Part shown: positions 1 through 64,000 of the stretch, piece by piece
How the letters are laid out: every line of letters starts with the position of its first letter
How positions within the stretch are numbered: position 1 is the stretch's first letter
Source of the DNA: Corallococcus sp. Z5C101001
Lineage (GTDB): Bacteria > Myxococcota > Myxococcia > Myxococcales > Myxococcaceae
Assembly (NCBI RefSeq): GCF_007352635.1
Contig: NZ_VKLU01000005.1
Span: 699,940-763,939 of the forward strand
Reading direction: 5' to 3'
Length of the DNA: 64,000 nucleotides
Translations under genes and position numbers: made by a program
The notes under the pieces: model-generated
The model's input: only the letters and a program-made list of their open reading frames with translations
Told to the model about the DNA's origin: nothing
The model's database searches: none

Positions 1-207
1 GCCGCCACGGTCCAGGCCAACCCGGTCATCCCGGCCGCTGCCAAGCCCCCCGCCAAGGCCGCCGCCAAGCCCGCCGCGAAGAAGGCCGCCCCCACCCCGG
101 TGCCCGTGGACGAAGACGCCCCGGAGCGCACCATGGTGATGCAGCTGCCCACCGCGCCCGCGGCCGAGGACGACTGGACGGCGCTCGTCGACGAGCTGGA
201 CAAGTAG
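1..207 (+). CDS. C-terminal fragment of an upstream gene (Ala/Lys/Pro-rich tail, ...DDWTALVDELDK*), 5' partial
   Basis: Open frame from window edge to TAG at 205-207; GC3-rich codon usage; followed by strong hairpin terminator. Confidence 0.5.
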   Translation, partial: AATVQANPVIPAAAKPPAKAAAKPAAKKAAPTPVPVDEDAPERTMVMQLPTAPAAEDDWTALVDELDK

Positions 208-233
208 CCCGCCCCCCTCCCGGCGGAAACGAC

Positions 234-270
234 AAGGGCCCGCGCACTTCCGAGGAAGTGCCGGGCCCTT
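234..270 (+). terminator. Rho-independent-like terminator hairpin (16-bp stem AAGGGCCCGCGCACTTC/GAAGTGCCGGGCCCTT, CGAG loop) followed by T-rich tract
   Basis: Near-perfect inverted repeat read directly; sits 27 nt after stop of partial CDS; TTCGTTCGTCGCTT downstream. Confidence 0.55.
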
Positions 271-300
271 CGTTCGTCGCTTGGGGACAACCGGTCCGCG

Positions 301-525
301 CTACAGCGCCGTGGCCGCCCGGGCCTCGCGGATGAGGTCCCGGAAGTGCAGCGAGCCCAGCACGTCCCGCACCGACACCGGCCGCCCCTCGTCCTGGGCC
401 TGAGCCTGCGCCGCCCGCCAACGCTCCACCAGCGTCCGCGTCGCGATGTACGCCAGCGCGAGGGGGAAGCCCCCCGGCATCACCACCACCACCACCGCCA
501 TCGCCAACTTCAGCCACGCCCACAT
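301..525 (-). CDS. Small hydrophobic hypothetical protein (about 75 aa, MWAWLKLAMAVVVVVMPGG...)
   Basis: ATG-initiated sub-ORF of the long antisense frame 301..1764; the part beyond 525 overlaps the MoxR gene and is rejected; hydrophobic N-terminus; no homolog recognised. Confidence 0.25.
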   Translation of the reverse strand: MWAWLKLAMAVVVVVMPGGFPLALAYIATRTLVERWRAAQAQAQDEGRPVSVRDVLGSLHFRDLIREARAATAL

Positions 526-675
526 GACCCGCGACCTCGTTCGTCCTGAGATACGCACGCTTTGATGCACGGTACGTGCCCAAGGTGCGAAAATAGTTAC
601 GCACCCTGATTCCAAGGGGTTGCATCCCCCACGGCCCTCAAGAGTGCGGACGACGCCCCCACAACCCTGGCATTT

Positions 676-1659
676 TTGCCGCAGTGGGAGGGGTGGGCGT
701 CGGTTAAGTTGACGGGCGTGAGCCCCCCTCGACTGACTTCGGAGATTCGCTCGTTCACCAGCGTGGAGGACGCGGCGCGTCGCCTGGAGGCGGTGGGCTA
801 CCTGTCCTCGCCAGAGATCGCCACGGCGGTGTTCCTCGCGGACCGGATGGGCAAGCCCATCCTGGTGGAGGGCCCGGCGGGCGTGGGCAAGACGGAGCTG
901 GCCAAGGCCCTGGCGCAGGCCCTGGACCGGACCTTCCTCCGCCTCCAGTGCTACGAGGGCCTGGACGAGGCCAAGGCCCTCTACGAGTGGGAGTACGCCA
1001 AGCAGCTGCTCTACACCCAGCTGCTCAAGGACAAGATCGGGGAGATGACCCAGGGCACCCGGACCCTGGCGGAGGCCGCGGACCGGCTCGCGTCCGGCGA
1101 CGCCGTCTTCTTCTCCGAGCGCTTCCTGCTCCCCCGCCCCATCCTCCAGGCCCAGCTGTCGGAGACCCCGGCGCTGCTGCTGGTGGACGAAATCGACAAG
1201 GCGGATCCGGAGTTCGAGGCCTTCCTGCTGGAGGTCCTGTCTGACAACGCTGTCACGGTGCCGGAGCTGGGCACCATCAAGGCCCGGCACATCCCGCGCG
1301 TCATCCTCACCAGCAACAACGCCCGCGAGCTGTCCGACGCGCTCAAGCGCCGCTGCCTGCACCTGCACATCGACTTCCCGGACCGCGAGCGCGAGCTGCG
1401 AATCGTCCGCTCGCGGCTGCCGGAGGTCCCCCAGGTGCTGGCCGAGCAGGTGGTGGAGGCCGTGGCCGCCATCCGCGCGCTGGACTTGAAGAAGGCCCCC
1501 TCCATCAGTGAGACGCTGGACTGGGCGCAGAGCCTGGCCCTGCTCAACGCCGAGGCGCTGAGCGCGGACGTCGTCGCCGCCACGCTCAACCTCGTCCTCA
1601 AATACGAGGGCGACATCGAGAAGGCCCGCGCCAACCTCCCGCAGATCGCCCAGGCCTGA
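676..1659 (+). CDS. MoxR-family AAA+ ATPase (CbbQ/NirQ/NorQ/GvpN-like)
   Basis: Walker A ILVEGPAGVGKTELAKALA, Walker B LLLVDEIDKA, typical MoxR C-terminal helical region; 327 aa. Confidence 0.85.
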   Translation: MPQWEGWASVKLTGVSPPRLTSEIRSFTSVEDAARRLEAVGYLSSPEIATAVFLADRMGKPILVEGPAGVGKTELAKALAQALDRTFLRLQCYEGLDEAKALYEWEYAKQLLYTQLLKDKIGEMTQGTRTLAEAADRLASGDAVFFSERFLLPRPILQAQLSETPALLLVDEIDKADPEFEAFLLEVLSDNAVTVPELGTIKARHIPRVILTSNNARELSDALKRRCLHLHIDFPDRERELRIVRSRLPEVPQVLAEQVVEAVAAIRALDLKKAPSISETLDWAQSLALLNAEALSADVVAATLNLVLKYEGDIEKARANLPQIAQA

Positions 1660-1809
1660 CGCGGGGCGCCGTAGCAAGGCGACGGGGAGGGCCCGGCCCG
1701 GCGGCTCCCCTGGCGTTTCACGCTTTGCCTCCCCTCGGGGCCTGGGTACAAGGCCTGGAGGCACAAGACCTCAAGCCGTCCCACCCCTAGCCCGACAAGG
1801 AACTTCCCG

Positions 1810-2757
1810 ATGAGCTCGACCTCATCCTCCGTGCTGCGCGCCGAACACATCTGGCTCGATGGGAAGCTGATGAAATGGGACGAGGGCAACGTGCACGTGA
1901 TGACGCACGCCCTCCACTACGGCCTGGGCGTCTTCGAGGGCATCCGCGCCTACAAGACCCATGATGGCCGGCTCGCCGTCTTCCGGCTGCGCGAGCACAT
2001 CCAGCGCCTGCTCGACTCCGCGCACATCATCATGCTGCAGATGCCCTACACCGAGGACCAGCTGGTGGAGGCGACGCTGGAGCTCCTGCGCAAGCAGAAG
2101 CACCTGTTCGCCAACGGCGCCTACCTGCGCCCGGTGGCCTTCATGGGCGACGGCGCCATGGGCCTGGGCGCGGTGAACCCCACCCGCGTGGGCATCACCG
2201 CCTGGGACTGGGGCGCGTACCTGGGCGACAAGGGCATGCGCGAGGGCATCCGCGCCAAGGTCAGCTCCTTCACGCGCAACCACGTGAACGTGAACATGGT
2301 GCGCGGGAAGATCACCGGCCAGTACGTCAACTCCATCCTCGCCAAGCGCGAGGCGGTGATGGCCGGCTACGACGAGGCCATCCTCCTGGACATCAGCGGC
2401 TTCGTCGCGGAGGCGTCCGGCGAGAACATCTTCATGGTGAACAAGAAGGGCATCATCAAGACGCCGCCCCTCTCCTCGCCCATCCTCGACGGCATCACCC
2501 GCGACACCGTGCTGCGGCTGCTGCGCGACAGCGGCCGCGCGGTGGAGGAGGTGACGTTCACCCGCGACGCCCTCTACATCTGCAACGAGATCTTCTTCAC
2601 CGGCACCGCCGCGGAGATCACCCCCGTGCGCGAGGTCGACAACCGCCAGGTGGGCACCGGCAAGCCCGGCCCCATCGGCCAGTTCGTCCAAGACACCTAT
2701 TTCCGCGTCGTCCGGGGCCAGGAGCCCCGCTATGCGGACTGGCTGACCTACGTTTGA
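1810..2757 (+). CDS. ilvE: Branched-chain amino acid aminotransferase
   Basis: Full-length class IV aminotransferase fold signature (EGIRAY, catalytic-lysine region MVRGKITGQYVNS, ...FFTGTAAEITPV); 315 aa. Confidence 0.9.
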   Translation: MSSTSSSVLRAEHIWLDGKLMKWDEGNVHVMTHALHYGLGVFEGIRAYKTHDGRLAVFRLREHIQRLLDSAHIIMLQMPYTEDQLVEATLELLRKQKHLFANGAYLRPVAFMGDGAMGLGAVNPTRVGITAWDWGAYLGDKGMREGIRAKVSSFTRNHVNVNMVRGKITGQYVNSILAKREAVMAGYDEAILLDISGFVAEASGENIFMVNKKGIIKTPPLSSPILDGITRDTVLRLLRDSGRAVEEVTFTRDALYICNEIFFTGTAAEITPVREVDNRQVGTGKPGPIGQFVQDTYFRVVRGQEPRYADWLTYV

Positions 2758-2816
2758 GGACAGTCCGTTGACGTGAAGTCCCGGCCGCTGGGGGAATCGG
2801 GTAGAACCCGTACCCG

Positions 2817-4154
2817 ATGCCTCCCGCCGGCCACACGTACGACGACAATCCGTTCAAGCTGGAGAACCCGTCCATCCTCGACATCGCTCCCTTGGAGCCG
2901 AAGTCGCTGGAGGACACGGGCCTGAGAATGGGCCTGCTGGCGGACCTGGGCCTCAAGTTCCTCTACTACGCCGGCACGGGCACGGGCGTGGCCATCGCGG
3001 AGAGCATGTGCCTGCCCTGGTCCGGCGTCGTCGAGCACGTGGTGGACTTCCTCGCCGCGGAGAAGCTCGTGGACCTGCGCGGCGGCAAGGGCTTTGGCCG
3101 CGCGTCCGTGGAGTTCGCCCTCACGGAGAAGGGCCGCGAGTACGCCCGCGACGCCCTCACCCGCTCCACCTACGTGGGCCCCGCCCCGGTCCCCATCGAG
3201 CAGTACAACGCCCTCATCAAGAGCCAGACGGAGGAGACGCCCGTCGTGGGCCAGGAGGACCTGCTCATCGCCCTGGGCCACCTCACCGTGCCCGCGGAGC
3301 TGATGGACAAGCTGGGCCCGGCGGTGAACTCCGGCCGCTCGCTCTTTCTCTACGGCCCCCCGGGCAACGGCAAGACGAGCCTCGCGGACGCCATCTCCCA
3401 CATGTTCGGCGGGGAGGTCTTCGTCCCGCACTGCCTCGAAATCGACAACCAGATCATCAAGGTCTTCGACCGGATCATCCACACGCCCGTGTCGCTGGAG
3501 ATTGGCCGCGACGCCAACGGCCGCCGGCAGACCTTCGAGATGGACAAGCGCTGGGCGCTCTGCCGGCGCCCCTCCGTCGTGGTGGGCGGCGAGCTGACGC
3601 TGGAGACGCTGGACCTCATCTACTCGGAGAGCACCCGCTTCTACGAGGCGCCGTTCCAGGTGAAGGCCAACGGCGGCATGCTCCTCATCGACGACTTCGG
3701 CCGCCAGAAGGTCCACCCCACGGACCTGCTCAACCGGTGGATCGTCCCCCTGGAGAAGCGGGTGGACTACCTCACCCTGCACACGGGCAAGAAGTTCGAG
3801 ATCCCGTTCGATCAGCTCCTCGTCTTCTCCACCAACCTGGACCCGAAGGAACTGGTGGACGAGGCCTTCCTGCGCCGCATCAAATACAAGATTGAAGTCG
3901 GCAATCCGGACGAGGAGTCCTACCGGGAGATCTTCCGCCGGGTGTGTGAGGCGGCGGGCATCCCCTACGTCGACCAGGCCGTCACCTACCTGGTGGAGCA
4001 CTACTACAAGCCGCGCAGCATGGAGATGCGCTCCTGTCACCCCCGGGACCTCGTGTCCCTCATCCGAGACGCTGCCCGATACCGGCAAATCCCGCCCGCC
4101 CTGTCCAAGGACCTGCTCGACCAGGCGTGCGAAGTGTTCCTGGTGAATCTCTAG
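2817..4154 (+). CDS. AAA-type ATPase with N-terminal winged-helix-like domain (uncharacterised family)
   Basis: N-terminal about 170 aa wHTH-like region (VVEHVVDFLAAEKLVDLRGGKGFGRASVEFALTEKG), then P-loop LFLYGPPGNGKTSLADAI, Walker B MLLIDDFGRQ, sensor-1-like VFSTNLDP; 445 aa. Confidence 0.7.
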   Translation: MPPAGHTYDDNPFKLENPSILDIAPLEPKSLEDTGLRMGLLADLGLKFLYYAGTGTGVAIAESMCLPWSGVVEHVVDFLAAEKLVDLRGGKGFGRASVEFALTEKGREYARDALTRSTYVGPAPVPIEQYNALIKSQTEETPVVGQEDLLIALGHLTVPAELMDKLGPAVNSGRSLFLYGPPGNGKTSLADAISHMFGGEVFVPHCLEIDNQIIKVFDRIIHTPVSLEIGRDANGRRQTFEMDKRWALCRRPSVVVGGELTLETLDLIYSESTRFYEAPFQVKANGGMLLIDDFGRQKVHPTDLLNRWIVPLEKRVDYLTLHTGKKFEIPFDQLLVFSTNLDPKELVDEAFLRRIKYKIEVGNPDEESYREIFRRVCEAAGIPYVDQAVTYLVEHYYKPRSMEMRSCHPRDLVSLIRDAARYRQIPPALSKDLLDQACEVFLVNL

Positions 4155-4178
4155 TCGGGTTTTATTTGTTCCAACCGC

Positions 4179-4198
4179 GCGGAATTTCTAGAATCCGC
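4179..4198. promoter_or_regulatory. Imperfect palindrome GCGGAAT-TTCTAGAA-TCCGC in GC-poor intergenic region upstream of Fic-like gene; possible operator
   Basis: Inverted repeat read directly (TTCTAGAA core flanked by GCGGA/TCCGC); local GC drop (gggttttatttgttcc). Confidence 0.25.
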
Positions 4199-4274
4199 GT
4201 GCCGTTGTACCGCCCGGCGCAGCCTCTGAGAAAAAGCGCCCGGGGCGGGCCGGGGCGAGAAGGAGCCGCAGTCC

Positions 4275-5114
4275 GTGAAGGAACGCTACCAGGACATCGA
4301 CGAGAAGAACGAGCAGCTGCGCGAGTACCTTGAGATCTACAAGGACAAGCAGCCCGCGCGTGAGTTCCTCGACCGCTTCGAGATGTCGTGGATCTACCAC
4401 GACGCCGCGCTCGAAGGCGTCGTGTACACGCACCAGGAGCTGATGGCCGCGCTCTTCCCCGAGCGCACCGCGGCCGAAGCCTCCATGATCCCGGTCGTGT
4501 TGGAGATCCGCAACCACAAGGCGGTGGCGGACTACATCCGCGAGGAGGCGCAGGGCGCGAAGAAGCAGTCCGCGCTCACGCTCACCACCATCAAGCGGAT
4601 GCACGACCTCTTCCTGGGCAACACGCCGGAAGCCCTGGCCGAGCGCGCGCGGATGGAGCGCCGCGAGCGCACGGAGAAGGAGCTGGCCAAGGAGCGCGAC
4701 CGCGCGGGGCTGCGCAAGGACATGCCCCTGCACCGCACCTACTTCCACGACATCACCCAGCCGGCGAAGATCCAGGCCCGGCTGGAGAAGCTCGTGGACC
4801 ACACCGCCAGCGCGGAGTTCCGTGAGTTCCACCCCATCAAGCAGGCGGCGGTGGTGCAGCACGAGTTCCTGCAGATCTTCCCGTTCACCGAGCACAGCGG
4901 GAAGGTGGGGCGCATGTGCAGCAACCTCATCCTGCTGCGCAACGGCTACATGCCCGCGGTCATCCACTCCATCGACCGGCAGCGCTACTACGAGTCCTTC
5001 CGCCTGCCCGTCGCCACCTTCCGCACGGTGCTGATGGACGCGATGGAGAACTCGCTCGACAACGGCGTGAAGTACTTCCGCGACCTGGGCCGCAAGTACA
5101 AGACCGTCGAGTAG
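4275..5114 (+). CDS. Fic/DOC-fold protein with degenerate catalytic motif (FPFTEHSGKVGR in place of HPFx[DE]GNGRxxR); probable pseudo-enzyme
   Basis: GTG start with GAAGGAG RBS 9 nt upstream; Fic core helix HEFLQIFPFTEHSGKVGRMCSNLILLRNGYMP; N-terminal IYHDAALEGV helix typical of Fic; 279 aa. Confidence 0.7.
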   Translation: MKERYQDIDEKNEQLREYLEIYKDKQPAREFLDRFEMSWIYHDAALEGVVYTHQELMAALFPERTAAEASMIPVVLEIRNHKAVADYIREEAQGAKKQSALTLTTIKRMHDLFLGNTPEALAERARMERRERTEKELAKERDRAGLRKDMPLHRTYFHDITQPAKIQARLEKLVDHTASAEFREFHPIKQAAVVQHEFLQIFPFTEHSGKVGRMCSNLILLRNGYMPAVIHSIDRQRYYESFRLPVATFRTVLMDAMENSLDNGVKYFRDLGRKYKTVE

Positions 5115-5141
5115 CCGGTACCGGCGGACGGCTTGCCGGGG

Positions 5142-5170
5142 GAGCGGGCGCCGCGAAGGCGCCCCGCTCT
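5142..5170 (+). terminator. Hairpin GAGCGGGCGCC-GCGAA-GGCGCCCCGCTC downstream of Fic-like gene
   Basis: Inverted repeat with GNRA-type loop, followed by TTCCGTG; between convergently unrelated genes. Confidence 0.4.
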
Positions 5171-5294
5171 TCCGTGAAGGCCGGGGGGTTCGTCGACACC
5201 ATTGGGGTGCTGCAACCACCCTGTCCGGAACGTTACGGGGAGAACATCCGACTTCTCGAATCCCCGTGCCGGAGGAAGTAAAAGAAGAACCCCC

Positions 5295-6416
5295 ATGCCT
5301 GTGACCCCCTCCATCCAAAGCCGCCGCTCCCAGCTGCCCGCCGGCGGCGAGCTCACGGAGCCTCCGCCAGCGCGGCTCGCGAAGCTGCCTGCCGCCGACA
5401 AGCTGGGCCGCCTGCTGCAAGTGGCCAAGGGCCACCGCCGGGCGCTCATCCTGACGCACGACAACCCGGACCCCGACTCCATCGCGGCGGCCGTGTCGCT
5501 CGCCCACCTGCTGGAGCGCAAGGCGGGGCTCGAGGCCCACGTCGGCTACGGCGGCATCATCGGCCGGGCGGAGAACATCGCCTTCGTGCGCGTGCTGCGG
5601 CTGCCGGTGTCGCACGTGTCCCAGCTGGACTTCAGCCAGTACGACCTCTTCGGCTTGGTGGATACGCAGCCGCCGGTGCGCAACCACTCGCTGCCCCCGC
5701 GCTTCCGCGCGGACCTGGTGGTGGATCATCACCCGCTGCGCGAGGAGAGCCTGCTGTCGCCCTTCGCGGACGTGGGCGGTGACTTCGGCGCCACCTCCAC
5801 GATGCTGGTGGAGTACCTCCGGGCCGCGCGCCTGGAGCCGTCCGTGGAGATCGCCACCGCGCTCTTCTACGGCATCAAGGCGGACACCCGGGACCTGGGC
5901 CGCGAGACGACCCAGACCGACGTGGACAGCTACCTGTGGCTGTTCCCCCGCTGCGACAAGCAGCTGCTGGGGCAGATCGAGCACCCGGAGCTGCCCGCGC
6001 GCTTCTTCCAGCTGTTCCACACGTCCATCGAGAAGGCGAAGGTCTACGGCACCGCCATCATCACCGACCTGGAGGAGGTCTACTCCCCGGACATGGTGGC
6101 GGAGGTCGCCGAGCGGATGATGTTCCTCGAGGGGATGAAGTGGTCCCTGGCGTACGGGTCCTTCCGCAACCAGCTGTTCCTGAGCCTTCGGGTGAAGGAC
6201 CGGCGCATGAACGCGGGCCGCCTCATCCGCGAGCTGTGCGAGGACCTGGGCGGCTCCTCCGGCGGCCACGGCAGCATGGCGGGCGCACGGCTGCCCCTGT
6301 CCGGCAGCGCCAACAAGCGCAAGGCGCTCAAGCGCGAGGTGGTGTCGCGCTTCCTGGAAGCCTTCGGCGTCGCCGAGGAGCGGCCGGTGTCGCTGCTGTC
6401 CGCGCAGGACACGTGA
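5295..6416 (+). CDS. nrnA: DHH-family phosphoesterase; bifunctional oligoribonuclease / pAp phosphatase NrnA-like
   Basis: Motifs ILTHDNPDPDSIAAA, VVDHHP (DHH), GGGHGSMAGAR (DHHA1 GGGH); ATG at 5295 with AGGAAG RBS; the ORF-track start at 5202 is an upstream extension. Confidence 0.85.
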   Translation: MPVTPSIQSRRSQLPAGGELTEPPPARLAKLPAADKLGRLLQVAKGHRRALILTHDNPDPDSIAAAVSLAHLLERKAGLEAHVGYGGIIGRAENIAFVRVLRLPVSHVSQLDFSQYDLFGLVDTQPPVRNHSLPPRFRADLVVDHHPLREESLLSPFADVGGDFGATSTMLVEYLRAARLEPSVEIATALFYGIKADTRDLGRETTQTDVDSYLWLFPRCDKQLLGQIEHPELPARFFQLFHTSIEKAKVYGTAIITDLEEVYSPDMVAEVAERMMFLEGMKWSLAYGSFRNQLFLSLRVKDRRMNAGRLIRELCEDLGGSSGGHGSMAGARLPLSGSANKRKALKREVVSRFLEAFGVAEERPVSLLSAQDT

Positions 6417-7564
6417 TCTACTGGGACCACAACGCCGCCGCGCCGGTGCGCCCCGAAGTGGGGACGCTGCTCGCGCGGGCCTTCACTCAGGGAGGCTTCG
6501 GCAACGCGTCCAGCGTGCACGCGGGCGGGCGCGAGGCACGAGCCCGGCTGGACGCGGCGCGGGCGAAGGTGGCGCGCGTCCTGGGCTGTGAACCCAAGGA
6601 GCTCTGCTTCACCGCGTCCGGAAGCGAGGCGGACGCGCTGGCGCTGGTGGGCGCGTACGCGGCCCGGCCGGTGAAGGAGCGCCGCCGCGTGGTGTCCTCC
6701 ACGGTGGAGCACCCCGCGGCGCTCGGGGCGCTCACGCGGCTGGAGCAGGAAGGCGCGCAGGTGGTACGGCTGTCCCCCGCTCCCGACGGCCGCGTGCCGC
6801 TGGAGGCCGTGCTGGAGGCGCTGACGCCGGACACCGCGCTGTGCTCGTTGATGTGGGCCAACAACGAGACGGGCGTGCTCCAGCCGGTGGCGGAGGCCGC
6901 GCGCGCGTGCCGCCAGCGAGGCATCCTCTTCCACACCGACGCCGTGCAGGCCGCGGGCAAGGTGCCGCTCACGCTGCGCGAGGTGGACGCGGACCTGCTC
7001 TCCCTCTCCGCGCACAAGTTCGGAGGCCCGCAGGGCGTGGGCGTGCTGGTGGTGCGCAAGGGCGTGGACGTGCGCGCGCTGACGCCCGGACACCAGGAAG
7101 GCGGCCGTCGCGGGGGCACGCAGAACGTGCCCTACGCCGAGGCCCTGGCCCTGGCCCTGGAGCTCGCCGCGGCGGAGCAGCCCCAGGTCGCCATGCGGGT
7201 CGGCGCGCTGCGCGACGCGTTCGAACAGCAGGTGCTCCAGCGGCTCCCCGGAGTGACGGTGAACGGCGCCGGCGCGCCCCGGGTGCCCAACACGAGCAAC
7301 CTGCGCTTCGAGGCCGTCGAGGGCGAAGCCCTCCTGATGGCGCTGGACCTGGAGGGCATCTGCGTGTCGTCGGGCGCGGCCTGCGCCTCCGGCACGCTGT
7401 CCCCGTCCCACGTGCTGCGCGCCATGGGCCTGTCCCCCACCGAGGCGCGGGCCAGCCTCCGCTTCAGCCTGGGCCCCACCACCACGTCCGCCGAGGCGGA
7501 GCGCGTCGTGGAGGCGCTGTGCACGCACGTCCCTCGCGTGCGGGCCCTGGACGCCACGGGCTGA
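6413..7564 (+). CDS. Cysteine desulfurase (NifS/IscS family, class V aminotransferase)
   Basis: GTG start overlapping nrnA stop (GTGA); PLP-lysine motif SLSAHKFGGPQGVG, active-site Cys SSGAACASG; the ORF-track frame 5936..7564 is an N-terminal read-through artefact. Confidence 0.85.
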   Translation: MIYWDHNAAAPVRPEVGTLLARAFTQGGFGNASSVHAGGREARARLDAARAKVARVLGCEPKELCFTASGSEADALALVGAYAARPVKERRRVVSSTVEHPAALGALTRLEQEGAQVVRLSPAPDGRVPLEAVLEALTPDTALCSLMWANNETGVLQPVAEAARACRQRGILFHTDAVQAAGKVPLTLREVDADLLSLSAHKFGGPQGVGVLVVRKGVDVRALTPGHQEGGRRGGTQNVPYAEALALALELAAAEQPQVAMRVGALRDAFEQQVLQRLPGVTVNGAGAPRVPNTSNLRFEAVEGEALLMALDLEGICVSSGAACASGTLSPSHVLRAMGLSPTEARASLRFSLGPTTTSAEAERVVEALCTHVPRVRALDATG

Positions 7565-7590
7565 GCCCCGCCCCGGCGTCGCGCGCGGGG

Positions 7591-7764
7591 CTACCACTTC
7601 TGGTCGGGCAGGTTCTTCTCGCGGACCTCCGGGTCGGGCTGGCCGTAGCCAGGAATCCCCTCCTTGGCCTCGTCGGGCTTGGGCGGCAGCCGCTCGTCGC
7701 CGTGCCGCGTCTCGCGGGTGGGGGTGTCCTGTTCGGGCTGCTGCTGCTTGCGCTCGTTCGCCAT
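7591..7764 (-). CDS. Small hypothetical protein, 57 aa (MANERKQQQPEQDTPTRETRHGDERLPPKPDEAKEGIPGYGQPDPEVREKNLPDQKW)
   Basis: Not in ORF track (below size cutoff); ATG preceded by GGGAGGA 4 nt upstream; hydrophilic, Pro/Glu-rich. Confidence 0.4.
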   Translation of the reverse strand: MANERKQQQPEQDTPTRETRHGDERLPPKPDEAKEGIPGYGQPDPEVREKNLPDQKW

Positions 7765-7871
7765 CGTTCCTCCCGGTGCGTGTTCGCGGGAGGAAAGGTC
7801 ATCATCTGGCGCACGCTCCGCAGCGACCCCCGCCGTCCGGGAGCCCGCGCGCCGGAGCCCTGCCCGCCCGG

Positions 7872-8864
7872 CTACTCGGCGCCGTCCATGGAACCTGTCG
7901 GCGGAGGCCCCCGGTAGGCCGGCATCTCGTCGGTGGTGCCGAACAGACCGCGCACCACCGCCGCGATGGCCAGGGGCGTCCCCACACGCTCGTCGAAGTG
8001 CGGCGACAGTGCCCGCGCGTACTCCTCCGCGGAGGGGAAGCGGTCCTCGGGGTTCTCCGCGAAGGCGCGCGCGAGCACCGCGTCCAGGGCCTTGGGCACG
8101 TCCGGACGCACGGCGCTCAAGGGGCGGTACTTGCGCGACAGGATGCTGGCGAAGACGTCTTCAGGCGAGGTGCCCACGAAGGGACGCCCCAGCGTGAGCA
8201 GTTCGTAGAGCACGACGCTCGCGGCCCACAGGTCCGCCTCCGGCGTCACCGCGCCCTGCAGCGACTCCGGGGACAGGTAGTACGGCTTGCCCAGGACCTC
8301 ACCGCCCTGGAGCTTCCCGTCCACCAGGACGCGCGACACGCCAAAGTCGCCCAGCTTGATCTCCCCTACCCGCGAGATGAACAGGTTGGACGGAGACACA
8401 TCGCAGTGGACGATGCCCAGCGGCTCACCGTCCGGCCCGGTGGCGGTGTGCGCGTACGCCAGCGCCTCCATCAGCACCTTGGCCAGGTACACCGCGAAGT
8501 CGACGGGCAGCGGAATCCCGCGCGCCTTGCACCGGCGGAGGATGTGGCCCAGGTCGCGCCCGTCCACCAGGTCCATCACCAGGAAGGACACGTCCTCCAG
8601 CATCCCCGCGTCCAGCACCTTCACGATGTTGGGGTGGTCCAGCTGGCGCGACAGGTGCGCCTCGCGCGCGAAGAGGTCCACCGACGCGGGGTCCCGGGTG
8701 AGCGCGGGCAGCAGCCGCTTGAGCGCCACCGTCCACCCGGCGTACGGCCCGGTGCGCACGCGCGCGCGGTACACCTCGGCCATGCCGCCCTTGCCCAGCA
8801 GCGACAGGATTTCGTAGTTGCCGAAGACCCGGACGGGCTTCGACACGGGGGTCGGCGCGTTCAC
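7872..8864 (-). CDS. Serine/threonine protein kinase (Hanks type, non-RD variant HCDVSPSN)
   Basis: GKGGMAEVY glycine loop, VALK lysine, HCDVSPSN catalytic loop, DFG (GDFGVS), SPE; 330 aa; 4-bp overlap with upstream gene. Confidence 0.9.
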   Translation of the reverse strand: MNAPTPVSKPVRVFGNYEILSLLGKGGMAEVYRARVRTGPYAGWTVALKRLLPALTRDPASVDLFAREAHLSRQLDHPNIVKVLDAGMLEDVSFLVMDLVDGRDLGHILRRCKARGIPLPVDFAVYLAKVLMEALAYAHTATGPDGEPLGIVHCDVSPSNLFISRVGEIKLGDFGVSRVLVDGKLQGGEVLGKPYYLSPESLQGAVTPEADLWAASVVLYELLTLGRPFVGTSPEDVFASILSRKYRPLSAVRPDVPKALDAVLARAFAENPEDRFPSAEEYARALSPHFDERVGTPLAIAAVVRGLFGTTDEMPAYRGPPPTGSMDGAE

Positions 8865-9878
8865 GGGCTGGCGCTTCCAGCTCCTTGCGACTCTCGACCC
8901 TGGGTCCGCTTGCGACTGCCGCGGGCCTGCTTCAACAGCTGCTCGTACACCGCTCCTTCATTGGCGAACTGTTGCAGCTCCCGCTCCACCAGCGCGTTGC
9001 CTTCCGGCGGAGACCAGCCGTCGTTCAGCGCGCGGCGCAGCGCTTCGTTCGCCATCCGCGGATCCTTCGTCGCCCGCATCACGCACGCCGTCCAGAAGAA
9101 CGCCTCCGCCCGCGCCTGCGGACTGCCCGCGGCGCGCGCCCGGTCCAGGTACGTGAGCGCGTCCGAGTGCTGGCGCCGCAGGAAGTAGGACACCCCCATG
9201 CCCATCAGCGCCCAGGCGTTGTTCTTCTCCTTCTCCTGCGCCAGCACGAGCTGGAACTGCTGCGACGCGCCAATCGGGTTCTGCGCCAGCTGGGACAGCC
9301 CCTGCTTCAGGGTGGCCGCCACGTCCACCGGCTCCAGCCGGCGCTGCGCCGCAATCTGCGCGGCACCTCCGGACGGAGGGGACACCGCAGCGACCGGGGA
9401 TGGGGCGGGGGCGGGGGCCTGAGCTTGACGCTCCGACGCCTGGACCGTCACGGGCGTCAGCGCCGCGCCCTGGTCCGGGGCCCGCAGCAGCAGCAGTCCA
9501 TTCTTGAGCAGGGCCGGTGACTCACAGCCTCCCTCCAGCTTCACCATGCCTCCCAGGGCCCGCTCCTCGACGTTGTAGACGAGCATGACCACGTAGGACT
9601 GGGACGGACTGCACGTGTCCCCCGTCTGGCAGAGCGTCACCTCGCCCAGGAAGACGTTGCCCTGGAAGTCCCCGGTCAGGGCCTGCTGGGCAGCCGGGCG
9701 CTGGCAGGGCCCACCGGCCGGAGCCATGCCCACCAGGTGGTCCCCATCCGAGCGCAACTCGATGGGGCCGAAGGCCTCTCCCTGGAAGGTGCCGTTGAAG
9801 GTAGGGCCCGCCCAGGCGAGTCCGGAAACGAGGCAGACTCCCGCCGCGAGAGCCAATGTTGAGGTCGGGGGCGACATG
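8861..9878 (-). CDS. Secreted Cys-containing protein with C-terminal TPR-like region, co-operonic with Ser/Thr kinase
   Basis: Signal peptide MSPPTSTLALAAGVCLVSGLAWAG; Ala/Pro-rich linker; TPR-like helices (AWALMGMGVSYFLRRQHSDALTYLDRA...); start chosen at ATG 9876-9878. Confidence 0.65.
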
Positions 9879-9989
9879 TCGGGGACCCGGGCATCATAGA
9901 AGTCCACGGGGCGGCTTGTAAACGCGCGAGGACGGCTTGACCGCACGCTGCTCCGTCCTTATCATTTTCCCAGAACGCCTTGGGATTTT

Positions 9990-10235
9990 CCCAGTGATTC
10001 TAAGGGCTTGTAGCGAGATTTGAGCGGTAAAAGGTCTGTTCCCTGCGGGGTGCGTGATGCCCAGCAGAAATTCGAACCGATACGTCCATTCCGGGGTCCG
10101 TTTCGGTCGCCATGTGCAAGCCCTCCCCCTTCCGGGGATGAGGGAAGCCTGCGGTGACATGATTTCGGTCCCCACCTGGCTTTCAAGGGTTCAATGGATG
10201 CTGGACACACGGCTCGGCGGGGGACTCTTTCTTTG
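9990..10235 (+). ncRNA. ssrS: Candidate 6S RNA (ssrS) in oversized, GC-poorer intergenic region immediately upstream of 5-formyl-THF cyclo-ligase gene
   Basis: Conserved ssrS-ygfA synteny in proteobacteria; 370-bp non-coding gap unusual here; segments resembling E. coli 6S (TTCAAGGGTT..GGCTCGGCGGG, GGTCCGT); structure not verified by hand. Confidence 0.3.
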
Positions 10236-10246
10236 GAGCGGCGGCG

Positions 10247-10876
10247 GTGAGCGAGACGGCGGTGGATACGGCGGCGGCGGCGGAGAAGAAGGTAACGCTT
10301 CGTGAGGAGCTGACGGCGCGCCGCAAGGCGATGACCAACGACCTCATCGACGAGCGGGGCCTGAAGGTCCAGTCTCGATTCCTGGCATCGCCCTACTATC
10401 AGAAGGCACGGACGGTGGCCCTCTACGCCCCCATCCGGGGCGAGGTCCCCACCCGGGACATCCTCATCGCGGCCCTGCAGGACGAGAAGATCGTCTGCTA
10501 TCCGCTGTCCCATGTGCATGGGCGCATCCTGGCGTTCCGGGCCATCAAGTCGGAGAGCGAGCTGGAGCCGGGGCGCCTCGGCGTCCGGGAGCCCAGCAAC
10601 TCCTCGGACTTGATTGGCGTGGACCAGATCGACCTGTTCGTGGTGCCCGGTCTGGGCTTCAGCCGGGACGGCAAGCGGCTGGGGCGCGGAGGGGGCTACT
10701 ACGACGCCACCCTCAAGGCGGCCAGCCCGCGCAGCCGGCGGGTCGGTCTGGCGTTCAGCGACCAGATCGTCCGGGACCTGCCCACGACGAGCGACGACGT
10801 GGACATGGACCAGATCGTCACGGAGATGGAGGCGCTGCGCGGGCTGTGGCGCAGCTTCGACTTCCTGGACACCTGA
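10247..10876 (+). CDS. ygfA: 5-formyltetrahydrofolate cyclo-ligase (MTHFS)
   Basis: GTG start; GRGGGYYD motif and overall MTHFS architecture; 209 aa. Confidence 0.85.
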   Translation: MSETAVDTAAAAEKKVTLREELTARRKAMTNDLIDERGLKVQSRFLASPYYQKARTVALYAPIRGEVPTRDILIAALQDEKIVCYPLSHVHGRILAFRAIKSESELEPGRLGVREPSNSSDLIGVDQIDLFVVPGLGFSRDGKRLGRGGGYYDATLKAASPRSRRVGLAFSDQIVRDLPTTSDDVDMDQIVTEMEALRGLWRSFDFLDT

Positions 10877-10970
10877 GCCTCAGGCGACCAGAGGGACCTT
10901 CCACGGGCGGAGCGCGGACCCCAAGTCCGGCCCTGCCCGTCGTCGTTTCTGGGCTAGTGTCCGCGGCGCC

Positions 10971-12233
10971 ATGAACCCGGACGCACTGCGCAAGGCGACC
11001 CCCGAAGAGCAGTATGAAGAAGTCACTCGCGGCACCGTGGACCTCCAGGTGCCGGAGGACCTCAAGAAGAAGCTCCAGCGCTCGTATGACAAGGGCAAGC
11101 CGCTCGTCATCAAGGCGGGCTTCGACCCCAGCCGTCCCGACCTGCACCTGGGCCACTCGCTGCTGCTCACGCGCATGCGGCGCTTCCAGGAGTTCGGGCA
11201 CACGGTGGTGTTCCTCATCGGTGACTTCACCGCCCTCATCGGCGACCCCACCGGAAAGAACGCGACCCGGCCCGCCCTCACCCGCGACGAGGTGAAGGTC
11301 AACTCGGAGACGTACAAGCAGCAGGTCTTCAAGGTCCTGGACCCGGACAAGACGGTGGTGAAGTTCAACTCGGAGTGGCTCGACGCGCTGGGCACCGAGG
11401 GGATGATCCGCCTGGCGGCGCGCTACTCCGTGCAGCGCATGCTGGAGCGCGACGACTTCAAGAAGCGCTACCGGGAGAACCGCTCCATCTCGCTGCATGA
11501 GTTCCTCTACCCCCTGCTCCAGGGCTGGGACTCCGTGGCGCTGAAGGCGGACGTGGAGCTGGGCGCGACGGATCAGCTCTTCAACCTGCTGGTGGGCCGG
11601 CAGCTGATGAAGGACGAGGGCCTGGAGCCACAGGTCATCATGACGGGCCCCATCCTGGAGGGCCTGGACGCGAAGCTGGTGGACGGCGTCATCACCGGCG
11701 ACAAGATGTCCAAGAGCCTGGACAACTACGTGGGCATCGACGAGCCGGCGGACAGCATCTTCGGCAAGCTGATGAGCATCACCGACGACCTGATGTGGCG
11801 GTACTACAAGCTCCTGTCGTCGATGCCGCTCAAGCAGGTGCTGGAGCTGGAGGAGCGCACGCGCTCCGGCGCGGCCCACCCCAAGGCCGCCAAGGTCGCC
11901 TTCGCGCAGGAGATGGCCTCGCGCTTCCAGGGCGAGGAGGCCGGGCGCAAGGCCGCGGAGGACTTCGAGAAGCGCTTCGCCAAGAAGGAGCTGTCGGCGG
12001 AGGAGCTGCCCCTGGTGGAGGTCTCGCTCGCGGGCGCGGAGAAGCTGCCGGTGACGAAGCTGCTGCCGGAGACGAAGCTCGTGGCCTCCGCCACCGAGGC
12101 GCGCAAGCTGATGGCCCAGGGCGGCGTCCGGGTGAACGGCGAGAAGGTCACCGACCCCAAGGCGGAGCTGGGGGCCGGCGAGTACACCGTGCAGGTGGGC
12201 AAGCTGAAGGCGGCGCGGGTGAAGCTGGCCTGA
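10971..12233 (+). CDS. tyrS: Tyrosyl-tRNA synthetase
   Basis: HIGH-type motif (PDLHLGH), KMSKS, C-terminal S4-like domain (GGVRVNGEKV); ATG at 10971; the ORF-track start at 10614 is an artefactual extension. Confidence 0.9.
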   Translation: MNPDALRKATPEEQYEEVTRGTVDLQVPEDLKKKLQRSYDKGKPLVIKAGFDPSRPDLHLGHSLLLTRMRRFQEFGHTVVFLIGDFTALIGDPTGKNATRPALTRDEVKVNSETYKQQVFKVLDPDKTVVKFNSEWLDALGTEGMIRLAARYSVQRMLERDDFKKRYRENRSISLHEFLYPLLQGWDSVALKADVELGATDQLFNLLVGRQLMKDEGLEPQVIMTGPILEGLDAKLVDGVITGDKMSKSLDNYVGIDEPADSIFGKLMSITDDLMWRYYKLLSSMPLKQVLELEERTRSGAAHPKAAKVAFAQEMASRFQGEEAGRKAAEDFEKRFAKKELSAEELPLVEVSLAGAEKLPVTKLLPETKLVASATEARKLMAQGGVRVNGEKVTDPKAELGAGEYTVQVGKLKAARVKLA

Positions 12234-12248
12234 GTCGCGACGACGGAC

Positions 12249-12276
12249 CGCCCGCGCCCTGAATCAGGGCGCGGGG
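12249..12276. terminator. Bidirectional hairpin CCCGCGCCCTGA-A-TCAGGGCGCGGG between convergent tyrS and SDR genes (overlaps SDR stop codon)
   Basis: 12-bp perfect inverted repeat read directly. Confidence 0.4.
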
Positions 12277-13088
12277 GGGCCCTTCGGGAGTCCGCCTTCG
12301 TACAGCGCGGCGGAGCGCCCGACGATGAGGGCATGGGGGAGCAGCTTCATCATCAGGGCGAGGAAGCGGTTGAGGACGCCGGGCACGGCGAGCTCGCGGC
12401 GCCGCACGAAGGCCTCCACGGCGATGCGCGCGCAGGCCTCCGCGGACATGATGCCCAGGTCGCCGGCCTTGAACTTCCGGTCCAGCCCCGACAGCGACAG
12501 CATCTCCGTGGCGATGCCCCCGGGCGCGAAGACGGTGACGGAGACGCCGGCCTTGCGCAGCTCATGGGCCAGCCCGCGCCCAAAGCTGATGATGAACGAC
12601 TTCGTCGCCGCGTAGGCCGTCTGGTACGGCAACGGCGAGAAGCCCGCCATGCTGCCGACCAGCATCAGTGCACCGCCATTGCCCCGCCGCACGAAGTCCG
12701 CGGCGAAGAGCTGCGACAGGCGCACCACGCTGGTGATGTTGGTGGCGAGCATCGCGTCGAAGGACTCGGGCTGCTGCTCCAGCGCCATGCCGTAGAAGGT
12801 GACGCCCGCGTTGAGGATGACCCCGTCCACGGTGCGCCCGGCCATGGCGGCCTCGAACACGCGCGCGGGCTCACCGGGCCGGGAGAGGTCCGCGGCCAGG
12901 GGCAGCACCTGCACGCCATGCGCGGCCTCCAGCTCCGCCTTGAGCGCGGTGAGCCGGTCCTCGCGACGGGCGACGGCGATGATGTGGGCGCCGTGCTCCT
13001 TCGCGAGCAGGCGGGCCATCTCCAGCCCCAGGCCGGACGATGCACCGGTGATGAGCACCCAGCGGCCTCGGAAATTCATCGGTTTCAT
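12264..13088 (-). CDS. Short-chain dehydrogenase/reductase (SDR) family oxidoreductase
   Basis: TGASSGLG cofactor motif, YxxxK (YAATK), NAG motif (ILNAGV); start at MKPMNFRG. Confidence 0.85.
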   Translation of the reverse strand: MKPMNFRGRWVLITGASSGLGLEMARLLAKEHGAHIIAVARREDRLTALKAELEAAHGVQVLPLAADLSRPGEPARVFEAAMAGRTVDGVILNAGVTFYGMALEQQPESFDAMLATNITSVVRLSQLFAADFVRRGNGGALMLVGSMAGFSPLPYQTAYAATKSFIISFGRGLAHELRKAGVSVTVFAPGGIATEMLSLSGLDRKFKAGDLGIMSAEACARIAVEAFVRRRELAVPGVLNRFLALMMKLLPHALIVGRSAALYEGGLPKGPPAP

Positions 13089-13174
13089 ATCGGGCGCTCT
13101 TATTCTCCGGCGCGACGTCGGACGCAACCGGGGAACAGCGGGCTTCAAGCCCCCCTGTTAGAGTCCGGCGCACC

Positions 13175-14365
13175 ATGCGCCTCTCCGGGTCGCTCGCCTG
13201 CTTCTTCCTGGCCCTCTCGATGCCGCCCACCGTGCTCGCGGGCAGCGGCGTCTTCGTCTCCGACGAGCCCGTGGACGCGGTGGAGCAGCCCGAGTCCTCC
13301 AAGGTCGTCTTCGCCGTGGAGCCCGGCGTCTCCTATCCGCTCGTGAAGAAGGGAGGGCCCGCCCGGGCGTGGTGCAAGCTCCAGGGACCCAAGGCCGAAG
13401 GATGGGTGCTCTGCGATGGCACGCCCACGGAGGCGGTCCAGAAGGCCCCCGGCACGGACGCCCTCGTCAGCGCCGACCACGCGAACACGCGCCAGCAGCA
13501 GGCGGCCCGAGGCGGCGGCGTGGCCTTGTCCGCCGTGGTGAAGCAGCTGGGGAGCGGGGCCGGCGCGGGCATCGCCGGGACCGAGCAGGAGGCAGGCTCC
13601 CCGTCGAGCGAGAGCAGCGTCGAGGTTCGCGCCCCCGCGGGCCGTGTCGCGGCCGCTGCCCCAGGTGATGCGGAGGCCTGCGCGAGCACCTGCGACAACG
13701 CCCCCTTGTTCGCCAAGGCCCCAGCGCTGTCCGCGCTGGACCGCGAGGTGCTGGACCTGTGCCCCGCGCGCCCCGACGCCAGCGTGAGCGCCGGGGACGT
13801 GCAGCGCTTCTTCGCCAGGCACTATGACGATGCGCGCGTGCAGCGGGCGCTGTCCGCCGCGGGACGGCCGGGGACGGGCTCGCGGCAGGCGAACCTGGAA
13901 TGGCTCACCAGCCTCTGGGTGAGCACGGGTCCGCGCAACGCCTTCACCCACGTCTTCTGCGGCGATGACTGGCAGCGCGGCCCGATTGGCGGACTCCACT
14001 TCCTCCCGCGCTACGCCCAGCTCGAGGCGGAGGGCAAGGTCTGCTACCAGGGCCCCGGCAAGGGCGAGCAGGCCATTCAAGGGGCGCAGTACGCCATCCG
14101 CTTCAAGGGACTGTCCCCCTGGTCCTGTGGAGTGAAGCGGCTGGGCGGCTTCTCCACGTCGCAGGACGCCATCTCCATCGCCGCCATCGGGACCCGCGCG
14201 TTCGCGCGCTGCTGCGCTCGCGGCGGGGCGAAGAAAGAGGGCGGCGTCTACTCCGCACCGGACATCGGCGGCGGCAACTGGCGCATCTGGTGCGGCACGC
14301 GCAACGGCACCTACGGCATCGCCACGCTGCATCCAACCGACGAAGCAGCCACCTGCGCCGAGTAG
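13175..14365 (+). CDS. Secreted protein with C-terminal EndoU-like (XendoU-type) endoribonuclease domain
   Basis: Signal peptide MRLSGSLACFFLALSMPPTVLAGS; C-terminal FTHVFCGD...GGLHFLPRY...YAIRFKG...GGFSTSQ resembles the EndoU His-His-Lys catalytic arrangement (FEHVFVGE / GFHNW). Confidence 0.55.
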   Translation: MRLSGSLACFFLALSMPPTVLAGSGVFVSDEPVDAVEQPESSKVVFAVEPGVSYPLVKKGGPARAWCKLQGPKAEGWVLCDGTPTEAVQKAPGTDALVSADHANTRQQQAARGGGVALSAVVKQLGSGAGAGIAGTEQEAGSPSSESSVEVRAPAGRVAAAAPGDAEACASTCDNAPLFAKAPALSALDREVLDLCPARPDASVSAGDVQRFFARHYDDARVQRALSAAGRPGTGSRQANLEWLTSLWVSTGPRNAFTHVFCGDDWQRGPIGGLHFLPRYAQLEAEGKVCYQGPGKGEQAIQGAQYAIRFKGLSPWSCGVKRLGGFSTSQDAISIAAIGTRAFARCCARGGAKKEGGVYSAPDIGGGNWRIWCGTRNGTYGIATLHPTDEAATCAE

Positions 14366-14489
14366 GCCAGAGCGGGGCGCCTGCCCCGCGACGGCCCTCA
14401 CGCGCCAGCCACCGACACGACGTTCCGCGCGGCGGCAATCCCCCCAGCACCGCAAATACCTCACACCCCTGGCGACCCGGTTGAAGCAC

Positions 14490-14600
14490 CGGAGCCAGGG
14501 GACCCGCATCCCGAAGGGATGCCAGCCCAGCCCGCCCCGGGCACGTCCTTCGCCACGGAGGCGGGAGCCGGGGGACCCGCATCCCGAAGGGACGCCGGCC
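14490..14600. repeat. Two direct copies (about 78 bp apart) of a 27-bp element GGGGACCCGCATCCCGAAGGGA(T/C)GCC, each containing a CATCCC-GAA-GGGATG hairpin (C(UUCG)G tetraloop on minus-strand RNA)
   Basis: Read directly in the gap between the convergent EndoU-like gene (+) and alpha-2-macroglobulin gene (-); lies 3' of the A2M gene. Confidence 0.5.
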
Positions 14601-14617
14601 CCCTGCCCCGCTGGGTC

Positions 14618-17600
14618 CTACGGCGCCTTGTCCACCGTGAGCACCGCACCCGTGGAGTACGCGGTGAACTCCGGCGCGTACATGGACTGAACCGTCGCGG
14701 GCCCCACACGGAAGGTGCCCGCGAGGTTGGCGCGCAGCCGGTACTTGAAGGTGTACTCACCGGCCGGGAGCGCTTCGAAGAAGAAGTTCGTCCCCGAGTC
14801 GCGCGTCTCCTCGTACCAGACGATGCCCAGGTCCCACTTGTGGCGGGACTGGGCGCTCTCCGGCTCCAGGCCCGCGGCGCGCGGGTCGCGCAGGTGCACG
14901 TACTCCGCGGCGTGCTTCGTGCGCAGCGACAGCTGCACCTCCACCTCGTCACCGGGCTGGAGCTTCGCGCCCTCCGCCAGCGGGCGCAGCAGCGTCTGAC
15001 TGCCTTCGCGGATGCGCACGAAGTAGCGGCGTGACACCTGGAAGAAGTCGCCGCGCTCCTCCTTCGGCAGCTCCTCCGTGGAGAAGTGCCATGTCGCGGA
15101 CGCGAACGCGAAGCCCGGCGTCGTCTTCTCCACCACCGTGGTCGCCGTGTCCGGCTTCACCTCCGGACCGGTGAGCACCACCTGGTTCTTCTTGCCCGTG
15201 TAGATCTCCGGCGGGAAGCGCATGGGCACGACCTTCGAGCCCACCGTCACCTTCAGCTCCTCGGTCACGCCCAGCGAGCCCTCCGCCTGCAGGTAGTTCA
15301 CCAGCGCGTAGAGCGCCTCCGCCGTGGCGCGCGTGGACTTCCAGTGCCCCAGCTTCTTGTCCAGGAACAGCCACTGCGCCAGCCCCGCTCGGCGCGGATC
15401 CTTCGGACGAAGCTCCGACAGCGTGCGCAGCGCGAAGGCCTGCGTCTCCGTGGTGTCGTTGTACCAGAGCCAGCCGCGGTCCTCCGGCGCCCAGAACGTG
15501 CCCTGGTCCGCCGTCGTCTTCGCGGAGTCCATCACGCTGTCCCAGACCTTCAGCGCGTCCTTCGTGCGCTTCGCCCGGTGCAGCGTGAGCGCCAGGTAGC
15601 CCTTGAGGAACGGCGAGTGCTCCTTCCAGTGCTTGAAGGAGAAGTCGAGCACGCGCTGGCGCTCGGCGGCGGTGAGCGCCTCGCCCGTGTAGCGCGCATC
15701 AGGGTACGACGACGCCACGAAGTTGAGGAACGTCAGGAACTCCCAGCCCAGGTTCTTCTTCATCAGCCGGCTCGCGTACTCCTCGCGGAAGTGCGTCGAC
15801 AGGTAGCCCCAGGCCTGCTTCGTCAGCTCGGGTGACACGTCCACGCCGTGCTCCATCGCGCGCGACAGGCCGTGGAGGATGTAGAGCGTCATGTACGGCG
15901 AGGACGGGCCGCCCGGCCACCAGGGGAAGCCGCCATCCGCGTTCTGGGCCTTGGCCAGCTTCTGCTGCGACGACAGCCGGTTCGCCTCGGCCACCCGTGG
16001 GTCCAACACGCGGACCAGGTCGTCCGGGGCCTCGGCGCCTCCCTTGGCCATGTTGAGCCAGGGCGTCTCCTCCAGCGACATCTTCCGGTTCGGATCCACG
16101 CTGTCCCAGGTCTCGTAGCGCGTGGACCGCTGGCTCAGGTCCTGGGCCACCTTCGCCACCGACGGGTACTTGAGGAAGAGACTGGAGACGATGCCGGTGG
16201 ACACGAAGCGGTTGAGCGTCTGCTCCGTGCACTCGTAGGGGTAGTTCACCAGGTACGGCAGCGACTGGAGCACCGAGTAGAAGAGCTGCGCGTCCACCGT
16301 CACGACCAGCTGCTCGTTCACCCGCGTGGGGTCATCCGCGCGCTTCAGGTCGTCGAACGTCAGCGTCTTGCGGTCCTGGTCGCGCAGCGTCACGAAGCGC
16401 GACTGGGACAGATGCATCCGGCCGGGAAGCACCGGCAACGGCCGCAGCTCTCCGTCACTGAAGTTGCCCGTCTTCGCGACGACACGGAAGGCCACCGGGC
16501 CCACGCGCGCGGGCGTGGTGATGGGGAAGCGCAGAGGCGTGCCCTTCCCCGCCGCCACCGTGAAGGCCTGCGCGGCCGTCTTCACGCCGAAGTCCGCGAG
16601 CAGGCTCTTCTGCGTGTCCGGGTCCACGATGTCGAGCGTGAGCTGCCCCTGCTGCGGCTGCGTCCCCGCGTTGTTCACCACGACCTCCAGCTCCGCCCGG
16701 TCGCCTTCGCGCAGGAAGCGCGGCAGGTAGGGACGCACCATCAGCTCCTTCACGCTGCGGGTGGAGCGCTGGGTGGAGCCCCCGCGCAGGTCGCGCGTGA
16801 ACGCATGCACCCAGACGTCCCACGCCGTCACGGAGTCCGGCACCGTGAACTCCAACACCGCCGTTCCCTCCGGCCCGGTGAGCAGCTGCGGAATCCAGAA
16901 CGCCGTCTCCGCGAAGTTCGTGCGCAGCGGCCCCGCCGGAACGGACGGCTCGCTCTCCGCGACGACACCATTGCCACTCTTGATGATCTGGATGATCTCG
17001 CGCCGCTTCTGTTCGGCCACCGGAATCGCCGAGGGCTTCGGGGCCGCGGGCGGAGGCGGAGGCGGCACCGCCCCCTTTCCCGGAGCTCGCGCACCGGAGC
17101 TCGCCACCGCCCCGTACCGTTCGCGCCGGTAGGAGTTCCGGTAGCCCGGCCCTCCCAGCCCATACCCCTCCTCGAACCTCAGCTGGTCCCCCTGGAGCTC
17201 CTGCCCGGACCAGGGCGGGTTGTTGTCACTGACGAACCAATCCCCATGGGAGCTCACCGCCGACGACGTGGCCTCCAGGTACAGCGTCTGCTGCGGGTAC
17301 AGCTGCGCCACCTGCGGAGGCGAGTGGGGCCCGAAGATGTTCAGCGACTGGTCGTACATGTACGCGAGCACCTCCGCGGCCCCCGCCTCCAGCTTCGCGC
17401 CATTGGGCCCCTTCACCGTCACGCGGAAGGTCTCCTTCGCTCCGGGCCGCAGCGTGTCGCGGAACGTGGCGAACTCCAGGCTCAGCTCCTTGTCGTCGAA
17501 GGGCACCGCCACCGTGCGCGTGAAGTCCACGACCTGCCAGTCGCGCACCATGGAGAGCGCCACCGTGAAGCCGCCGCGCAGCACTTCGGTGACGGGAATC

Positions 17601-20600
17601 TCCACCACCGAGCGCCCCTGCCCCGCCGTCACCAGGCGGTGTTCGACGCGCATGCGCCCCTGGTAGACGTCCAGCACCAGCGGCTGTCCCTCGAAGCCGG
17701 ACGCCAGCAGCACCCGCGCCACCTCGCCCACGCGCACGGACGAGCGCTCCAGCTCCAGCACCGCCGGCAGGCCCGCCGGAGCTCGCGCCCCGGCCACCAG
17801 GAAGTCCCGCTGCGCGGTGGCCTGCTGGCCGAACGCATCCGTCGTCTCATAGCGCAAGCGGTAGGCGCCCGCGCGCAGCGCCGGCAGCGTCACCGCCGCG
17901 ACGCCGTCCGCGCCGTGCGTCACCGCCGCCTGCGCCACCGCCGCGCCGTCCTCCCAGCCGCGCAGCGTCTGCTCCATGTTGTAGTCCGCGCTCCAGCGAG
18001 GCTTGAGCGCGTCCCCCGGCGTCGGCGTCAGCTCCGTGCGCGCGTTGGGGTCCAGCGGCAGCTGCGCGACCAGCGGCTCCTCCGACGGCATCAGCGGACG
18101 CGCGGGCGCCTTCAGCGCGACGAGCCGCCAGCGGCCCGGGCCGGGCCGCGGAGCGCCATCCAGGTTCGAACGGATGAGGCGCACCTCCGAAGGGAAGTCC
18201 TCGCGCACGAAGCCCACGTCGGACTCCACCCGGCCCTCCACCGAACCGAAGCCCAAGCGGAAGGACCGGCTCGCGGAGCGCGTCTCGCCGCCTTCGTCCG
18301 TGAGGTCCGCCTCCACGCGGTAGCGCCACGACAGGCCCTGCGTCTTCGAGAGCCGCTCGTCCGCCTCCGGGGTGAAGGCCACGGAGAAGCCACCATCCTC
18401 CCCCACCGTCGCCGTGCCAGAGGCCACCAGCTGCGTCGCGACGGGGATGCGCACCCACTGCCACCAGGGCGGAAGCACCGGCTCGCGAGACACGCGCCAC
18501 TTCACCGAGCCACGCGTCACGGGCAGCCCGAAGTAGTAGCGCGCCTCGCCCTTGAAGGTGGCGCGCCGGTTGATCCGCAGCGCCTCCGCCGCATCCTTCA
18601 GCGTCACCTCGAAGGTGGGCCGCTTGTACTCCTCCACCCGCACGTGGGTGCCGCCGTAGGGGGACATCGTCCGCACGGTCCATTCGCCCAGCGGCCGCCC
18701 CGCGGGCAGGTCGAACGCCCCCGCCACCGACCCGAACCTGTTGGTGCGGACCCGCTGCGTCTCCACCTCCTGCCCATTGGGGTCGATGAGCGACACCTCC
18801 ACCGCCGACTCCGACAGGACATGGTACCGCTTGGAGCCGTCGTTGCTGCGGTAGGCCACCACCTTCCACAGCAGCTTCTGCTGCGGCCGGTACACGGCGC
18901 GGTCCGTATAGACGAGCGTCTGTTCCTGCGGGCCCGAGGGGTACGACGGCGAAAGGAACAGCGAACCCGGGTACACCATCAGGTTCTTTCCGCGCCCCAC
19001 CAGGATCAGCAGGTTCTCGAAGCTGTCGTGGGTCCGCGTCTCCACCCGCACGTCGCCGTTCGCGTCGCTGCGGCTGCCGTACAGACTGAAGCGGCGGCTG
19101 ACGTGGTCCAGCGTCACCATCCGCACCTCCACGTTGGGAGCACCGGCCCCCGTGGCCCCGTCCAGCACGCGCAGCTCCGCCTCGCTGGCGCCGGCCTTGC
19201 GCGTCACCACCGCCCACGGCGACACGGACATGGGCAGCGAGATGAGCCTGTTGTTCTTCTGCTGGAAGTCCTCGCGCAGGGACATGACGATGACGTACAC
19301 GCCCGGCGCGAGCGGCGGCGGCGTCACGAAGCTGCGGTGCATCTGGAAGTCGGGCGTGGCCGGCAGCGCCGCCTTCCACGCGGCGTCGGGCTTGCGCTTC
19401 TCCACCCACTGGCGCACCTCCTCGCCCGAGGCGATGAGCGACAGGTTCTCCGGGGGCTTCGCGAGCCGCGCCTCCACGTCCACGGCGTAGGCCCGGAAGT
19501 ACACCGCGGCCAGGTTGCGGTGACGGACCTCGATGGAGCGCTTGCCCGCGCCATCCACCTGCATCACCGTGGCGTACGCGTCCGGCCACTCCAGCCGGGT
19601 CACCATGGCGGCGCACAGCTCGCCCCCCGCTGACTTCGGCCAGGCCTGCGCGCCGGCCTTCGCCACGGCGTAGGCCGTCACCGGACGGGACGCCTTCTCC
19701 TCCAGCCCCGCGAGCCGGAACTGGCCCATGGACCACCACGGCACGTCCCGGAAGCCCACCAGGTGGGCGGCCAGATGCGTCCGCACGCGCTTCTGATCGT
19801 CCCCGTCGGTGAATGACGTGCCCAGGACCTCGTAGCGCCGCAGCCGCGCCTCCAGCGCCGCTTCGCGCCGTCCCGCCGCCAGGTGCCACGCCTCCAGGTC
19901 CCCCAACAGCGCGGCCACCTGCGTCAGCGGATGCAGGGAGGGATCCGCCAGGTCGACTTTCGGCGTGCCCTCCAGCAGCGTGCCCAGGTCCAGCCGGTAC
20001 ACGCCCTGGGACTGCTCCGGGCGCCACAGGTCCGTGCGCTCCAGCGACGCCACCCACAGGTACGTCACCGCGTCGCGCAGCGTGGAGCGGATGCCGTCCG
20101 GGTACGTGTTGGGCTGGATGTATTCGGCCAGCACCTTCACGGGCTCCGTGCCGAACTTCAGGCGCAGGGCCCACACGGCGGCGTAGGACTTCTGGATCTC
20201 CGCCACCAGCTGATCCCGCGTCCAGGCCTTGAGGTCCACCGGCCCTGCGGACACCACCTGCTCGCGCTGGCCGATTTCATAGCCGTAGGCGTCCAGGTAG
20301 TTCGTGAGCACCGCCGCATAGAACAGGTGGAGCGTGGCCTGCTGCCGCAGTCCCTCCGGCCAGGACTGCTCGCGCAGGAAGCGCACCGCCGTCTCGTAGC
20401 CATGGACCTGCGTGCGCAGTTGCACCGTGCGCACCAGCGCGCGCGTCCACTCGTCCGCGTCGCCCCGAGCCTTCGCGTCGGCGAGCCGCGCCTCGGCCCC
20501 CTGCGCGGCGGACTCCACCTTGTCGTCCTCCACGAGCGCGTCGATGGCCTTCCACGTCGGGGGCACTGACGCGGGGGCCGCCACGGACACGGAAGCGAGC

Positions 20601-20668
20601 GCGAAGCACAGCAGGGACAGCACGACGGCGAGCGCACGCGGGCGCGGGGTTTCACACATGGGCGGCAC
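14618..20668 (-). CDS. Alpha-2-macroglobulin family protein (bacterial A2M, about 2010 aa) with intact CxEQ thioester
   Basis: Thioester motif NYPYECTEQTL; N-terminal signal peptide (RALAVVLSLLCFALASVSVAAPA); A2M/MG-domain-like length and composition. Confidence 0.9.
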   Translation of the reverse strand: MPPMCETPRPRALAVVLSLLCFALASVSVAAPASVPPTWKAIDALVEDDKVESAAQGAEARLADAKARGDADEWTRALVRTVQLRTQVHGYETAVRFLREQSWPEGLRQQATLHLFYAAVLTNYLDAYGYEIGQREQVVSAGPVDLKAWTRDQLVAEIQKSYAAVWALRLKFGTEPVKVLAEYIQPNTYPDGIRSTLRDAVTYLWVASLERTDLWRPEQSQGVYRLDLGTLLEGTPKVDLADPSLHPLTQVAALLGDLEAWHLAAGRREAALEARLRRYEVLGTSFTDGDDQKRVRTHLAAHLVGFRDVPWWSMGQFRLAGLEEKASRPVTAYAVAKAGAQAWPKSAGGELCAAMVTRLEWPDAYATVMQVDGAGKRSIEVRHRNLAAVYFRAYAVDVEARLAKPPENLSLIASGEEVRQWVEKRKPDAAWKAALPATPDFQMHRSFVTPPPLAPGVYVIVMSLREDFQQKNNRLISLPMSVSPWAVVTRKAGASEAELRVLDGATGAGAPNVEVRMVTLDHVSRRFSLYGSRSDANGDVRVETRTHDSFENLLILVGRGKNLMVYPGSLFLSPSYPSGPQEQTLVYTDRAVYRPQQKLLWKVVAYRSNDGSKRYHVLSESAVEVSLIDPNGQEVETQRVRTNRFGSVAGAFDLPAGRPLGEWTVRTMSPYGGTHVRVEEYKRPTFEVTLKDAAEALRINRRATFKGEARYYFGLPVTRGSVKWRVSREPVLPPWWQWVRIPVATQLVASGTATVGEDGGFSVAFTPEADERLSKTQGLSWRYRVEADLTDEGGETRSASRSFRLGFGSVEGRVESDVGFVREDFPSEVRLIRSNLDGAPRPGPGRWRLVALKAPARPLMPSEEPLVAQLPLDPNARTELTPTPGDALKPRWSADYNMEQTLRGWEDGAAVAQAAVTHGADGVAAVTLPALRAGAYRLRYETTDAFGQQATAQRDFLVAGARAPAGLPAVLELERSSVRVGEVARVLLASGFEGQPLVLDVYQGRMRVEHRLVTAGQGRSVVEIPVTEVLRGGFTVALSMVRDWQVVDFTRTVAVPFDDKELSLEFATFRDTLRPGAKETFRVTVKGPNGAKLEAGAAEVLAYMYDQSLNIFGPHSPPQVAQLYPQQTLYLEATSSAVSSHGDWFVSDNNPPWSGQELQGDQLRFEEGYGLGGPGYRNSYRRERYGAVASSGARAPGKGAVPPPPPPAAPKPSAIPVAEQKRREIIQIIKSGNGVVAESEPSVPAGPLRTNFAETAFWIPQLLTGPEGTAVLEFTVPDSVTAWDVWVHAFTRDLRGGSTQRSTRSVKELMVRPYLPRFLREGDRAELEVVVNNAGTQPQQGQLTLDIVDPDTQKSLLADFGVKTAAQAFTVAAGKGTPLRFPITTPARVGPVAFRVVAKTGNFSDGELRPLPVLPGRMHLSQSRFVTLRDQDRKTLTFDDLKRADDPTRVNEQLVVTVDAQLFYSVLQSLPYLVNYPYECTEQTLNRFVSTGIVSSLFLKYPSVAKVAQDLSQRSTRYETWDSVDPNRKMSLEETPWLNMAKGGAEAPDDLVRVLDPRVAEANRLSSQQKLAKAQNADGGFPWWPGGPSSPYMTLYILHGLSRAMEHGVDVSPELTKQAWGYLSTHFREEYASRLMKKNLGWEFLTFLNFVASSYPDARYTGEALTAAERQRVLDFSFKHWKEHSPFLKGYLALTLHRAKRTKDALKVWDSVMDSAKTTADQGTFWAPEDRGWLWYNDTTETQAFALRTLSELRPKDPRRAGLAQWLFLDKKLGHWKSTRATAEALYALVNYLQAEGSLGVTEELKVTVGSKVVPMRFPPEIYTGKKNQVVLTGPEVKPDTATTVVEKTTPGFAFASATWHFSTEELPKEERGDFFQVSRRYFVRIREGSQTLLRPLAEGAKLQPGDEVEVQLSLRTKHAAEYVHLRDPRAAGLEPESAQSRHKWDLGIVWYEETRDSGTNFFFEALPAGEYTFKYRLRANLAGTFRVGPATVQSMYAPEFTAYSTGAVLTVDKAP

Positions 20669-20708
20669 TCTAGACGCCGCCCGCGCCCGTGGCGGTCCCT
20701 TCTCCTGC

Positions 20709-21323
20709 TCAGGATGCCGCGGGGGCCCGGCGCCGCAGCCCGACCACGTAGACCTCCATGCTGGCGCCGCGCGTGGCCTCCGGACGCACCACCTTCACTT
20801 CTTCGAAATGCTGGCGCACCTCGTCGCGGAAGGCCTCGAAGTCGCCGCCCATGAAGACCTTGGCCACGAACGTGCCCCCGGCCTTGCCCCGCGTGGCGGC
20901 CACCTCCAGCGCCTTGCCCGCGAGCCGCAGGCTGCGCGCCTCGTCCGTGCCCTTGATGCCGGACGTCTTGGGCGCCATGTCGGAGATGACCGCGTCGTAG
21001 AGCCCGTCGTACAGCGCCAGCAGCTTCGCGTCGAAGTCGTCCGCCAGCACGTCCAGCACCGCCGTCGTCACCTGCTTCTGCGAGAACGGCCGGATGGCGA
21101 CGATGTCCACGCCGACGATGCGCCCGTTCAACCCCACCGCGTCCGCGAGGATCTGCAGGAAGCCGCCCGGCGCCGCGCCCAGGTCCAACACCGCCGCGCC
21201 CTTCTTCACGGACGTCGGGAAACGCTTGAGGATCTCGTCGACCTTGAACGCGGATCGCGCGCGCAGCCCCTCTTGCTTGGCTTTCTGGAAATAGTGGTCT
21301 TTAGGACGGTAGGGCTTGCCCAT
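20709..21323 (-). CDS. rlmE: 23S rRNA (uridine-2'-O)-methyltransferase RlmE (FtsJ/RrmJ)
   Basis: KDHYFQKAKQEGLRARSAFK, SAM motif LDLGAAPGGF, DAVISDMAP, K-D-K-E tetrad context; start at MGKPYRPK. Confidence 0.9.
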   Translation of the reverse strand: MGKPYRPKDHYFQKAKQEGLRARSAFKVDEILKRFPTSVKKGAAVLDLGAAPGGFLQILADAVGLNGRIVGVDIVAIRPFSQKQVTTAVLDVLADDFDAKLLALYDGLYDAVISDMAPKTSGIKGTDEARSLRLAGKALEVAATRGKAGGTFVAKVFMGGDFEAFRDEVRQHFEEVKVVRPEATRGASMEVYVVGLRRRAPAAS

Positions 21324-21423
21324 GTCAGAAGCCGTCCCTAGCATCCGCTACTGTCTTCGGAAAGCCGGAGCAGTCGCGGCCTGTTCGCCGGCCGCGCCAA
21401 CGGAATTCCGGAGGGTGGGTGGC

Positions 21424-21831
21424 ATGGGCACTCGGAGCGTGACGGCGGCCTTGTGCGTCTCCCTGCTCTTCGCAGGGGGGGCGGCGTTCTGCTACACGCG
21501 CGCCGAGACCCTCCAGGCGGAGGGCCGCTGGCTGATGGCCCGGGGCAGCGCCCAGGCCAGCGACTTCGCCCAGAAGCTGGACGGCACCTCCGTGGACGCC
21601 CAGCTGAAGACCTTCAAGGAACGGCGCGGCGTGATGGAGCAGGCCCACCGCTGGCAGCGCGGCATGCTGCTGGGCATCATGGCCGCCGTCCTGTCCGCCC
21701 TGTCCGCGTACGTCCTCTTCCTGCTCAAGCGGCTGGACGACCAGCTGCTGGACGCCACGGGAGAGCTGCGCCGTCCCCAGGAAGCCGCCTCCCTGTCCGC
21801 TCCGGCGTTCACGCCCAGCGTCCAGCGCTGA
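21424..21831 (+). CDS. Hypothetical membrane protein (two predicted TM segments)
   Basis: ATG at 21424; hydrophobic stretches AALCVSLLFAGGAAF and LLGIMAAVLSALSAYVLFLL; no motif recognised. Confidence 0.45.
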   Translation: MGTRSVTAALCVSLLFAGGAAFCYTRAETLQAEGRWLMARGSAQASDFAQKLDGTSVDAQLKTFKERRGVMEQAHRWQRGMLLGIMAAVLSALSAYVLFLLKRLDDQLLDATGELRRPQEAASLSAPAFTPSVQR

Positions 21832-21911
21832 CGCGGGCCCTCGCCGGGGCTTTCGGCCCCCGGGATTCTGGCAGGATGCCGCCCCTGTTGCTGTTCACGG
21901 GGAGGACTTCC

Positions 21912-22199
21912 ATGCCCGGCTGCGCGCACTGCGGACGCACGCTCGACATCATCGCCAACCAGGTGGGCCGGCGCGACACGTGCCCCGGCTGCGACGAGGA
22001 CCTGCGCTCGTGCCGCAACTGCCGGCACTTCGACGAGTCCGTGGCCAAGGCCTGCAAGGAGCCCTTCGCGGAGGTCCCCCGCGACAAGGACGAGGCCAAC
22101 TTCTGCGAGCTCTTCCAGCTGGGCGAAGGCGGCCTGCACGTGAAGGACTCGCGCGACGCGCTGCTCAGCGCCGCGGAGTCCCTCTTCGGCAAGAAGTAG
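21912..22199 (+). CDS. Small Cys-rich (zinc-ribbon-like) hypothetical protein, 95 aa
   Basis: GGAGG RBS 6 nt before ATG; paired CxxC motifs (CAHCG, CPGCD, CRNC); the ORF-track start at 21453 is an extension. Confidence 0.55.
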   Translation: MPGCAHCGRTLDIIANQVGRRDTCPGCDEDLRSCRNCRHFDESVAKACKEPFAEVPRDKDEANFCELFQLGEGGLHVKDSRDALLSAAESLFGKK

Positions 22200-23339
22200 C
22201 TAGAAGCCGTACAGCTTGGAGATGATCTCCTTCATCACCTCGGAGGTGCCACCGCCGATGGTGATGAGCCGCACGTCGCGCCACATGCGCGCGATGGGCG
22301 TCTCCTCGATGTAGCCCATGCCGCCGAACATCTGCTGGCAGTCGTAGGCCACGCGCTGGGCCAGATCCCCGGCGAACAGCTTCGCCATGGAGATCTCCTT
22401 CACCGGGTTCTCCTTCCGGTCGTAGAGGTCCACCGCGTGGTAGGTGAGCCACCGCGCCGCCTCCACCGCGGACAGGTGCTCCACGAACTTGTGGCGCCAC
22501 ACCTGGAACTTCATCAGCGGCCTGCCGAACGCCTCGCGCTCGTTGCCGTACTGGATGGCGTCCTCCAGCATCCGGTCCATCCCCCCCACCGTGGTGATGG
22601 CCCCCACCAGGCGCTCGCCCTGGAAGTTGGTCATGATGTGGTAGAAGCCCTGGTTCTCCTCGCCCAGCACGTAGCGCGCGGGGATGCGGCAGTCCTCAAA
22701 GTAGAGGATGGCCGTGTCGGACGACAGGTTGCCCACCTTGTCCAGCTTCTTGGAGACGCTGAACCCCTTCACATCCGTGGGGAACGTCACCAGCGACACG
22801 CCGCCGTAGCCCTGCTCACCGGTGCGCACCGCCAGCGTGATGAAGTCCGCGCGCGTGCCGTTGGTGATCCACATCTTGGAGCCGTTGATGACGTAGTCGT
22901 CACCGTCCCGGCGGGCGGTCGTCTTGATGCTCGCCACGTCCGAGCCGCACCCCGGCTCGCTCACGCCCAGCGCCGCGATGCGCTCGCCCTTGAGCGCCGG
23001 CTCCAGGAACTCGCGCTTCTGCTCGTCGGTGCCGATCTCGTTGATGATGGGCGTGGCCATCTGGCTCTGCACCAGCAGCGCCATGTTCACGCCCGCGTTG
23101 CGGCTGCGGCTGAGCTCCTCCGCGAACGCCGTCACGTACCAGTAGTCCAGGCCGCTGCCGCCGTACTTCGGGTCGTGGTTGATGCCCAGAAAGCCCAGCT
23201 CGCCGCACTTCTTGAACAGCTCCCGCGGGAAGATGCCCGCGCGATCCCACTCCAGCCCGTACGGCGCCATCTCCTTCTCCACGAAGGTGCGCACCGTCCT
23301 GCGAAAGGCCTCATGCTCGTCGGTGAACGGGTTGAGCAT
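22200..23339 (-). CDS. Acyl-CoA dehydrogenase
   Basis: Full ACAD architecture including GxGSD motif region ([18 protein letters not shown]), catalytic C-terminal helices ([21 protein letters not shown]); 379 aa. Confidence 0.9.
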
Positions 23340-23371
23340 CCCTGCTCCTGGGGGGAGACCCCGGTGGTGGA

Positions 23372-23387
23372 TTGATTTTCAAATCAA
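23372..23387. promoter_or_regulatory. 16-bp palindrome TTGATTTTCAAATCAA about 35 bp upstream of acyl-CoA dehydrogenase start; putative operator, same arms as site at 36257
   Basis: Perfect 7-2-7 inverted repeat read directly in divergent intergenic region. Confidence 0.45.
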
Positions 23388-23557
23388 TAACAGGCGCTCC
23401 CGGTCAGCCACAAGCAACGCCCCCCGTCACTCCGCCGCGCGACGCGGACCGTCATGGTGACGCATCGCGCCGCCCTGGGTGTTAGGGAGCCGGACGGCAG
23501 CCAGGCAGGCCTCCGGGGCTCCCCGAGAGTGGATAGTCCGCACTCCGGAGTATCCTC

Positions 23558-23585
23558 TTGACAGATAATCGAGTGTCGGTAATTT
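23558..23585 (+). promoter_or_regulatory. Sigma-70-like promoter (TTGACA-N16-TAATTT) for the RND efflux operon
   Basis: Perfect -35 hexamer, 16-nt spacer, A/T-rich -10-like hexamer in a local GC dip about 80 bp upstream of the MFP gene. Confidence 0.35.
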
Positions 23586-23660
23586 CTAGCCCCCAAAGAA
23601 TTAGCCGGAGCAGGAGCCAGGGCGGGTGTCCCGCCGGCGACCCGGCAGGAGTTCGGACGC

Positions 23661-24761
23661 GTGAATCAGCGAATCTTGGCTGCCGTGGTGGCCGTGGCGG
23701 TGTCGACGGCGGGGTGCTCGCAGGCGGGCGCGGGGAAGGCGCAGTTGCCGGCGCAGCAGGAAGGCTCCAACGCGCTGGGCGTCAAGGCCATCACTCCGGC
23801 CACGGAGCTGGAGCAGAACGTGACCCGGGTCACCGGGCAGGTGCGCTCCAAGCAGGAGGCCGTCCTGGGTCCCCAGGTCACCGGCACGCTCGCGAAGGTG
23901 AACGTGCGGGTGGGTGACAAGGTGAAGAAGGGCGACGTGCTGGCGGTGCTGGACACGTCCAACGTGAGCATCGCGGTGGACCAGGCGAAGGCGGCCCGGG
24001 ACATGGCGGAGGCCTCGCTGCAGCTGGCGACGAGCAACCTGGAGCGCACGCGCAAGGTGGCGGAGTCCGGCGGCGTCGCGGCCAACGCGCTGGAGCAGGC
24101 GGAGATCGGCCAGAAGCAGGCCGCGGCCCAGGCGGCCCAGGCGGGCGCGGCGTACCGGCTGGCGGCGGAGAACCTGCGCGACCACTCCATCCTGGCGCCC
24201 TTCAACGGCGTCATCACGGCGCGCACGAAGAACGTGGGCGACTCCGTGGCGGTGACGCCCTCCACGCCGGTGTTCTCCATCGTGGACACGGAGGGGCTGG
24301 AGGTCCGGATGATGGTGCCGGAGTCCGTCATCGACAACGTGGCGCCGGGCACCGTGACGCCGGGCATCGTGAACCCCAGCGGCATGCGCTTCGAGGCGAA
24401 GGTGGCCAACGTGGGCGCTGTCATCGACGCGCAGAGCCGCACGGTGGAGGTGCTGGCGGACGTGACGGGCACGACGGAGCGCCCGCTGCGCCCGGGCGCG
24501 CTCGTGGAGATGGACTTCTCCAAGGCCGCGGGCGACGCCGGCAACGGCCTGTTCCTGCCCGCCCAGGCGGTCAGCAGCAAGGGCCAGGAAGGCTTCGTGT
24601 GGGTGGTGCAGGACGGCACCGTGCGCAAGCGCGACGTGCGCGTGCAGCGCGTGCTGCCGGGCTACGTGAAGGTGCTGCAGGGCCTGACGGCGGAGGAGCG
24701 TGTGCTCGCCGACGCGTCGCTGGACGTCAAGGACGGGACCGCCGTGCGCGTGGCGCAGTAA
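23661..24761 (+). CDS. RND efflux periplasmic adaptor (membrane fusion protein, HlyD/AcrA family)
   Basis: Lipoprotein-type signal (AVAVSTAGCSQ), coiled-coil hairpin, beta-barrel and MP domains typical of MFPs; 366 aa. Confidence 0.9.
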   Translation: MNQRILAAVVAVAVSTAGCSQAGAGKAQLPAQQEGSNALGVKAITPATELEQNVTRVTGQVRSKQEAVLGPQVTGTLAKVNVRVGDKVKKGDVLAVLDTSNVSIAVDQAKAARDMAEASLQLATSNLERTRKVAESGGVAANALEQAEIGQKQAAAQAAQAGAAYRLAAENLRDHSILAPFNGVITARTKNVGDSVAVTPSTPVFSIVDTEGLEVRMMVPESVIDNVAPGTVTPGIVNPSGMRFEAKVANVGAVIDAQSRTVEVLADVTGTTERPLRPGALVEMDFSKAAGDAGNGLFLPAQAVSSKGQEGFVWVVQDGTVRKRDVRVQRVLPGYVKVLQGLTAEERVLADASLDVKDGTAVRVAQ

Positions 24762-24800
24762 CGCGGTCCCTCCTCCCCTCTTCTTCTGCTGGGTACCTGA

Positions 24801-27952
<3,152 letters not shown>

Positions 27953-27953
<1 letters not shown>

Positions 27954-28516
27954 TGCGCCGCCCGACCTCCATCACTCCGCCCCCGGAGCTCGACACGCGC
28001 TCCGAGGGGCAGGACGAGGCCGCCGATGGGCTGTCTCCGATGGAGCGGCTGATCCAGGAAGGCGACCGGTCCACGCCGGACTCTCGCCGCTTCATCGCCC
28101 TCATCAAGGAGCTGGCCTACTTCCGCTCCTTGAGGGATCCGCTGGCGAGCCTCTGCGACGACATGCGGCTCACCCCCACCCAGGTGCACGCGCTGGGGTG
28201 GCTGGGCATGGATGGCCCCACCCAGGTGGGGGTGCTGGCCCAGCGCATCGGCATCACCAAGAAGACCATCACCGGGGTGGTGGACCGCCTGGAGGACATG
28301 GGCATGGTGGAGCGCGGCCGGGACGCGGAGGACCGCCGCGCCGTCACCGCGAAGCTCACCCACAAGGGCTGTGAGCTCTATCAGGCCATCCAGTTGATGA
28401 CGGACTCCGGCATCCGGCGCCTGATGGACCTCTTGCCCTCCGAGGACCGCGAGTCGCTGTTCGGCATCATCGAACGGATGATTTCACGGATGAAGGCCGC
28501 CGCCTCGGCGCGCTGA
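27953..28516 (+). CDS. MarR-family transcriptional regulator, translationally coupled (ATGA) to the RND pump gene
   Basis: wHTH region LTPTQVHALGWLGMDGPTQVGVLAQRIGITKKTITGVVDRLEDMGMVER; 187 aa. Confidence 0.85.
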
Positions 28517-28569
28517 ATCCGTCCGGACAGGTGCGTGGACGGGCGCGGGCTGCGACACTGCCCGCGCCC

Positions 28570-29673
28570 ATGCTCCCCTCCTTCCTGGCCCTGCTCGGGC
28601 TTGGCCTGAGCGCCACTCCCCCACCCGCCCCGTCCGCGCCCGACCTCCTGCGCGCGCAGTGCCGCACGCACGCCGCGGATCCGCGCCACCCCTGGGCGCT
28701 CGCGCACGGCATGGACCTGGACGGGAAGGCCTTCCGCGCCCGTGACGGCCGCCCCGCCGCGGACGCCATCGTCGCGGGGTTCCTGCACCGCGAGGCCCCG
28801 GACGCGGGGGGCGCCCCGCCGCGCTTCTACTTCGACGCGTTCACCGCGGAGGGCACGCCCGTGGAGCCACACCCGGCGCTCCAGGTGAAGACCTTCGTGC
28901 TCGCGGGCTACCCGCTCACGCACGCGTTCCCCGCGCCCTGGGGCCCGGTGACGCTGCGCGACCTGGTGGCGTCACTCCAGCGCGACTTCCGCCCCGCCCT
29001 GGCGTCCTCGCCGGAGGGAGCCTGGGCGCTGGACGCGCTGTCACACGTGCTCAAGCCCGGGGCCTCGTTCGTCAACGGCGCGGGAGAGACCGTGCGCATC
29101 GACGCGGTGATGGACACCGCGCTCGGCACGCTGGAGGCCGCGCAGGCGGAGCTGGCCCGGGGGATGAAGGCGGGCCTTCCGGAGGTGCCCAAGAACAAGC
29201 AGGGCATCTACGCGCACCCGTGTGGAGGGCTCCACTTCTTCCAGGCCGTCGCGGGTTGGGCGCGCTTCCCCCAGGTCCGCAAGGCGTGGGGCGCGCGGCT
29301 GGATGCGCAGGTGGACGTGCTGGTGTACCGGCTGGGTTCGGAGACGCGGCAGTACGAGGCCGCGCTCGCCGCCGCCCCCGCGTACCGCATCCCCGTGCTG
29401 GTGCAGATGGTGAAGTTCCACGGGCACTTCCTGGAGGCGCTCGGGCGCTACCGGGACGAGGCAGGCTGGAAGCCCACGCCCGGGCAGGCCCGCGCGGTGG
29501 AAGCGGCCCGTGCGGCCCTGGAGCGCGCCACCCTCCTGCTGGAGGCCACCGGCGCCTTCCGCGACACCGCGACGCTGGCTCGGACGCAGCCCCAGCTCGC
29601 CCTGGACCTGGTGGGGGACGCGTGCCACGCGGCGCGCGGCTGGGACCTGTGGGGGGCCCCGCCGGCGAGGTGA
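28570..29673 (+). CDS. Hypothetical secreted protein
   Basis: Signal peptide MLPSFLALLGLGLSATPPPAPSA; no recognised domain; start alternatives at 28531 or 28570. Confidence 0.45.
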   Translation: MLPSFLALLGLGLSATPPPAPSAPDLLRAQCRTHAADPRHPWALAHGMDLDGKAFRARDGRPAADAIVAGFLHREAPDAGGAPPRFYFDAFTAEGTPVEPHPALQVKTFVLAGYPLTHAFPAPWGPVTLRDLVASLQRDFRPALASSPEGAWALDALSHVLKPGASFVNGAGETVRIDAVMDTALGTLEAAQAELARGMKAGLPEVPKNKQGIYAHPCGGLHFFQAVAGWARFPQVRKAWGARLDAQVDVLVYRLGSETRQYEAALAAAPAYRIPVLVQMVKFHGHFLEALGRYRDEAGWKPTPGQARAVEAARAALERATLLLEATGAFRDTATLARTQPQLALDLVGDACHAARGWDLWGAPPAR

Positions 29674-29683
29674 AGCGCGGACG

Positions 29684-31435
<1,752 letters not shown>

Positions 31436-31459
31436 GTGGACTTCCCTCCTCGTCAACCT

Positions 31460-32380
31460 TCAGGGCGCGGACGCCACCTGGCGCATCCACGCGAGCACCC
31501 GGGGCAGCACCTCGCGGCGGGCGCGCTCCCCGCGCACCACGTCGAAGTGGCCCGCGTCCCAGCTCAGTCCCTGCGCACGGCCCAGGACGGCCAGCACCTT
31601 CTTCCCACCGCCCAGGTGCTCCACCAGCTTCTGGGCGCGCCGGGGCGAGGCATGGAACCCATCCGCCGCGCCCACGCCCGCGAACACCGGCAGCGTCACC
31701 TTCCCCAGCGCGCCCCAGTAGTCCGTCGCGCCATCCGCGCTGCGGAACGCTCCGGTGGGCGCCCAGTTGGTGAACTGCCGCATCACGCCCGGGGGCTCGT
31801 CCCAGGGGCCCTGCTTCAGGGCCTTCGCCGGGAAGCGGCCCAGCAGCCCCGCCACCGCGGTGGAGAACCCCAACTGGAAGCGCTTCTTGAGCCCGCCGTC
31901 GCTGTAGTCATTCACCGCCGAGGACAGCGTGCACACGCCGGCCAGCATCGCCTGGGCCTCCAGGTCCAGCCCCAGCGCCGCCAGCACCGCGTAGCCGGCC
32001 ATGCTGTGGGCCAACAAGAACAGCGGTCCCGAGTGGCGCGCGCGCACGGCCCGCACCAGGTCCGGCACGTCGTGGCGCACGTAGGTGTCGAAGTTCCAAT
32101 CGAACGCGCGCTTCTGGGGCCAGCGGCTCTTGCCGTGCCCGCGCAGCGACGCGACGTACGCCGTGCAGCCCTCGTCCACGAAGGAGCGCGCCGGCCCGTC
32201 GCCCTGCCCTCCCAGGAAGAAGCGCCCGTCGGAGAACAGTCCCGGGACGAAGAGGATGCCGGGCGTGGAGGCAGGGGCCGCGGCCAGGCTCGCCTCCACG
32301 ACGTGCAGCGCGTGGCCCCCCGACGTGGGCACCCAGAAGTCCTCCATCAGGGCGGCGTCGGGCTTCGTGTTCGTGCTCAT
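31460..32380 (-). CDS. Alpha/beta-fold hydrolase
   Basis: Nucleophile elbow AHSMAGY, catalytic His near C-terminus; 306 aa; 4-bp overlap with upstream thioesterase gene. Confidence 0.75.
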   Translation of the reverse strand: MSTNTKPDAALMEDFWVPTSGGHALHVVEASLAAAPASTPGILFVPGLFSDGRFFLGGQGDGPARSFVDEGCTAYVASLRGHGKSRWPQKRAFDWNFDTYVRHDVPDLVRAVRARHSGPLFLLAHSMAGYAVLAALGLDLEAQAMLAGVCTLSSAVNDYSDGGLKKRFQLGFSTAVAGLLGRFPAKALKQGPWDEPPGVMRQFTNWAPTGAFRSADGATDYWGALGKVTLPVFAGVGAADGFHASPRRAQKLVEHLGGGKKVLAVLGRAQGLSWDAGHFDVVRGERARREVLPRVLAWMRQVASAP

Positions 32381-32823
32381 GGACGAGACTCCTCCGAGGG
32401 GACCACGGGGCCGCCCGCGGCGGCGAGGAACTGCTGGAGCGACGCGAGCGAGCGCGTCCGCGCATCCAGGAACGCCACGCTCACCACCGCCTCCACCGCC
32501 AGGGGCCCGTCCCCGGAGAGGAACACGCGCTGGCGGAACCGGGCGCGGTAGTTCAGCCCCTCCACGTCCAGTTCGTCCTCGGCGGGCGACTCCAGCACCG
32601 TGTGCACCCGCACGTCGCCCGGGGGAATCTCGCGGCGGTAGTCCACCTCCACGCGCGACACCACCGCCACCACCGCGGCGCCGCGCTTCAGCCCCTGCCG
32701 CTCCAGCCAGGCCCAGCGGCCGGCCTCCAGGTACTCCAGCACGGTGGCGTTGTTCACATGGCCCAGCGTGTCCAGGTCGTTGGGCCGCACGCGCAGCGTG
32801 AGCGAGGACTCTTCGAAGTGCAC
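32377..32823 (-). CDS. Hotdog-fold acyl-CoA/acyl-ACP thioesterase (4HBT/YbgC-like)
   Basis: LRVRPNDLDTLGHVNNATVLEYLE signature of 4HBT thioesterases; 148 aa. Confidence 0.75.
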   Translation of the reverse strand: MHFEESSLTLRVRPNDLDTLGHVNNATVLEYLEAGRWAWLERQGLKRGAAVVAVVSRVEVDYRREIPPGDVRVHTVLESPAEDELDVEGLNYRARFRQRVFLSGDGPLAVEAVVSVAFLDARTRSLASLQQFLAAAGGPVVPSEESRP

Positions 32824-32862
32824 GGGGATGTCCTTCTGGCCGCGGGGGGAACCACGGCGACT

Positions 32863-33234
32863 TCAGGGAGACGGAGCGCGCGTCACGAGGACCACCGTCG
32901 AGACGAACCCTCCGCTGTGGGACAGCGACACGGCGACCTGCCAACCCTCGCGCGAGAGGCGCTCCGCGAGCGCGCCGTGGAACTGGAAGCGTGGCGCGTG
33001 CCGGGCATCGTGGACGAGCTCGGCGTCCGTCCAGAACCAGTCCTCCATGGCGGGCAGCGCCTTGAAGAGCGCCTCCTTGGCGCTGAAGCCCGCCGCCAGG
33101 CTCTGCTTCGGGGACGCGGAGTGCTCGAAGTAGGCGAGCTCCGCGGCCGTGAAGAAGACGTCCGGCTCCAGCAGGGACCGTGCATCCTCCAGCTCCGAGA
33201 TGGCCTGGAGGTCATGGCCCAGGCCCATCAGCAC
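32863..33234 (-). CDS. 4'-phosphopantetheinyl transferase (AcpS-type holo-ACP synthase)
   Basis: GxGxDL motif (MGLGHDLQAI), FSAKEALFKAL motif; 123 aa. Confidence 0.75.
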   Translation of the reverse strand: MLMGLGHDLQAISELEDARSLLEPDVFFTAAELAYFEHSASPKQSLAAGFSAKEALFKALPAMEDWFWTDAELVHDARHAPRFQFHGALAERLSREGWQVAVSLSHSGGFVSTVVLVTRAPSP

Positions 33235-34193
33235 CCGACGAGGTCCATCCAGGTGTCTTCGACGCTTTCACGCGACGTCACGGTGATGCCGGTGATGCGC
33301 TTGAGCGCGTGGAAGATGAGCTGCTCCTTCTTGCGCAGCGACTCCGGGACCTCGAAGCCGTCGCGGTGCTCCAGCTGATCCCACCAGTTGACGTGGGTGT
33401 CGCGAGACTCCACCCGCTCGCGCTTGCTGCCATGCACCTCTCCGCCGTCGCGCAGGAACAGGTGCGCCACCGCGAACGCCTCCTTCGCCTGATAGCCACC
33501 GCTGTCCACCAGCGCCTTGGCGAAGGCGATGAAGTAGTTCATGTGCTGGATTTCGTCCGCGGCCACCTGCTTGAACAGCGCGCGCAGCCCCGGATCCTCG
33601 ACGCGCTGCGAGCACTGGCCGTAGTCCACCGCCGCCACGACCTCCGAGATGGCCAGCAGCGTGAGCGTGCGCAGCATGTCGTCGTCGGGGAAGACCTTGC
33701 GGAACTCGATGAAGGTGGCGTCCGTGATGGGCTCCAGCCGCATCACCGTGGACAGGCGGTTGAACGCCGTCTCGTGGTGCGCCTCCTCCTCGTTCCAGTA
33801 GCGGCTCCACGTGCCGCACGCCTGCATGATGGCGGCGACCGTGGGGTCCTTCTCCTGCCAGCGGCGGCACTCCGCGTCCGCCAGGCGCTCCAGCCGGTCA
33901 GCGCCTGGCTTCGTCGTCAGCTCCGCCCGCCCGGCGTTCCACACGAGGTGCCGGTCGGCTTCTCCCAGGCGCTCGAAGTCCACCGCCGCCAGCATCTCCA
34001 TCACGCTCCAGCGCCGCGACTCGTGCAGCCGCTGCTGCTCCCACGCCAGGTCCACCAGCGACAGCCCCCGTTGCGTGATGGCCTCGTACAACTCCGCCAT
34101 GATCGCTGGACGGCCCTCCTGCTCCTGCGCGCCCGGAGTGCTGCTGGGCCCGTCCTCCAAGTCCTGCTCGAGGCTTCCCGCCTGGATGCTCAT
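33228..34193 (-). CDS. Soluble ferritin-like diiron acyl-ACP desaturase-like protein
   Basis: Two EExxH-type diiron motifs (WNEEEAHHETAF; AADEIQHMNYF) spaced as in stearoyl-ACP desaturase/DesA-type enzymes; 321 aa. Confidence 0.6.
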   Translation of the reverse strand: MSIQAGSLEQDLEDGPSSTPGAQEQEGRPAIMAELYEAITQRGLSLVDLAWEQQRLHESRRWSVMEMLAAVDFERLGEADRHLVWNAGRAELTTKPGADRLERLADAECRRWQEKDPTVAAIMQACGTWSRYWNEEEAHHETAFNRLSTVMRLEPITDATFIEFRKVFPDDDMLRTLTLLAISEVVAAVDYGQCSQRVEDPGLRALFKQVAADEIQHMNYFIAFAKALVDSGGYQAKEAFAVAHLFLRDGGEVHGSKRERVESRDTHVNWWDQLEHRDGFEVPESLRKKEQLIFHALKRITGITVTSRESVEDTWMDLVGC

Positions 34194-34486
34194 GCCGACT
34201 GTCGCCCCGGGTTCGAGACCTCGGCCATGAACACCTCCAGCACCTTTGATACCGGTGTATCAAGTGACAAGGCAGGCAGTCGCACTCGCAGTCCATACTC
34301 CTTGCGCAACCCGTTGGAGGTGCGGGCAAAGGCTTCCATCAGATCGACGCTGTTGGTCATGCGCTCCGAGCGGGTGATGAGGGCCGCGAGCGTCAGGTCG
34401 TCGGAGAACAACTCCGCCACTGACAAACCCACGTTTTCTGCGAATTTCTGTCGGATATAGGACTCGAGCTCCTGCGCGTCGGGCAC
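34190..34486 (-). CDS. Stand-alone acyl carrier protein-like protein (about 98 aa)
   Basis: GTG start with GGAAGG RBS; ACP-like helix II region TNSVDLMEAF with candidate phosphopantetheine Ser; the longer ORF-track version (to 34618) overlaps a promoter-like region. Confidence 0.45.
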   Translation of the reverse strand: MPDAQELESYIRQKFAENVGLSVAELFSDDLTLAALITRSERMTNSVDLMEAFARTSNGLRKEYGLRVRLPALSLDTPVSKVLEVFMAEVSNPGRQSA

Positions 34487-34542
34487 GGGGGACCTTCCTT
34501 CCCAGGGCTTGAAAGTCGTTTTCCCAGTCAGAAACCAGGAAA

Positions 34543-34570
34543 GATCTAACTGTCGCTCCTGAACTGTCAA
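34543..34570 (-). promoter_or_regulatory. Sigma-70-like promoter (TTGACA-N16-TAGATC) upstream of the ACP-desaturase-PPTase-thioesterase-hydrolase(-FAAL) gene string
   Basis: Read on minus strand in a GC-poor gap between CoA-transferase stop and ACP start. Confidence 0.25.
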
Positions 34571-34633
34571 TCGGCAACGGGTCACTTTGGAGCCGCGCGG
34601 GAATACGGATCCACGCACGTGTTCTCACGGTGT

Positions 34634-35812
34634 TCATGCAATGAGACGCGAGATTTCCTCGGCTGTGAAACCTGCTTCTTCCAGGATGACGCGGGTGTGT
34701 TGTCCCAGCGCGGGCGGTGGACGCAGTGCGACGTCGCCCATGCGCAGCGGCGTGAGCAGGTGCGTAACACGGATGCCGCGCTGCGCATCGTCCGCGTCCA
34801 CGAAGAGGCCCCGCGCGCGCAGCTGCGAGTCCGACAACACGTCGTCGCCCTCCGCCACCGGCTCCACGCACAGCTCCGCGCCAGCGAGCCGTTCGCGCCA
34901 GTGCGCCATCGGCTCGCTCGCGAAGATGCGGGTGAGCTCTGACTTCACGCGAGCCCCCGCTTCACCGCCCGTGTATGCGTCATCCAGCAGCTCCGGGCGG
35001 CCCAGCCGGGCGCAGAGCGCGCCGAAGAACTTGGGCTCCAGCGCTCCCACGGCGAGCCAGCGATCATCCGCGGTGCGGTACAGGCCGTAGCTGGGGTAGC
35101 CGCCGTTGAGGGGCTCGCTGCCGCGGGCAAGCGGCGTCCCCGCCTCGCCAGTGAACAGGCGAGCGGCCAGGTGCAGGTGGAGGAACGCGAGCGCGCCGTC
35201 CGTCATGGAGACATCCACGAAGCGGCCCACGCCGGTGCGCGCGCGCTCGTGCAGCGCGGCGAGGATGCCCACCAGCGCGAAGAGGCTGCCACCGCCGATG
35301 TCCGCCACCTGGACGCCCGGGAACGCGGGCGCGCCGCCCGCCTCGCCGCCGTAGCCCAACAGCCCCGCGCGGGCCACGTAGTTGAGGTCGTGCCCCGCCT
35401 TGAGCCGGTCCGGCCCTGTCTGCCCATAGCCGGAGATGGCGCAGTAGATGAGCCGCGGGTTCCTGCGCCGCAGCACCGCTTCGCCCACGCCCAGCTTGTC
35501 CATCACGCCGGGACGGAAGCTCTCCACCAGCACGTCGTAGCCGTCCACGAGGCGCAGGAGCGCCTCGCGTCCCTCCGGCGTCTTCAGGTTGAGCGTGAGC
35601 GAGCGCTTGTTGCGGTGCAGTCCGTAGAAGAGCGCGCCCTCGCCGTCGCGGTGCGGCGGCATGTGCCGGGTGGCGTCCCCCACGTCCGGGTCCTCCACCT
35701 TGTCGACGGTGGCACCCAGGTCCGCCAGCACCAGCGTCGCGTACGGGCCGGGCAGCAGCCGCGACAGGTCCAACACCCGCAGGCCGGCGAGAGGAGAGGA
35801 CGGCTCGGACAT
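34634..35812 (-). CDS. Family III CoA-transferase (CaiB/BaiF/alpha-methylacyl-CoA racemase family)
   Basis: LAGLRVLDLSRLLPGPYATLVLADLGA N-terminus, catalytic Asp region (DVSMTDG); start at MSEPSSPLAG. Confidence 0.85.
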   Translation of the reverse strand: MSEPSSPLAGLRVLDLSRLLPGPYATLVLADLGATVDKVEDPDVGDATRHMPPHRDGEGALFYGLHRNKRSLTLNLKTPEGREALLRLVDGYDVLVESFRPGVMDKLGVGEAVLRRRNPRLIYCAISGYGQTGPDRLKAGHDLNYVARAGLLGYGGEAGGAPAFPGVQVADIGGGSLFALVGILAALHERARTGVGRFVDVSMTDGALAFLHLHLAARLFTGEAGTPLARGSEPLNGGYPSYGLYRTADDRWLAVGALEPKFFGALCARLGRPELLDDAYTGGEAGARVKSELTRIFASEPMAHWRERLAGAELCVEPVAEGDDVLSDSQLRARGLFVDADDAQRGIRVTHLLTPLRMGDVALRPPPALGQHTRVILEEAGFTAEEISRLIA

Positions 35813-35850
35813 GGAAGGGGACTCCAGGGGGAGGGGCACGACATGACGAC

Positions 35851-35884
35851 GGCGCGTCCCCTCGAGGGTGACGCGCCGTCGGTA
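35851..35884. terminator. Long hairpin GACGGCGCGTC-CCCTCGAGGG-T-GACGCGCCGTC immediately downstream of SCP2 gene (minus strand)
   Basis: 11-bp perfect outer inverted repeat plus palindromic inner CCCTCGAGGG, read directly. Confidence 0.4.
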
Positions 35885-35905
35885 CGACCCGAGACGGAGG
35901 GTGTA

Positions 35906-36235
35906 TCAGCCGAGCAGCTTCGCCAGCTTCATGGCGAGGCCCATGTCCATCGGCTTGAACTTCAGCTTGCCCTGCATGGCGGCCATCTGCGCGTTCAGCT
36001 TCTTCTCCGTGATCTTCACGAAGTCGTCGTTGCTGACGGTGACCGTCATCTTGGACGCGCCGTTGATGCCCTCGGACACCCAGCCCTCGGTCTTCGTGGT
36101 GTCCAGCGTCCACTTGCCGCCGCCCTCACCCGAGACGTCGAAATGGATGACGGCGTTGATCTCCTTCGCCAGCTCCGGCTTCGCCTGCAGCCGGTTGGGG
36201 ATCTCCGTCTCGATGATGTCCTTCGCGGTCGCCAT
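35906..36235 (-). CDS. SCP2 (sterol carrier protein 2) domain lipid-binding protein
   Basis: Characteristic SCP2 C-terminal GKLKFKPMDMGLAMKLAKLL; 109 aa. Confidence 0.8.
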   Translation of the reverse strand: MATAKDIIETEIPNRLQAKPELAKEINAVIHFDVSGEGGGKWTLDTTKTEGWVSEGINGASKMTVTVSNDDFVKITEKKLNAQMAAMQGKLKFKPMDMGLAMKLAKLLG

Positions 36236-36256
36236 GACTCGCTCCTTTGATCAGCG

Positions 36257-36272
36257 TTGATTGGTGAATCAA
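36257..36272. promoter_or_regulatory. 16-bp palindrome TTGATTGGTGAATCAA about 20 bp upstream of SCP2 start; same TTGATT/AATCAA arms as site at 23372
   Basis: 6-4-6 perfect inverted repeat read directly. Confidence 0.45.
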
Positions 36273-36332
36273 GCCCGCGCGGACCGTAATGGCGCCCCTC
36301 CGCCGGGTCAAGGGTGGGCCGAGGCGCTGTCC

Positions 36333-36710
36333 TCAGACGCGCGACGTGTCCACCGAAGGGCCCAGGGAGTGTCGCACCATCGACAGCAGATCGTTGAGCT
36401 CGAAGGGCTTGGCCAGATGGCCCACCGCGCCAATGTCCTTGGCCTTGCTGCCGACGTTGCGGTCCGCGCTGAGGACGATGAGCGGGATGCTCGCGACGGA
36501 CGGCTGCTTCTGTCGCATGCGCTGGGCGAACTCCCAGCCGTCCATCACCGGCATCATCAGGTCCAGCAGGATGAGGTGGGGAGGATCCGGCTCCAGCCGC
36601 TCCAGGGCCTCCTTGCCGTTGCGCGCACGGCGGATCTCGAAGCCCTCGGCCTCGAGGATCTCCGAAAGGGCTTCCAGGATGTCGGGATCATCGTCCACGA
36701 CGAGAACCAC
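36333..36710 (-). CDS. Single-domain response regulator (CheY-like receiver)
   Basis: VLVVDDDPD, phospho-acceptor D in LILLDLMMP, T/S (LSAD), K (AKPF); GTG start; upstream in-frame TGA confirms no longer N-terminus. Confidence 0.8.
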   Translation of the reverse strand: MVLVVDDDPDILEALSEILEAEGFEIRRARNGKEALERLEPDPPHLILLDLMMPVMDGWEFAQRMRQKQPSVASIPLIVLSADRNVGSKAKDIGAVGHLAKPFELNDLLSMVRHSLGPSVDTSRV

Positions 36711-36909
36711 GGGCGCGCCAGAGTGCTGTGCGTTGAGCGAGGTCAGAGGTGTCTCCTCGATGCCGCTACCAGGGGCCGATCATCCACCATCAGCGGACCC
36801 ACTGGCGCAAGAAATTTAGGGGGCCTCTCCGGAAGCGGGAGCCCGTTGCAAAACCGACAGTCACTGCTCACCCTTCCGTTGACCCGAAGCACGGACAGGG
36901 GAGGTCCGC

Positions 36910-37947
36910 GTGACGTGGATGGGGGAGACATCCGGAGCCACCGAGCCGACGCCTGGGCTCGTGCTGCTGCCCCGCCAGGGGGTGCCGCGCCTGCTCGGCC
37001 CCCTGCTGCTGGAGTACCTGGGACTGGACGCCCTGCCCCCCCTGTCGGGGACGGACGGCATCGACGGGTTGATGACGGCGGCCGGCTTCCACCAGCGAGA
37101 CGGAGCCCGGGACCTGTGGGAGCGCGAGGAGCGCGCGGTGCGGGTGGGCGAGGAGCTGCTGGCGGAGGGTGGGCGCCTGGTGTGGGTGCTGCCGGAGCCA
37201 TGGAGCGCCGCGGAGGCGCCCAGGCCCGAGGGGCGCGTGGCGGAGCGCGTGCGCTACCTGTCGCTCGCGTCGCATGACCTGCGCGGCTCGCTGGCCAACA
37301 TCCGCTCGTACGCGGCGCTGCTGCTCAACGGGCGCGTGCCGCTGGAGCCCAAGGCGCAGCGCGGGTTGGAGACCATCCTGCGCAACGCGGACCGGGCGCT
37401 CGCGTTCGCCCAGGACTTCTTCGACTCCAGCCGCGCGGACCTGGGCGCGCTGGCGTGCGAGCGCGAACGACAACCGCTCCTGCCCATCCTGGCCGCCGCC
37501 GTGGAGCGCATGCGCGCCGCCGCGTCCGCCGCCAACGTGGCGCTGGTGATGGACCCGCTGCCGGACCTGCCCGACATGGAGGTGGACGCGGGCCGCATCC
37601 AGCACGCGGTGGAGGCCTTCGTGCACCACCACCTGGGCCACGCCCAACCGGGCGAGGAGCTCCACGTGCGGGCCACGCCCCAGGGGCACCAGGTGAGGGT
37701 GGAGGTGCGCCGCGACGGCGCGGCGGTTCCGGAAGAGGACACCTCCGCCATCTTCCAGTGCGAGGAGCGCGCCTTCCGCGAGCGCAAGCTGGAGGATCCG
37801 CTGCGCGTCTTCCTGGCCCGGCAGGAGGTGGAGGCCCACGGCGGCCAGGTAGGCGCCCAGGCGGACGCGGGCGGCAGCACCCTGTTCCTCACGCTCCCCG
37901 TGCCCCTGACCAGAGACGTGGGGCAGCCAGCAGGCTGGCAGGCGTAA
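36910..37947 (+). CDS. Cytoplasmic sensor histidine kinase (HisKA + HATPase_c)
   Basis: H-box LSLASHDLRGSL; N, G1, G2-like ATP-lid regions near C-terminus; divergent from response regulator. Confidence 0.8.
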   Translation: MTWMGETSGATEPTPGLVLLPRQGVPRLLGPLLLEYLGLDALPPLSGTDGIDGLMTAAGFHQRDGARDLWEREERAVRVGEELLAEGGRLVWVLPEPWSAAEAPRPEGRVAERVRYLSLASHDLRGSLANIRSYAALLLNGRVPLEPKAQRGLETILRNADRALAFAQDFFDSSRADLGALACERERQPLLPILAAAVERMRAAASAANVALVMDPLPDLPDMEVDAGRIQHAVEAFVHHHLGHAQPGEELHVRATPQGHQVRVEVRRDGAAVPEEDTSAIFQCEERAFRERKLEDPLRVFLARQEVEAHGGQVGAQADAGGSTLFLTLPVPLTRDVGQPAGWQA

Positions 37948-38025
37948 GCCGCCCACGCGGGAGTTGCTAGCGCGACCCACCTCCCCCCGGTATGCTCCTG
38001 CGCGCATTTCGCGAGGAGCGAAGCC

Positions 38026-38259
38026 ATGGGTTTGAAGCTTCCTGAGATTCTGTTGATTTTCGCGGCGCTGCTGCTGCTGTTCGGCGGCTCGCGGCTGCCA
38101 CAGCTCGGCTCGTCCCTGGGCAGCGCGCTCCGCAACTTCAAGCGCGGCTTCTCCGGTGACGAGAAGGACGAGGCCAGCGACAAGAAGCAGGGCACGCTGT
38201 CCGCCACCTCGGGTGTGGACAAGGACGTCGCCGCCAAGTCGCCCAGCCACCACGCCTGA
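38026..38259 (+). CDS. tatA: Twin-arginine translocase subunit TatA/E
   Basis: MGLKLPEILLIFAALLLLFGGSRLPQLGSSLGSALRNFKRGF, canonical TatA TM plus amphipathic helix; 77 aa. Confidence 0.85.
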   Translation: MGLKLPEILLIFAALLLLFGGSRLPQLGSSLGSALRNFKRGFSGDEKDEASDKKQGTLSATSGVDKDVAAKSPSHHA

Positions 38260-38428
38260 CGCCGCGCGGGAGGGCCCACGAAGGCCCTTCCCCGGGACAT
38301 GGACGCTGAAGGCCCTGACGCCCGTACCGCGGACCGCGTGAAGCAGTCCATGGACGGGCGTCGGGCTTCATCATGCAATGCATGCCGCGCGCTCCCCTGG
38401 GCGGTCTGGGGAGCGCGGGCGGGCGGGC

Positions 38429-40297
38429 CTAGTCCGCCACCTTCGCGCCTTCGTACATGGCGTCGATGGTCTTGATGTACTTCTGGCTGGCCACCTTGCG
38501 CTTCACCTTGAGGGTGGGCGTGAGCTCGCCGGTCTCCTGCGTGAAGTCCGCGTCCATCACCGCGATCTTCTTGATGCTGGAGTACGGGGGGATCTCCGCG
38601 TTCACCTTCTTGATGATCTCCTCGACGGCCGTCTTGATCTCCGGCCGCTGGGAGTTCTGCGCGTAGGTGCCCACCGCGATGCCCTTGTCCTCCAGCAGCT
38701 TGCGCGCCGGGTCCTCCGCCACCGTGATGAGCGCGACGAGGAACGGCCGCTTGTCGCCGTACACCATGGCCTGGCTGATGAGCGGGAAGGTCTTGAGCGT
38801 GTTCTCGATGTTCTGCGGCGCCACGTTCTTGCCGCCCGCGGTGACGATGATGTCCTTCTTGCGGTCGGTGATGCGCAGGTAGTTGTCGGAGTCCACCTCG
38901 CCGATGTCGCCGGTGTGGAACCAGCCGTCCGGCTCCAGCACCTCCGCCGTGGCGCTGGGGTTCTTGTAGTAGCCCTTCATCACGCAGGGGCCACGCACGA
39001 GGATCTCCCCGTCGGCGGCGATCTTGATCTCCGTGCCCGGCACCGGCGGGCCCACGGTGCCGATCTTGATCTTCTCCACCCGGTTGGCGTTGCACGGAGC
39101 GCTGGTCTCCGTGAGGCCGTAGCCCTCCAGCACCTTCAGGTCGAGCAGGTCGAAGAAGTAGGCGATCTTCCGCGACAGCGGCGCGCCGCCGGAGATGAAG
39201 ATGCGCATGTTGCCGCCCAGCTTCTCATCCAGCGTCTTGCGCACCTTGGAGAAGACCAGCTTCTTCGCCAGGGTGAACATCAGCGAGTTGTACTCGCGGC
39301 CCTGCGCGCGCGCCTCCGCGTACTCGTCGAAGAGGCCGAAGGCCCACTTGAACAGCTTGCCCTTCACGCCGGGCGCCGCGGAGCCGTTGGCGACGACGTT
39401 GTTGTAGACCTTCTCGAACACGCGGGGCACCGACGGCAGCACCGAGGGGCGCGTCTCCGCCAGGTTCGCCAGCAGCTTGTCCACCGACTCCGCGATGATG
39501 AGCCGGAAGCCCAGGGCCAGCCACGCGGCCTTCACCACCTGGGCGAACACGTGCGCCAGGGGCAGGAAGAGCATCACGGTGTCGTTGGGCACCATCATGC
39601 CCATGGCCAGGGTGGCCTTCGCCTCATAGGCCCAGTTGCCGTGGGTGAGGATGACGCCCTTGGGGTCGCCCGTGGTGCCGGAGGTGTAGATGATGAGGTT
39701 GGTGTCCTCCGACTTCACCTGCGCCACGCGCTCGGCGAAGGCGGCGTCGGTCGCCTGGGGATGCCCCTTGCCGGAGGCGATCATGTCCGCGAGCGACAGC
39801 TCCTTGTCGCCGGAGACGGGCCCCTCGAAGACGATGATCTTCTGCAGCGCCGGGATGTCCCCCAGCTTGGAGCGGACGCGGGACAGCCGGCCCGCCTGCT
39901 TGGCGTCCTTCTCGTCGGAGTCGACGAGCAGGACCTTCGTCTCCGAGTGGTTGAGGATGTAGCGACACTCATCCGGCGTGTTGGAGCCGTAGATGGGCAC
40001 CGTGATGGCCTGCGCCGCGGTGATGGCGAGGTCCGCGATGATCCACTGCAGGCTGGTGTTCGCGAAGATGGCCACCCGGTCCCCGGGCTGAACGCCCTGG
40101 GCGATGAGGCCCGCGGCCTGCGCCTTCACGTCCTCCAGCACCTGCGAGAACGTGACGTCCTGCCAGCGCCCATCCTTCTTGTGGGTCGCCCCCACCTTGG
40201 AGGCATTCTGGGCCCGCTGAACGAGCAACTGGACGAGGTTCTGCTCCTGCGTCCCGCCCGCCGCGGGAGCCGTCGTGACCTGACTCTCTGCCCTCAC
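38429..40297 (-). CDS. fadD: Long-chain fatty acid-CoA ligase (FadD-like, AMP-binding)
   Basis: YTSGTTGDPKGV, GYGLTETS, TGDIGE, KDIIVTAGGKNVAPQ motifs; 622 aa. Confidence 0.9.
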   Translation of the reverse strand: MRAESQVTTAPAAGGTQEQNLVQLLVQRAQNASKVGATHKKDGRWQDVTFSQVLEDVKAQAAGLIAQGVQPGDRVAIFANTSLQWIIADLAITAAQAITVPIYGSNTPDECRYILNHSETKVLLVDSDEKDAKQAGRLSRVRSKLGDIPALQKIIVFEGPVSGDKELSLADMIASGKGHPQATDAAFAERVAQVKSEDTNLIIYTSGTTGDPKGVILTHGNWAYEAKATLAMGMMVPNDTVMLFLPLAHVFAQVVKAAWLALGFRLIIAESVDKLLANLAETRPSVLPSVPRVFEKVYNNVVANGSAAPGVKGKLFKWAFGLFDEYAEARAQGREYNSLMFTLAKKLVFSKVRKTLDEKLGGNMRIFISGGAPLSRKIAYFFDLLDLKVLEGYGLTETSAPCNANRVEKIKIGTVGPPVPGTEIKIAADGEILVRGPCVMKGYYKNPSATAEVLEPDGWFHTGDIGEVDSDNYLRITDRKKDIIVTAGGKNVAPQNIENTLKTFPLISQAMVYGDKRPFLVALITVAEDPARKLLEDKGIAVGTYAQNSQRPEIKTAVEEIIKKVNAEIPPYSSIKKIAVMDADFTQETGELTPTLKVKRKVASQKYIKTIDAMYEGAKVAD

Positions 40298-41034
40298 TTG
40301 AGCTCCTCCTGGATGTCAGCATCCACCTTCTTGGCCCACTGCTGCACACGCTGCCCCTCAGCGGGGTTGTACGCGGTGCTTCCCTGCTTGACCTTCTCGA
40401 TGGCGGCGCTCGCGTCCTTCGCCTTGCCGTCCTTCAGGAGCGTCTCGGCGAGGTAGTAGTGCGCGCGCAGCGACTGCGGAAACCGGGCGATGGCCTTCTG
40501 GAAGTACTCCGCGGACTTCCCCAGGTCACGCTTCGGCCACGGCAGCTCATAGAAGTAACGCCCCTTGACCAGCCAGGGACCGCCGGACTCGTACGTCGGG
40601 TCGATCTTCAGCGCGGTGTCCAGGCGCTCGTTGAACTTGCCTTCCAGCCCGTCGCCCAGCGCCTTCATGATGCCCACGGCCTGCGAGTAGGAACCAATGC
40701 CGCATGCGGCAAAGTAGTGCCCCTCCACGCGCGCCGGCTGGAGCTTCGCGGCCTTGTCACCGGCCTCCCAGGTCTGCTTGCCCAGGACCATCTTCAGCTT
40801 CTTCTCCGTGGCGCCGTCCGCCTGCCACTGGAGGATGCGCGCCTTGCGCCACGCGAGGTCGAAGTCCTCCGGCGCCGCCGCCAGGGCGTCCTTGAGCCCC
40901 GTCTCCAGCGCCTTCACCGCCTCGGCGTCGTTGCGTCTGGAAAACAACGCGTCGAGCTGCTCGAGCAGCGCTGGCTCCGCCGCCTCGACGGGGAGGGCCC
41001 AAAGCAGCCCTAGGGCAAGCAATTTCAGGCGCAT
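40294..41034 (-). CDS. Secreted hypothetical protein (helical/TPR-like), translationally coupled upstream of fadD
   Basis: Signal peptide MRLKLLALGLLWALPVEAAEP; 4-bp overlap with fadD start. Confidence 0.55.
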   Translation of the reverse strand: MRLKLLALGLLWALPVEAAEPALLEQLDALFSRRNDAEAVKALETGLKDALAAAPEDFDLAWRKARILQWQADGATEKKLKMVLGKQTWEAGDKAAKLQPARVEGHYFAACGIGSYSQAVGIMKALGDGLEGKFNERLDTALKIDPTYESGGPWLVKGRYFYELPWPKRDLGKSAEYFQKAIARFPQSLRAHYYLAETLLKDGKAKDASAAIEKVKQGSTAYNPAEGQRVQQWAKKVDADIQEELK

Positions 41035-41175
41035 CGAAATGCCTTAGCACGCACGCTTGCCTACCATCAACCGAACGCGCCAGACGCAGCGCGGCAAAAA
41101 AGCAGACGGGGTCGGCAAGGTGCGAACACCCCGCCAGACCCCGTCGCCGTCCGTGCTTTCTGCCGCTTCGCCGCT

Positions 41176-41916
41176 TCAGGCCGCGTCGGCCGTGGCGGTG
41201 TGCTCCTCGTTCTCATTGAAGGCGATGAGGTAGCGCTCCAGGAAGTTCTTCGTCTTCAGCTCCACCTGACGGACGCGCTCGCGCGACACGCCCCAGCGCT
41301 GGCCCAGCTCCTCCAGGGTGAGCGGCTTGTCCTGCGTGAGCCGCTCCTGGAGGATGTCCCAGCCCAGGTCGCCGATGCGCTTGCGCACCTTCGCGAGGGC
41401 GTCCTGGATCTCCGTGTCCTGCTCGCGCGAGAGGAACGTCTCCTGCGGCGAGGGGCCGCCGTCCTCCAGCCGGTCGAGGAAGGTCGTCTCGCCCTCCTCG
41501 TCGATGGTGGCATCCAGCGAGAAGTCCACCATGCTGCCACGCTCCGCCTCGCCGCCGCGCACCTGGCTGCGGTTGTCCTTCAGATAGCGGGTGATGTAGG
41601 CGCGGATCCACCACACGGCATAGGTGGCGAAGCGCACGTTCTTCTTCGGATCGAAGTGCTCGATGGCCTTCATCAGGCCCACGTTGCCTTCCTGGATGAG
41701 GTCGTCCAGGCGGGCCCCGCGGTTGGCGAACTTCTTCGCGACCGCGACCACGAAAGCGAGGTTGGAGCTGGCGAGCGTCTGCCGGGCGCTCTCGTCACCC
41801 TTGCGGGCCTGGCGGGCCAGCTCATACTCCTGCTCACGGGTGAGCTGCTGGTGCCCCCCCAGGTGACGCAGGTAATGCGAAAGGCCCTCTGCCGCGTACT
41901 TCGTCGAGTTGGCCAT
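41176..41916 (-). CDS. Sigma-70 family RNA polymerase sigma factor (group 3, RpoH/SigB-like)
   Basis: Region 2 (DLIQEGNVGLMKAIEHFDP, RFATYAVWWIRAYI), region 4 (LTLEELGQRWGVSRERVRQVE); start at MANSTKY with GGAAGGA RBS. Confidence 0.85.
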   Translation of the reverse strand: MANSTKYAAEGLSHYLRHLGGHQQLTREQEYELARQARKGDESARQTLASSNLAFVVAVAKKFANRGARLDDLIQEGNVGLMKAIEHFDPKKNVRFATYAVWWIRAYITRYLKDNRSQVRGGEAERGSMVDFSLDATIDEEGETTFLDRLEDGGPSPQETFLSREQDTEIQDALAKVRKRIGDLGWDILQERLTQDKPLTLEELGQRWGVSRERVRQVELKTKNFLERYLIAFNENEEHTATADAA

Positions 41917-42146
41917 GATTTCCCGTCCTTCCGTTCGTAACTGCCGGACGCGATGAATCCCCCGACGAACCGCGTCCACCTGTCACTAGGACGCGCAACG
42001 ACGGAAAGGGTTTCTCATTCCTGCCAAGAAGGGCATTTCGCCCGCTTACCCTTGTCAAAAGCCCGTCACGCACTCGTCCCCGCGGGCCTCGAAAGGTGAG
42101 GGACGCGACGGGTGGGACAGCACCTACGTTTCCGGCCACGAATTCT

Positions 42147-43574
42147 TCAACGCTTGGGAGCGGGGAAGATTTTCTCGGGGTTGAGCAGCCCTGATGGATC
42201 AAAAAAGGCCTTCAGGCGTCGCTGGAGGTCCAGCAGCGCGGGGGCCTGTTCCAGCGCCAGATATTCCCGCTTGGCGTGGCCCACGCCGTGCTCACCGGTG
42301 ATGGTGCCCCCCAGGGAGACCGTCAGTTCCAACATCCGACGAAGGGCCTCCTCGACGAGCGGGCGTTGGTGGGGACCGTCGTAGAGGATGTTGGCGTGCA
42401 GGTTGCCGTCACCCGCGTGGCCATACGTGGCCACGGTGAGGCCCAGCGATTCTCCCATCTGCTTCAGCCGCTCGATGATCTCGGGAATTTTCGAGCGGGG
42501 GACCACGATGTCCTCCGAAATCTTCGCGGCCTTGAGCGCGCGCAATGCCGGAGAGATGACCCGGCGCGCGGCCCACAACCGTTCGCGCTGGGCATCGTCC
42601 TGAGCCACCAGGGTCTGGGTGGCCCCGTGCTGGTCGCAGATGCCTCCCAGGAGGTTCAGCTCGGCGAGGACGCCCTCGGGTGTGTTGCCGTCCACCTCGG
42701 CGATGAGGGCCGCCCCCGCGTCCGGGGGGAACTGGAAGCTGCCCCGGTGCACGATGGCCTGCACGGCCACCTCGTCGATGAGCTCCAGGCAGCGAGGCAG
42801 GATGCCGGCGGCGAGCACCGCGGAGACGCCCCGGGCCGCGGCCAGCACGGAGGGGAACACCACCAGCGCGGTCATCACCTGGCGCGGCAGGGGAATCAGC
42901 TGCACCGTGATTTCGGTGGCCACGCCGAGCGTGCCCTCGGAGCCGACGAAGAGCCCCACGAGGTCATAGCCCGCCACGCCCTTGATGGTGCGCCGGCCCA
43001 CGCGGAGCACCTCGCCGTCCGGGAGCACCCACTCCAGGCCGATGACGTAATCGCGGGTGACGCCGTACTTGAGGGCGCGGGGGCCGCCAGCGTTCTCCGC
43101 CACGTTGCCGCCCAGGGTGCAGAACTCCCAGGAGTTCGGGTCGGGTGGATAGAAGAGGCCCTGCGCCTCCACGGCCTTCATCAAGTCGCCCGTCACCACG
43201 CCGGGCTCCACCACCGCGGTCAGGTCCTCCGTGGAGATGGAGCGGATCCGGTTCATGCGCTCCAGGCTCACCGCCATGCCGCCCCTCAGGGGCAGCGAGC
43301 CACCGCTCTTGCCGCTGCGCGCGCCACAAGGGGTGAAGGGCACGCCGTGCGCCTGGCAGGCCTTGAAGATGGCGGACACCTGCGCGGTGGTCTCCGGCAG
43401 CAGGACGGCGTCCGGCGGATAGACGCCGCTGTCGGATTCATCGCGCGCATAGGCCGCAAGCGAATCCGCGTCGCGCTTCACCTGTCCCGCCGCCAGCACC
43501 TCCGACAAGGCCTCCAGCACCTGCGTCACGCGCTCGGGCGCGACCCGTTCGAAGGTCTGGGCGGCCGGATTCAT
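42147..43574 (-). CDS. FAD-linked oxidase (glycolate oxidase GlcD / D-lactate dehydrogenase family)
   Basis: FAD-binding PCMH domain (GARSGKSGGS), C-terminal FAD-oxidase_C; start at MNPAAQTF. Confidence 0.85.
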   Translation of the reverse strand: MNPAAQTFERVAPERVTQVLEALSEVLAAGQVKRDADSLAAYARDESDSGVYPPDAVLLPETTAQVSAIFKACQAHGVPFTPCGARSGKSGGSLPLRGGMAVSLERMNRIRSISTEDLTAVVEPGVVTGDLMKAVEAQGLFYPPDPNSWEFCTLGGNVAENAGGPRALKYGVTRDYVIGLEWVLPDGEVLRVGRRTIKGVAGYDLVGLFVGSEGTLGVATEITVQLIPLPRQVMTALVVFPSVLAAARGVSAVLAAGILPRCLELIDEVAVQAIVHRGSFQFPPDAGAALIAEVDGNTPEGVLAELNLLGGICDQHGATQTLVAQDDAQRERLWAARRVISPALRALKAAKISEDIVVPRSKIPEIIERLKQMGESLGLTVATYGHAGDGNLHANILYDGPHQRPLVEEALRRMLELTVSLGGTITGEHGVGHAKREYLALEQAPALLDLQRRLKAFFDPSGLLNPEKIFPAPKR

Positions 43575-44140
43575 CGCCAGGCCCCCGGGCGAGCGCCCAG
43601 CCGGGCCCACAGCTCGCGGCGCAGCGGGCCGTCACGGCGCAGGCGGCCCTCGTAGGCCTCCGCGTGGGTGACGGCGTCGCGCTGGTGGTCGGCCCGCAAC
43701 CGCAGACACGCCTGCTCCGCCTCCAGGATGCAGGCGGTGGCGGGGCTGTCGAGCACCCGCGCCAGGGACTGCGCCACTTCACGGGCCAGGTCCTCCTGGA
43801 GGATGAGCCGGTGCGCGAAGCAGTCCACCAGCCCCGCGAGCCGGCCGAAGCCCACCACGCGCGAGCCAGGCACATAGGCCACGTGCGCGCGGCCGGTGAA
43901 GGGCAGCAGGTGGTGAGGGCACATGGAGTGGAAGCGCAGGTCCGTCACCACGACCAGTTCGCCAGAGGAGTTGGGGGGCGCGGGATAGGTCTTGCCGAGC
44001 GCCTCCTCGGGCGTGCGGCCATAGCCGTCGAGGAAGCCGTTCATCCACACGTCGGCCACGCGCTTCGGCGTGTCCACCAGGTTCACGTCGTCCAGGGACA
44101 GGCCCGCGGCGGTGAGGAAGTCTCGGACCGCGCGGGCCAT
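43571..44140 (-). CDS. folE: GTP cyclohydrolase I
   Basis: FHSMCPHHLLPFTGRAHVAYVPG zinc-site signature; 4-bp overlap with glcD-like start; start at MARAVRDF. Confidence 0.85.
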   Translation of the reverse strand: MARAVRDFLTAAGLSLDDVNLVDTPKRVADVWMNGFLDGYGRTPEEALGKTYPAPPNSSGELVVVTDLRFHSMCPHHLLPFTGRAHVAYVPGSRVVGFGRLAGLVDCFAHRLILQEDLAREVAQSLARVLDSPATACILEAEQACLRLRADHQRDAVTHAEAYEGRLRRDGPLRRELWARLGARPGAWR

Positions 44141-44487
44141 GGCGGCGGAGTCGGGACGCGCGGCGCTGGGGGCCTGGGCCTGGGCCTGGGCGGCGGGGGC
44201 GCGGCGACGGGGGCGGGAGGGGGGCACGGGCGGCGGAACTCCTGGCGCGGGGGCCTGTGGGTGAGGCTCATCCAACCTAACCGATGCGGCCAGAAGGGAC
44301 GCCTGGAATGAAAACACCGTTCCCGTGTCCTCGTGTTTCAGGCGCGGCCTCCACGCCAGAGGTTCGTGCGTCGACGTTGAATCGCCACCCCGCCCCACCG
44401 TCCGTCACCGGGTCGCCCCCGAGACGTACGCCCCCTGCCTGCCTTGACACTCCCGGGGGCCGACAGTAAGCCAGTCGGGAACCCCAG

Positions 44488-44907
44488 ATGCTTTCGCGCG
44501 CCCACACCCTTGCCCGCCTCACCGCGATGCTGCTCGTCGCGCTCTGGGGTATCCAGCCGCTGGGGCTGGTGCTGCACGTGGAGCAGCACGCGCATCGGTT
44601 CTGTCCGCAGCACCAGACGTTCGAAGAGGACGCGCGGCGCGCGAACCCCTCGCTGTCCCGCTTCGCCGAGCGCATCTCCGTCATCGCGTCCGTCCCGAGC
44701 GCCGTGGCGGATGCACCGGGCCTCAACCACGAGACATGTCCGCTGCTCACGGCGGCCCCGCAGGCGACCGCGCCGCTCGCGGGAGAGACCCTCGCCGTCT
44801 CGGCGTGCGTGGAGAGCAACCACCCGCCCACCGCGCCGCCGCGCTCCTTCGCGCCGCTCGCCGTCCTCGACACCGCGCCCAAGGCCTCGCCTCCGACGCA
44901 CGCGTAG
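44488..44907 (+). CDS. Small membrane-anchored hypothetical protein with His/Cys motif (LHVEQHAHRFCPQH), paralog of 54068..54514
   Basis: N-terminal TM helix; motif and C-terminal tail (FAPLAVLDTAPKASPP) shared with the 54068 protein; weak RBS. Confidence 0.45.
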   Translation: MLSRAHTLARLTAMLLVALWGIQPLGLVLHVEQHAHRFCPQHQTFEEDARRANPSLSRFAERISVIASVPSAVADAPGLNHETCPLLTAAPQATAPLAGETLAVSACVESNHPPTAPPRSFAPLAVLDTAPKASPPTHA

Positions 44908-45000
44908 TCCGCGTGTCGTGTCCGTGAAGCAGGTCATTGGTCGACGGTCGTCGCGGGGCATCGTGCTCCCCGGCCGTCCGGTATCGAGGAGCAGTCACCC

Positions 45001-46368
45001 GTGTCATTTCTTCCGCGCAGGCATTCCCGCGCCCTTGCCGTCATGCTCGCCGCTCAGCTGTCCGCGAGCGCCGCCTGGGCCCAGCAGTCATCGCCCCCTT
45101 CCACCGCCGCCCCACCCGCCTCCGAGTCCCCACCCGAGCCCGCGCCGGCCAGCGATACGCCGGCCCTGAGCCCAGAGGAGATGTCGGAGATCGAGAAGGC
45201 GCTGGGCTCCGACACGAGCACCCGCGCGCGCCCCTCCGGGAGCACGTCCCCGGCGTCGCCCACCGCCACCAACGACTCGGGCGTGACGCCGCTCAAGCTG
45301 CCCAACGCCATCTCCAGCGGCACCAACTTCCTCAACCTGAGCTTCATCCTGGACATGGCGCTGGCGGCCTTCTCCAGCAAGGAGCCCCTGCAGGGCGGAG
45401 GACACGACCCGACGCAGAACGGCTTCAACCTCCAGCAGCTGGAGCTGTCCATCGGCTCGGTGGTGGATCCGTACTTCCGCTTCGACAGCAACATCGTCTT
45501 CAGCCAGTTCGGCGTCGAGATCGAGGAGGCCTACGCCACCACGTTGGACCTGCCCGCGAACCTCCAGGTGCGCGCGGGCCAGTTCCTCACCCGCTTCGGG
45601 CGGATCAACTCCACCCACCCGCATGCGTGGGACTTCGTCGACCAGCCCTTCGTCATGAGCCGCGTGTTCGGCGCGGAGGGCAACCGGGGCCTGGGCGTGG
45701 AGGCGTCCTGGCTCACGCCGCTGCCCTGGTACGTGGAGGTCGTCGGCAGCGCCACCGACGCCAAGGGAGAGGCCACGGCGCGCAGCTTCTTCGGCGCGAC
45801 CCCGGAGCGCGTGCTGTCACCGCTGGACTTCCAGCTCACGGGCGCGGTGAAGCAGTTCTTCCCGCTGTCGGACGACCTGTCCCTGCTGTGGGGCCTGTCC
45901 GCCGCGGCCGGGCCCAACGCCACGGGCTACCGCAACCACACCAGCCTCTACGGCACGGACGTCTACGTGAAGTTCCGGCCCATCACGGAGCAGAGCGCGC
46001 AGCAGCTGGTGTTCCAGGCGGAGGTCATCTACCGGCGCCGCCAGGTCCCGGAGGACGTGCTGTCCGACTGGGGCGGCTACGCGCAGACGGTGTGGCGCTT
46101 CTCCAACCGCTGGGCCACGGGCGTGCGCTACGAGTTCGGCACGCCCGCGAAGACGCAGGAGGGCCGCGTCGCGAATGATCCGCTCGACCCCGAGTGGATC
46201 GCCAACCGCCAGCGCATCAGCGCGTCCGTGACGTTCTGGCCCACCGAGTTCTCCCGGCTGCGCCTGCAGGCCGCCACGGACCGCGTGGGCTGGCGCGCGA
46301 CGCCGGACTACTCGGCCTTCCTCGCGCTTGAAGTCGTGACCGGCGCCCACGGTGCCCATGCTTTCTGA
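45001..46368 (+). CDS. Outer-membrane beta-barrel (porin-like) protein, encoded between the 44488 membrane protein and znuA
   Basis: Signal peptide ...LSASAAWAQ; Pro/Ser-rich linker; alternating amphipathic beta-strand pattern; C-terminal aromatic residue (…HAF). Confidence 0.6.
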   Translation: MSFLPRRHSRALAVMLAAQLSASAAWAQQSSPPSTAAPPASESPPEPAPASDTPALSPEEMSEIEKALGSDTSTRARPSGSTSPASPTATNDSGVTPLKLPNAISSGTNFLNLSFILDMALAAFSSKEPLQGGGHDPTQNGFNLQQLELSIGSVVDPYFRFDSNIVFSQFGVEIEEAYATTLDLPANLQVRAGQFLTRFGRINSTHPHAWDFVDQPFVMSRVFGAEGNRGLGVEASWLTPLPWYVEVVGSATDAKGEATARSFFGATPERVLSPLDFQLTGAVKQFFPLSDDLSLLWGLSAAAGPNATGYRNHTSLYGTDVYVKFRPITEQSAQQLVFQAEVIYRRRQVPEDVLSDWGGYAQTVWRFSNRWATGVRYEFGTPAKTQEGRVANDPLDPEWIANRQRISASVTFWPTEFSRLRLQAATDRVGWRATPDYSAFLALEVVTGAHGAHAF

Positions 46369-46390
46369 TCCCTTCTTCCGGAGCCCTTCC

Positions 46391-47314
46391 ATGCGTTCCC
46401 TTCGCCTGTTCGCGGCCCTGTGCGCCGCCGTCGTCTGTTTCGCCGCTGCTCCCGCGCATGCGGAGCTCAAGGTCGTCGCCACCCTCCCGGACCTCGCCGC
46501 GCTGGCGAAGGCCGTGGGCGGGGACAAGGTGGACGTGACGTCCCTGGCGCTGCCCACGCAGGACCCCCACTTCGTGGACGCCAAGCCGAACCTGGCGCTC
46601 GCGCTCAACCGCGCGGACCTGCTCATCGCCGCGGGCCTGGACCTGGAGATCGGCTGGCTGCCCACGCTCCAGGTGGGCGCGCGCAACAACCGCATCCAGA
46701 CGGGCAACGACGGCTACCTGGACGCGTCGCGGCTGGTGAACCTCCAGGAGGTGCCCACGACGCAGGTGGACCGCAGCCAGGGCGACGTGCACCCCGGCGG
46801 CAACCCGCACTACCTCTATGATCCGCGGCAGGCGCTGGCGGTGGCGCGCGGCATCGAGGCGCGCATGTCCCAGCTGGATGGGAAGAACGCGGCCACCTAC
46901 AAGGCGAACCTCGCGAAGTTCACGCAGGAGCTGCAGGCCGCGCAGGCGGGCTGGGAGAAGCGGCTCGCGGGCCTCAAGGGCGTGCCCGTCATCGCGTACC
47001 ACCGCACGACGGCGTACCTGCAGGACTGGCTGGGCTTCACCACCATCGCGTTCCTGGAGCCCAAGCCGGGCATCCCGCCGAACCCGTCCCATGTCGCGCA
47101 GGTGCTGGCCCAGGGCAAGGCGCGCAAGGCGCGGATGGTGCTGAAGGAGGACTACTACCCGGACAGCATCGCGAAGCTCGTGGCGTCGAAGATCCCCGCG
47201 TCGCTCGTCACGCTTCCCGGCGGCACGGACTTCCGCGGAGGCCAGACGTACCTGCAGCGCATGGACCTGATGGTGAGCCGGCTGGAGCAGGGCCTCACCG
47301 GGAAGGGGGAGTGA
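46391..47314 (+). CDS. znuA: Metal (Zn/Mn) ABC transporter substrate-binding protein (ZnuA/TroA family)
   Basis: Signal peptide; ELKVVATLPDLAALAKAVGGDKVDV, PHFV, cluster A-I SBP architecture; start at MRSLRLF. Confidence 0.8.
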   Translation: MRSLRLFAALCAAVVCFAAAPAHAELKVVATLPDLAALAKAVGGDKVDVTSLALPTQDPHFVDAKPNLALALNRADLLIAAGLDLEIGWLPTLQVGARNNRIQTGNDGYLDASRLVNLQEVPTTQVDRSQGDVHPGGNPHYLYDPRQALAVARGIEARMSQLDGKNAATYKANLAKFTQELQAAQAGWEKRLAGLKGVPVIAYHRTTAYLQDWLGFTTIAFLEPKPGIPPNPSHVAQVLAQGKARKARMVLKEDYYPDSIAKLVASKIPASLVTLPGGTDFRGGQTYLQRMDLMVSRLEQGLTGKGE

Positions 47315-47318
47315 CGCC

Positions 47319-48182
47319 ATGAAGCGCTTCGCATCCAAGGCCTGGCTGATCCCCCTCGCGCTCGTGTCCGGCTGTGCGTTCGACGCGGGCGAGAACTTCG
47401 CGGTGCTGGAGCCCACCGTCGAGGCCTCCTACACACCGCTGCCCCGCCGCGACGCGGGTGACGGCTACCAGGCGCTCGCCTCCGACTTCCAGCTGCGCAT
47501 GGACTCCGGCGCGGTGAGCCTGGGCAGCATCGACCTGCTGGCCAGCTCCGGCGGCGGGGGCACCACGACGTTCGACCCGTCCTCTCCGCCCCCGGGCTAC
47601 ACGCTGTGCCACAACGGGCACTGCCACCGCGATGACGGGGCGCTGGTGGACTACGCGGACATCGAGGCGGAGCTGGGCGGCGGTGGCGGCAGCACCACCA
47701 CCACGGTGGCCAACCTGCCCGTACAGACCGAGTTCGACCTGCTCACCCCCCAGACCGTGGGCGTCACCTGCCGGCCGGGCTGTGAGCTGGGACGAACGAC
47801 GCTGTCCCGCGGACGCTGGTCCGTCACCGCCCTGCGGCTGAGCGGCAGCGTGCGCGATGGCCGCGTTCCGGCGCGCTTCGCGGGGGCGCTGCCCTTCCGC
47901 TTCACCGCGGCGGCGACGGGGACGGAGGCCACGCCGGTGGTGCTGCTCACCGGCGACCTGGACGTGCCCGCCGACCGGGACAACAAGCCGCGCGTGTCGC
48001 TGGGGCTGAAGCTGGCGCTGACGCCGACGCTCTTCGACGCGGTGGACTGGTCCGCCGTGACGGTGGGCGCGGACGGCGTCATGGACCTGGACGCGCCCGC
48101 GAACGCGGCGGTGCGCGCGGCGCTGCTGGAGAAGGTGGCCCAGGTGAGCCCCACCGCGGAGGTGACTCGTGGCGCATGGTGA
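47319..48182 (+). CDS. Lipoprotein with CHNGHCH metal-binding-like motif and Gly/Thr-rich segments
   Basis: Lipobox LALVSGC; motif YTLCHNGHCHRDDG; inserted between znuA and znuC. Confidence 0.6.
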   Translation: MKRFASKAWLIPLALVSGCAFDAGENFAVLEPTVEASYTPLPRRDAGDGYQALASDFQLRMDSGAVSLGSIDLLASSGGGGTTTFDPSSPPPGYTLCHNGHCHRDDGALVDYADIEAELGGGGGSTTTTVANLPVQTEFDLLTPQTVGVTCRPGCELGRTTLSRGRWSVTALRLSGSVRDGRVPARFAGALPFRFTAAATGTEATPVVLLTGDLDVPADRDNKPRVSLGLKLALTPTLFDAVDWSAVTVGADGVMDLDAPANAAVRAALLEKVAQVSPTAEVTRGAW

Positions 48183-48990
48183 GCACGAGACGGAGCTGGA
48201 CCGGGGGCACCGCGCCGCGCCGCCGCCAGAGCCGGGCGAGCCGCTGCTGAAGTGCGAGCAGCTCGTCATCGGCTATGGAGGCAAGGACATCCTACCGCCC
48301 ATGGACCTGGTGGTGCGCCGCCGGCAGTTCGTGGCGGTGGTGGGCCGCAACGGCTCCGGCAAGAGCACCTGGTTCAAGACGCTGCTGGGCCTCATCCCGC
48401 CGGTGTCCGGGAGGATTGCCCTGGGCGCGCCGCACATCCGCAGCGCGTACGTGCCGCAGATGTCCTCCATCGACTCGCTCCTGCCAGTGCACGCGCGTGA
48501 GCTGACCGGGTGGGGACGGCTGTCCGGGTGGAACTTCCTCCGGCCGTTCCCCAGCCGCGCGGATCGCCACAAGGTGGAGGCAGCGCTCGACACGGCGGGC
48601 GCGCGCGCCATCGCGAAGCGGCCCTTCCGCGACCTGTCCGGTGGCGAGAAGCAGCGCGCGTTGCTGGCGCGGGTCATCGCCACCGAGGCGGACGTGGTGC
48701 TCCTGGATGAACCCACCGCGGCGATGGACGCCGTGGCGGAGAAGCAGACGATGCTGCGGCTGTGCGCGCTCGCGCACGACCGGGGCCTGGGCGTGGTGGT
48801 GGTGAGCCACGACATGTCCGTCGCCGCCGAGCACGCCGACGTCATCCTCTTCGTGGACCGCGAGCACCGCTGCTTCGTCATGGGCGATGCACGCACCGTG
48901 TTCTGCCACCCCGCCTTCCGCCGCCAGTACGGCGACGACTACTGCCACAGCGCGCCCCAGGGACCCCATCGTGGAAACAACCCTGCTTGA
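48169..48990 (+). CDS. znuC: Metal ABC transporter ATP-binding protein (ZnuC-like)
   Basis: Walker A GRNGSGKST, signature LSGGEKQRA, Walker B VVLLDEP, H-loop SHDM. Confidence 0.8.
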   Translation: MAHGEHETELDRGHRAAPPPEPGEPLLKCEQLVIGYGGKDILPPMDLVVRRRQFVAVVGRNGSGKSTWFKTLLGLIPPVSGRIALGAPHIRSAYVPQMSSIDSLLPVHARELTGWGRLSGWNFLRPFPSRADRHKVEAALDTAGARAIAKRPFRDLSGGEKQRALLARVIATEADVVLLDEPTAAMDAVAEKQTMLRLCALAHDRGLGVVVVSHDMSVAAEHADVILFVDREHRCFVMGDARTVFCHPAFRRQYGDDYCHSAPQGPHRGNNPA

Positions 48991-49843
48991 GCCCTCGAAG
49001 TGGGAACAGTTCCAGGCGGGCTGGGAGCTGTTCCGCGACCCCATCCTCTGCGCGCTCATCGCCGGGTGCGTGCTGGGCTTCCTCAGCGTCTACGTCGTGC
49101 TCCGCCGCATGGTGTTCGTCAGCGCGGCGGTGACGAACACCGCGGGCCTGGGCGTGGCGCTGGCCTTCTTCGCGGAGATCCACCTGGGCGTCCATGTGGA
49201 CCCGCTGGTGGGCGCCGTGGTGCTGTCGGTGGCGGCCACCCTGCTGCTGATGGTGGAGCCCTCGCACCTGCGGCTGTCACGGGAGAGCCTGCTGGGGTGC
49301 GCGTTCGCGTTCGCGGGCGGCGCGGCCATCCTCGTGGGTGACCGCATCGCGCAGGAGGCCCACGACATCCAGGGCATCCTCTTCGGCACCGCGGTGCTGG
49401 TGACGCCGGATCAACTCCACGCCGTGGCGGTGGCGGGCGCGGTGCTGATGGTGCTGCACCTGTGGTGGTACCGGGGCATCACCTTCGTGAGCTTCGACCG
49501 CGTCGGCGCCACCGTGCAGGGGCTGCCGGTGCGGCTGCTGGACACGGTGTTGATGGTGTCCATCGGCATCATGGTGGGCGTGTGCGCGCGGGCCCTGGGC
49601 GCCCTGCCCGTCTTCGCGTTCTCCACGCTGTCGGCCATCGCCGCGCTGGTGCTGGACCTGCGGCTGCCGTGGACCTTCTTCACCGCCACCGTGCTGGGCG
49701 GCATCGCGGGCGCGGGCGGCTACCTGTTCGCGTACGTCTACGACTTCCCGGTGGGCGGCTCGCAGACCGTCCTGTCCGGGGTGCTGGTGCTGCTGATGAT
49801 GCTCGTGCGGCTGGTGCGCCTGCCCTTCCAGCGCAAGGCGTGA
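48971..49843 (+). CDS. znuB: Metal ABC transporter permease (ZnuB-like)
   Basis: GTG start overlapping znuC end; 8-9 TM helices; ABC-3 family composition. Confidence 0.75.
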   Translation: METTLLEPSKWEQFQAGWELFRDPILCALIAGCVLGFLSVYVVLRRMVFVSAAVTNTAGLGVALAFFAEIHLGVHVDPLVGAVVLSVAATLLLMVEPSHLRLSRESLLGCAFAFAGGAAILVGDRIAQEAHDIQGILFGTAVLVTPDQLHAVAVAGAVLMVLHLWWYRGITFVSFDRVGATVQGLPVRLLDTVLMVSIGIMVGVCARALGALPVFAFSTLSAIAALVLDLRLPWTFFTATVLGGIAGAGGYLFAYVYDFPVGGSQTVLSGVLVLLMMLVRLVRLPFQRKA

Positions 49844-49868
49844 GCGGCCCCCCCGCCGTCGTCCCGGT

Positions 49869-50417
49869 TCAGCGGACGGCGGCGGACACCTTCTTGAACT
49901 CGGGCGTGCCCGCGCGGCCCAGCATGTCGAACAGGGCCGACTCCACGGTGAGGACGCGCGCCCCCGCGTCGCGGCACAGCTCCAGGCCCACGCGGCGGTC
50001 CTCCTCCGTGCGCGACAGCACCGCGTCCGCCAGGAGGCACGGCTCCCGGCCGCCTTCCGCCAGGTCGCGCGCCGTCTGGAAGACGCAGATGTGCGTCTCC
50101 ATGCCGGTGATCAACACCTGCTTGCGGTCCCCGAGCACGGCGAGCACGTCCGGCGTGGCGGCGGAGAACTCCAGCTTCTCCAGCGGCTTGAACTCCCCCA
50201 GCCGCAGCTTCAGGAGCGAGTGCGTGCGGCCCAGCCCCTGCGGGTACTGCTCCGTGACGATGACCGGCAGACCCAGCGCCCGGGCGCCCTCCACCGCGGC
50301 GCCGGTGCGCGCGAGCATGCGGTCCAGGGCGTCGCGGTCCATCGCGGCGCACAGGCGCTCCTGGACGTCGACGACGAGCAACGCGGCCTGCTCGGGCTTC
50401 AGGCGGAACGAAGGCAT
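49869..50417 (-). CDS. Isochorismatase-family (cysteine) hydrolase
   Basis: LLVVDVQ N-terminus, catalytic Cys in ETHICV; 182 aa. Confidence 0.8.
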   Translation of the reverse strand: MPSFRLKPEQAALLVVDVQERLCAAMDRDALDRMLARTGAAVEGARALGLPVIVTEQYPQGLGRTHSLLKLRLGEFKPLEKLEFSAATPDVLAVLGDRKQVLITGMETHICVFQTARDLAEGGREPCLLADAVLSRTEEDRRVGLELCRDAGARVLTVESALFDMLGRAGTPEFKKVSAAVR

Positions 50418-50489
50418 GGGGCGGCTCCTTGGAGAGGCCCCCTAGTGACGTGAAGGGCGCGCGTCCGTCAAGCGCGGTGGCGTACGCCC

Positions 50490-52229
50490 TCAGCCTCCGT
50501 GAACGGTCCAGGGCCCTCCCCCACCCCGAGGGACGGGCCCGGTGTCCACCGGCGCATCGGGCACTCTCCGGAGCGCGGCGCGTCCCCTGCACCCGCCGGA
50601 CGTGAAGCCCCGCGCGCGCTGCAGGCCTGGCAGGTGCGGATCCGCGTCCCGCCACAGGTCCAGCACGGCCTCGAAGTCGCGCGCCGCCTCGGACATGCAC
50701 GAGCAGGCCACATGGGCCTCCGCGACCAGCAGCATGCTGTGGCCACACCCGGGCCGCTCCCCGGCCCGCTCCAGCGCCAGCTCCAGGGCCTTCTCCTCGC
50801 GGCCGAAGCGCAGGCGGATCCGGGCCAACGTTTCACGGGGCGGGCGGCAGAAGAGCGCGGGCCCCACGGGGCGCAGGCGGCGCTCCAGGCGCAGGGCCCG
50901 CGTGAGCGCGGCCTCCGCGCGGCCGGAGTCACCCCGGCGCGCATCCAGCGTGCCTCGAAGCTCCTGCGCGGCGACCTCCACCGTGCGCGCCACGTCGCGG
51001 GGACACAGGGCGCGGCCCTCGGAGCGGGGCGCCTCCGACAGCGCGGGCACCAGCGCATCCAGCATCAGGCACGCACGCTCCACGTCACCCAGCCGCCCCG
51101 TCTCCAGGGCGCAGGCCGCGCGCGCGTACAGGCGCACGGCGTCGCGCAGCCCCTTCTCCGCGACGGTGGCGTTGTCGCCCAGCTCCAGGGGGACCTCCGC
51201 CGCCGCGCGGCAGAAGCCAAAGCGCAGGTGCGCGGCCACCAACGTGGTCGCGGCGAAGAGCACCGCCTGGGGCCGGGAGCCCGCGGCGTCCACCCGCTGG
51301 CGCAGCTTGCGGGCCCAGACCTGCGCGCCGCGGTACTGCCCCACCTCCGCGCAACCCTCGCTCAACAGGCGCAGGGCGGGATCCGCGCTCGGCGCGACAT
51401 CCAAGGGCAGCGACTCACGGGCGACGTAGGCGTCATCCGCCGCGACCGCCGCCTCCAGGCAGCGGTTCGCCTCCAACCCTCGCCCCAGGCGCAGGAGCAG
51501 GCGCCCCGAGGCGAGCAACGCGGGGCTCCCCGCGGGCACGAGCGACGGGAGCAGCTCCGCGCTCTCACGCGCCATCTCCGGCCGGGAGCTGGGCAGCCAG
51601 GCCTGGACCCAGGCCATGTGCACCCCGGCGTGGCGCGGGTGCGCGCGCAGCAGGTCCCGCAGGATGAGCTGCGCGTAGGGTTGTCCCTGGCCAGGGCGCC
51701 CGTCGGATTCGTAGCCGTCCAGGAGGAAGCCCGCGAGCAACAGGCGGGGCTCGGGCTCCTGGGGGAAGCGGTCGGTGAGGCACTCCATCTCGCGCACGAA
51801 GGCCGGTCTGCCATTGGCGGGCCCCTTGTCCGCGAGGAGGCTCGCGGCGACCACCAGCCGCTGCTCCAGGTCGGTGGCGCCCTCCGCCAGGGTGAGCGCC
51901 TTGCGGCTGGCCTCCGCGCGGTCCGGCGTGAAGCGCGCGCCCACGCCCCGGGCGAGCGTGAGCCCCCACCACGCCATGGCGAGAGAAGGATCCTGGCGCG
52001 CGGCCTCCGCGAAGGCGCGGCGGGCCTCCAGCGCCCAGCCCAGGTGCAACAGGCGCAGGCCCTGATTGAAGTACGCCTGCGCCAGGGGGACTCGCGTCGT
52101 CACTGGCAGCTGGGCGTCTCCCAACCCTTCACACAGCGGCGGCGGGGGGAGGGCCTCATCCGGGAGGTCCTCCCACGCGACGTGGGAATGCACGGACGGC
52201 GCATCGGCTCGGAACAGGCGTGCCAGCAT
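50490..52229 (-). CDS. TPR-like repeat hypothetical protein (Ala/Arg/Leu-rich)
   Basis: ATG at 52227-52229 with GGAGGA RBS and coupling to upstream gene stop; repeated helical AxxA/LxxA patterns; no catalytic motif. Confidence 0.45.
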   Translation of the reverse strand: MLARLFRADAPSVHSHVAWEDLPDEALPPPPLCEGLGDAQLPVTTRVPLAQAYFNQGLRLLHLGWALEARRAFAEAARQDPSLAMAWWGLTLARGVGARFTPDRAEASRKALTLAEGATDLEQRLVVAASLLADKGPANGRPAFVREMECLTDRFPQEPEPRLLLAGFLLDGYESDGRPGQGQPYAQLILRDLLRAHPRHAGVHMAWVQAWLPSSRPEMARESAELLPSLVPAGSPALLASGRLLLRLGRGLEANRCLEAAVAADDAYVARESLPLDVAPSADPALRLLSEGCAEVGQYRGAQVWARKLRQRVDAAGSRPQAVLFAATTLVAAHLRFGFCRAAAEVPLELGDNATVAEKGLRDAVRLYARAACALETGRLGDVERACLMLDALVPALSEAPRSEGRALCPRDVARTVEVAAQELRGTLDARRGDSGRAEAALTRALRLERRLRPVGPALFCRPPRETLARIRLRFGREEKALELALERAGERPGCGHSMLLVAEAHVACSCMSEAARDFEAVLDLWRDADPHLPGLQRARGFTSGGCRGRAALRRVPDAPVDTGPVPRGGGGPWTVHGG

Positions 52230-52239
52230 GATGTCCTCC

Positions 52240-52863
52240 TCACGCTCCGGTCATCGGAGCGGCGTGGTGTTGCACTCCGGCGTCGGTCGCGCGTACGCGC
52301 GCGGCCATCCGCTTCCAGGCGTTCGACAACTCCTCCGCGGGAATGGGTGAGGCCTTGCGACGCGCCGCCAGGCACTCGCGCCGCCAGGCCAGGCCCACGT
52401 CGCGGGCCACCCACGCCTCGTACTCCGCGAGCCAGTCCGCCAGCAGCGCGAGCCCCGCCCGCGCCGCCCGGCGCTCCGCCCCGGAGGCCGCGTCCCGCCG
52501 AGGGCCCACGTCCTCCGCGCGGAACGCCGTGCCGCATGCCCCCTCCACCCACCGGGGCACGAAGCCATCGCGCGGCACGAAGATGGCGGCGCCGCACGTG
52601 TCGCACAGCGCGCCGAACCCCCACAGCGTGAGGCGCCCGCCGTCCGCGAGCCGTCCCTGGTAGGCGCTCTGCCCCTCCACGCCCGGAGGCCGGGGTTCGC
52701 GGACCAGGCCGTGACGGAGCAGCACGTTGCCGTCCGGACAGCGCACGTCCTGCCCCAGACACCACATGGCCACGTCGAACAGACGGTCGCCGTCGCGGCG
52801 AACGTCGCAGGGGAGCAGGGAACCATCACCGCCAGGGAAGACCTTGGACATGGGGCGCCTCAC
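52240..52863 (-). CDS. Cys-rich hypothetical protein (CPDGNV...CDTCG...GACGT)
   Basis: ORF ending 11 nt before the TPR gene start; RBS for downstream gene embedded in its 3' end; no homolog recognised. Confidence 0.4.
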   Translation of the reverse strand: MRRPMSKVFPGGDGSLLPCDVRRDGDRLFDVAMWCLGQDVRCPDGNVLLRHGLVREPRPPGVEGQSAYQGRLADGGRLTLWGFGALCDTCGAAIFVPRDGFVPRWVEGACGTAFRAEDVGPRRDAASGAERRAARAGLALLADWLAEYEAWVARDVGLAWRRECLAARRKASPIPAEELSNAWKRMAARVRATDAGVQHHAAPMTGA

Positions 52864-52874
52864 GGAAGGCCTCG

Positions 52875-53303
52875 CTAGGAAGCGGTCTTCTTCGCGGTGG
52901 GGCCCACGCGCGCGGCCACGTCGCCGAAGAGCGCCCGGGCATCCACGGCCGCGGCGCCGCTCTTCGCGAGCAGCGCGTTGACGGCGCGCACCAGCTTGGC
53001 GCGCACGCGAGGGGACAGCGGCTTGTCCTCGCGCGCGGCGGCGAGTTGCTGCGCGCTCAGCCCCCGGCCGCTGCGCGGCTTGCCCAACCCCAGCTCCGCG
53101 TACGACTTCTGCTGCGGCTCCTTGTCTCGGCGGCGCGTGGAGCGCTTGCGCTCGAGGACGCGGTCCTCCGACGTCTGGGCTTCGAGCTGCGCCGAGCGAC
53201 GCAGCAAGAGCGCCGGGGAGATCTTCTGGTGTTCGAGGAACTGCTGGAAGGTACCCATGGGGGGCTCCGTGAGGAGAGGGGCGGAAGGGGTCGGGCTACT
53301 CAT
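52875..53303 (-). CDS. Small basic hypothetical protein
   Basis: ORF overlapping the lipoprotein gene end by 8 nt; Arg/Lys-rich; start uncertain (53303 or internal MGTFQQF). Confidence 0.3.
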   Translation of the reverse strand: MSSPTPSAPLLTEPPMGTFQQFLEHQKISPALLLRRSAQLEAQTSEDRVLERKRSTRRRDKEPQQKSYAELGLGKPRSGRGLSAQQLAAAREDKPLSPRVRAKLVRAVNALLAKSGAAAVDARALFGDVAARVGPTAKKTAS

Positions 53304-53790
53304 GGGCGTGGTCGTGAGCGCCCGACTCCTCGATGACGAGCGACACCGAGGAGAGGGTCGAGGGGCCGAAGGTGAGCGTGTGCGTGCCCACCTTGAGGGG
53401 CACGACGTGACGGCCTTGGATGTCCGAGCAGAGCGCGGAGCTGTTCGTGCTCTCCTCGAACTCCACCGGCGCGCCGCTGCCGTTGGTGACCTTCACCGGC
53501 ACCGGGGCGCTGGTGAAGAGGACGTAGTCGGTGGCCTCGGCGACGGCGAAGGACACCGTGCCGCCCTTGCCTCCCGCGACGTCCACGAGCGCGATGTCGT
53601 AGCGCGTGTGGTTGTTGCTCACGGACGGGCCCTGGCCCGAGGCCGCCGCGGTGACGTTGACCGCCGGGCCCTTCTGGAGGTGCTCGCAGCCCTCCTCGTC
53701 GACGGAGCCTTCGTCTTCGGCGTCGGAACCACAACCCACGGCGAGGAGCGCGGTGGACAGCAACAGGGCGGACAGCAGCTTCTTCTTCAT
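53296..53790 (-). CDS. Lipoprotein with His-rich C-terminus (HDHAHE)
   Basis: MKKKLLSALLLSTALLAVGCGSD lipobox; ATG at 53788-53790; C-terminal His cluster suggests metal binding. Confidence 0.55.
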   Translation of the reverse strand: MKKKLLSALLLSTALLAVGCGSDAEDEGSVDEEGCEHLQKGPAVNVTAAASGQGPSVSNNHTRYDIALVDVAGGKGGTVSFAVAEATDYVLFTSAPVPVKVTNGSGAPVEFEESTNSSALCSDIQGRHVVPLKVGTHTLTFGPSTLSSVSLVIEESGAHDHAHE

Positions 53791-54067
53791 GATGGGAACT
53801 CCATGGACAAGGGATGGACTGCGGGAACTCCAGCCTCCGTGGGCGCACGGCGCACACCTCCCCGACAGGGAGGGTCCGCGAGGAACCGGACGGGACTGGA
53901 AGGCGGAGCCGCGAGGCGAAGCGCGCGAGGGTGCGTGGCCCGAGGCCTCCGCGTGCGCCCTCTCCGTCAGTGGACGGGAACGCGCACGCCGAAGCCACCG
54001 GAGGCCACGACACCTCCCGCCCCGTGGAGACACGCCGGGCGGAGACGACGGGCTTCGACGGCGGAGA

Positions 54068-54514
54068 TCAGGTGCGCGGCGGTGATGACTTGGGCGCGAG
54101 TCTCAGCAGCGCGACGGGGGCCGCGTGGAAGCGGAACACCGCCAGCGCGGGGCTGGAGCGCGTGGAGACGGCGGCCACGACGGGCGCCGACCCGGCCGGA
54201 GGCGGGGCCTCGCGGCGGAAGAAGGCGTGGTGGCAGTGAGCCTCCGCACCATGGGGCGAAGCCTTCGCCACCGGCGCCCGCGCCACGCGCGCGTCGTCGA
54301 AGGAGACCTCCTCCTCCGGCGGGCCTTCGGACGCCGAGGCCTCGCTCACGTGCATCACGTCCCCGTGCTCCAGGCACGTCGTGTGCTGCACGAGCGCGAA
54401 GTGGAGCACGCTGCCCACGTACACCAGCACGCACACGAGCACCCACGGCAGCGCCAGCAGGCGCGACGGGGAGCGACTCGCATGGGTCGGGCGTTGAAGG
54501 CGGCTCACGTCCAC
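54068..54514 (-). CDS. Small membrane-anchored hypothetical protein with His/Cys motifs (LHFALVQHTTCLEHGDVMH; HCHH), paralog of 44488..44907
   Basis: TM helix LLALPWVLVCVLVYVGSV; conserved C-terminal tail APVALLRLAPKSSPP. Confidence 0.45.
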   Translation of the reverse strand: MDVSRLQRPTHASRSPSRLLALPWVLVCVLVYVGSVLHFALVQHTTCLEHGDVMHVSEASASEGPPEEEVSFDDARVARAPVAKASPHGAEAHCHHAFFRREAPPPAGSAPVVAAVSTRSSPALAVFRFHAAPVALLRLAPKSSPPRT

Positions 54515-54736
54515 TCAATCTCGAAAAAGCAACTGAGTTGTTTTAAGCGACCTCCCCGTCCGGGCGCAAGCGAGGACCCGGCACCGGGCGATGGGGCCCG
54601 AAGCCCGGAGTGGCGGGCGCCGCGCCCGTCCGCCTGGACGCTCCTCGGACGGGACGCGGCGGGGGACCGCCTGGGGAAGCGCCCGGCGAAGCGCGGGTTG
54701 TGGACCCACGAGCCCCAGGGGTCGTAGGTTCCGCGC

Positions 54737-56206
54737 GTGCACGAGCTCATGGATGTCCTGCGCAGGCAGGCACACTATTTTGGACCGGAGCTGGCGAAGA
54801 CCGCCTACCAGCGCGGCCTCGCGGTGACGAAGCCGGATGGCAGCACCCAGCCCATCCCCATCACCGCCACGCCCGTCATCCTGGACGCGGCGGAGATCCA
54901 ACGCCGCGCCCTCCTGTCCGCGAAGCTGGCCTCCGCCACGCTGAAGATGGCCCGCGCGGTGCTGGGCGGACCCGACGCCCACACGCTCCTGGGCAGCCTG
55001 TCGCCGCTGGAGCGCGCCCTGGCCGAGCGCACGTGGGAGGCGAGCCGCAAGCTCGTCACGACGCGCGTGGACTACTTCGTGTCCGGCGGCCAGCCGTGGG
55101 CGCTGGAGGTCAACGCCACCATCCCGGCCATGCAGGGCTATTCGGACATCGCGGCGCGCACCTTCATCGAGGTCGTGGCGCGGCACCTGCGCTACCCGGA
55201 AAAGGGGCTCGCGGCGCTGCTCACGCTCAACGGCAACAACGCGCTGGCGCTCTACCGCGCGCTCCTGGACGGCTACGCGGCCGAGCGCGACGGGAAGATG
55301 CCGGACACGGTGGCGCTGCTGTGCCGCAAGAACGACGCGCAGGTGACGGAGCTGCGCTGGCTGTGCGAACGCTTCCGCGAGTTCGGCGCGGACGCGGACA
55401 TCGTGCACCCGGAGGACGTGTCCGGGGAGGACGCCTTCACGGCGAACAGCAAGAAGTACGACCTCGTCTACCGCCACCTGTTCGTGCGCCGTCTGGAGCA
55501 GTCCCCCGCTCCGTGGATGGAGGACTTCCTGGGCACGGTCCCCGGGAAGAAGGCCGTGTTCCTCAACCCGCCCGCCTCGCAGGTGGAGGTGAAGACGACG
55601 TTCGCGCTGCTGTCGCAGGCGGTGACGGACGCCGCGCTCGCCGAGCGCGCGGGCCTCACGCCGGAGGAGCTGGAGGCGGTGCGCGCGGCGGTGCCGTGGA
55701 CGCGCCCCTTCCGCCACGGACCCGGCGTGGGTCCCGACGGCGCGCGCGTGGACGACATCGTGGCGCGCGTGGCCCAGGAGCCCGCGCGCTTCGTGCTCAA
55801 GCGCGCCTGGGACTACGGCGGCAAGGCGGTGTTCCTGGGCCGCTCGGTGGGCACGGTGCCCTACGAGGAGCGCGTCAAGGGCGCCTACGGTGAATCCAAG
55901 ACGTGGGCCCAGCTGTGCGAGCACGCCGCCACGGACCCCCAGGGTGGCGGCTTCGTCGTCCAGGAGGTGGTGGACACGCAGCCGGAGGATCACCTGCTGT
56001 GCGGGCAGAACAGCGTGCTCCCCACGTCGTTCTTCGTGGACTACTCGGCCTATGCGTCCGTGGGGCTGGCGAAGCAGCCCGCGTGGGGCGGGGTGTGCCG
56101 TGGGTCCATGTCGGAGATCGTCAACATCGTGGGCGGCGGAGGCGTGCTGCCCCTCATCACGACGGAAGTCGCCTCGAAGCTTTTGCTGGCCTGGAAGGCG
56201 CTTTAA
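54737..56206 (+). CDS. ATP-grasp superfamily protein (circularly permuted / glutathionylspermidine-synthase-like), putative
   Basis: ATP-grasp-like stretches VDYFVSGGQPWALEVNATIP and FVLKRAWDYGGKAVFLG; size about 489 aa typical of the circularly permuted ATP-grasp type 2 family; assignment tentative. Confidence 0.5.
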   Translation: MHELMDVLRRQAHYFGPELAKTAYQRGLAVTKPDGSTQPIPITATPVILDAAEIQRRALLSAKLASATLKMARAVLGGPDAHTLLGSLSPLERALAERTWEASRKLVTTRVDYFVSGGQPWALEVNATIPAMQGYSDIAARTFIEVVARHLRYPEKGLAALLTLNGNNALALYRALLDGYAAERDGKMPDTVALLCRKNDAQVTELRWLCERFREFGADADIVHPEDVSGEDAFTANSKKYDLVYRHLFVRRLEQSPAPWMEDFLGTVPGKKAVFLNPPASQVEVKTTFALLSQAVTDAALAERAGLTPEELEAVRAAVPWTRPFRHGPGVGPDGARVDDIVARVAQEPARFVLKRAWDYGGKAVFLGRSVGTVPYEERVKGAYGESKTWAQLCEHAATDPQGGGFVVQEVVDTQPEDHLLCGQNSVLPTSFFVDYSAYASVGLAKQPAWGGVCRGSMSEIVNIVGGGGVLPLITTEVASKLLLAWKAL

Positions 56207-56278
56207 AGCGTCCTCCAGGGGTCCTCGTTAGACAGAGGCCGGGGCTCGGTGGGCCCGGTCCGAAAGGAAACGAAACAC

Positions 56279-56992
56279 ATGGCGTGGGAATCTTCGGGTG
56301 GGTGGCAGAGCGGCCGGGAGGCCGAGGTGGACTCGGTCCTGGTGCAGGAGTCGCAGCGCGCGTTCATGTCGCGCGTGCACGGCTGGATGTTCGCCGGCCT
56401 GGCGCTGACGGGCGTGATGGCGCTGCTGACGGTGACCAACCAGGCGCTGCTCCAGATCGCGTTGGAGTACCGGATGGGCCTCATCCTGGCGGAGCTGGGC
56501 CTGGTGATGGCGCTGTCGTTCCTGGCGCCCCGGCTGTCCGGCCCGGTGGCCGCGATGATGTTCCTGGGCTACTCGGCGATGAACGGCGTGACGCTGTCGG
56601 TGCTCTTCCTCATCTACACGGCGGGCTCGCTCGCCCAGGTGTTCTTCATCACGTCCGCGGTGTACGGCGCGATGGCCGTCTACGGCACCGTCACCAAGAA
56701 GGACCTGAGCGGCTGGGGCACGTTCCTCTTCATGGGCCTCATCGGCATCCTCGTCGCGGGCCTGGTGAACCTGTTCATCCGCAGCGACGCCGTGTCGTTC
56801 GTGACCGCCTGCGCGGGCGTGCTCGTGTTCGCCGGCCTCACCGCCTACGACACGCAGAAGCTGCGCGAGTACCACGCGGGCACCGGCTACCAGAGCACGG
56901 CGGCGGTGAGCATCGTGGGCGCGCTCACCCTCTACCTGGACTTCATCAACCTGTTCCTGTCGCTCGTGCGCCTGCTGGGCAAGCGCCGCTAA
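56279..56992 (+). CDS. Bax-inhibitor-1/YccA (TMBIM) family membrane protein
   Basis: 7-TM pattern with conserved C-terminal region (AGLTAYDTQKLRE..., LYLDFINLFLSLVRLLG); start at MAWESSGG. Confidence 0.8.
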   Translation: MAWESSGGWQSGREAEVDSVLVQESQRAFMSRVHGWMFAGLALTGVMALLTVTNQALLQIALEYRMGLILAELGLVMALSFLAPRLSGPVAAMMFLGYSAMNGVTLSVLFLIYTAGSLAQVFFITSAVYGAMAVYGTVTKKDLSGWGTFLFMGLIGILVAGLVNLFIRSDAVSFVTACAGVLVFAGLTAYDTQKLREYHAGTGYQSTAAVSIVGALTLYLDFINLFLSLVRLLGKRR

Positions 56993-57046
56993 GTCACGGG
57001 CTCCAGGCTTCCCGAGGCGGGGCGCGAGGTGGCTCGAGAGCCGCCT

Positions 57047-57382
57047 TCAGCGCTCCGCCTTCTTGTTGAAGGGCATCAACAGCCGCTCCACGGGGCGGCC
57101 CTGCACCAGGTGCTCCTCGACGATGGTGGGCACGTCCTCCACCTTCACGCCGCCGTACCAGGTGCCCTCCGGGTAGACGACCACGGAGACGCCGAACGCG
57201 CAGGTGTCCACGCAGCCCGCCGCGTTGGCGCGCATCGTGCGCTTGAGCCCGCGCTTGTCGAGCTCCTCCTTGAAGGCCGCCCGGACCTCCTCTCCCCCCT
57301 TGGAGGCGCAGCACCCCTTCGGGTTCCCCTCCGGGCGACGGTTGGTGCAGACGAAGACATGGCGTTCAAAGGGAGGCGGCAT
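57047..57382 (-). CDS. Thioredoxin-like [2Fe-2S] ferredoxin
   Basis: HVFVCTNRRPEGNPKGCCA and GCVDTCAFG Cys ligands; 111 aa. Confidence 0.8.
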   Translation of the reverse strand: MPPPFERHVFVCTNRRPEGNPKGCCASKGGEEVRAAFKEELDKRGLKRTMRANAAGCVDTCAFGVSVVVYPEGTWYGGVKVEDVPTIVEEHLVQGRPVERLLMPFNKKAER

Positions 57383-57711
57383 GGTTCGCCTCCTAACGCG
57401 CCCGACCGTCGAAATCGATGCCCCCGTTCAGCGCCCGAGCCGTCAGGCCCCCTCCGCCCGGGCCCCCAGCCGCGCGAGCCAGGGAGTCCCCCTCCGCCCG
57501 GTGCACGGACTGACAGCAAACATCCGCGAGTGATCACGAGCGCTTGGCGTCCCCCTCTGGCGGTCCCCGTGGCGATGCAGGGTCATGACCCTACATCGCC
57601 AGCCACGGCAGCCGTTGCCACCTGGGAACCGGGTTCCTAGATCAGCCTTGGGTCAGGATCACACCCACTGCGCAGGAGAGCAGCGCCTCAGGGTCTTTCC
57701 AGTCCAAAGGC

Positions 57712-57727
57712 ACACAAAATGAAGTGT
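57712..57727. promoter_or_regulatory. NrdR box 1 (ACACAAAATGAAGTGT)
   Basis: Match to 16-bp NrdR palindrome consensus acaCwAtATaTwGtgt, about 270 bp upstream of nrdJ. Confidence 0.6.
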
Positions 57728-57742
57728 GTACGTTGAAACCGG

Positions 57743-57758
57743 ACACTAGATATAGGGG
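57743..57758. promoter_or_regulatory. NrdR box 2 (ACACTAGATATAGGGG), 31 bp downstream of box 1 start
   Basis: Consensus-like core TAGATATA with ACAC left arm; 31-bp (three helical turn) spacing typical of tandem NrdR boxes. Confidence 0.5.
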
Positions 57759-57770
57759 AGTCGGGGGATA

Positions 57771-57799
57771 TTGACGGCCCCCCCCGGCGATCATATGGA
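57771..57799 (+). promoter_or_regulatory. Putative nrdJ promoter (TTGACG-N17-TATGGA) just downstream of NrdR boxes; implies about 190-nt 5' leader
   Basis: Hexamers read directly; position relative to NrdR boxes. Confidence 0.3.
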
Positions 57800-57997
57800 T
57801 CCGCCCGCCCGGCGGGTGGGCAGTCAGGCCCGGGCCCGGATTCCAGGGATGCGTCCACTGGTTTCCGCCCGCCCCGAACCATCCCAGCGCCGCCTTTCCT
57901 GTGTCCACGCGTGAGCAACGGATCCCTGGGATCTCGCGGCGTTGGCGTTTCCGCAAACTTTGCATCAGCACTCTCAGTGAATCTGGAGGTGGGCCTC

Positions 57998-64000: not shown

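Follow-up and report, generated by a model that had tools for sequence, protein, structure and literature searches.

A Fic-fold protein lacking the catalytic histidine, conserved in Myxococcota, and its AAA ATPase gene neighbor in Corallococcus

Work on Fic proteins has dealt almost exclusively with their roles as toxins and effectors that AMPylate and as regulators of chaperones. Here, we analyzed a locus of Corallococcus sp. Z5C101001 in which a gene for a Fic-fold protein without the catalytic His follows a gene for an AAA ATPase within a stretch of 64,000 nucleotides, the whole of which is called the window below. The locus raises the question of what such a protein does without this residue and whether it acts together with the ATPase, as a preliminary description had suggested in proposing a regulatory or defense module. 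Both open reading frames lie on the plus strand as described there, at 2817-4154 (445 amino acids) and 4275-5114 (279 amino acids). For the second gene, the following features were assigned:

4275..5114, plus strand: gene for a Fic-fold protein of 279 amino acids, class-II-type (FICD-like), without the catalytic His (Pfam Fic, FICD sequence match, structural model, orthologues)
4398..4418, plus strand: inhibitory-helix-type motif HDAALEG, amino acids 42-48 (alignment with FICD IYHTVAIEGN)
4878..4913, plus strand: degenerate Fic motif FPFTEHSGKVGR, amino acids 202-213 (residue-for-residue alignment with the FICD motif)

The gene starts with GTG, and its product has the Fic fold, as the preliminary description had read from its core helix. 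It matched the Pfam Fic profile PF02661 with 43.6 bits, above the curated cut-off of 24 (E 5.4e-11), and sequence comparison with human FICD gave an E value of 4e-12. The AlphaFold model (mean pLDDT 92.2, pTM 0.90) displays the all-helical Fic core, the catalytic loop being set between two of its helices, and Foldseek matched it to FICD/HYPE crystal structures over its full length (~270 columns, E 3.5e-10, TM 0.76-0.78). Orthologues with 64 to 99% identity were found in 80 genomes; the underlying profile search of genome contigs with 14 close Fic sequences returned only Myxococcaceae-type loci (sensu GTDB). Third-position GC content (GC3) of the gene is 97.5%, compared with 95 to 97% in its neighbors. 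Two antisense open reading frames, at 2748-4088 and 4188-6269, were dismissed as spurious long frames of the kind frequent in high-GC DNA, with homologues, Pfam domains, and a GC3 of 95 to 97% all found on the plus-strand frames.

In FICD, His363 serves as general base, Phe365 as loop anchor, and Asp367 as Mg ligand; Arg374 binds the ribose and the gamma-phosphate, and Glu234 of the inhibitory helix pairs with Arg374 (PMC4342408). The alignment places F202 at His363, F204 at Phe365, E206 at Asp367, S208 at Asn369, G209 at Gly370, and R213 at Arg374, with LILLRNGYMP coming directly after FPFTEHSGKVGR. The exchange of the catalytic His for Phe and of G-N-G-R for H-S-G-K, both claimed before from the sequence, was thereby confirmed. 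The G-N-G anion hole with its Arg/Lys is thus not present, its last Gly alone being kept, and the second motif Arg is retained as R213. Upstream, E47 corresponds to Glu234 of FICD, and DAALEG (amino acids 43-48) aligns with TVAIEG of FICD, which follows the class II motif (S/T)xxxE(G/N); the S/T position is occupied by Asp.

If close orthologues had kept a canonical motif, these exchanges would be a peculiarity of one sequence. The canonical Fic motif was found in 0 of the 120 closest homologues, and Phe, Tyr, or Trp takes the place of the catalytic His in all 120 of them as well as in ~141 of 143 representative clusters. Residues were counted over 143 to 146 clade representatives, and over 116 to 118 for E47 and G48. 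Position 202 holds Phe in 92, Tyr in 36, Trp in 5, and His in only 2 representatives. Position 206, the fifth of the motif and the site of the Mg-binding acid (Glu in the Corallococcus protein), is mixed (E34/K34/D15/R11; acidic in 49 of 145, basic in 45), so that there is no selection for an acidic residue there. The first Gly of G-N-G-R is variable across the clade and is His in this protein, and position 208, Asn in FICD, is Ser in 109/145. Gly209 is found in 141/146, Lys or Arg at position 210 in 90 and 26 representatives, respectively, and Arg213 in 139/143. At the inhibitory-helix position 47, Glu occurs in 99 and Asp in 11 of 118 representatives, followed by Gly48 in 112 of 116. The motif of the clade can accordingly be written as [FY]P[FWY]xxxSGK[VI][AG]R. 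These proteins form a large, strongly conserved, core-genome Fic clade in which the degeneracy is no one-off and is itself conserved and under selection.

In the clade, the Phe that anchors the loop, the last Arg of the motif, and the Gly at the center of the anion hole are retained, as are the inhibitory-helix Glu, the flap region, and a YY helix beside the nucleotide pocket. It has in addition conserved motifs of its own (SWIYHDxALEG, YRKDxPLHRxYFHEI, and DRQRYYE) and a set of invariant or near-invariant polar residues, H42, R147, H153, R154, Y156, H158, H231, R235, and Y238, located in the flap, in the inhibitory helix, and in the helix after the motif.

Since the catalytic His is replaced clade-wide, we infer that canonical His-dependent AMPylation by this protein is impossible. 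With the residue changes conserved across the clade, the loss of AMPylation and the repurposing of the fold, as proposed in the preliminary description, are a reasonable reading. The active site would have been remodeled by replacement of the general-base His with Phe, Tyr, or Trp, by loss of conservation at the Mg acid, and by a change of G-N-G-R to x-S-G-K, and would then have been conserved in this form. Judging from the residues kept, the old cleft most likely still binds a phosphate-bearing ligand, either a nucleotide or a modified partner. With such a ligand, the protein may serve in regulation or as an adaptor without catalysis of its own, or else it may be an enzyme of non-canonical chemistry. 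Our preferred reading, to which we assign a probability of roughly 0.55, is therefore that of a stand-alone, non-AMPylating Fic-fold protein with a remodeled and conserved site, which probably binds a phosphate or nucleotide ligand and functions independently of the ATPase.

A tentative alternative is that the protein is an enzyme in which His, Arg, and Tyr residues that are conserved in the clade and surround the former cleft replace the general base. The reaction supported would then be a different transfer or hydrolysis, such as phosphotransfer, glycosyl transfer, or the removal of a modification. The many near-invariant polar residues of the flap and the two helices fit this idea, and H42, R147, H153, R154, Y156, H158, H231, and R235 could constitute a new catalytic site. 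A precedent is AvrB, a Fido-fold protein without the Fic motif that is reported in the title of PMC10866546 to be a rhamnosyltransferase, and a 2015 survey noted that conserved variant motifs may signal new functions (PMC4454073). However, the near-equal numbers of acidic and basic residues at the Mg position speak against the usual metal-dependent nucleotide chemistry, and the inhibitory Glu, which in FICD prevents ATP from binding productively, is still present.

With FICD/HYPE and the bacterial class II AMPylases (for example BT_2513, PDB 3cuc), the protein shares the fold over its whole length, the N-terminal inhibitory helix with Glu-Gly, and the flap. Within and after the motif, the anchoring Phe, the Gly at its center, the final Arg, and the LxxNxxLL helix that comes next are shared as well. 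It differs from them by Phe for His, x-S-G-K for G-N-G-R, and Asp for the inhibitory S/T, and its clade differs by the non-conserved Mg Asp/Glu position; it has no TPR or other accessory domain, and AMPylation is not expected. A selected fold with a non-canonical or missing motif is also known from other degenerate Fic/Fido proteins, namely, Bartonella Beps such as BepC, Campylobacter fetus Fic, the Doc D2 clade (Gln for His), and AvrB, and new or non-catalytic functions have been proposed for such degenerate-motif proteins (PMC8401265, PMC5651007, PMC4454073). Whereas those are secreted effectors or parts of toxin-antitoxin systems of pathogens and plasmids, the protein described here is cytoplasmic-looking, single-domain, and encoded in the core genome of free-living Myxococcota. 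The five motif classes of PMC4454073 do not include [FY]P[FWY]xxxSGKxxR, and searches of the open-access literature yielded no account of a Fic protein from Myxococcus or of this class of motif.

The taxonomic range of the clade was taken from a handful of named database entries. These belong to Myxococcia, Polyangia, and unclassified Myxococcota; no named member from outside Myxococcota was found. In ~22 of 149 clade representatives, the protein carries a histone-H1-like basic tail of 100 to 430 amino acids that is rich in Lys, Ala, and Pro. Among ten long members scanned, one carries an NAD(P)H-hydrate dehydratase at its N terminus, and the other extensions are without a Pfam domain.

The gene upstream of the Fic-fold gene was analyzed for its domains and motifs:

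2817..4154, plus strand: AAA ATPase gene, 445 amino acids, classic-clade AAA domain (open reading frame, PF00004, spastin and p97 alignments)
2928..3161, plus strand: probable winged helix-turn-helix, amino acids 38-115 (AlphaFold secondary structure and Foldseek, weak support)
3354..3377, plus strand: Walker A GPPGNGKT, amino acids 180-187 (sequence reading)
3678..3695, plus strand: putative Walker B MLLIDD, amino acids 288-293 (sequence reading; assigned by position and pattern)
3825..3878, plus strand: sensor-1 and arginine-finger region FSTNLDPKELVDEAFLRR, amino acids 337-354 (alignment with the part of spastin that contains NRPQELDEAALRRF)

The preliminary description had called this protein an AAA ATPase with a winged helix-turn-helix (wHTH). 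The first part of this assignment stood: PF00004 matched with 26.2 bits against a cut-off of 21.2, and the Walker A and the sensor-1/arginine-finger regions align with the classic-clade proteins spastin and p97, STN and LRR being aligned with spastin. Across Myxococcaceae-type genomes (sensu GTDB), the protein is 75 to 97% identical. In an alignment of 31 sequences, G180, G183, N184, G185, K186, and T187 of Walker A and L289, L290, I291, D292, and D293 of Walker B are invariant, and both Walker A prolines as well as M288 are conserved in at least 90%. Walker B reads Asp-Asp where Asp-Glu is usual, and with Asp in place of the catalytic Glu, competence for ATP hydrolysis is not certain. The ATPase was compared with the classic-clade AAA proteins (spastin, Vps4, and p97 type) and with IetA. 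Its GPPGNGKT Walker A, its Asn at sensor 1, and its LDEAFLRR arginine-finger region align with spastin; it differs from the compared proteins by its winged-helix-like N terminus, an insert of ~90 amino acids between Walker A and Walker B, and the Asp-Asp Walker B. Its weak matches to IetA and TRIP13 reflect the shared AAA core. We found no close relative with a solved structure.

For the winged helix, the evidence is weaker. Amino acids 38-115 were modeled as H-E-H-H-E-E-H, an alpha-beta-alpha-alpha-beta-beta pattern, with a pLDDT of 70 to 86 within a poor whole model (mean 49.9), the latter because the homologues used were 75 to 94% identical. The best 50 Foldseek matches of the N terminus in the PDB were all MarR, PadR, or AspA winged helices, with E values of 2e-4 to 1e-2, and a search for a Pfam match to an N-terminal winged helix gave none. 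A winged helix at this position is therefore probable in the model and weakly supported.

The intergenic region between the two genes contains two putative signals:

4166..4194, plus strand: promoter-like element of the Fic gene, TTGTTC (4166-4171), 17-nt spacer, and TAGAAT (4189-4194) (cross-species conservation)
4260..4265, plus strand: ribosome-binding site AAGGAG, 9 nt 5' of the GTG start (conserved with GTG in most aligned orthologous spacers)

The spacer is 120 nt long, and its first 46 nt have a GC content of 48%, compared with 70% for the window. The palindrome TTCTAGAA occurs as a single copy in the window, at 4186-4193, with 0.04 copies expected by chance. A GC-poor spacer with a palindrome, as noted before, is thus present, but the conserved feature is the promoter-like element and not the palindrome, which lies inside the -10 region of that element. 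The element is kept in 56 of 80 related loci in the form TTGnnn-N17-TA[G/C]AAT, followed by the ribosome-binding site. In the Archangium and Cystobacter loci, TAGAAT is changed to TACAAT and the TTCTAGAA site reads TTCTACAA, with the palindrome broken and the -10-like hexamer kept. A generic consensus promoter scan of the spacer gave nothing above threshold; the element is visible only in the cross-species alignment, where it is found upstream of the Fic gene in loci with and without the ATPase. From these patterns, the Fic gene seems to have a promoter of its own.

Two further genes were assigned on the 3' side of the Fic gene:

5175..5281, plus strand: remnant (3' part) of an AP_endonuc_2 gene, endonuclease-IV-type, a neighbor outside the pair (alignment with an intact open reading frame)
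5295..6416, plus strand: DHH/DHHA1 phosphoesterase gene (Pfam DHH, DHHA1)

The remnant can be aligned to the final ~100 nt of an intact open reading frame of 277 amino acids (locus L001, 8868-9701), and the gene is also intact in loci L095 and L096. For the DHH gene, the ATG at 5295 was chosen as start, with homologues aligning from residue ~28 to 31 of the frame onward. Further observations with a possible link to nucleic acids are the H1-like tails, the endonuclease IV and DHH phosphoesterase neighbors in Myxococcaceae-type genomes (sensu GTDB), and, in part of this lineage, the winged-helix AAA ATPase, which may cooperate with the Fic-fold protein.

The preliminary description had viewed the ATPase and the Fic-fold protein as a gene pair, and we weighed a two-gene regulatory module in which the wHTH-AAA ATPase remodels the degenerate Fic protein or loads it on DNA. 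The two genes are on the same strand and 120 nt apart. Of 78 informative Myxococcaceae-type loci (sensu GTDB), 57 (~73%) have the ATPase gene immediately before the Fic gene, and the two are also adjacent in a more distant Myxococcales metagenome-assembled genome, whose ATPase is only 76% identical. The probable DNA-binding winged helix and the H1-like tails of some clade members would suit such a nucleic-acid setting. On the other hand, ilvE or another gene takes the place of the ATPase in the remaining 21 of the 78 loci, no AAA gene adjoins the Fic gene in nine distant clade members whose genomic contexts were sampled one by one (0/9), and loci L092 to L094 have ilvE and the ATPase gene without a Fic gene within 5 kb. 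None of the ten long clade members scanned for an AAA domain is an ATPase-Fic fusion, the Fic gene is preceded by a conserved promoter-like element of its own, and the DHH gene is a steadier neighbor than the ATPase and, on the downstream side, the most constant one, with 78 of 80 loci having it at most ~1.3 kb 3' of the Fic gene. The pair thus does not hold as a conserved module, and we regard the regulatory scheme as unlikely; the adjacency frequency and the distant genome leave a weak case for a lineage-specific functional link. Under the preferred reading of an independently acting Fic-fold protein, the ATPase gene would be distinct from the Fic gene and more strongly conserved still, inserted behind ilvE and ahead of the Fic gene in some members of the Myxococcaceae-type lineage (sensu GTDB), and the adjacency would reflect inherited gene order and no obligate two-gene system.

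A toxin-antitoxin or anti-phage system of the ATPase plus Fic/Doc type, also considered in the preliminary description, is very improbable. PADLOC yielded weak matches of the ATPase to IetA (E 9e-11, ~40 bits, in two short stretches) and of the Fic protein to PDC-S04 (E 1e-16) and SoFic (E 5e-11), and the NCBIfam model IteA matched the ATPase with 37.5 bits. These scores are far under the family cut-offs, namely, 37.5 versus 510 bits for IteA and 14 versus 550 bits for SoFic. The defense profile matches are generic; the SoFic match reflects general Fic-level similarity, and the IetAS anti-phage system would also call for an IetS-type protease gene, which does not adjoin the pair. To our knowledge, every known Fic toxin requires the catalytic His, and the protein described here lacks it and carries its own inhibitory helix in place of a small antitoxin. 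Compared with class I FicTA systems, it is preceded by a gene for a 445-amino-acid ATPase and a 120-nt spacer with a promoter-like element and has an internal inhibitory helix; compared with Doc (HxFx(D/N)(A/G)NKR, no flap), its motif is FPFTEHSGKVGR, and its best structural matches are FICD-type. Only two remote phage matches were found (25 to 26% identity). The neighbors of the pair are housekeeping genes (ilvE, MoxR, DHH, and NifS-like genes), and no integrase or mobile-element gene was found within ~10 kb of it in the window. Horizontal acquisition was rejected on the basis of the native GC3 and the synteny across genera, and the locus is core-chromosomal.

No new defense or toxin system is opened by this locus and the link to the ATPase is weak, so that the importance of the finding is moderate. 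It is possible, though we hold it with reserve, that the proteins with the motif [FY]P[FWY]xxxSGKxxR make up a functional class of Fic proteins not described before, with a housekeeping role in Myxococcota, serving to sense or bind a nucleotide or phospho-ligand or in a new chemistry on the nucleoid or nucleic acids. The H1-like tails, the nucleic-acid enzymes encoded nearby, and the winged-helix ATPase hint at such a role. A His-less clade that keeps the inhibitory Glu together with the Gly and Arg for phosphate binding would represent either a clean bacterial Fic pseudoenzyme or a new Fic chemistry, and it is tractable because M. xanthus has an orthologue of the Fic gene.

The Fic-like gene and the AAA ATPase gene upstream of it look native, since GC3 is 95 to 97.5% in all genes listed here, from the MoxR-type ATPase to the NifS-like gene (window GC, ~70%). 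Corallococcus gives the best matches to the window.

676-1659, plus strand, MoxR-type ATPase gene
1810-2757, plus strand, class IV aminotransferase gene, ilvE type
2817-4154, plus strand, AAA ATPase gene, 445 aa
120 nt, plus strand, spacer between the ATPase and Fic genes
4275-5114, plus strand, Fic-like gene, 279 aa
~5295-6416, plus strand, DHH/DHHA1 phosphoesterase gene
around the gene pair, plus strand, NifS-like gene

The Fic fold proposed in the preliminary description for the product of 4275-5114 is a solid assignment. Pfam PF02661 matched above threshold (E 5.4e-11), and human FICD was matched in a phmmer search against the PDB (E 4e-12), with FPFTEHSGKVGRMCSNLILLRNGYMP aligned to a 26-residue FICD stretch. 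An AlphaFold model with an alignment of 55 diverse homologues as input (mean pLDDT 92.2, pTM 0.90) superposes on FICD/HYPE crystal structures over ~270 columns with a TM of 0.76 to 0.78. The protein shows 99% identity to its C. exercitus counterpart. Myxococcaceae-type members (sensu GTDB) carry a ~25-aa charged helical insertion, PEALAERARMERRERTEKELAKERD, at aa 118 to 142 (4626-4700), which is missing from most distant members of the clade and modeled with lower confidence (pLDDT 63 to 81).

In FICD, His363 is the general base, Phe365 the loop anchor, Asp367 a Mg ligand and Asn369 a loop stabilizer, the GNG backbone forms the anion hole, and Arg374 contacts ribose and gamma-phosphate, a contact with which Glu234 of the inhibitory helix competes (PMC4342408). 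As had been read from the motif, Phe (F202) aligns with the catalytic His and H-S-G-K replaces G-N-G-R, with H207-S208-G209 at the anion hole. Searched exhaustively with HMMER, 1.84 billion cluster representatives gave 2177 matches, 93 of them with E < 1e-30.

Residues of the Fic-like protein, FICD equivalents and residue counts in an alignment of the best 150 of the 2177 matches
E47; Glu234; E99, D11 of 118
F202; His363; F92, Y36, W5, H2
203; Pro364; P 142/144
F204; Phe365; F105, W21, Y11
E206; Asp367; E34, K34, D15, R11
S208; Asn369; S109, T13, N9
G209; Gly370; G 141/146
210; Arg371; K90, R26
R213; Arg374; R 139/143

All 120 closest homologues (73 to 99% identity; Corallococcus, Myxococcus, Hyalangium, Stigmatella, Cystobacter and Archangium) share FPF[TSAPQ][ED][HNQ]SGK[VIL][GA]R, and none keeps the canonical HPFx[DE]GNGR. 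The idea of a pseudo-enzyme or repurposed fold gains support and applies to the whole clade, in which aromatic residues (F92/Y36/W5) stand against two His at position 202 among the best 150 of 2177. G48 is essentially invariant in the representative alignment, and motifs of the clade's own, SWIYHDxALEG, YRKDxPLHRxYFHEI in the flap region and H(S/A)x(D/E)RQRYYE, are strongly kept. Judged from these alignments, the histidine-less clade shares a remodeled cleft and evolves under purifying selection; its Fic gene is not decaying. The few named members beyond the Myxococcaceae-type group are annotated as Polyangia bacterium or Myxococcota bacterium.

Missing from the protein are the general base, a conserved ligand for the metal and the greater part of the anion hole. 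What it retains is the anchoring Phe, a single Gly, the final motif Arg, the Glu of the inhibitory helix, the flap region and the YY helix. We give slightly better than even odds (about 55%) to a Fic-fold protein that would have lost canonical AMPylation and whose remodeled, conserved cleft would still be the functional surface, probably binding a phosphate-bearing ligand via the S-G-K turn and R213 with gating by E47, so that the protein would act as a non-catalytic binder or regulator. New chemistry from the clade-specific His, Arg and Tyr residues has a precedent in AvrB, a rhamnosyltransferase by the title of PMC10866546, and seems unlikely to us.

N-terminal tails of 100 to 430 aa, Ala/Pro-rich and with 17 to 38% Lys+Arg, occur in ~22 of 149 representative clusters (including P0280, P0290, P0295, P0297, P0304-P0307, P0311, P0312, P0316, P0325, P0336-P0338 and P0348). 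They show AKKAPAKK-type repeats like histone H1, and the tails of the members scanned had no Pfam domain; this composition is a hint at where the protein acts, as it would fit binding to nucleic acids or another polyanion. The Fic gene also adjoins endonuclease-IV and DHH phosphoesterase genes in Myxococcaceae-type genomes. The closest genome, C. exercitus SDU142 (L001 8868-9701), and loci L095/L096 have an intact endonuclease-IV-type gene (AP_endonuc_2) between Fic and DHH. In the window strain and L002-type genomes this gene is deleted, and the ~100 nt ahead of the DHH gene (5175-5281) are its 3' remnant.

The proposed ATPase-Fic module is not supported by a comparison of 80 orthologous loci from species-representative genomes (tblastn). 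Among the 78 with enough upstream sequence, the gene immediately before Fic is the ATPase in 57, ilvE in 13 and another one in 8, e.g., a 639-aa membrane protein in L079; the DHH gene follows in 78/80 loci and is thus the steadier neighbor. The order ilvE-AAA-Fic-endonuclease IV-DHH is kept in L095-L097 (ATPase 76% identical), and in L092-L094 an ATPase orthologue (77% identity) follows ilvE and precedes a GNAT acetyltransferase gene, and the surrounding 5 kb hold no Fic gene. This orthologue (5001-6362 in L092) lies 18 nt after ilvE; given this distance and the GNAT gene next to it, the ilvE-ATPase link may be tighter than the ATPase-Fic link.

Beside nine distant members (P0254, P0246, P0250, P0280, P0258, P0243, P0304, P0464/P0438 and P0499; the P0246 contig, at 1 kb, gives little information) no ATPase of this family was found, and the neighbors include nitroreductase, alpha/beta hydrolase, outer-membrane efflux protein, M23 peptidase, Ser/Thr kinase, argH-lysA and 5'-nucleotidase genes. 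At L098 6001-8244, L099 6001-8215 and L101 6001-8636, two arrangements occur. On Polyangia-like contigs, argininosuccinate lyase lies 13 to 26 nt after the Fic-like gene, followed by a diaminopimelate-decarboxylase-type gene, and in another Myxococcota MAG a 5'-nucleotidase gene follows; these are possible operon partners differing by lineage. No ATPase-Fic fusion was found among the ten long clade members scanned. Each gene is linked to ilvE and separable from the other, as inherited gene order would predict and an obligate system would not; a lineage-specific functional tie, for which the 57 paired loci could speak, we regard as quite improbable. One record (L020) bears the name Comamonas sp. 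KCTC 72670 but has a complete Myxococcus-type locus (86 to 88% identity); it is probably mislabeled or contaminated.

The spacer palindrome described earlier, TTCTAGAA, is present once in the window (0.04 expected), and in Archangium and Cystobacter it becomes TTCTACAA, which breaks the palindrome and keeps the -10-like hexamer as TACAAT. The aligned spacers share TTGT(C/T)C, 17 nt, TA(G/C)AAT, a GC-rich stretch, AAGGAG and GTG, and TTGCnn-N17-TAnnnT-like elements precede the Fic gene also in loci without the ATPase. Because the hexamer is conserved, the palindrome is not, and similar elements occur without the ATPase, we read TTCTAGAA as the -10 region of a putative sigma-70-type promoter belonging to the Fic gene. 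The window element scores 8/12 against consensus, so a generic promoter scan missed it.

The upstream protein, described as an unusual wHTH plus AAA ATPase, is an AAA protein (Walker A GPPGNGKT; PF00004 above threshold) in which the stretch with sensor 1 and the Arg finger can be aligned to spastin. A winged helix at its N-terminus is plausible, though support for it is weak. Its Walker B (3678-3695) reads LLIDD, with Asp-Asp where classic AAA proteins show Asp-Glu. Both Asp are invariant across the 31 orthologues aligned, which may point to slow or regulated hydrolysis of ATP.

The suggested toxin-antitoxin or anti-phage context is not supported. Matches to defense profiles (PADLOC, NCBIfam) are generic and sub-threshold (IetA ~40 bits; PDC-S04, 58 bits; IteA, 37.5 bits versus a cut-off of 510; SoFic, 14 versus 550), no IetS protease or small antitoxin gene was found at the locus, and phage genomes hold just two remote relatives (25 to 26% identity). 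The locus belongs to the core chromosome, and its synteny extends over several genera. To our knowledge, every known Fic toxin needs the catalytic His, which this protein lacks.

Degenerate Fic motifs are known from Bartonella Beps, Campylobacter fetus Fic proteins and a Doc subclade with Gln for His (PMC8401265, PMC5651007, PMC4454073), and AvrB is also among such cases (PMC10866546), so the concept is not new. [FY]P[FWY]xxxSGKxxR matches none of the five motif classes of the 2015 survey (PMC4454073). NCBIfam holds no specific model for the histidine-less protein, which databases name only "Fic family protein," and a search of the open-access literature turned up nothing on Fic proteins of myxobacteria. 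The degenerate motif is a feature of a whole clade and not a sequence-specific anomaly.

Follow-up and report, generated by a model that had tools for sequence, protein, structure and literature searches.

Two genes for lipid metabolism in Corallococcus sp. Z5C101001, one encoding an acyl-CoA dehydrogenase (ACAD) and the other an SCP2 lipid-carrier domain protein, are each preceded by a 16-bp palindrome with the same two arms. This raises the question of whether the palindromes are binding sites of a single regulator and, if so, what kind of regulator this might be and which functions it brings together. The analysis concerns a window of 64 kb (the whole stretch of DNA considered, about 70% G+C) and related loci from other myxobacteria.

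Two palindromes and their surroundings

The pattern TTGATT-N4-AATCAA (written in full as TTGATTNNNNAATCAA) has two exact matches in the window. That at 23372-23387 reads TTGATTTTCAAATCAA and that at 36257-36272 reads TTGATTGGTGAATCAA. No match was obtained in 100 dinucleotide-preserving shuffles of the window and, when up to two mismatches were permitted, no additional site was found in the 64 kb (0.13 expected). An earlier note on this DNA had described equal-armed palindromes of 16 bp located about 35 and about 20 bp upstream of two lipid genes. The description holds, with exactly two copies present where practically none is expected and measured distances of 32 nt to the ACAD ATG and 21 nt to the SCP2 ATG. 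The features relevant to the analysis are the following.

22200-23339, minus strand: ACAD, target gene 1 (Pfam Acyl-CoA_dh N, M and C domains)
23372-23387, no strand assigned: putative operator 1, overlapping the putative -10 element of the ACAD promoter
23384-23413, minus strand: putative ACAD promoter, TTGTGG (-35), 18 nt, TGT-TATTGA (extended -10), inferred from conservation
23661-24761, plus strand: membrane-fusion protein (MFP), divergent from the ACAD gene
24801-27953, plus strand: AcrB-type RND pump
27953-28516, plus strand: MarR-family regulator
28531-29673, plus strand: 380-aa protein of unknown function
29684-34486, minus strand: FAAL, alpha/beta-hydrolase, 4HBT thioesterase, PPTase, di-iron-like protein and a small ACP-like gene
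34516-34531, no strand assigned: possible degenerate third site, CTGACTGGGAAAACGA on the minus strand, conserved within Corallococcus only
34634-35839, minus strand: CoA-transferase family III protein, second gene of target operon 2 (Pfam CoA_transf_3, E 1e-106)
35906-36235, minus strand: SCP2 lipid-carrier domain protein, first gene of target operon 2 (Pfam SCP2, E 9.5e-18)
36257-36272, no strand assigned: putative operator 2, beginning 10 nt downstream of the putative -10 element of the SCP2 promoter
36283-36311, minus strand: putative SCP2 promoter, TTGACC (-35), 17 nt, TACGGT (-10), from conservation in every genus examined
36333-36710, minus strand: receiver-only response regulator beside SCP2

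The ACAD is 84-96% identical across the Cystobacterineae. Its JGI name is citronellyl-CoA dehydrogenase, and its closest solved structures are mycobacterial ACADs and the human long-chain ACAD. For the SCP2 protein there is a Corallococcus entry with 100% identity. Among PDB structures, the CoA-transferase family III protein best matches M. tuberculosis MCR (1x74) and further alpha-methylacyl-CoA racemases (E about 6e-63), the group of enzymes that it resembles most.

Several neighbouring genes showed features of their own. Near the ACAD gene are a membrane protein of about 140 aa (21421-21831, plus strand) and a 95-aa Cys-rich protein (21912-22199, plus strand) with four CxxC pairs and a weak double-zinc-ribbon match; in Corallococcus, M. 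xanthus and Hyalangium both are located between the ACAD and FtsJ methyltransferase genes. In the FAAL region, the longest open reading frame of the alpha/beta-hydrolase (31460-32944, minus strand) overlaps the 4HBT thioesterase gene (32377-32823) on the same strand. Because the Pfam match begins at residue 230, the true start of the hydrolase is probably near 32370.

Conservation of the sites and their position relative to putative promoters

Twelve orthologous Corallococcus loci were retrieved for comparison and, outside this genus, the species compared were M. xanthus, Hyalangium minutum, Stigmatella aurantiaca, Archangium gephyra and Melittangium boletus. Both sites occur at orthologous positions in the 12 Corallococcus loci. 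The ACAD site is at the same position in Corallococcus spp., M. xanthus, Hyalangium, Stigmatella and the metagenomic loci L020 and L021, and the SCP2 site is present in the 12 Corallococcus loci, M. xanthus, Hyalangium, Stigmatella, Archangium, Melittangium and L020. In the phylogenetic footprinting proposed in the earlier note, the sites are thus kept at orthologous promoters of related myxobacteria. A search of the window together with related Cystobacterineae loci (422,539 bases) gave 29 exact matches to TTGAYT-N4-ARTCAA, where base composition predicts 0.004, and every one of them is at one of the two orthologous promoters.

In the Corallococcus loci, the SCP2 site reads TTGATTCACCAATCAA, with CTGATT instead in two species, and the ACAD site reads TTGAYTCGCGARTCAA, in which the arms are the same but the spacer is CGCG as against TGAA in the window (gene strand). 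The consensus TTGAYT-N4-ARTCAA was derived from 16 distinct versions of the site. Eight of the 12 arm positions are invariant among these versions, conservation reaches at least 90% at positions 1 and 16, and positions 5 and 12 vary only by transitions (T/C and A/G). There is a preference for A before and T after the site, giving the extended form ATTGAYT...ARTCAAT. The spacers appear unconstrained, both at ACAD (TGAA, CGCG, TAAG, GGAA, TGGG, CCAG) and at SCP2 (CACC, TTCA, CTGA, CAGT, CCTG), and in the alignments both site blocks stand out against divergent intergenic sequence. The suggestion that ACAD and SCP2 share the site of one dimeric regulator is thus borne out insofar as the sites are conserved in at least six genera, with invariant arm positions and a free spacer.

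A metagenome scan of 80 ACAD loci included about 75 more distant paralogues (36-53% identity, other phyla), and no such site was found at these, so that the motif is lineage-specific. The ACAD locus of Cystobacter fuscus (CP043491.1, L015 9949-12619) has no operator. The ACAD orthologue there is 85% identical, the usual neighbours are gone as well, and a DDE transposase gene is located directly downstream, which suggests a local rearrangement. The M. xanthus SCP2 site (L014 1851-1866, TTGATTTTCAAATCAA) is identical to the plus-strand 16-mer of the ACAD site in the window, spacer included; since spacers vary freely elsewhere, this is probably a coincidence. Searches of an incomplete body of literature returned no published description of the motif string or its variants and nothing relevant for Myxococcus combined with TetR/ACAD or with SCP2/racemase.

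The position of the sites relative to neighbouring conserved blocks is informative. In every genus examined, TTGACC, TACGGT and the operator are the only conserved blocks of the SCP2 intergenic region, all else being divergent, and the site always follows the putative -10 element TACGGT by about 10-12 nt. This would place the SCP2 operator at roughly +4 to +19 of the putative promoter. Upstream of the ACAD gene, a block GCTTGTKS-N17/18-CTGYTATTGAYT is kept in four genera. The last four bases of the putative extended -10 element (TGnTATTGA) are the first four of the operator, and the site always overlaps the conserved block CTGYTATTGA, 20-48 nt from the start codon. A simple sigma-70 consensus scanner called no promoter in the ACAD or SCP2 upstream regions; it missed that of SCP2 because TACGGT fits the consensus at only three of six positions. 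Both promoters are therefore assigned solely by conservation.

Both operator positions would be typical of a repressor rather than an activator, and an activator or dual-function regulator may be considered as an alternative at the ACAD promoter. Taken with the conservation described above, the palindromes appear to be real conserved binding sites of one regulator which most likely shuts off the ACAD gene and the SCP2 operon. The inferred parts of this explanation are repression as opposed to activation, the ligand and the regulator family.

Candidate regulators and alternative explanations

The window contains no TetR, MerR, GntR or CRP-type gene, and no regulator gene is found beside either target in about 25 related loci. 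The search for a nearby regulator gene, which was equally negative, covered the window, the 12 Corallococcus loci, M. xanthus, Hyalangium, Stigmatella, Archangium, Melittangium, Cystobacter and the 80 metagenomic ACAD loci. Among gene products close to the targets, the response regulator next to SCP2 was rejected as a binder, being limited to a receiver domain, as were the Cys-rich and membrane proteins beside ACAD, neither of which has a DNA-binding domain. CdbA was also rejected, its motif being a GC-rich direct repeat.

One resemblance is to the boxes of the CRP/FNR family, a member of which would have a global role here, by activation or repression. Both outer pentamers, TTGAT and ATCAA, correspond exactly to the half-sites of the canonical FNR box (TTGAT-N4-ATCAA), and unusual spacing is known for myxobacterial CRP-family factors such as MrpC. 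However, the spacing is TTGAT-N6-ATCAA, wider by 2 bp, which turns one half-site about 70 degrees further round the helix relative to the other: the FNR/CRP frame is TGA-N6-TCA (including TGTGA-N6-TCACA), whereas TGA-N8-TCA is found in every version of the sites. None of the 16 versions departs from T and A at the sixth arm base, although FNR and CRP boxes do not demand a fixed base at this position. The SCP2 site lies downstream of a conserved -10 element and not at -41.5 or -61.5, and the two sites, each at a lipid gene, are the only ones in the 64 kb. A CRP/FNR-type regulator is consequently improbable. A MerR-type operator, such as that of LiuR, would have its dyad between -35 and -10 elements with a spacer of 19-20 bp. 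At SCP2 the inferred -35 and -10 elements are 17 bp apart with the dyad downstream of the -10, and at ACAD there is no -10-like hexamer 19 bp after TTGAYT; this type was rejected for both sites.

The earlier note had pointed to the local MarR-family protein (27953-28516), which by binding both palindromes would join ACAD, the SCP2 cluster and possibly the RND pump in one regulon. No other classical DNA-binding regulator is encoded in the window. MarR dimers bind palindromes of 16-20 bp and in NCBIfam this protein comes closest, although weakly, to the fatty-acid regulator FabT (41 bits, where the cut-off is 200). Its distribution is nevertheless narrower than that of the sites. The protein has 40 homologue clusters at E<=1e-15 in a word-seeded search, which could miss very divergent orthologues, and those with a name are from Corallococcus, Myxococcus or Pyxidicoccus, with the exception of one Comamonas-labelled assembly. 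The sites, in contrast, are retained in Stigmatella, Hyalangium, Archangium, Melittangium and L020, where such homologues were not found. In Hyalangium and Stigmatella, the ACAD site is located in a gap of 75-81 bp beside the orthologue of the 380-aa protein (64% identity), with no MFP-RND-MarR genes at the locus, and a MarR-like gene near the Stigmatella ACAD is unrelated (E = 1). The Comamonas-labelled match is a close homologue (P0273, 'Comamonas sp. JC664'); as every other named match is from the Myxococcaceae, the assembly is probably misassigned or contaminated.

The MFP-RND-MarR operon has, moreover, a promoter of its own (TTGACA-16-TAATTT, 23558-23585) with a perfect -35 element at 23558-23563. 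The ACAD site is situated about 170 bp upstream of this element and does not overlap the promoter. A different palindrome of the form GGATAGTCCG-N5-CGGAGTATCC, with cactc at its centre in the window (23531-23555), directly abuts the -35 element. It is kept in all the Corallococcus loci and in M. xanthus, with variation confined to the centre, and in Myxococcus and Corallococcus it is found together with the MarR gene. It is probably the MarR protein's own operator, for which it seems a more natural candidate than the 16-mers. Inclusion of the RND pump in the regulon is accordingly not upheld, and the MarR protein itself is very unlikely to be the regulator.

A protein-independent role, in which the palindromes would fold into hairpins as RNA or DNA, such as a stem-loop in the 5' UTR with an effect on translation or mRNA stability, is still less credible. 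The SCP2 palindrome is probably within the 5' UTR and could form a 6-bp stem with a 4-nt loop, but such an A/U-only stem is weak and the ACAD element, which overlaps the likely -10, would be partly untranscribed. Fold z-scores of +0.67 and -1.18 are unexceptional. Pair 5/12, the only variable one, is U-A in seven versions, U-G in three, C-G in two and a C-A mismatch in four (n = 16), no better than in shuffled controls. There are thus neither compensatory changes nor stability above background, and the lack of covariation implies that the half-sites drift independently, as if each monomer accepts either pyrimidine. Finally, chance similarity or a short dispersed repeat without function, which has the small copy number in the window as the sole point in its favour, is effectively refuted, given that approximately no copies are expected, that the position is kept across genera while flanks and spacer diverge, and that the flanks of the two copies have no mutual similarity, so that they are not a mobile repeat.

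For the preferred reading, a regulator encoded elsewhere in the genome that binds both sites, the best guess is an acyl-CoA-responsive repressor of the TetR type, a tentative assignment to which we give slightly less than an even chance. It is suggested by the TTGA-N8-TCAA frame, 2 bp wider than that of FNR/CRP, which is the geometry of the operators of the TetR-family proteins RutR (PMC2475637), SmcR (PMC2859563) and BetI (PMC7058928). In the sites analysed here, T2 G3 A4 and T13 C14 A15 are present in all 16 versions, with the TTGA and TCAA tetrads 8 bp apart. No open reading frame with a TetR_N domain, and so no adjacent or divergent cognate gene, is present in the window or in the flanks of the related loci. 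This counts against the assignment since TetR-type repressors usually adjoin their targets and regulate themselves.

The RutR operator of E. coli, 5'-TTGACCAnnTGGTCAA-3', is a perfect 16-bp palindrome, likewise with outer TTGA...TCAA tetrads 8 bp apart, and RutR is a homodimeric repressor of a catabolic pathway which is released by a small metabolite: it senses uracil and thymine and controls pyrimidine catabolism (PMC2475637). Its inner bases are ACCA/TGGT, in contrast to YT-N4-AR, and no RutR-like gene was found near the sites. The BetI operator, as present in the BetI gate promoter AATTGATTGGACGTTCAATATAATG (PMC7058928), resembles the sites in having an identical left arm (TTGATT), a 4-bp spacer, the TTGA-N8-TCAA frame and the flanking A...T of the extended consensus. 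Its right arm is GTTCAA rather than ARTCAA, and BetI, which controls choline oxidation, is encoded in the operon that it regulates.

Within the myxobacteria, AibR of Myxococcus xanthus is an acyl-CoA-responsive TetR-family regulator which needs its ligand for DNA binding and whose gene lies in its own operon (PMC5389471). Like the sites described here, for which an acyl-CoA ligand is presumed, its operator is palindromic and located at promoters of acyl-CoA metabolism, and AibR shows that regulation of this kind exists in these bacteria. Unlike in the AibR system, no regulator gene is linked to the targets. AibR itself was rejected as the binder, its operator ACCTACCG-N2-CGGTAGGT being unrelated in sequence. 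The same logic is known from FadR of Bacillus and Thermus, PsrA and KstR, which are acyl-CoA-responsive lipid regulators of the TetR family. By analogy with these systems, the arrangement would be of the classical repressor-operator type represented by RutR and BetI, with the logic of AibR, FadR, PsrA and KstR, and would leave current concepts unchallenged.

A predicted module for acyl-CoA catabolism

The two targets are linked by the metagenome scan, among whose 80 ACAD loci three were informative. In L020 (4368-7140; ACAD 79% identical, 72% G+C), which is from a more distant lineage, the SCP2, CoA-transferase and ACAD genes are contiguous. One site (TTGATTCCTGAATCAC) follows TTGACG-17-TACGGT ahead of SCP2, and after the stop codon of the CoA-transferase gene there is a second (TTGACTCCAGAATCAA), located before the ACAD start. 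What look like two 'separate' genes in the window thus belong to a single module. In L023 (1-1780), the CoA-transferase and ACAD genes are 28 bp apart and the internal site is absent, while the L022 contig starts within the site. The Corallococcus SCP2 operon is separated from ACAD by about 13 kb that contains the FAAL cluster, the gene of the unknown protein and RND-MarR, an organization which suggests insertions into an older three-gene SCP2/CoA-transferase/ACAD cluster.

The beta-oxidation of 2-methyl-branched acyl-CoAs in peroxisomes and mycobacteria involves SCP2/SCPx, AMACR/MCR and a branched-chain acyl-CoA oxidase or dehydrogenase. The targets described here would correspond to this set, having, as judged from sequence, an SCP2 domain, an MCR-like CoA-transferase family III protein and an ACAD of the long-chain type. 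In contrast to the peroxisomal and mycobacterial set, the SCP2 is a stand-alone protein of 109 aa with no thiolase fusion.

The 'lipid-tailoring cluster' extending from the ACP-like gene to the FAAL gene, which had also been assigned to the regulon, does not fit this module. It has its own promoter, is absent from M. xanthus and is replaced by a PKS in Archangium and Melittangium; its promoter and patchy occurrence indicate that it is not a core target. A degenerate match to the operator (34516-34531) lies downstream of this promoter (TTGACA-16-TAGATC, 34543-34570, conserved), ahead of the ACP-like gene. The match is better (TTGACTGTGGAATCGA) in the group of C. praedator, C. sicarius and C. 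llansteffanensis and is absent in Hyalangium, and it is a weak candidate for a third operator.

Two proteins encoded in the cluster merit description. The 98-aa carrier-protein-like reading frame (34190-34486, minus strand), which heads the genes for the di-iron protein, PPTase, 4HBT thioesterase, alpha/beta-hydrolase and FAAL, gave no match in Pfam, but contains an NSVDLME motif that resembles the serine site of ACPs. The 321-aa protein (33228-34193, minus strand) carries two EXXH-type motifs and weakly matches acyl-ACP desaturase/rubrerythrin proteins (PDB 1za0, E 0.002; Pfam FA_desaturase_2, E 0.003), and within the FAAL/ACP cluster it may serve as a di-iron enzyme of lipid modification.

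Overall, we consider it likely that the two palindromes are operators of one repressor of a catabolic module for long-chain or 2-methyl-branched acyl-CoAs. In the proposed mechanism, a single homodimeric helix-turn-helix repressor encoded elsewhere in the genome would bind both operators, recognizing (A)TTGAYT-N4-ARTCAA(T) with half-site centres 10 bp apart. Once bound, it would occupy the -10/start region of the ACAD promoter and roughly +4 to +19 at the SCP2 promoter, and the ACAD and SCP2 genes would thereby be held off jointly. The signal for release would most likely be an acyl-CoA or fatty-acid ligand, and the products made upon release, the SCP2 carrier, the racemase-like enzyme and the ACAD, would together form one catabolic module for such acyl-CoAs.

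These results define a precise conserved cis-element and group three poorly annotated genes (SCP2, racemase-like and ACAD) as one myxobacterial module. They also correct two tempting misassignments, those of the neighbouring MarR protein and of the RND pump, and provide a bait sequence for finding the missing regulator. A wider proposal, possible but appreciably more speculative than the operator reading, is that the motif is recognized by an uncharacterized Cystobacterineae-wide repressor, encoded away from its targets and sensing branched or long-chain acyl-CoA, which controls a bacterial counterpart of the peroxisomal 2-methyl-branched beta-oxidation module. If this were true, the regulon could exceed the two promoters found. 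Branched-chain lipid metabolism in myxobacteria matters for development and for natural-product supply, and such a repressor could tie the module to the turnover of the iso-branched lipids that these bacteria use as developmental signals.

Follow-up and report, generated by a model that had tools for sequence, protein, structure and literature searches.

The window analysed here, a 64,000-nucleotide stretch of Corallococcus sp. Z5C101001 DNA, contains two small genes that each stand first in an operon concerned with metals, which raises the question of what the two proteins do ahead of such genes. Gene A (44488-44907, plus strand) is an ORF for a 139-amino-acid (aa) leader protein and heads an operon of leader, barrel, znuA, lipoprotein, znuC and znuB genes, and gene B (54068-54514, minus strand) is an ORF for a paralogous leader protein of 148 aa and heads the operon of a lipoprotein ending in HDHAHE. 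A first-pass annotation, made from the letters alone, had placed A and B at these operon positions, which we found to be kept across loci, and had suggested a metal-sensing or delivery module.

Two related genes of a large unannotated family

Each real gene in this window of 70% GC has many long spurious ORFs overlapping it, and pairwise BLASTP matched A to B over the C-terminal 15 residues only (E 0.001), as would fit chance ORFs in GC-rich DNA whose likeness is compositional. Against this explanation, GC at the three codon positions was 0.73/0.55/0.91 in A and 0.76/0.55/0.91 in B, a profile that resembles the neighbouring genes of the 70% GC genome and includes an in-frame GC3 of about 0.91. 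Sequence searches returned about 80 homologues for A and about 75 for B, full-length down to ~35% identity and with the His/Cys residues invariant, and the family as a whole comprised no fewer than 1,379 clusters at a cut-off of E ≤ 1e-10 and 3,608 at one of E ≤ 1e-3, all of them unannotated. All named family members came from Myxococcota, none of the best 120 family matches carried a precomputed Pfam domain, and neither A nor B had a relative in Pfam, NCBIfam or the PDB. B has an alternative GTG start at 54508, and its closest homologue in the database starts there.

Comparison of A with B gave a Smith-Waterman score of 78 against 37 ± 7 in shuffles, with 1 of 2000 shuffles scoring as high, and hhalign matched the A-family and B-family profiles over 129 columns (probability 95%, E 2.5e-8). 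Together, these two results argue that the similarity is real and more than Ala/Pro low complexity, the doubt that the first-pass annotation had itself raised; the His/Cys positions moreover hold in orthologues. By these sequence comparisons A and B are distant paralogues, as had been claimed, and GC3, the numbers of homologues and the conserved synteny bear out the further claim that both are real genes. The reading as spurious ORFs is refuted by conservation and context, and we give it practically no credence.

A metal motif at a fixed distance from a Pro-Pro tail

In both proteins a hydrophobic stretch of ~19 residues follows an Arg-containing N-terminus and was modelled by AlphaFold (AF2) as a helix with pLDDT >90, in agreement with the transmembrane helix proposed earlier. 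In A this signal-anchor helix covers approximately residues 11-29 (44518-44574, plus strand; LTAMLLVALWGIQPLGLVL) and lies within an AF2 helix of residues 2-33 with pLDDT 90-98. The N-terminal Arg residues and the positive-inside rule suggest that it is oriented N-in, C-out. The His/Cys cluster described in the first-pass annotation is membrane-proximal in each protein: H30-x3-H34-x-H36-R-F-C39-x2-H42 in A (44575-44613, plus strand), invariant in the A family, and H38-x5-H44-T-T-C47-L-E-H50-x4-H55 in B (54350-54403, minus strand), after a predicted helix of residues 16-46. Family alignments showed H30, H34, H36, R37, C39, H42 and C84 to be invariant in the A family and H38, H44, C47, H55, H93 and C94 in the B family. 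When both families were considered jointly, H30, H36, C39 and C84 were invariant and H42 nearly so, and H36, C39 and H42 were invariant in 43 diverse family members. Conservation of the cluster in orthologues of A and of B thus held.

The alignments also revealed a second invariant Cys that is absent from the first-pass annotation, C84 in A and C94 in B, each with a neighbouring His. Its fixed distance from the C-terminal tail is the key feature of these proteins. In A, H81-E-T-C84 (44728-44739, plus strand) lies 45 residues before APKASPP (residues 130-136; 44875-44895, plus strand), which ends 3 residues before the stop; in B, the invariant H93-C94 (54233-54238, minus strand) lies 45 residues before the invariant APKSSPP (residues 140-146; 54077-54097, minus strand), 2 residues before the stop. 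Across the family this motif, which may act as a ruler, reads H-[DE]-x-C or x-x-H-C (HDHC, DDHC, EAHC, HEAC, HETC and others). The spacing from its Cys to APKxSPP was 45, rarely 46, in 49/50 A orthologues, 45 in 16/16 B orthologues and 45-47 in 345 of 371 family proteins (93%). The linker is kept in length and poorly conserved in sequence, and the distance to the first His/Cys cluster varies, from 73 to 104 residues. APK-x-SPP itself, with the extended form L-x-x-APK-x-SPP, was present in 371 of the 373 collected family proteins, the remaining two being truncated. The number of residues after PP was 3 in 47/50 A orthologues, 2 in 16/16 B orthologues and 1-4 in 92% of the family. Conservation in the A and B family alignments peaked at the last 10 residues and the metal ligands. 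The shared tail had been offered as proof that the genes are real; it is indeed their most conserved part and speaks for real genes, and it is better explained as a putative ribosome-arrest motif of the type found in CruR (Bordetella pertussis Bp2923, Pfam DUF2946/PF11162), the copper-responsive upstream regulator (Roy et al. 2022, PMC9426467), and in CutF (Rhodobacter capsulatus cutFOG, DUF2946-like; Ozturk et al. 2023, PMC9973294).

Codon choice at the tail was constrained as well. The first Pro of the A SPP was encoded by the rare CCT or CCA in 42/50 orthologues against a background of ~6.5%, the codon of P131 was CCC in 49/50 A orthologues, and the Ser codon of the B tail was TCT in 9/16 orthologues against a background of 2.5%. 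Selection thus favours rare codons at the Pro-Pro, and there is synonymous-site constraint at the putative arrest motif. Pairing of the rare CCT/UCG codons, as anti-Shine-Dalgarno sequences (CCUCC/CCUCG), with CGAGGAG was rejected as a candidate, its value being 0.13 versus 0.12 after synonymous recoding (p = 0.11).

A and B could instead be stable membrane-anchored periplasmic metal binders (metallochaperones, buffers or accessory subunits) that pass zinc among the barrel, the lipoproteins and ZnuA, with the APKxSPP tail as a docking or sorting motif for a partner protein; we consider such a binder unlikely and this role of the tail similarly improbable. The predicted topology puts the invariant His/Cys ligands in the periplasm, ZnuA and metal-motif lipoproteins strictly accompany the genes, and HRFC..H of the A cluster was modelled in a small beta-hairpin with pLDDT ~80, all of which would suit a metal binder. 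However, AF2 with family alignments gave pTM values of 0.36 (A) and 0.30 (B) and predicted one helix followed by ~90 residues of low-confidence coil (pLDDT 54-75 for A residues 50-139 and mostly <50 for B residues 54-129). No globular fold was predicted for either protein, which as a prediction is not proof of disorder. A linker kept in length and not in sequence would be odd for a binder and is expected of a ruler, it is a Pro-Pro 2-3 codons ahead of the stop that shows the strongest conservation and the codon selection, the gene always comes first with a sizeable intergenic gap next, and CutF, the closest characterised analogue, is degraded upon export (PMC9973294). A released leader could nevertheless have a second job, and a membrane-tethered disordered His/Cys peptide could itself be a metal ligand. 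The earlier idea of a metallochaperone or delivery module thus finds neither a compact AF2 fold nor a Pfam, NCBIfam or PDB relative to lean on.

The first-pass annotation had also likened the tethered site to zinc-dependent anti-sigma (ZAS) factors, which would release a sigma factor on a metal or redox cue. Both proteins carry a membrane-anchored His/Cys cluster, and the window does contain a gene of the sigma-70 family (41176-41979). However, this gene has regions 1.2, 2 and 4 and is therefore not ECF, and it lies 2.5 kb off on the other strand, past two unrelated genes; the association that had been proposed for checking, an ECF sigma gene adjacent to A or B, was found at neither. Furthermore, the cluster comes after the helix, the approximately 10-17 residues ahead of the helix contain no cytoplasmic anti-sigma domain at the N-terminus, the motif reads H-x(3-5)-H-x(1-2)-C-x2-H and not H-x3-C-x2-C, and Pfam returned no anti-sigma match. 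Gene context and topology thus contradict an anti-sigma role, which we regard as exceedingly improbable.

The two operons and their intergenic regions

Upstream of gene A, a promoter-like site was read from the sequence (44444-44472, plus strand), with TTGACA at 44444-44449, a 17-nt spacer and TAAGCC at 44467-44472, and a short leader precedes the ATG at 44488. The site scores under the scanner's strict consensus, and practically every orthologous locus keeps CCTTGACAC-N17-TAGAGC/TAAGCC ahead of A. The corresponding site of B (54541-54569, minus strand) comprises TTGCGC at 54569-54564, a 17-nt spacer and TTAAAA at 54546-54541, and CTTGCR-N17-TTA(A/C)AA is kept upstream of B in orthologues. We infer promoter roles for both sites. 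The -10 region of B and the transcript start are overlapped by an AT-rich near-palindrome, AAAACAACT-C-AGTTGCTTT (54526-54544), which is unique in the window, is conserved in Corallococcus only and is possibly an operator. A common Zur-like operator upstream of A and B was looked for and not found, the B palindrome being confined to Corallococcus, and no operator-like box common across genera was seen in the orthologous upstream regions of A.

Gene A is followed by a 455-aa signal-peptide protein (45001-46368, plus strand) with a weak match to Pfam BBP2 (E 0.003), which is probably an outer-membrane beta-barrel and the first regulated gene; a Pfam-less protein of 414-449 aa occupies its position in distant loci. 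Next come, all on the plus strand, a ZnuA-type substrate-binding protein (46352-47314; PF01297, E 1.9e-48), a 287-aa lipoprotein with a CHNGHCH motif (47319-48182), present in 45 loci and without a Pfam, NCBIfam or PDB match, a ZnuC/AztA-like ABC transporter ATPase (48169-48990; PF00005, and NCBIfam AztA at E 1.9e-49, below its cut-off) and a ZnuB-like ABC-3 family permease (48887-49843; PF00950, E 1.6e-36). Because the ORF from 48887 overlaps znuC by 104 nt, the start of ZnuB is probably downstream of 48887. The order leader, barrel, znuA, znuC, znuB, with the leader first, was found in 43/43 loci, and folE adjoined A in 39/39. Of 7 contexts sampled for distant relatives (~33% identical), 5 had the relative at the head of a ZnuA-ABC operon and one had it before a TonB-dependent receptor. 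The metal of operon A is likely zinc, because the best solved relatives of its ZnuA are Zn-specific ZnuA proteins, because the three positions that we take to be the Zn-ligand His of E. coli ZnuA are all His in the operon-A protein, and because the sensor motifs are His-rich and not Cys-only.

The region between A and the barrel gene is 64-105 nt long in orthologues. Consensus folding of 28 orthologous regions gave an RNA hairpin, GACGG...CCGTC (44943-44978, plus strand), placed 7 nt upstream of the barrel Shine-Dalgarno (SD) sequence. Its pairing was kept in 93.8% of cells, compared to 84.6% in shuffles (0/500 as high) and 33-52% with slid partners, and its covariation score was 0.39 versus 0.23. 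The SD sequence GAGGAG (44986-44991) and the GTG start at 45001 follow (44986-45003, plus strand), and GAGGAG-N9-GTG is kept in orthologues. The fold stability of the A intergenic region equalled that of shuffles (mean z 0.05). Two further candidates were rejected: SD masking in the style of CutF, with a pairing probability of the barrel SD of 0.71 versus 0.70 with the upstream sequence shuffled, and a hairpin across the A stop codon that visual inspection had shown in many minimum-free-energy folds, at 0.60 versus 0.59 in composition controls.

In operon B the intergenic region that separates B from the lipoprotein gene is 277 nt long (53791-54067, minus strand) and contains a C-rich, G-poor block, CCTTCCAGTCCC, and a GGAG Shine-Dalgarno. 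In orthologues it measures 257-292 nt, with conserved blocks, a local C/G of up to 1.75 and a fold z of -2.0. Scans of the A and B intergenic regions found no Rfam family, canonical terminator or promoter, and folding against shuffles and composition controls found no RNA switch in them. The lipoprotein that follows B (164 aa, ending HDHAHE; 53296-53790, minus strand) was recognised as an ORF with a lipobox; it is the proposed first B-regulated gene and has no Pfam, NCBIfam or PDB relative. B was followed by the lipoprotein in 17/18 loci, its neighbours being a 489-aa protein of no known family and the lipoprotein, and no gene of operon B received a family assignment from Pfam or NCBIfam.

Small Cys/His proteins beside metal-uptake genes, with several neighbours of no known family, are also what precursors of a modified ribosomal metal-binding peptide (a metallophore) could look like, the C-terminus being the core or the recognition sequence. 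We consider such precursors highly unlikely: neither operon encodes a recognisable maturation enzyme, protease or exporter, a 19-residue signal-anchor followed by a leader of ~140 aa would be atypical, and the fixed Cys-to-PP spacing and the proximity to the stop codon would have no rationale. The precursor reading was accordingly rejected on context, topology and conservation.

Known arrest peptides and a proposed mechanism

The tie of A and B to metal handling stood, and a metal-sensing module is its best reading. Specifically, we think it rather probable, by analogy, that A and B are regulatory leader proteins (uORFs) of the CruR/CutF type and not stable enzymes or chaperones. This reading is based on the CruR/CutF architecture, the ruler, the PP-to-stop distance, the operon position, the codon selection, the covarying hairpin and a weak similarity to DUF2946. 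Arrest by CruR has been demonstrated in vitro (PMC12992588). In CruR, 45 residues separate CXXC from RAPP and a 5-residue change of this spacing impairs regulation, RAPP lies 3 residues from the end, and the protein is reported to be poorly structured (PMC9426467). A and B resemble it in their length of ~140 aa, export signal, metal motif 45 residues before PP, PP ~3 residues from the end, poor structure and position at the head of a metal-uptake operon with a sizeable intergenic region next. Furthermore, one distant A/B relative also precedes a TonB-dependent receptor, and the logic expected for an importer would be the same, with metal present turning the downstream genes off.

There are also clear differences. 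Where CruR has CXXC, A and B have an H-x-x-C or H-C ruler together with a membrane-proximal H-x-H-x2-C-x2-H cluster. Arrest by CruR depends on the Arg of RAPP, being lost on R to A and partly permitted by RSPP alone, whereas A and B have A-P-K-x-S-P-P, which in register reads [A/S]-S-P-P with the Lys one position further upstream and the Arg absent; measured to this x-S-P-P register, the A/B spacing is 3 residues longer than that of CruR. CruR precedes a TonB receptor and a PepSY protein, whereas operon A has a ZnuABC-type importer, a porin-like barrel and lipoproteins, and its metal is probably zinc. The intergenic region is 162 nt in CruR compared to 64-105 nt in A and ~277 nt in B. Of the names Myxococc*, Corallococcus, Archangium and Stigmatella, none occurs in Table S1 of the CruR study.

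CutF is, like the proposed A and B, a co-translationally exported sensor of periplasmic metal with Cys/His residues and a C-terminal proline motif that acts in cis on the next gene; A and B differ from it in that SD masking did not exceed controls, in having a signal-anchor and not an obvious cleavage site, and in heading an uptake operon. A collection of 5,334 'CutF-like' proteins in 29 clusters includes clusters with His-containing or His-only motifs and with non-copper neighbours (HupE/UreJ), and other metals were anticipated (2025 bioRxiv 10.1101/2025.02.05.636593); the main text of that survey does not mention zinc, ZnuA, ABC transporters, porins or Myxococcota. SecM (RAGP) and ApdA/ApdP (RAPP) are likewise small exported or membrane proteins encoded upstream of a regulated gene, with a core that ends in Pro-Pro near the stop, ~10 conserved residues N-terminal to it, and release of arrest when force pulls at the nascent chain as the proposed principle (Sakiyama 2021, Fujiwara 2024/2025, PMC12992588). 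They differ in that they monitor Sec/YidC activity, regulate the localisation machinery and are without metal motifs or a Cys ruler, and their cores, R-[AG]-P-P / R-A-G-P, need Arg at position 1, whereas the A/B core is K-x-S-P-P.

DUF2946 proteins are defined by a length of <150 aa, an export signal (>95%), a Cys/His motif, a PP near the C-terminus and a place at the head of a same-strand, metal-related operon (PMC9426467, PMC9973294). A and B share the N-terminal export signal (the topology being predicted), the ~45-residue spacing and the operon-first position followed by a gap; they have neither the CXXC nor a score above the PF11162 gathering score of 23.7 bits, and in place of RAPP ~3 residues from the end they have a tail that matches in position and has no Arg in register. 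Searches of A and B themselves against PF11162 gave no match even at E ≤ 10. Scans of three alignments (102 member scans, some proteins being repeated) gave 9 weak, sub-threshold matches, in 4/32 B-family, 1/27 A-family and 4/43 wider-family members, with a best E of 0.0011; the best reported bit score, 17.1, was that of homologue P0153, whose residues 15-123 were co-linear with positions 4-111 of the 117-position profile. Another homologue, P0097, is labelled DUF2946 in UniRef. A tblastn search with a family member against plasmids gave no match. By sequence, the A/B family thus stands outside formal DUF2946, with a kinship that rests on the sub-threshold HMM matches and the architecture.

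We propose the following mechanism. Each operon would be transcribed from its conserved sigma-70-like promoter, whose sequence is conserved and whose activity we presume. The leader would be translated first, and its signal-anchor helix would bring the nascent chain to the Sec translocon in an N-in/C-out orientation, as hydrophobicity, the positive-inside rule and the CutF precedent lead us to expect; the first His/Cys cluster would thereby sit at the periplasmic face of the membrane. By analogy with CruR in vitro, the ribosome would pause at L-x-x-A-P-K-x-S-P-P, 2-3 codons before the stop, the two Pro codons then occupying the P and A sites. During this pause the H-x-x-C or H-C motif would be fixed 51 residues from the peptidyl-transferase centre and just emerging; 51 residues correspond approximately to the length of exit tunnel plus translocon. 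If metal is present, most likely Zn(II) for operon A, both His/Cys elements would close on it, and the resulting folding or pulling force could alter the duration of the arrest. The dwell time at the 3' end of the leader would in turn set downstream expression via the intergenic region, and the coupling could be through termination that depends on Rho or on a hairpin, the route of CruR, or through translation initiation, the route of CutF. The CruR logic, in which metal relieves the arrest and the downstream genes are turned off, is the likelier one, since operon A is for an importer.

A more far-reaching version of this proposal is conceivable, although we hold it only tentatively: APKxSPP proteins may form a new class of zinc-sensing nascent chains in which a bipartite His/Cys site closes on periplasmic Zn(II). 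It is similarly possible, if somewhat doubtful, that one half-site is fixed at the membrane and the other leaves the translocon exactly as the ribosome reaches K-x-S-P-P, and, as a speculation of the same order, that the K-x-S-P-P arrest is mechanically tuned and sets ZnuABC and the porin post-transcriptionally, with a Zur-type repressor unneeded. Metal sensing by a nascent exported leader is a recent discovery and has so far been demonstrated for copper only (CruR, CutF). If the proposal is true, these leaders would be the first reported case of an arrest peptide for zinc as well as for an ABC importer, and the principle would come to include zinc, importers of the ABC type, another phylum and K-x-S-P-P in place of R-A-P-P or PPP. 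It would also assign a function to a large unannotated family with thousands of members, and the 45-residue ruler would be a natural test case for the question, debated for CruR and CutF, of how ligand binding outside the ribosome is converted to force. 'Hypothetical protein' genes ahead of znu operons should be treated as cis-regulatory leaders in annotation.

The proposal would, if true, also explain how zinc uptake is controlled at loci without an evident conserved repressor box. The cargo of operon A is the same as that of Zur-repressed znuABC, namely a ZnuA-type protein, an ABC ATPase and an ABC-3 permease. However, classical Zur control is transcriptional, with a Fur-family repressor acting on a palindromic box, whereas the A loci each interpose a leader ORF.

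Two small genes and their conserved residues

The first-pass annotation had held that two small paralogous proteins with shared features are encoded by real genes, and both ORFs were present where it had placed them: A at 44488-44907 on the plus strand (139 aa) and B at 54068-54514 on the minus strand (148 aa). Spurious ORFs are plentiful in DNA of this kind (the GC content of the window is 70%, and the genomes nearest to it are those of Corallococcus). However, third-position GC was 0.91 in both A and B and alike in the flanking genes, a local coding signature, and we found 80 full-length homologues of A and 75 of B, every one labelled "hypothetical", with the named ones confined to Myxococcaceae or Archangiaceae. 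It is thus very unlikely that A and B are spurious. Direct BLASTP aligned just the last 15 residues of the two proteins (E 0.001), whereas their optimal local alignment scored 78 compared to 37 +/- 7 for shuffles, and alignment of the A-family and B-family profiles spanned 129 columns (probability 95%, E 2.5e-8). These scores argue that A and B are distant paralogues, and that their likeness is not the mere Ala/Pro low complexity against which the annotation had cautioned.

The His/Cys positions, on whose conservation the annotation had staked its proposal, are kept in orthologues: H30, H36, C39 and C84 (A numbering) are invariant in both families, H42 almost invariant. C84 belongs to a second site that the annotation had overlooked, where an invariant Cys is accompanied by a neighbouring His (H81-E-T-C84 in A, H93-C94 in B). 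Invariant in both families alike is also the C-terminal segment L127-x-x-A-P-K-x-S-P-P. Among 50 A and 16 B orthologues taken from 54 genome loci, 45 (rarely 46) residues intervene between this second Cys and the C-terminal motif in 49/50 A and 16/16 B proteins, the linker being poorly conserved in sequence and fixed in length; the distance from the first His/Cys cluster to the motif is, in contrast, variable. Pro-Pro lies 3 residues before the stop codon in A (47/50) and 2 in B (16/16). The second Cys is 51 residues from the first Pro, a distance that on geometric grounds would be about enough to span the exit tunnel and the translocon together.

Both proteins carry a hydrophobic stretch of ~19 residues behind an Arg-rich N-terminus. 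AlphaFold, run with the family alignments, predicted one confident helix in each (residues 2-33 of A and 16-46 of B, both pLDDT >90) and coil outside it (pTM 0.36 for A and 0.30 for B), with a short beta-hairpin bearing H36/C39/H42 in A only. The invariant residues could also belong to a stable metal-binding accessory protein, a reading to which we give a minor share of the probability; that either protein is a RiPP precursor is very unlikely.

Conserved operons and the likely metal

A is followed by a 455-aa protein with a signal peptide (45001-46368, plus strand), ZnuA (PF01297), a CHNGHCH lipoprotein (47319-48182, plus strand, 287 aa), an ABC ATPase and an ABC-3 permease, an order kept in 43/43 loci with enough sequence; in 45 loci the lipoprotein gene separates znuA from znuC. 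The gap after A is 93 nt in the window and 64-105 nt across loci. The 455-aa protein is probably an outer-membrane barrel, its sole match being a weak, below-cut-off one to porins of the BBP2 family (E 0.003), and it is a candidate zinc-specific outer-membrane channel independent of TonB. The CHNGHCH lipoprotein, which had no relative in Pfam, NCBIfam or PDB, is possibly a new periplasmic zinc-handling component. As listed, the znuB ORF overlaps znuC by 104 nt (48887-48990) and its first ~30 residues are not permease-like; its real start is probably further downstream than 48887.

Upstream, folE (GTP cyclohydrolase I, PF01227, E 2.8e-46; 43571-44140, minus strand) is divergent from A in 39/39 loci (within the set of related loci L001-L052). 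In the listed folE ORF a long N-terminal extension, rich in Pro and Ala, reaches 44398; it is probably untranslated, and the true start is likely near 44140, leaving a ~350 nt upstream region shared with A. Type I FolE is a zinc enzyme, so there may be meaning in its constant association with an operon for zinc uptake.

B precedes the HDHAHE lipoprotein (53296-53790) in 17/18 loci, after a gap of 277 nt in the window and 257-292 nt across loci. The lipoprotein is followed on the minus strand by a 142-aa protein (52875-53303), a 207-aa Cys-rich protein (52240-52863) and a 579-aa protein (50490-52229), and no gene of this operon (50490-53790) matched a Pfam family. Its synteny extends over Corallococcus, Myxococcus, Pyxidicoccus, Hyalangium and some Archangiaceae. 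In one metagenome-assembled genome (locus L029, ~17700-20122) a B-type leader directly precedes a TPR-like homologue of the 579-aa protein, without the lipoprotein and the 142-aa and 207-aa proteins; the leader can therefore couple with different first genes. Divergent from B is a 489-aa protein (54737-56206, plus strand), which had no Pfam match although it is well conserved (69-97% identical over the portions captured in related loci); after it comes a Bax1-I family membrane protein (56249-56992).

The metal of operon A is likely zinc: the nearest solved relatives of its binding protein are zinc-specific ZnuA proteins (2ogw, E 2.3e-16), and His stands at each of the three aligned positions that we take to bind Zn in E. 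coli ZnuA. The motifs of A and B, His-rich with two Cys, would be more typical of Zn(II) than of Cys-only Cu(I) sites. In the B operon no gene could be assigned to a family.

Searching 1.84 billion representative proteins with a joint A and B profile gave 3,608 clusters at E <= 0.001, of which 1,379 reached E <= 1e-10; every one was 120-160 aa long and matched end to end. APK-x-SPP was present in 371/373 gathered sequences, the second Cys lay 45-47 residues upstream of it in 93% of the 371, and 1-4 residues followed PP in 92%. None of the 120 best matches carried a Pfam annotation, and the named ones among them were all Myxococcota. We examined seven distant members on long contigs and an eighth on a fragmented assembly, where nothing recognisable lay downstream. 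Five of the seven lead complete ZnuA / ABC ATPase / ABC-3 operons, and in two of these (L060 and L062) the place of the barrel is taken by a protein of 414-449 aa that has no Pfam family; one leads a ZnuA / ABC-3 operon with a fragmented ATPase call, and one leads a TonB-dependent receptor, the context of CruR. Distant Znu operons led by family members have an unannotated 157-284 aa protein in the position of the CHNGHCH lipoprotein. The family that these searches define is large, lacks annotation and is linked to ABC importers of the zinc type.

Comparison with copper-sensing leader proteins

One B homologue labelled DUF2946 in UniRef pointed to CruR of Bordetella pertussis and CutF of Rhodobacter capsulatus, DUF2946 upstream ORFs whose nascent chain acts as the copper sensor (PMC9426467; PMC9973294). 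In these systems ribosome stalling at a C-terminal proline motif regulates the next gene. Six traits characterise the family: a signal for export, CXXC (or a Cys/His motif), a spacing of ~45 residues, RAPP ~3 residues short of the C-terminus, a place at the head of metal-homeostasis operons and a notable intergenic gap (PMC9426467; PMC9973294; bioRxiv 10.1101/2025.02.05.636593). CruR arrests in vitro while its two Pro codons occupy the P and A sites (PMC12992588). A and B share the export signal (predicted), the first operon position and the intergenic gap, as well as the ~45-residue spacing from metal motif to tail and a Pro-Pro 2-3 residues before the stop. However, their metal motif is H-x-x-C or H-C where CruR has CXXC, and their tail is K-x-S-P-P where CruR has R-A-P-P. 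The PF11162 (DUF2946) profile matched neither A nor B and only a few relatives, all sub-threshold, one of them co-linearly over nearly the whole profile (17.1 bits compared to a cut-off of 23.7). Judged by sequence, A and B thus depart from the literal definition of DUF2946 in CXXC, RAPP and profile score. None of four myxobacterial names searched is present in the CruR Table S1 (>2,000 homologues), the text of the CutF-like survey nowhere mentions zinc, ZnuA, ABC transporters, porins or Myxococcota, and full-text searches returned no paper in which arrest peptides are tied to the uptake of zinc or to the regulation of znu in myxobacteria.

We consider it somewhat probable that A and B act as CruR/CutF-like leaders. 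They would be exported co-translationally, and the ribosome would arrest at K-x-S-P-P in a manner tuned by metal, which on closing the bipartite His/Cys site would change the arrest; how long the arrested ribosome dwells would then set read-through or initiation at the next gene. What the analysis shows is the two genes, their motifs, the fixed spacing, their place in the operons, the codon bias and the hairpin; topology, arrest, the metal, the direction of the response and the mode of coupling are inferences. Of the earlier interpretation, metal sensing is retained, whereas its anti-sigma or chaperone roles are not: a zinc-binding anti-sigma factor, which a membrane-tethered His/Cys site had brought to mind, is contradicted by genomic context and topology.

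Codons, intergenic structure and promoters

Synonymous sites are constrained exactly over the APKxSPP segment (44875-44895 in A and 54077-54097 in B; loci L001-L052), which in the A family reads CCC-AAG-GCC-TCG-CCT-CC. The first Pro of PP is encoded by CCT in 34/50 and CCA in 8/50 A-family members (local background 3.4% and 3.1%), P131 by CCC in 49/50 (46%) and S134 by TCG in 43/50 (29%); in the B family Ser is TCT in 9/16 (2.5%). These codons do not create an anti-Shine-Dalgarno element, and the hairpin tests did not account for the constraint either; an alternative source of it may be selection for a rare tRNA-Pro at the putative arrest site.

The A intergenic region is not unusual in stability, and neither a hairpin over the A stop codon nor occlusion of the Shine-Dalgarno exceeded composition controls. 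The one element that passed controls is a GC-rich hairpin (44943-44978, plus strand) 7 nt before the GAGGAG Shine-Dalgarno, which occurs in all clades with differing stem sequences: 93.8% of cells were paired compared to 84.6% in shuffles (0/500 as high) and just 33-52% when partners were slid, and the covariation score was 0.39 vs 0.23. In the B intergenic region a stretch rich in C and poor in G is conserved (local C/G reaches 1.75), and the fold beats shuffles by a modest margin (z = -2.0), features that could fit a Rho-utilisation site. Neither region contained an Rfam family or a canonical terminator.

Upstream of A a promoter-like TTGACA-N17-TAAGCC is conserved across genera, and these regions share no operator-like box. 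At B, a 19-bp AT-rich near-palindrome, AAAACAACT-C-AGTTGCTTT (54526-54544), overlaps the -10 region and transcript start; conspicuous in 70% GC DNA, unique in the window and conserved within Corallococcus only, it could be a genus-specific operator.
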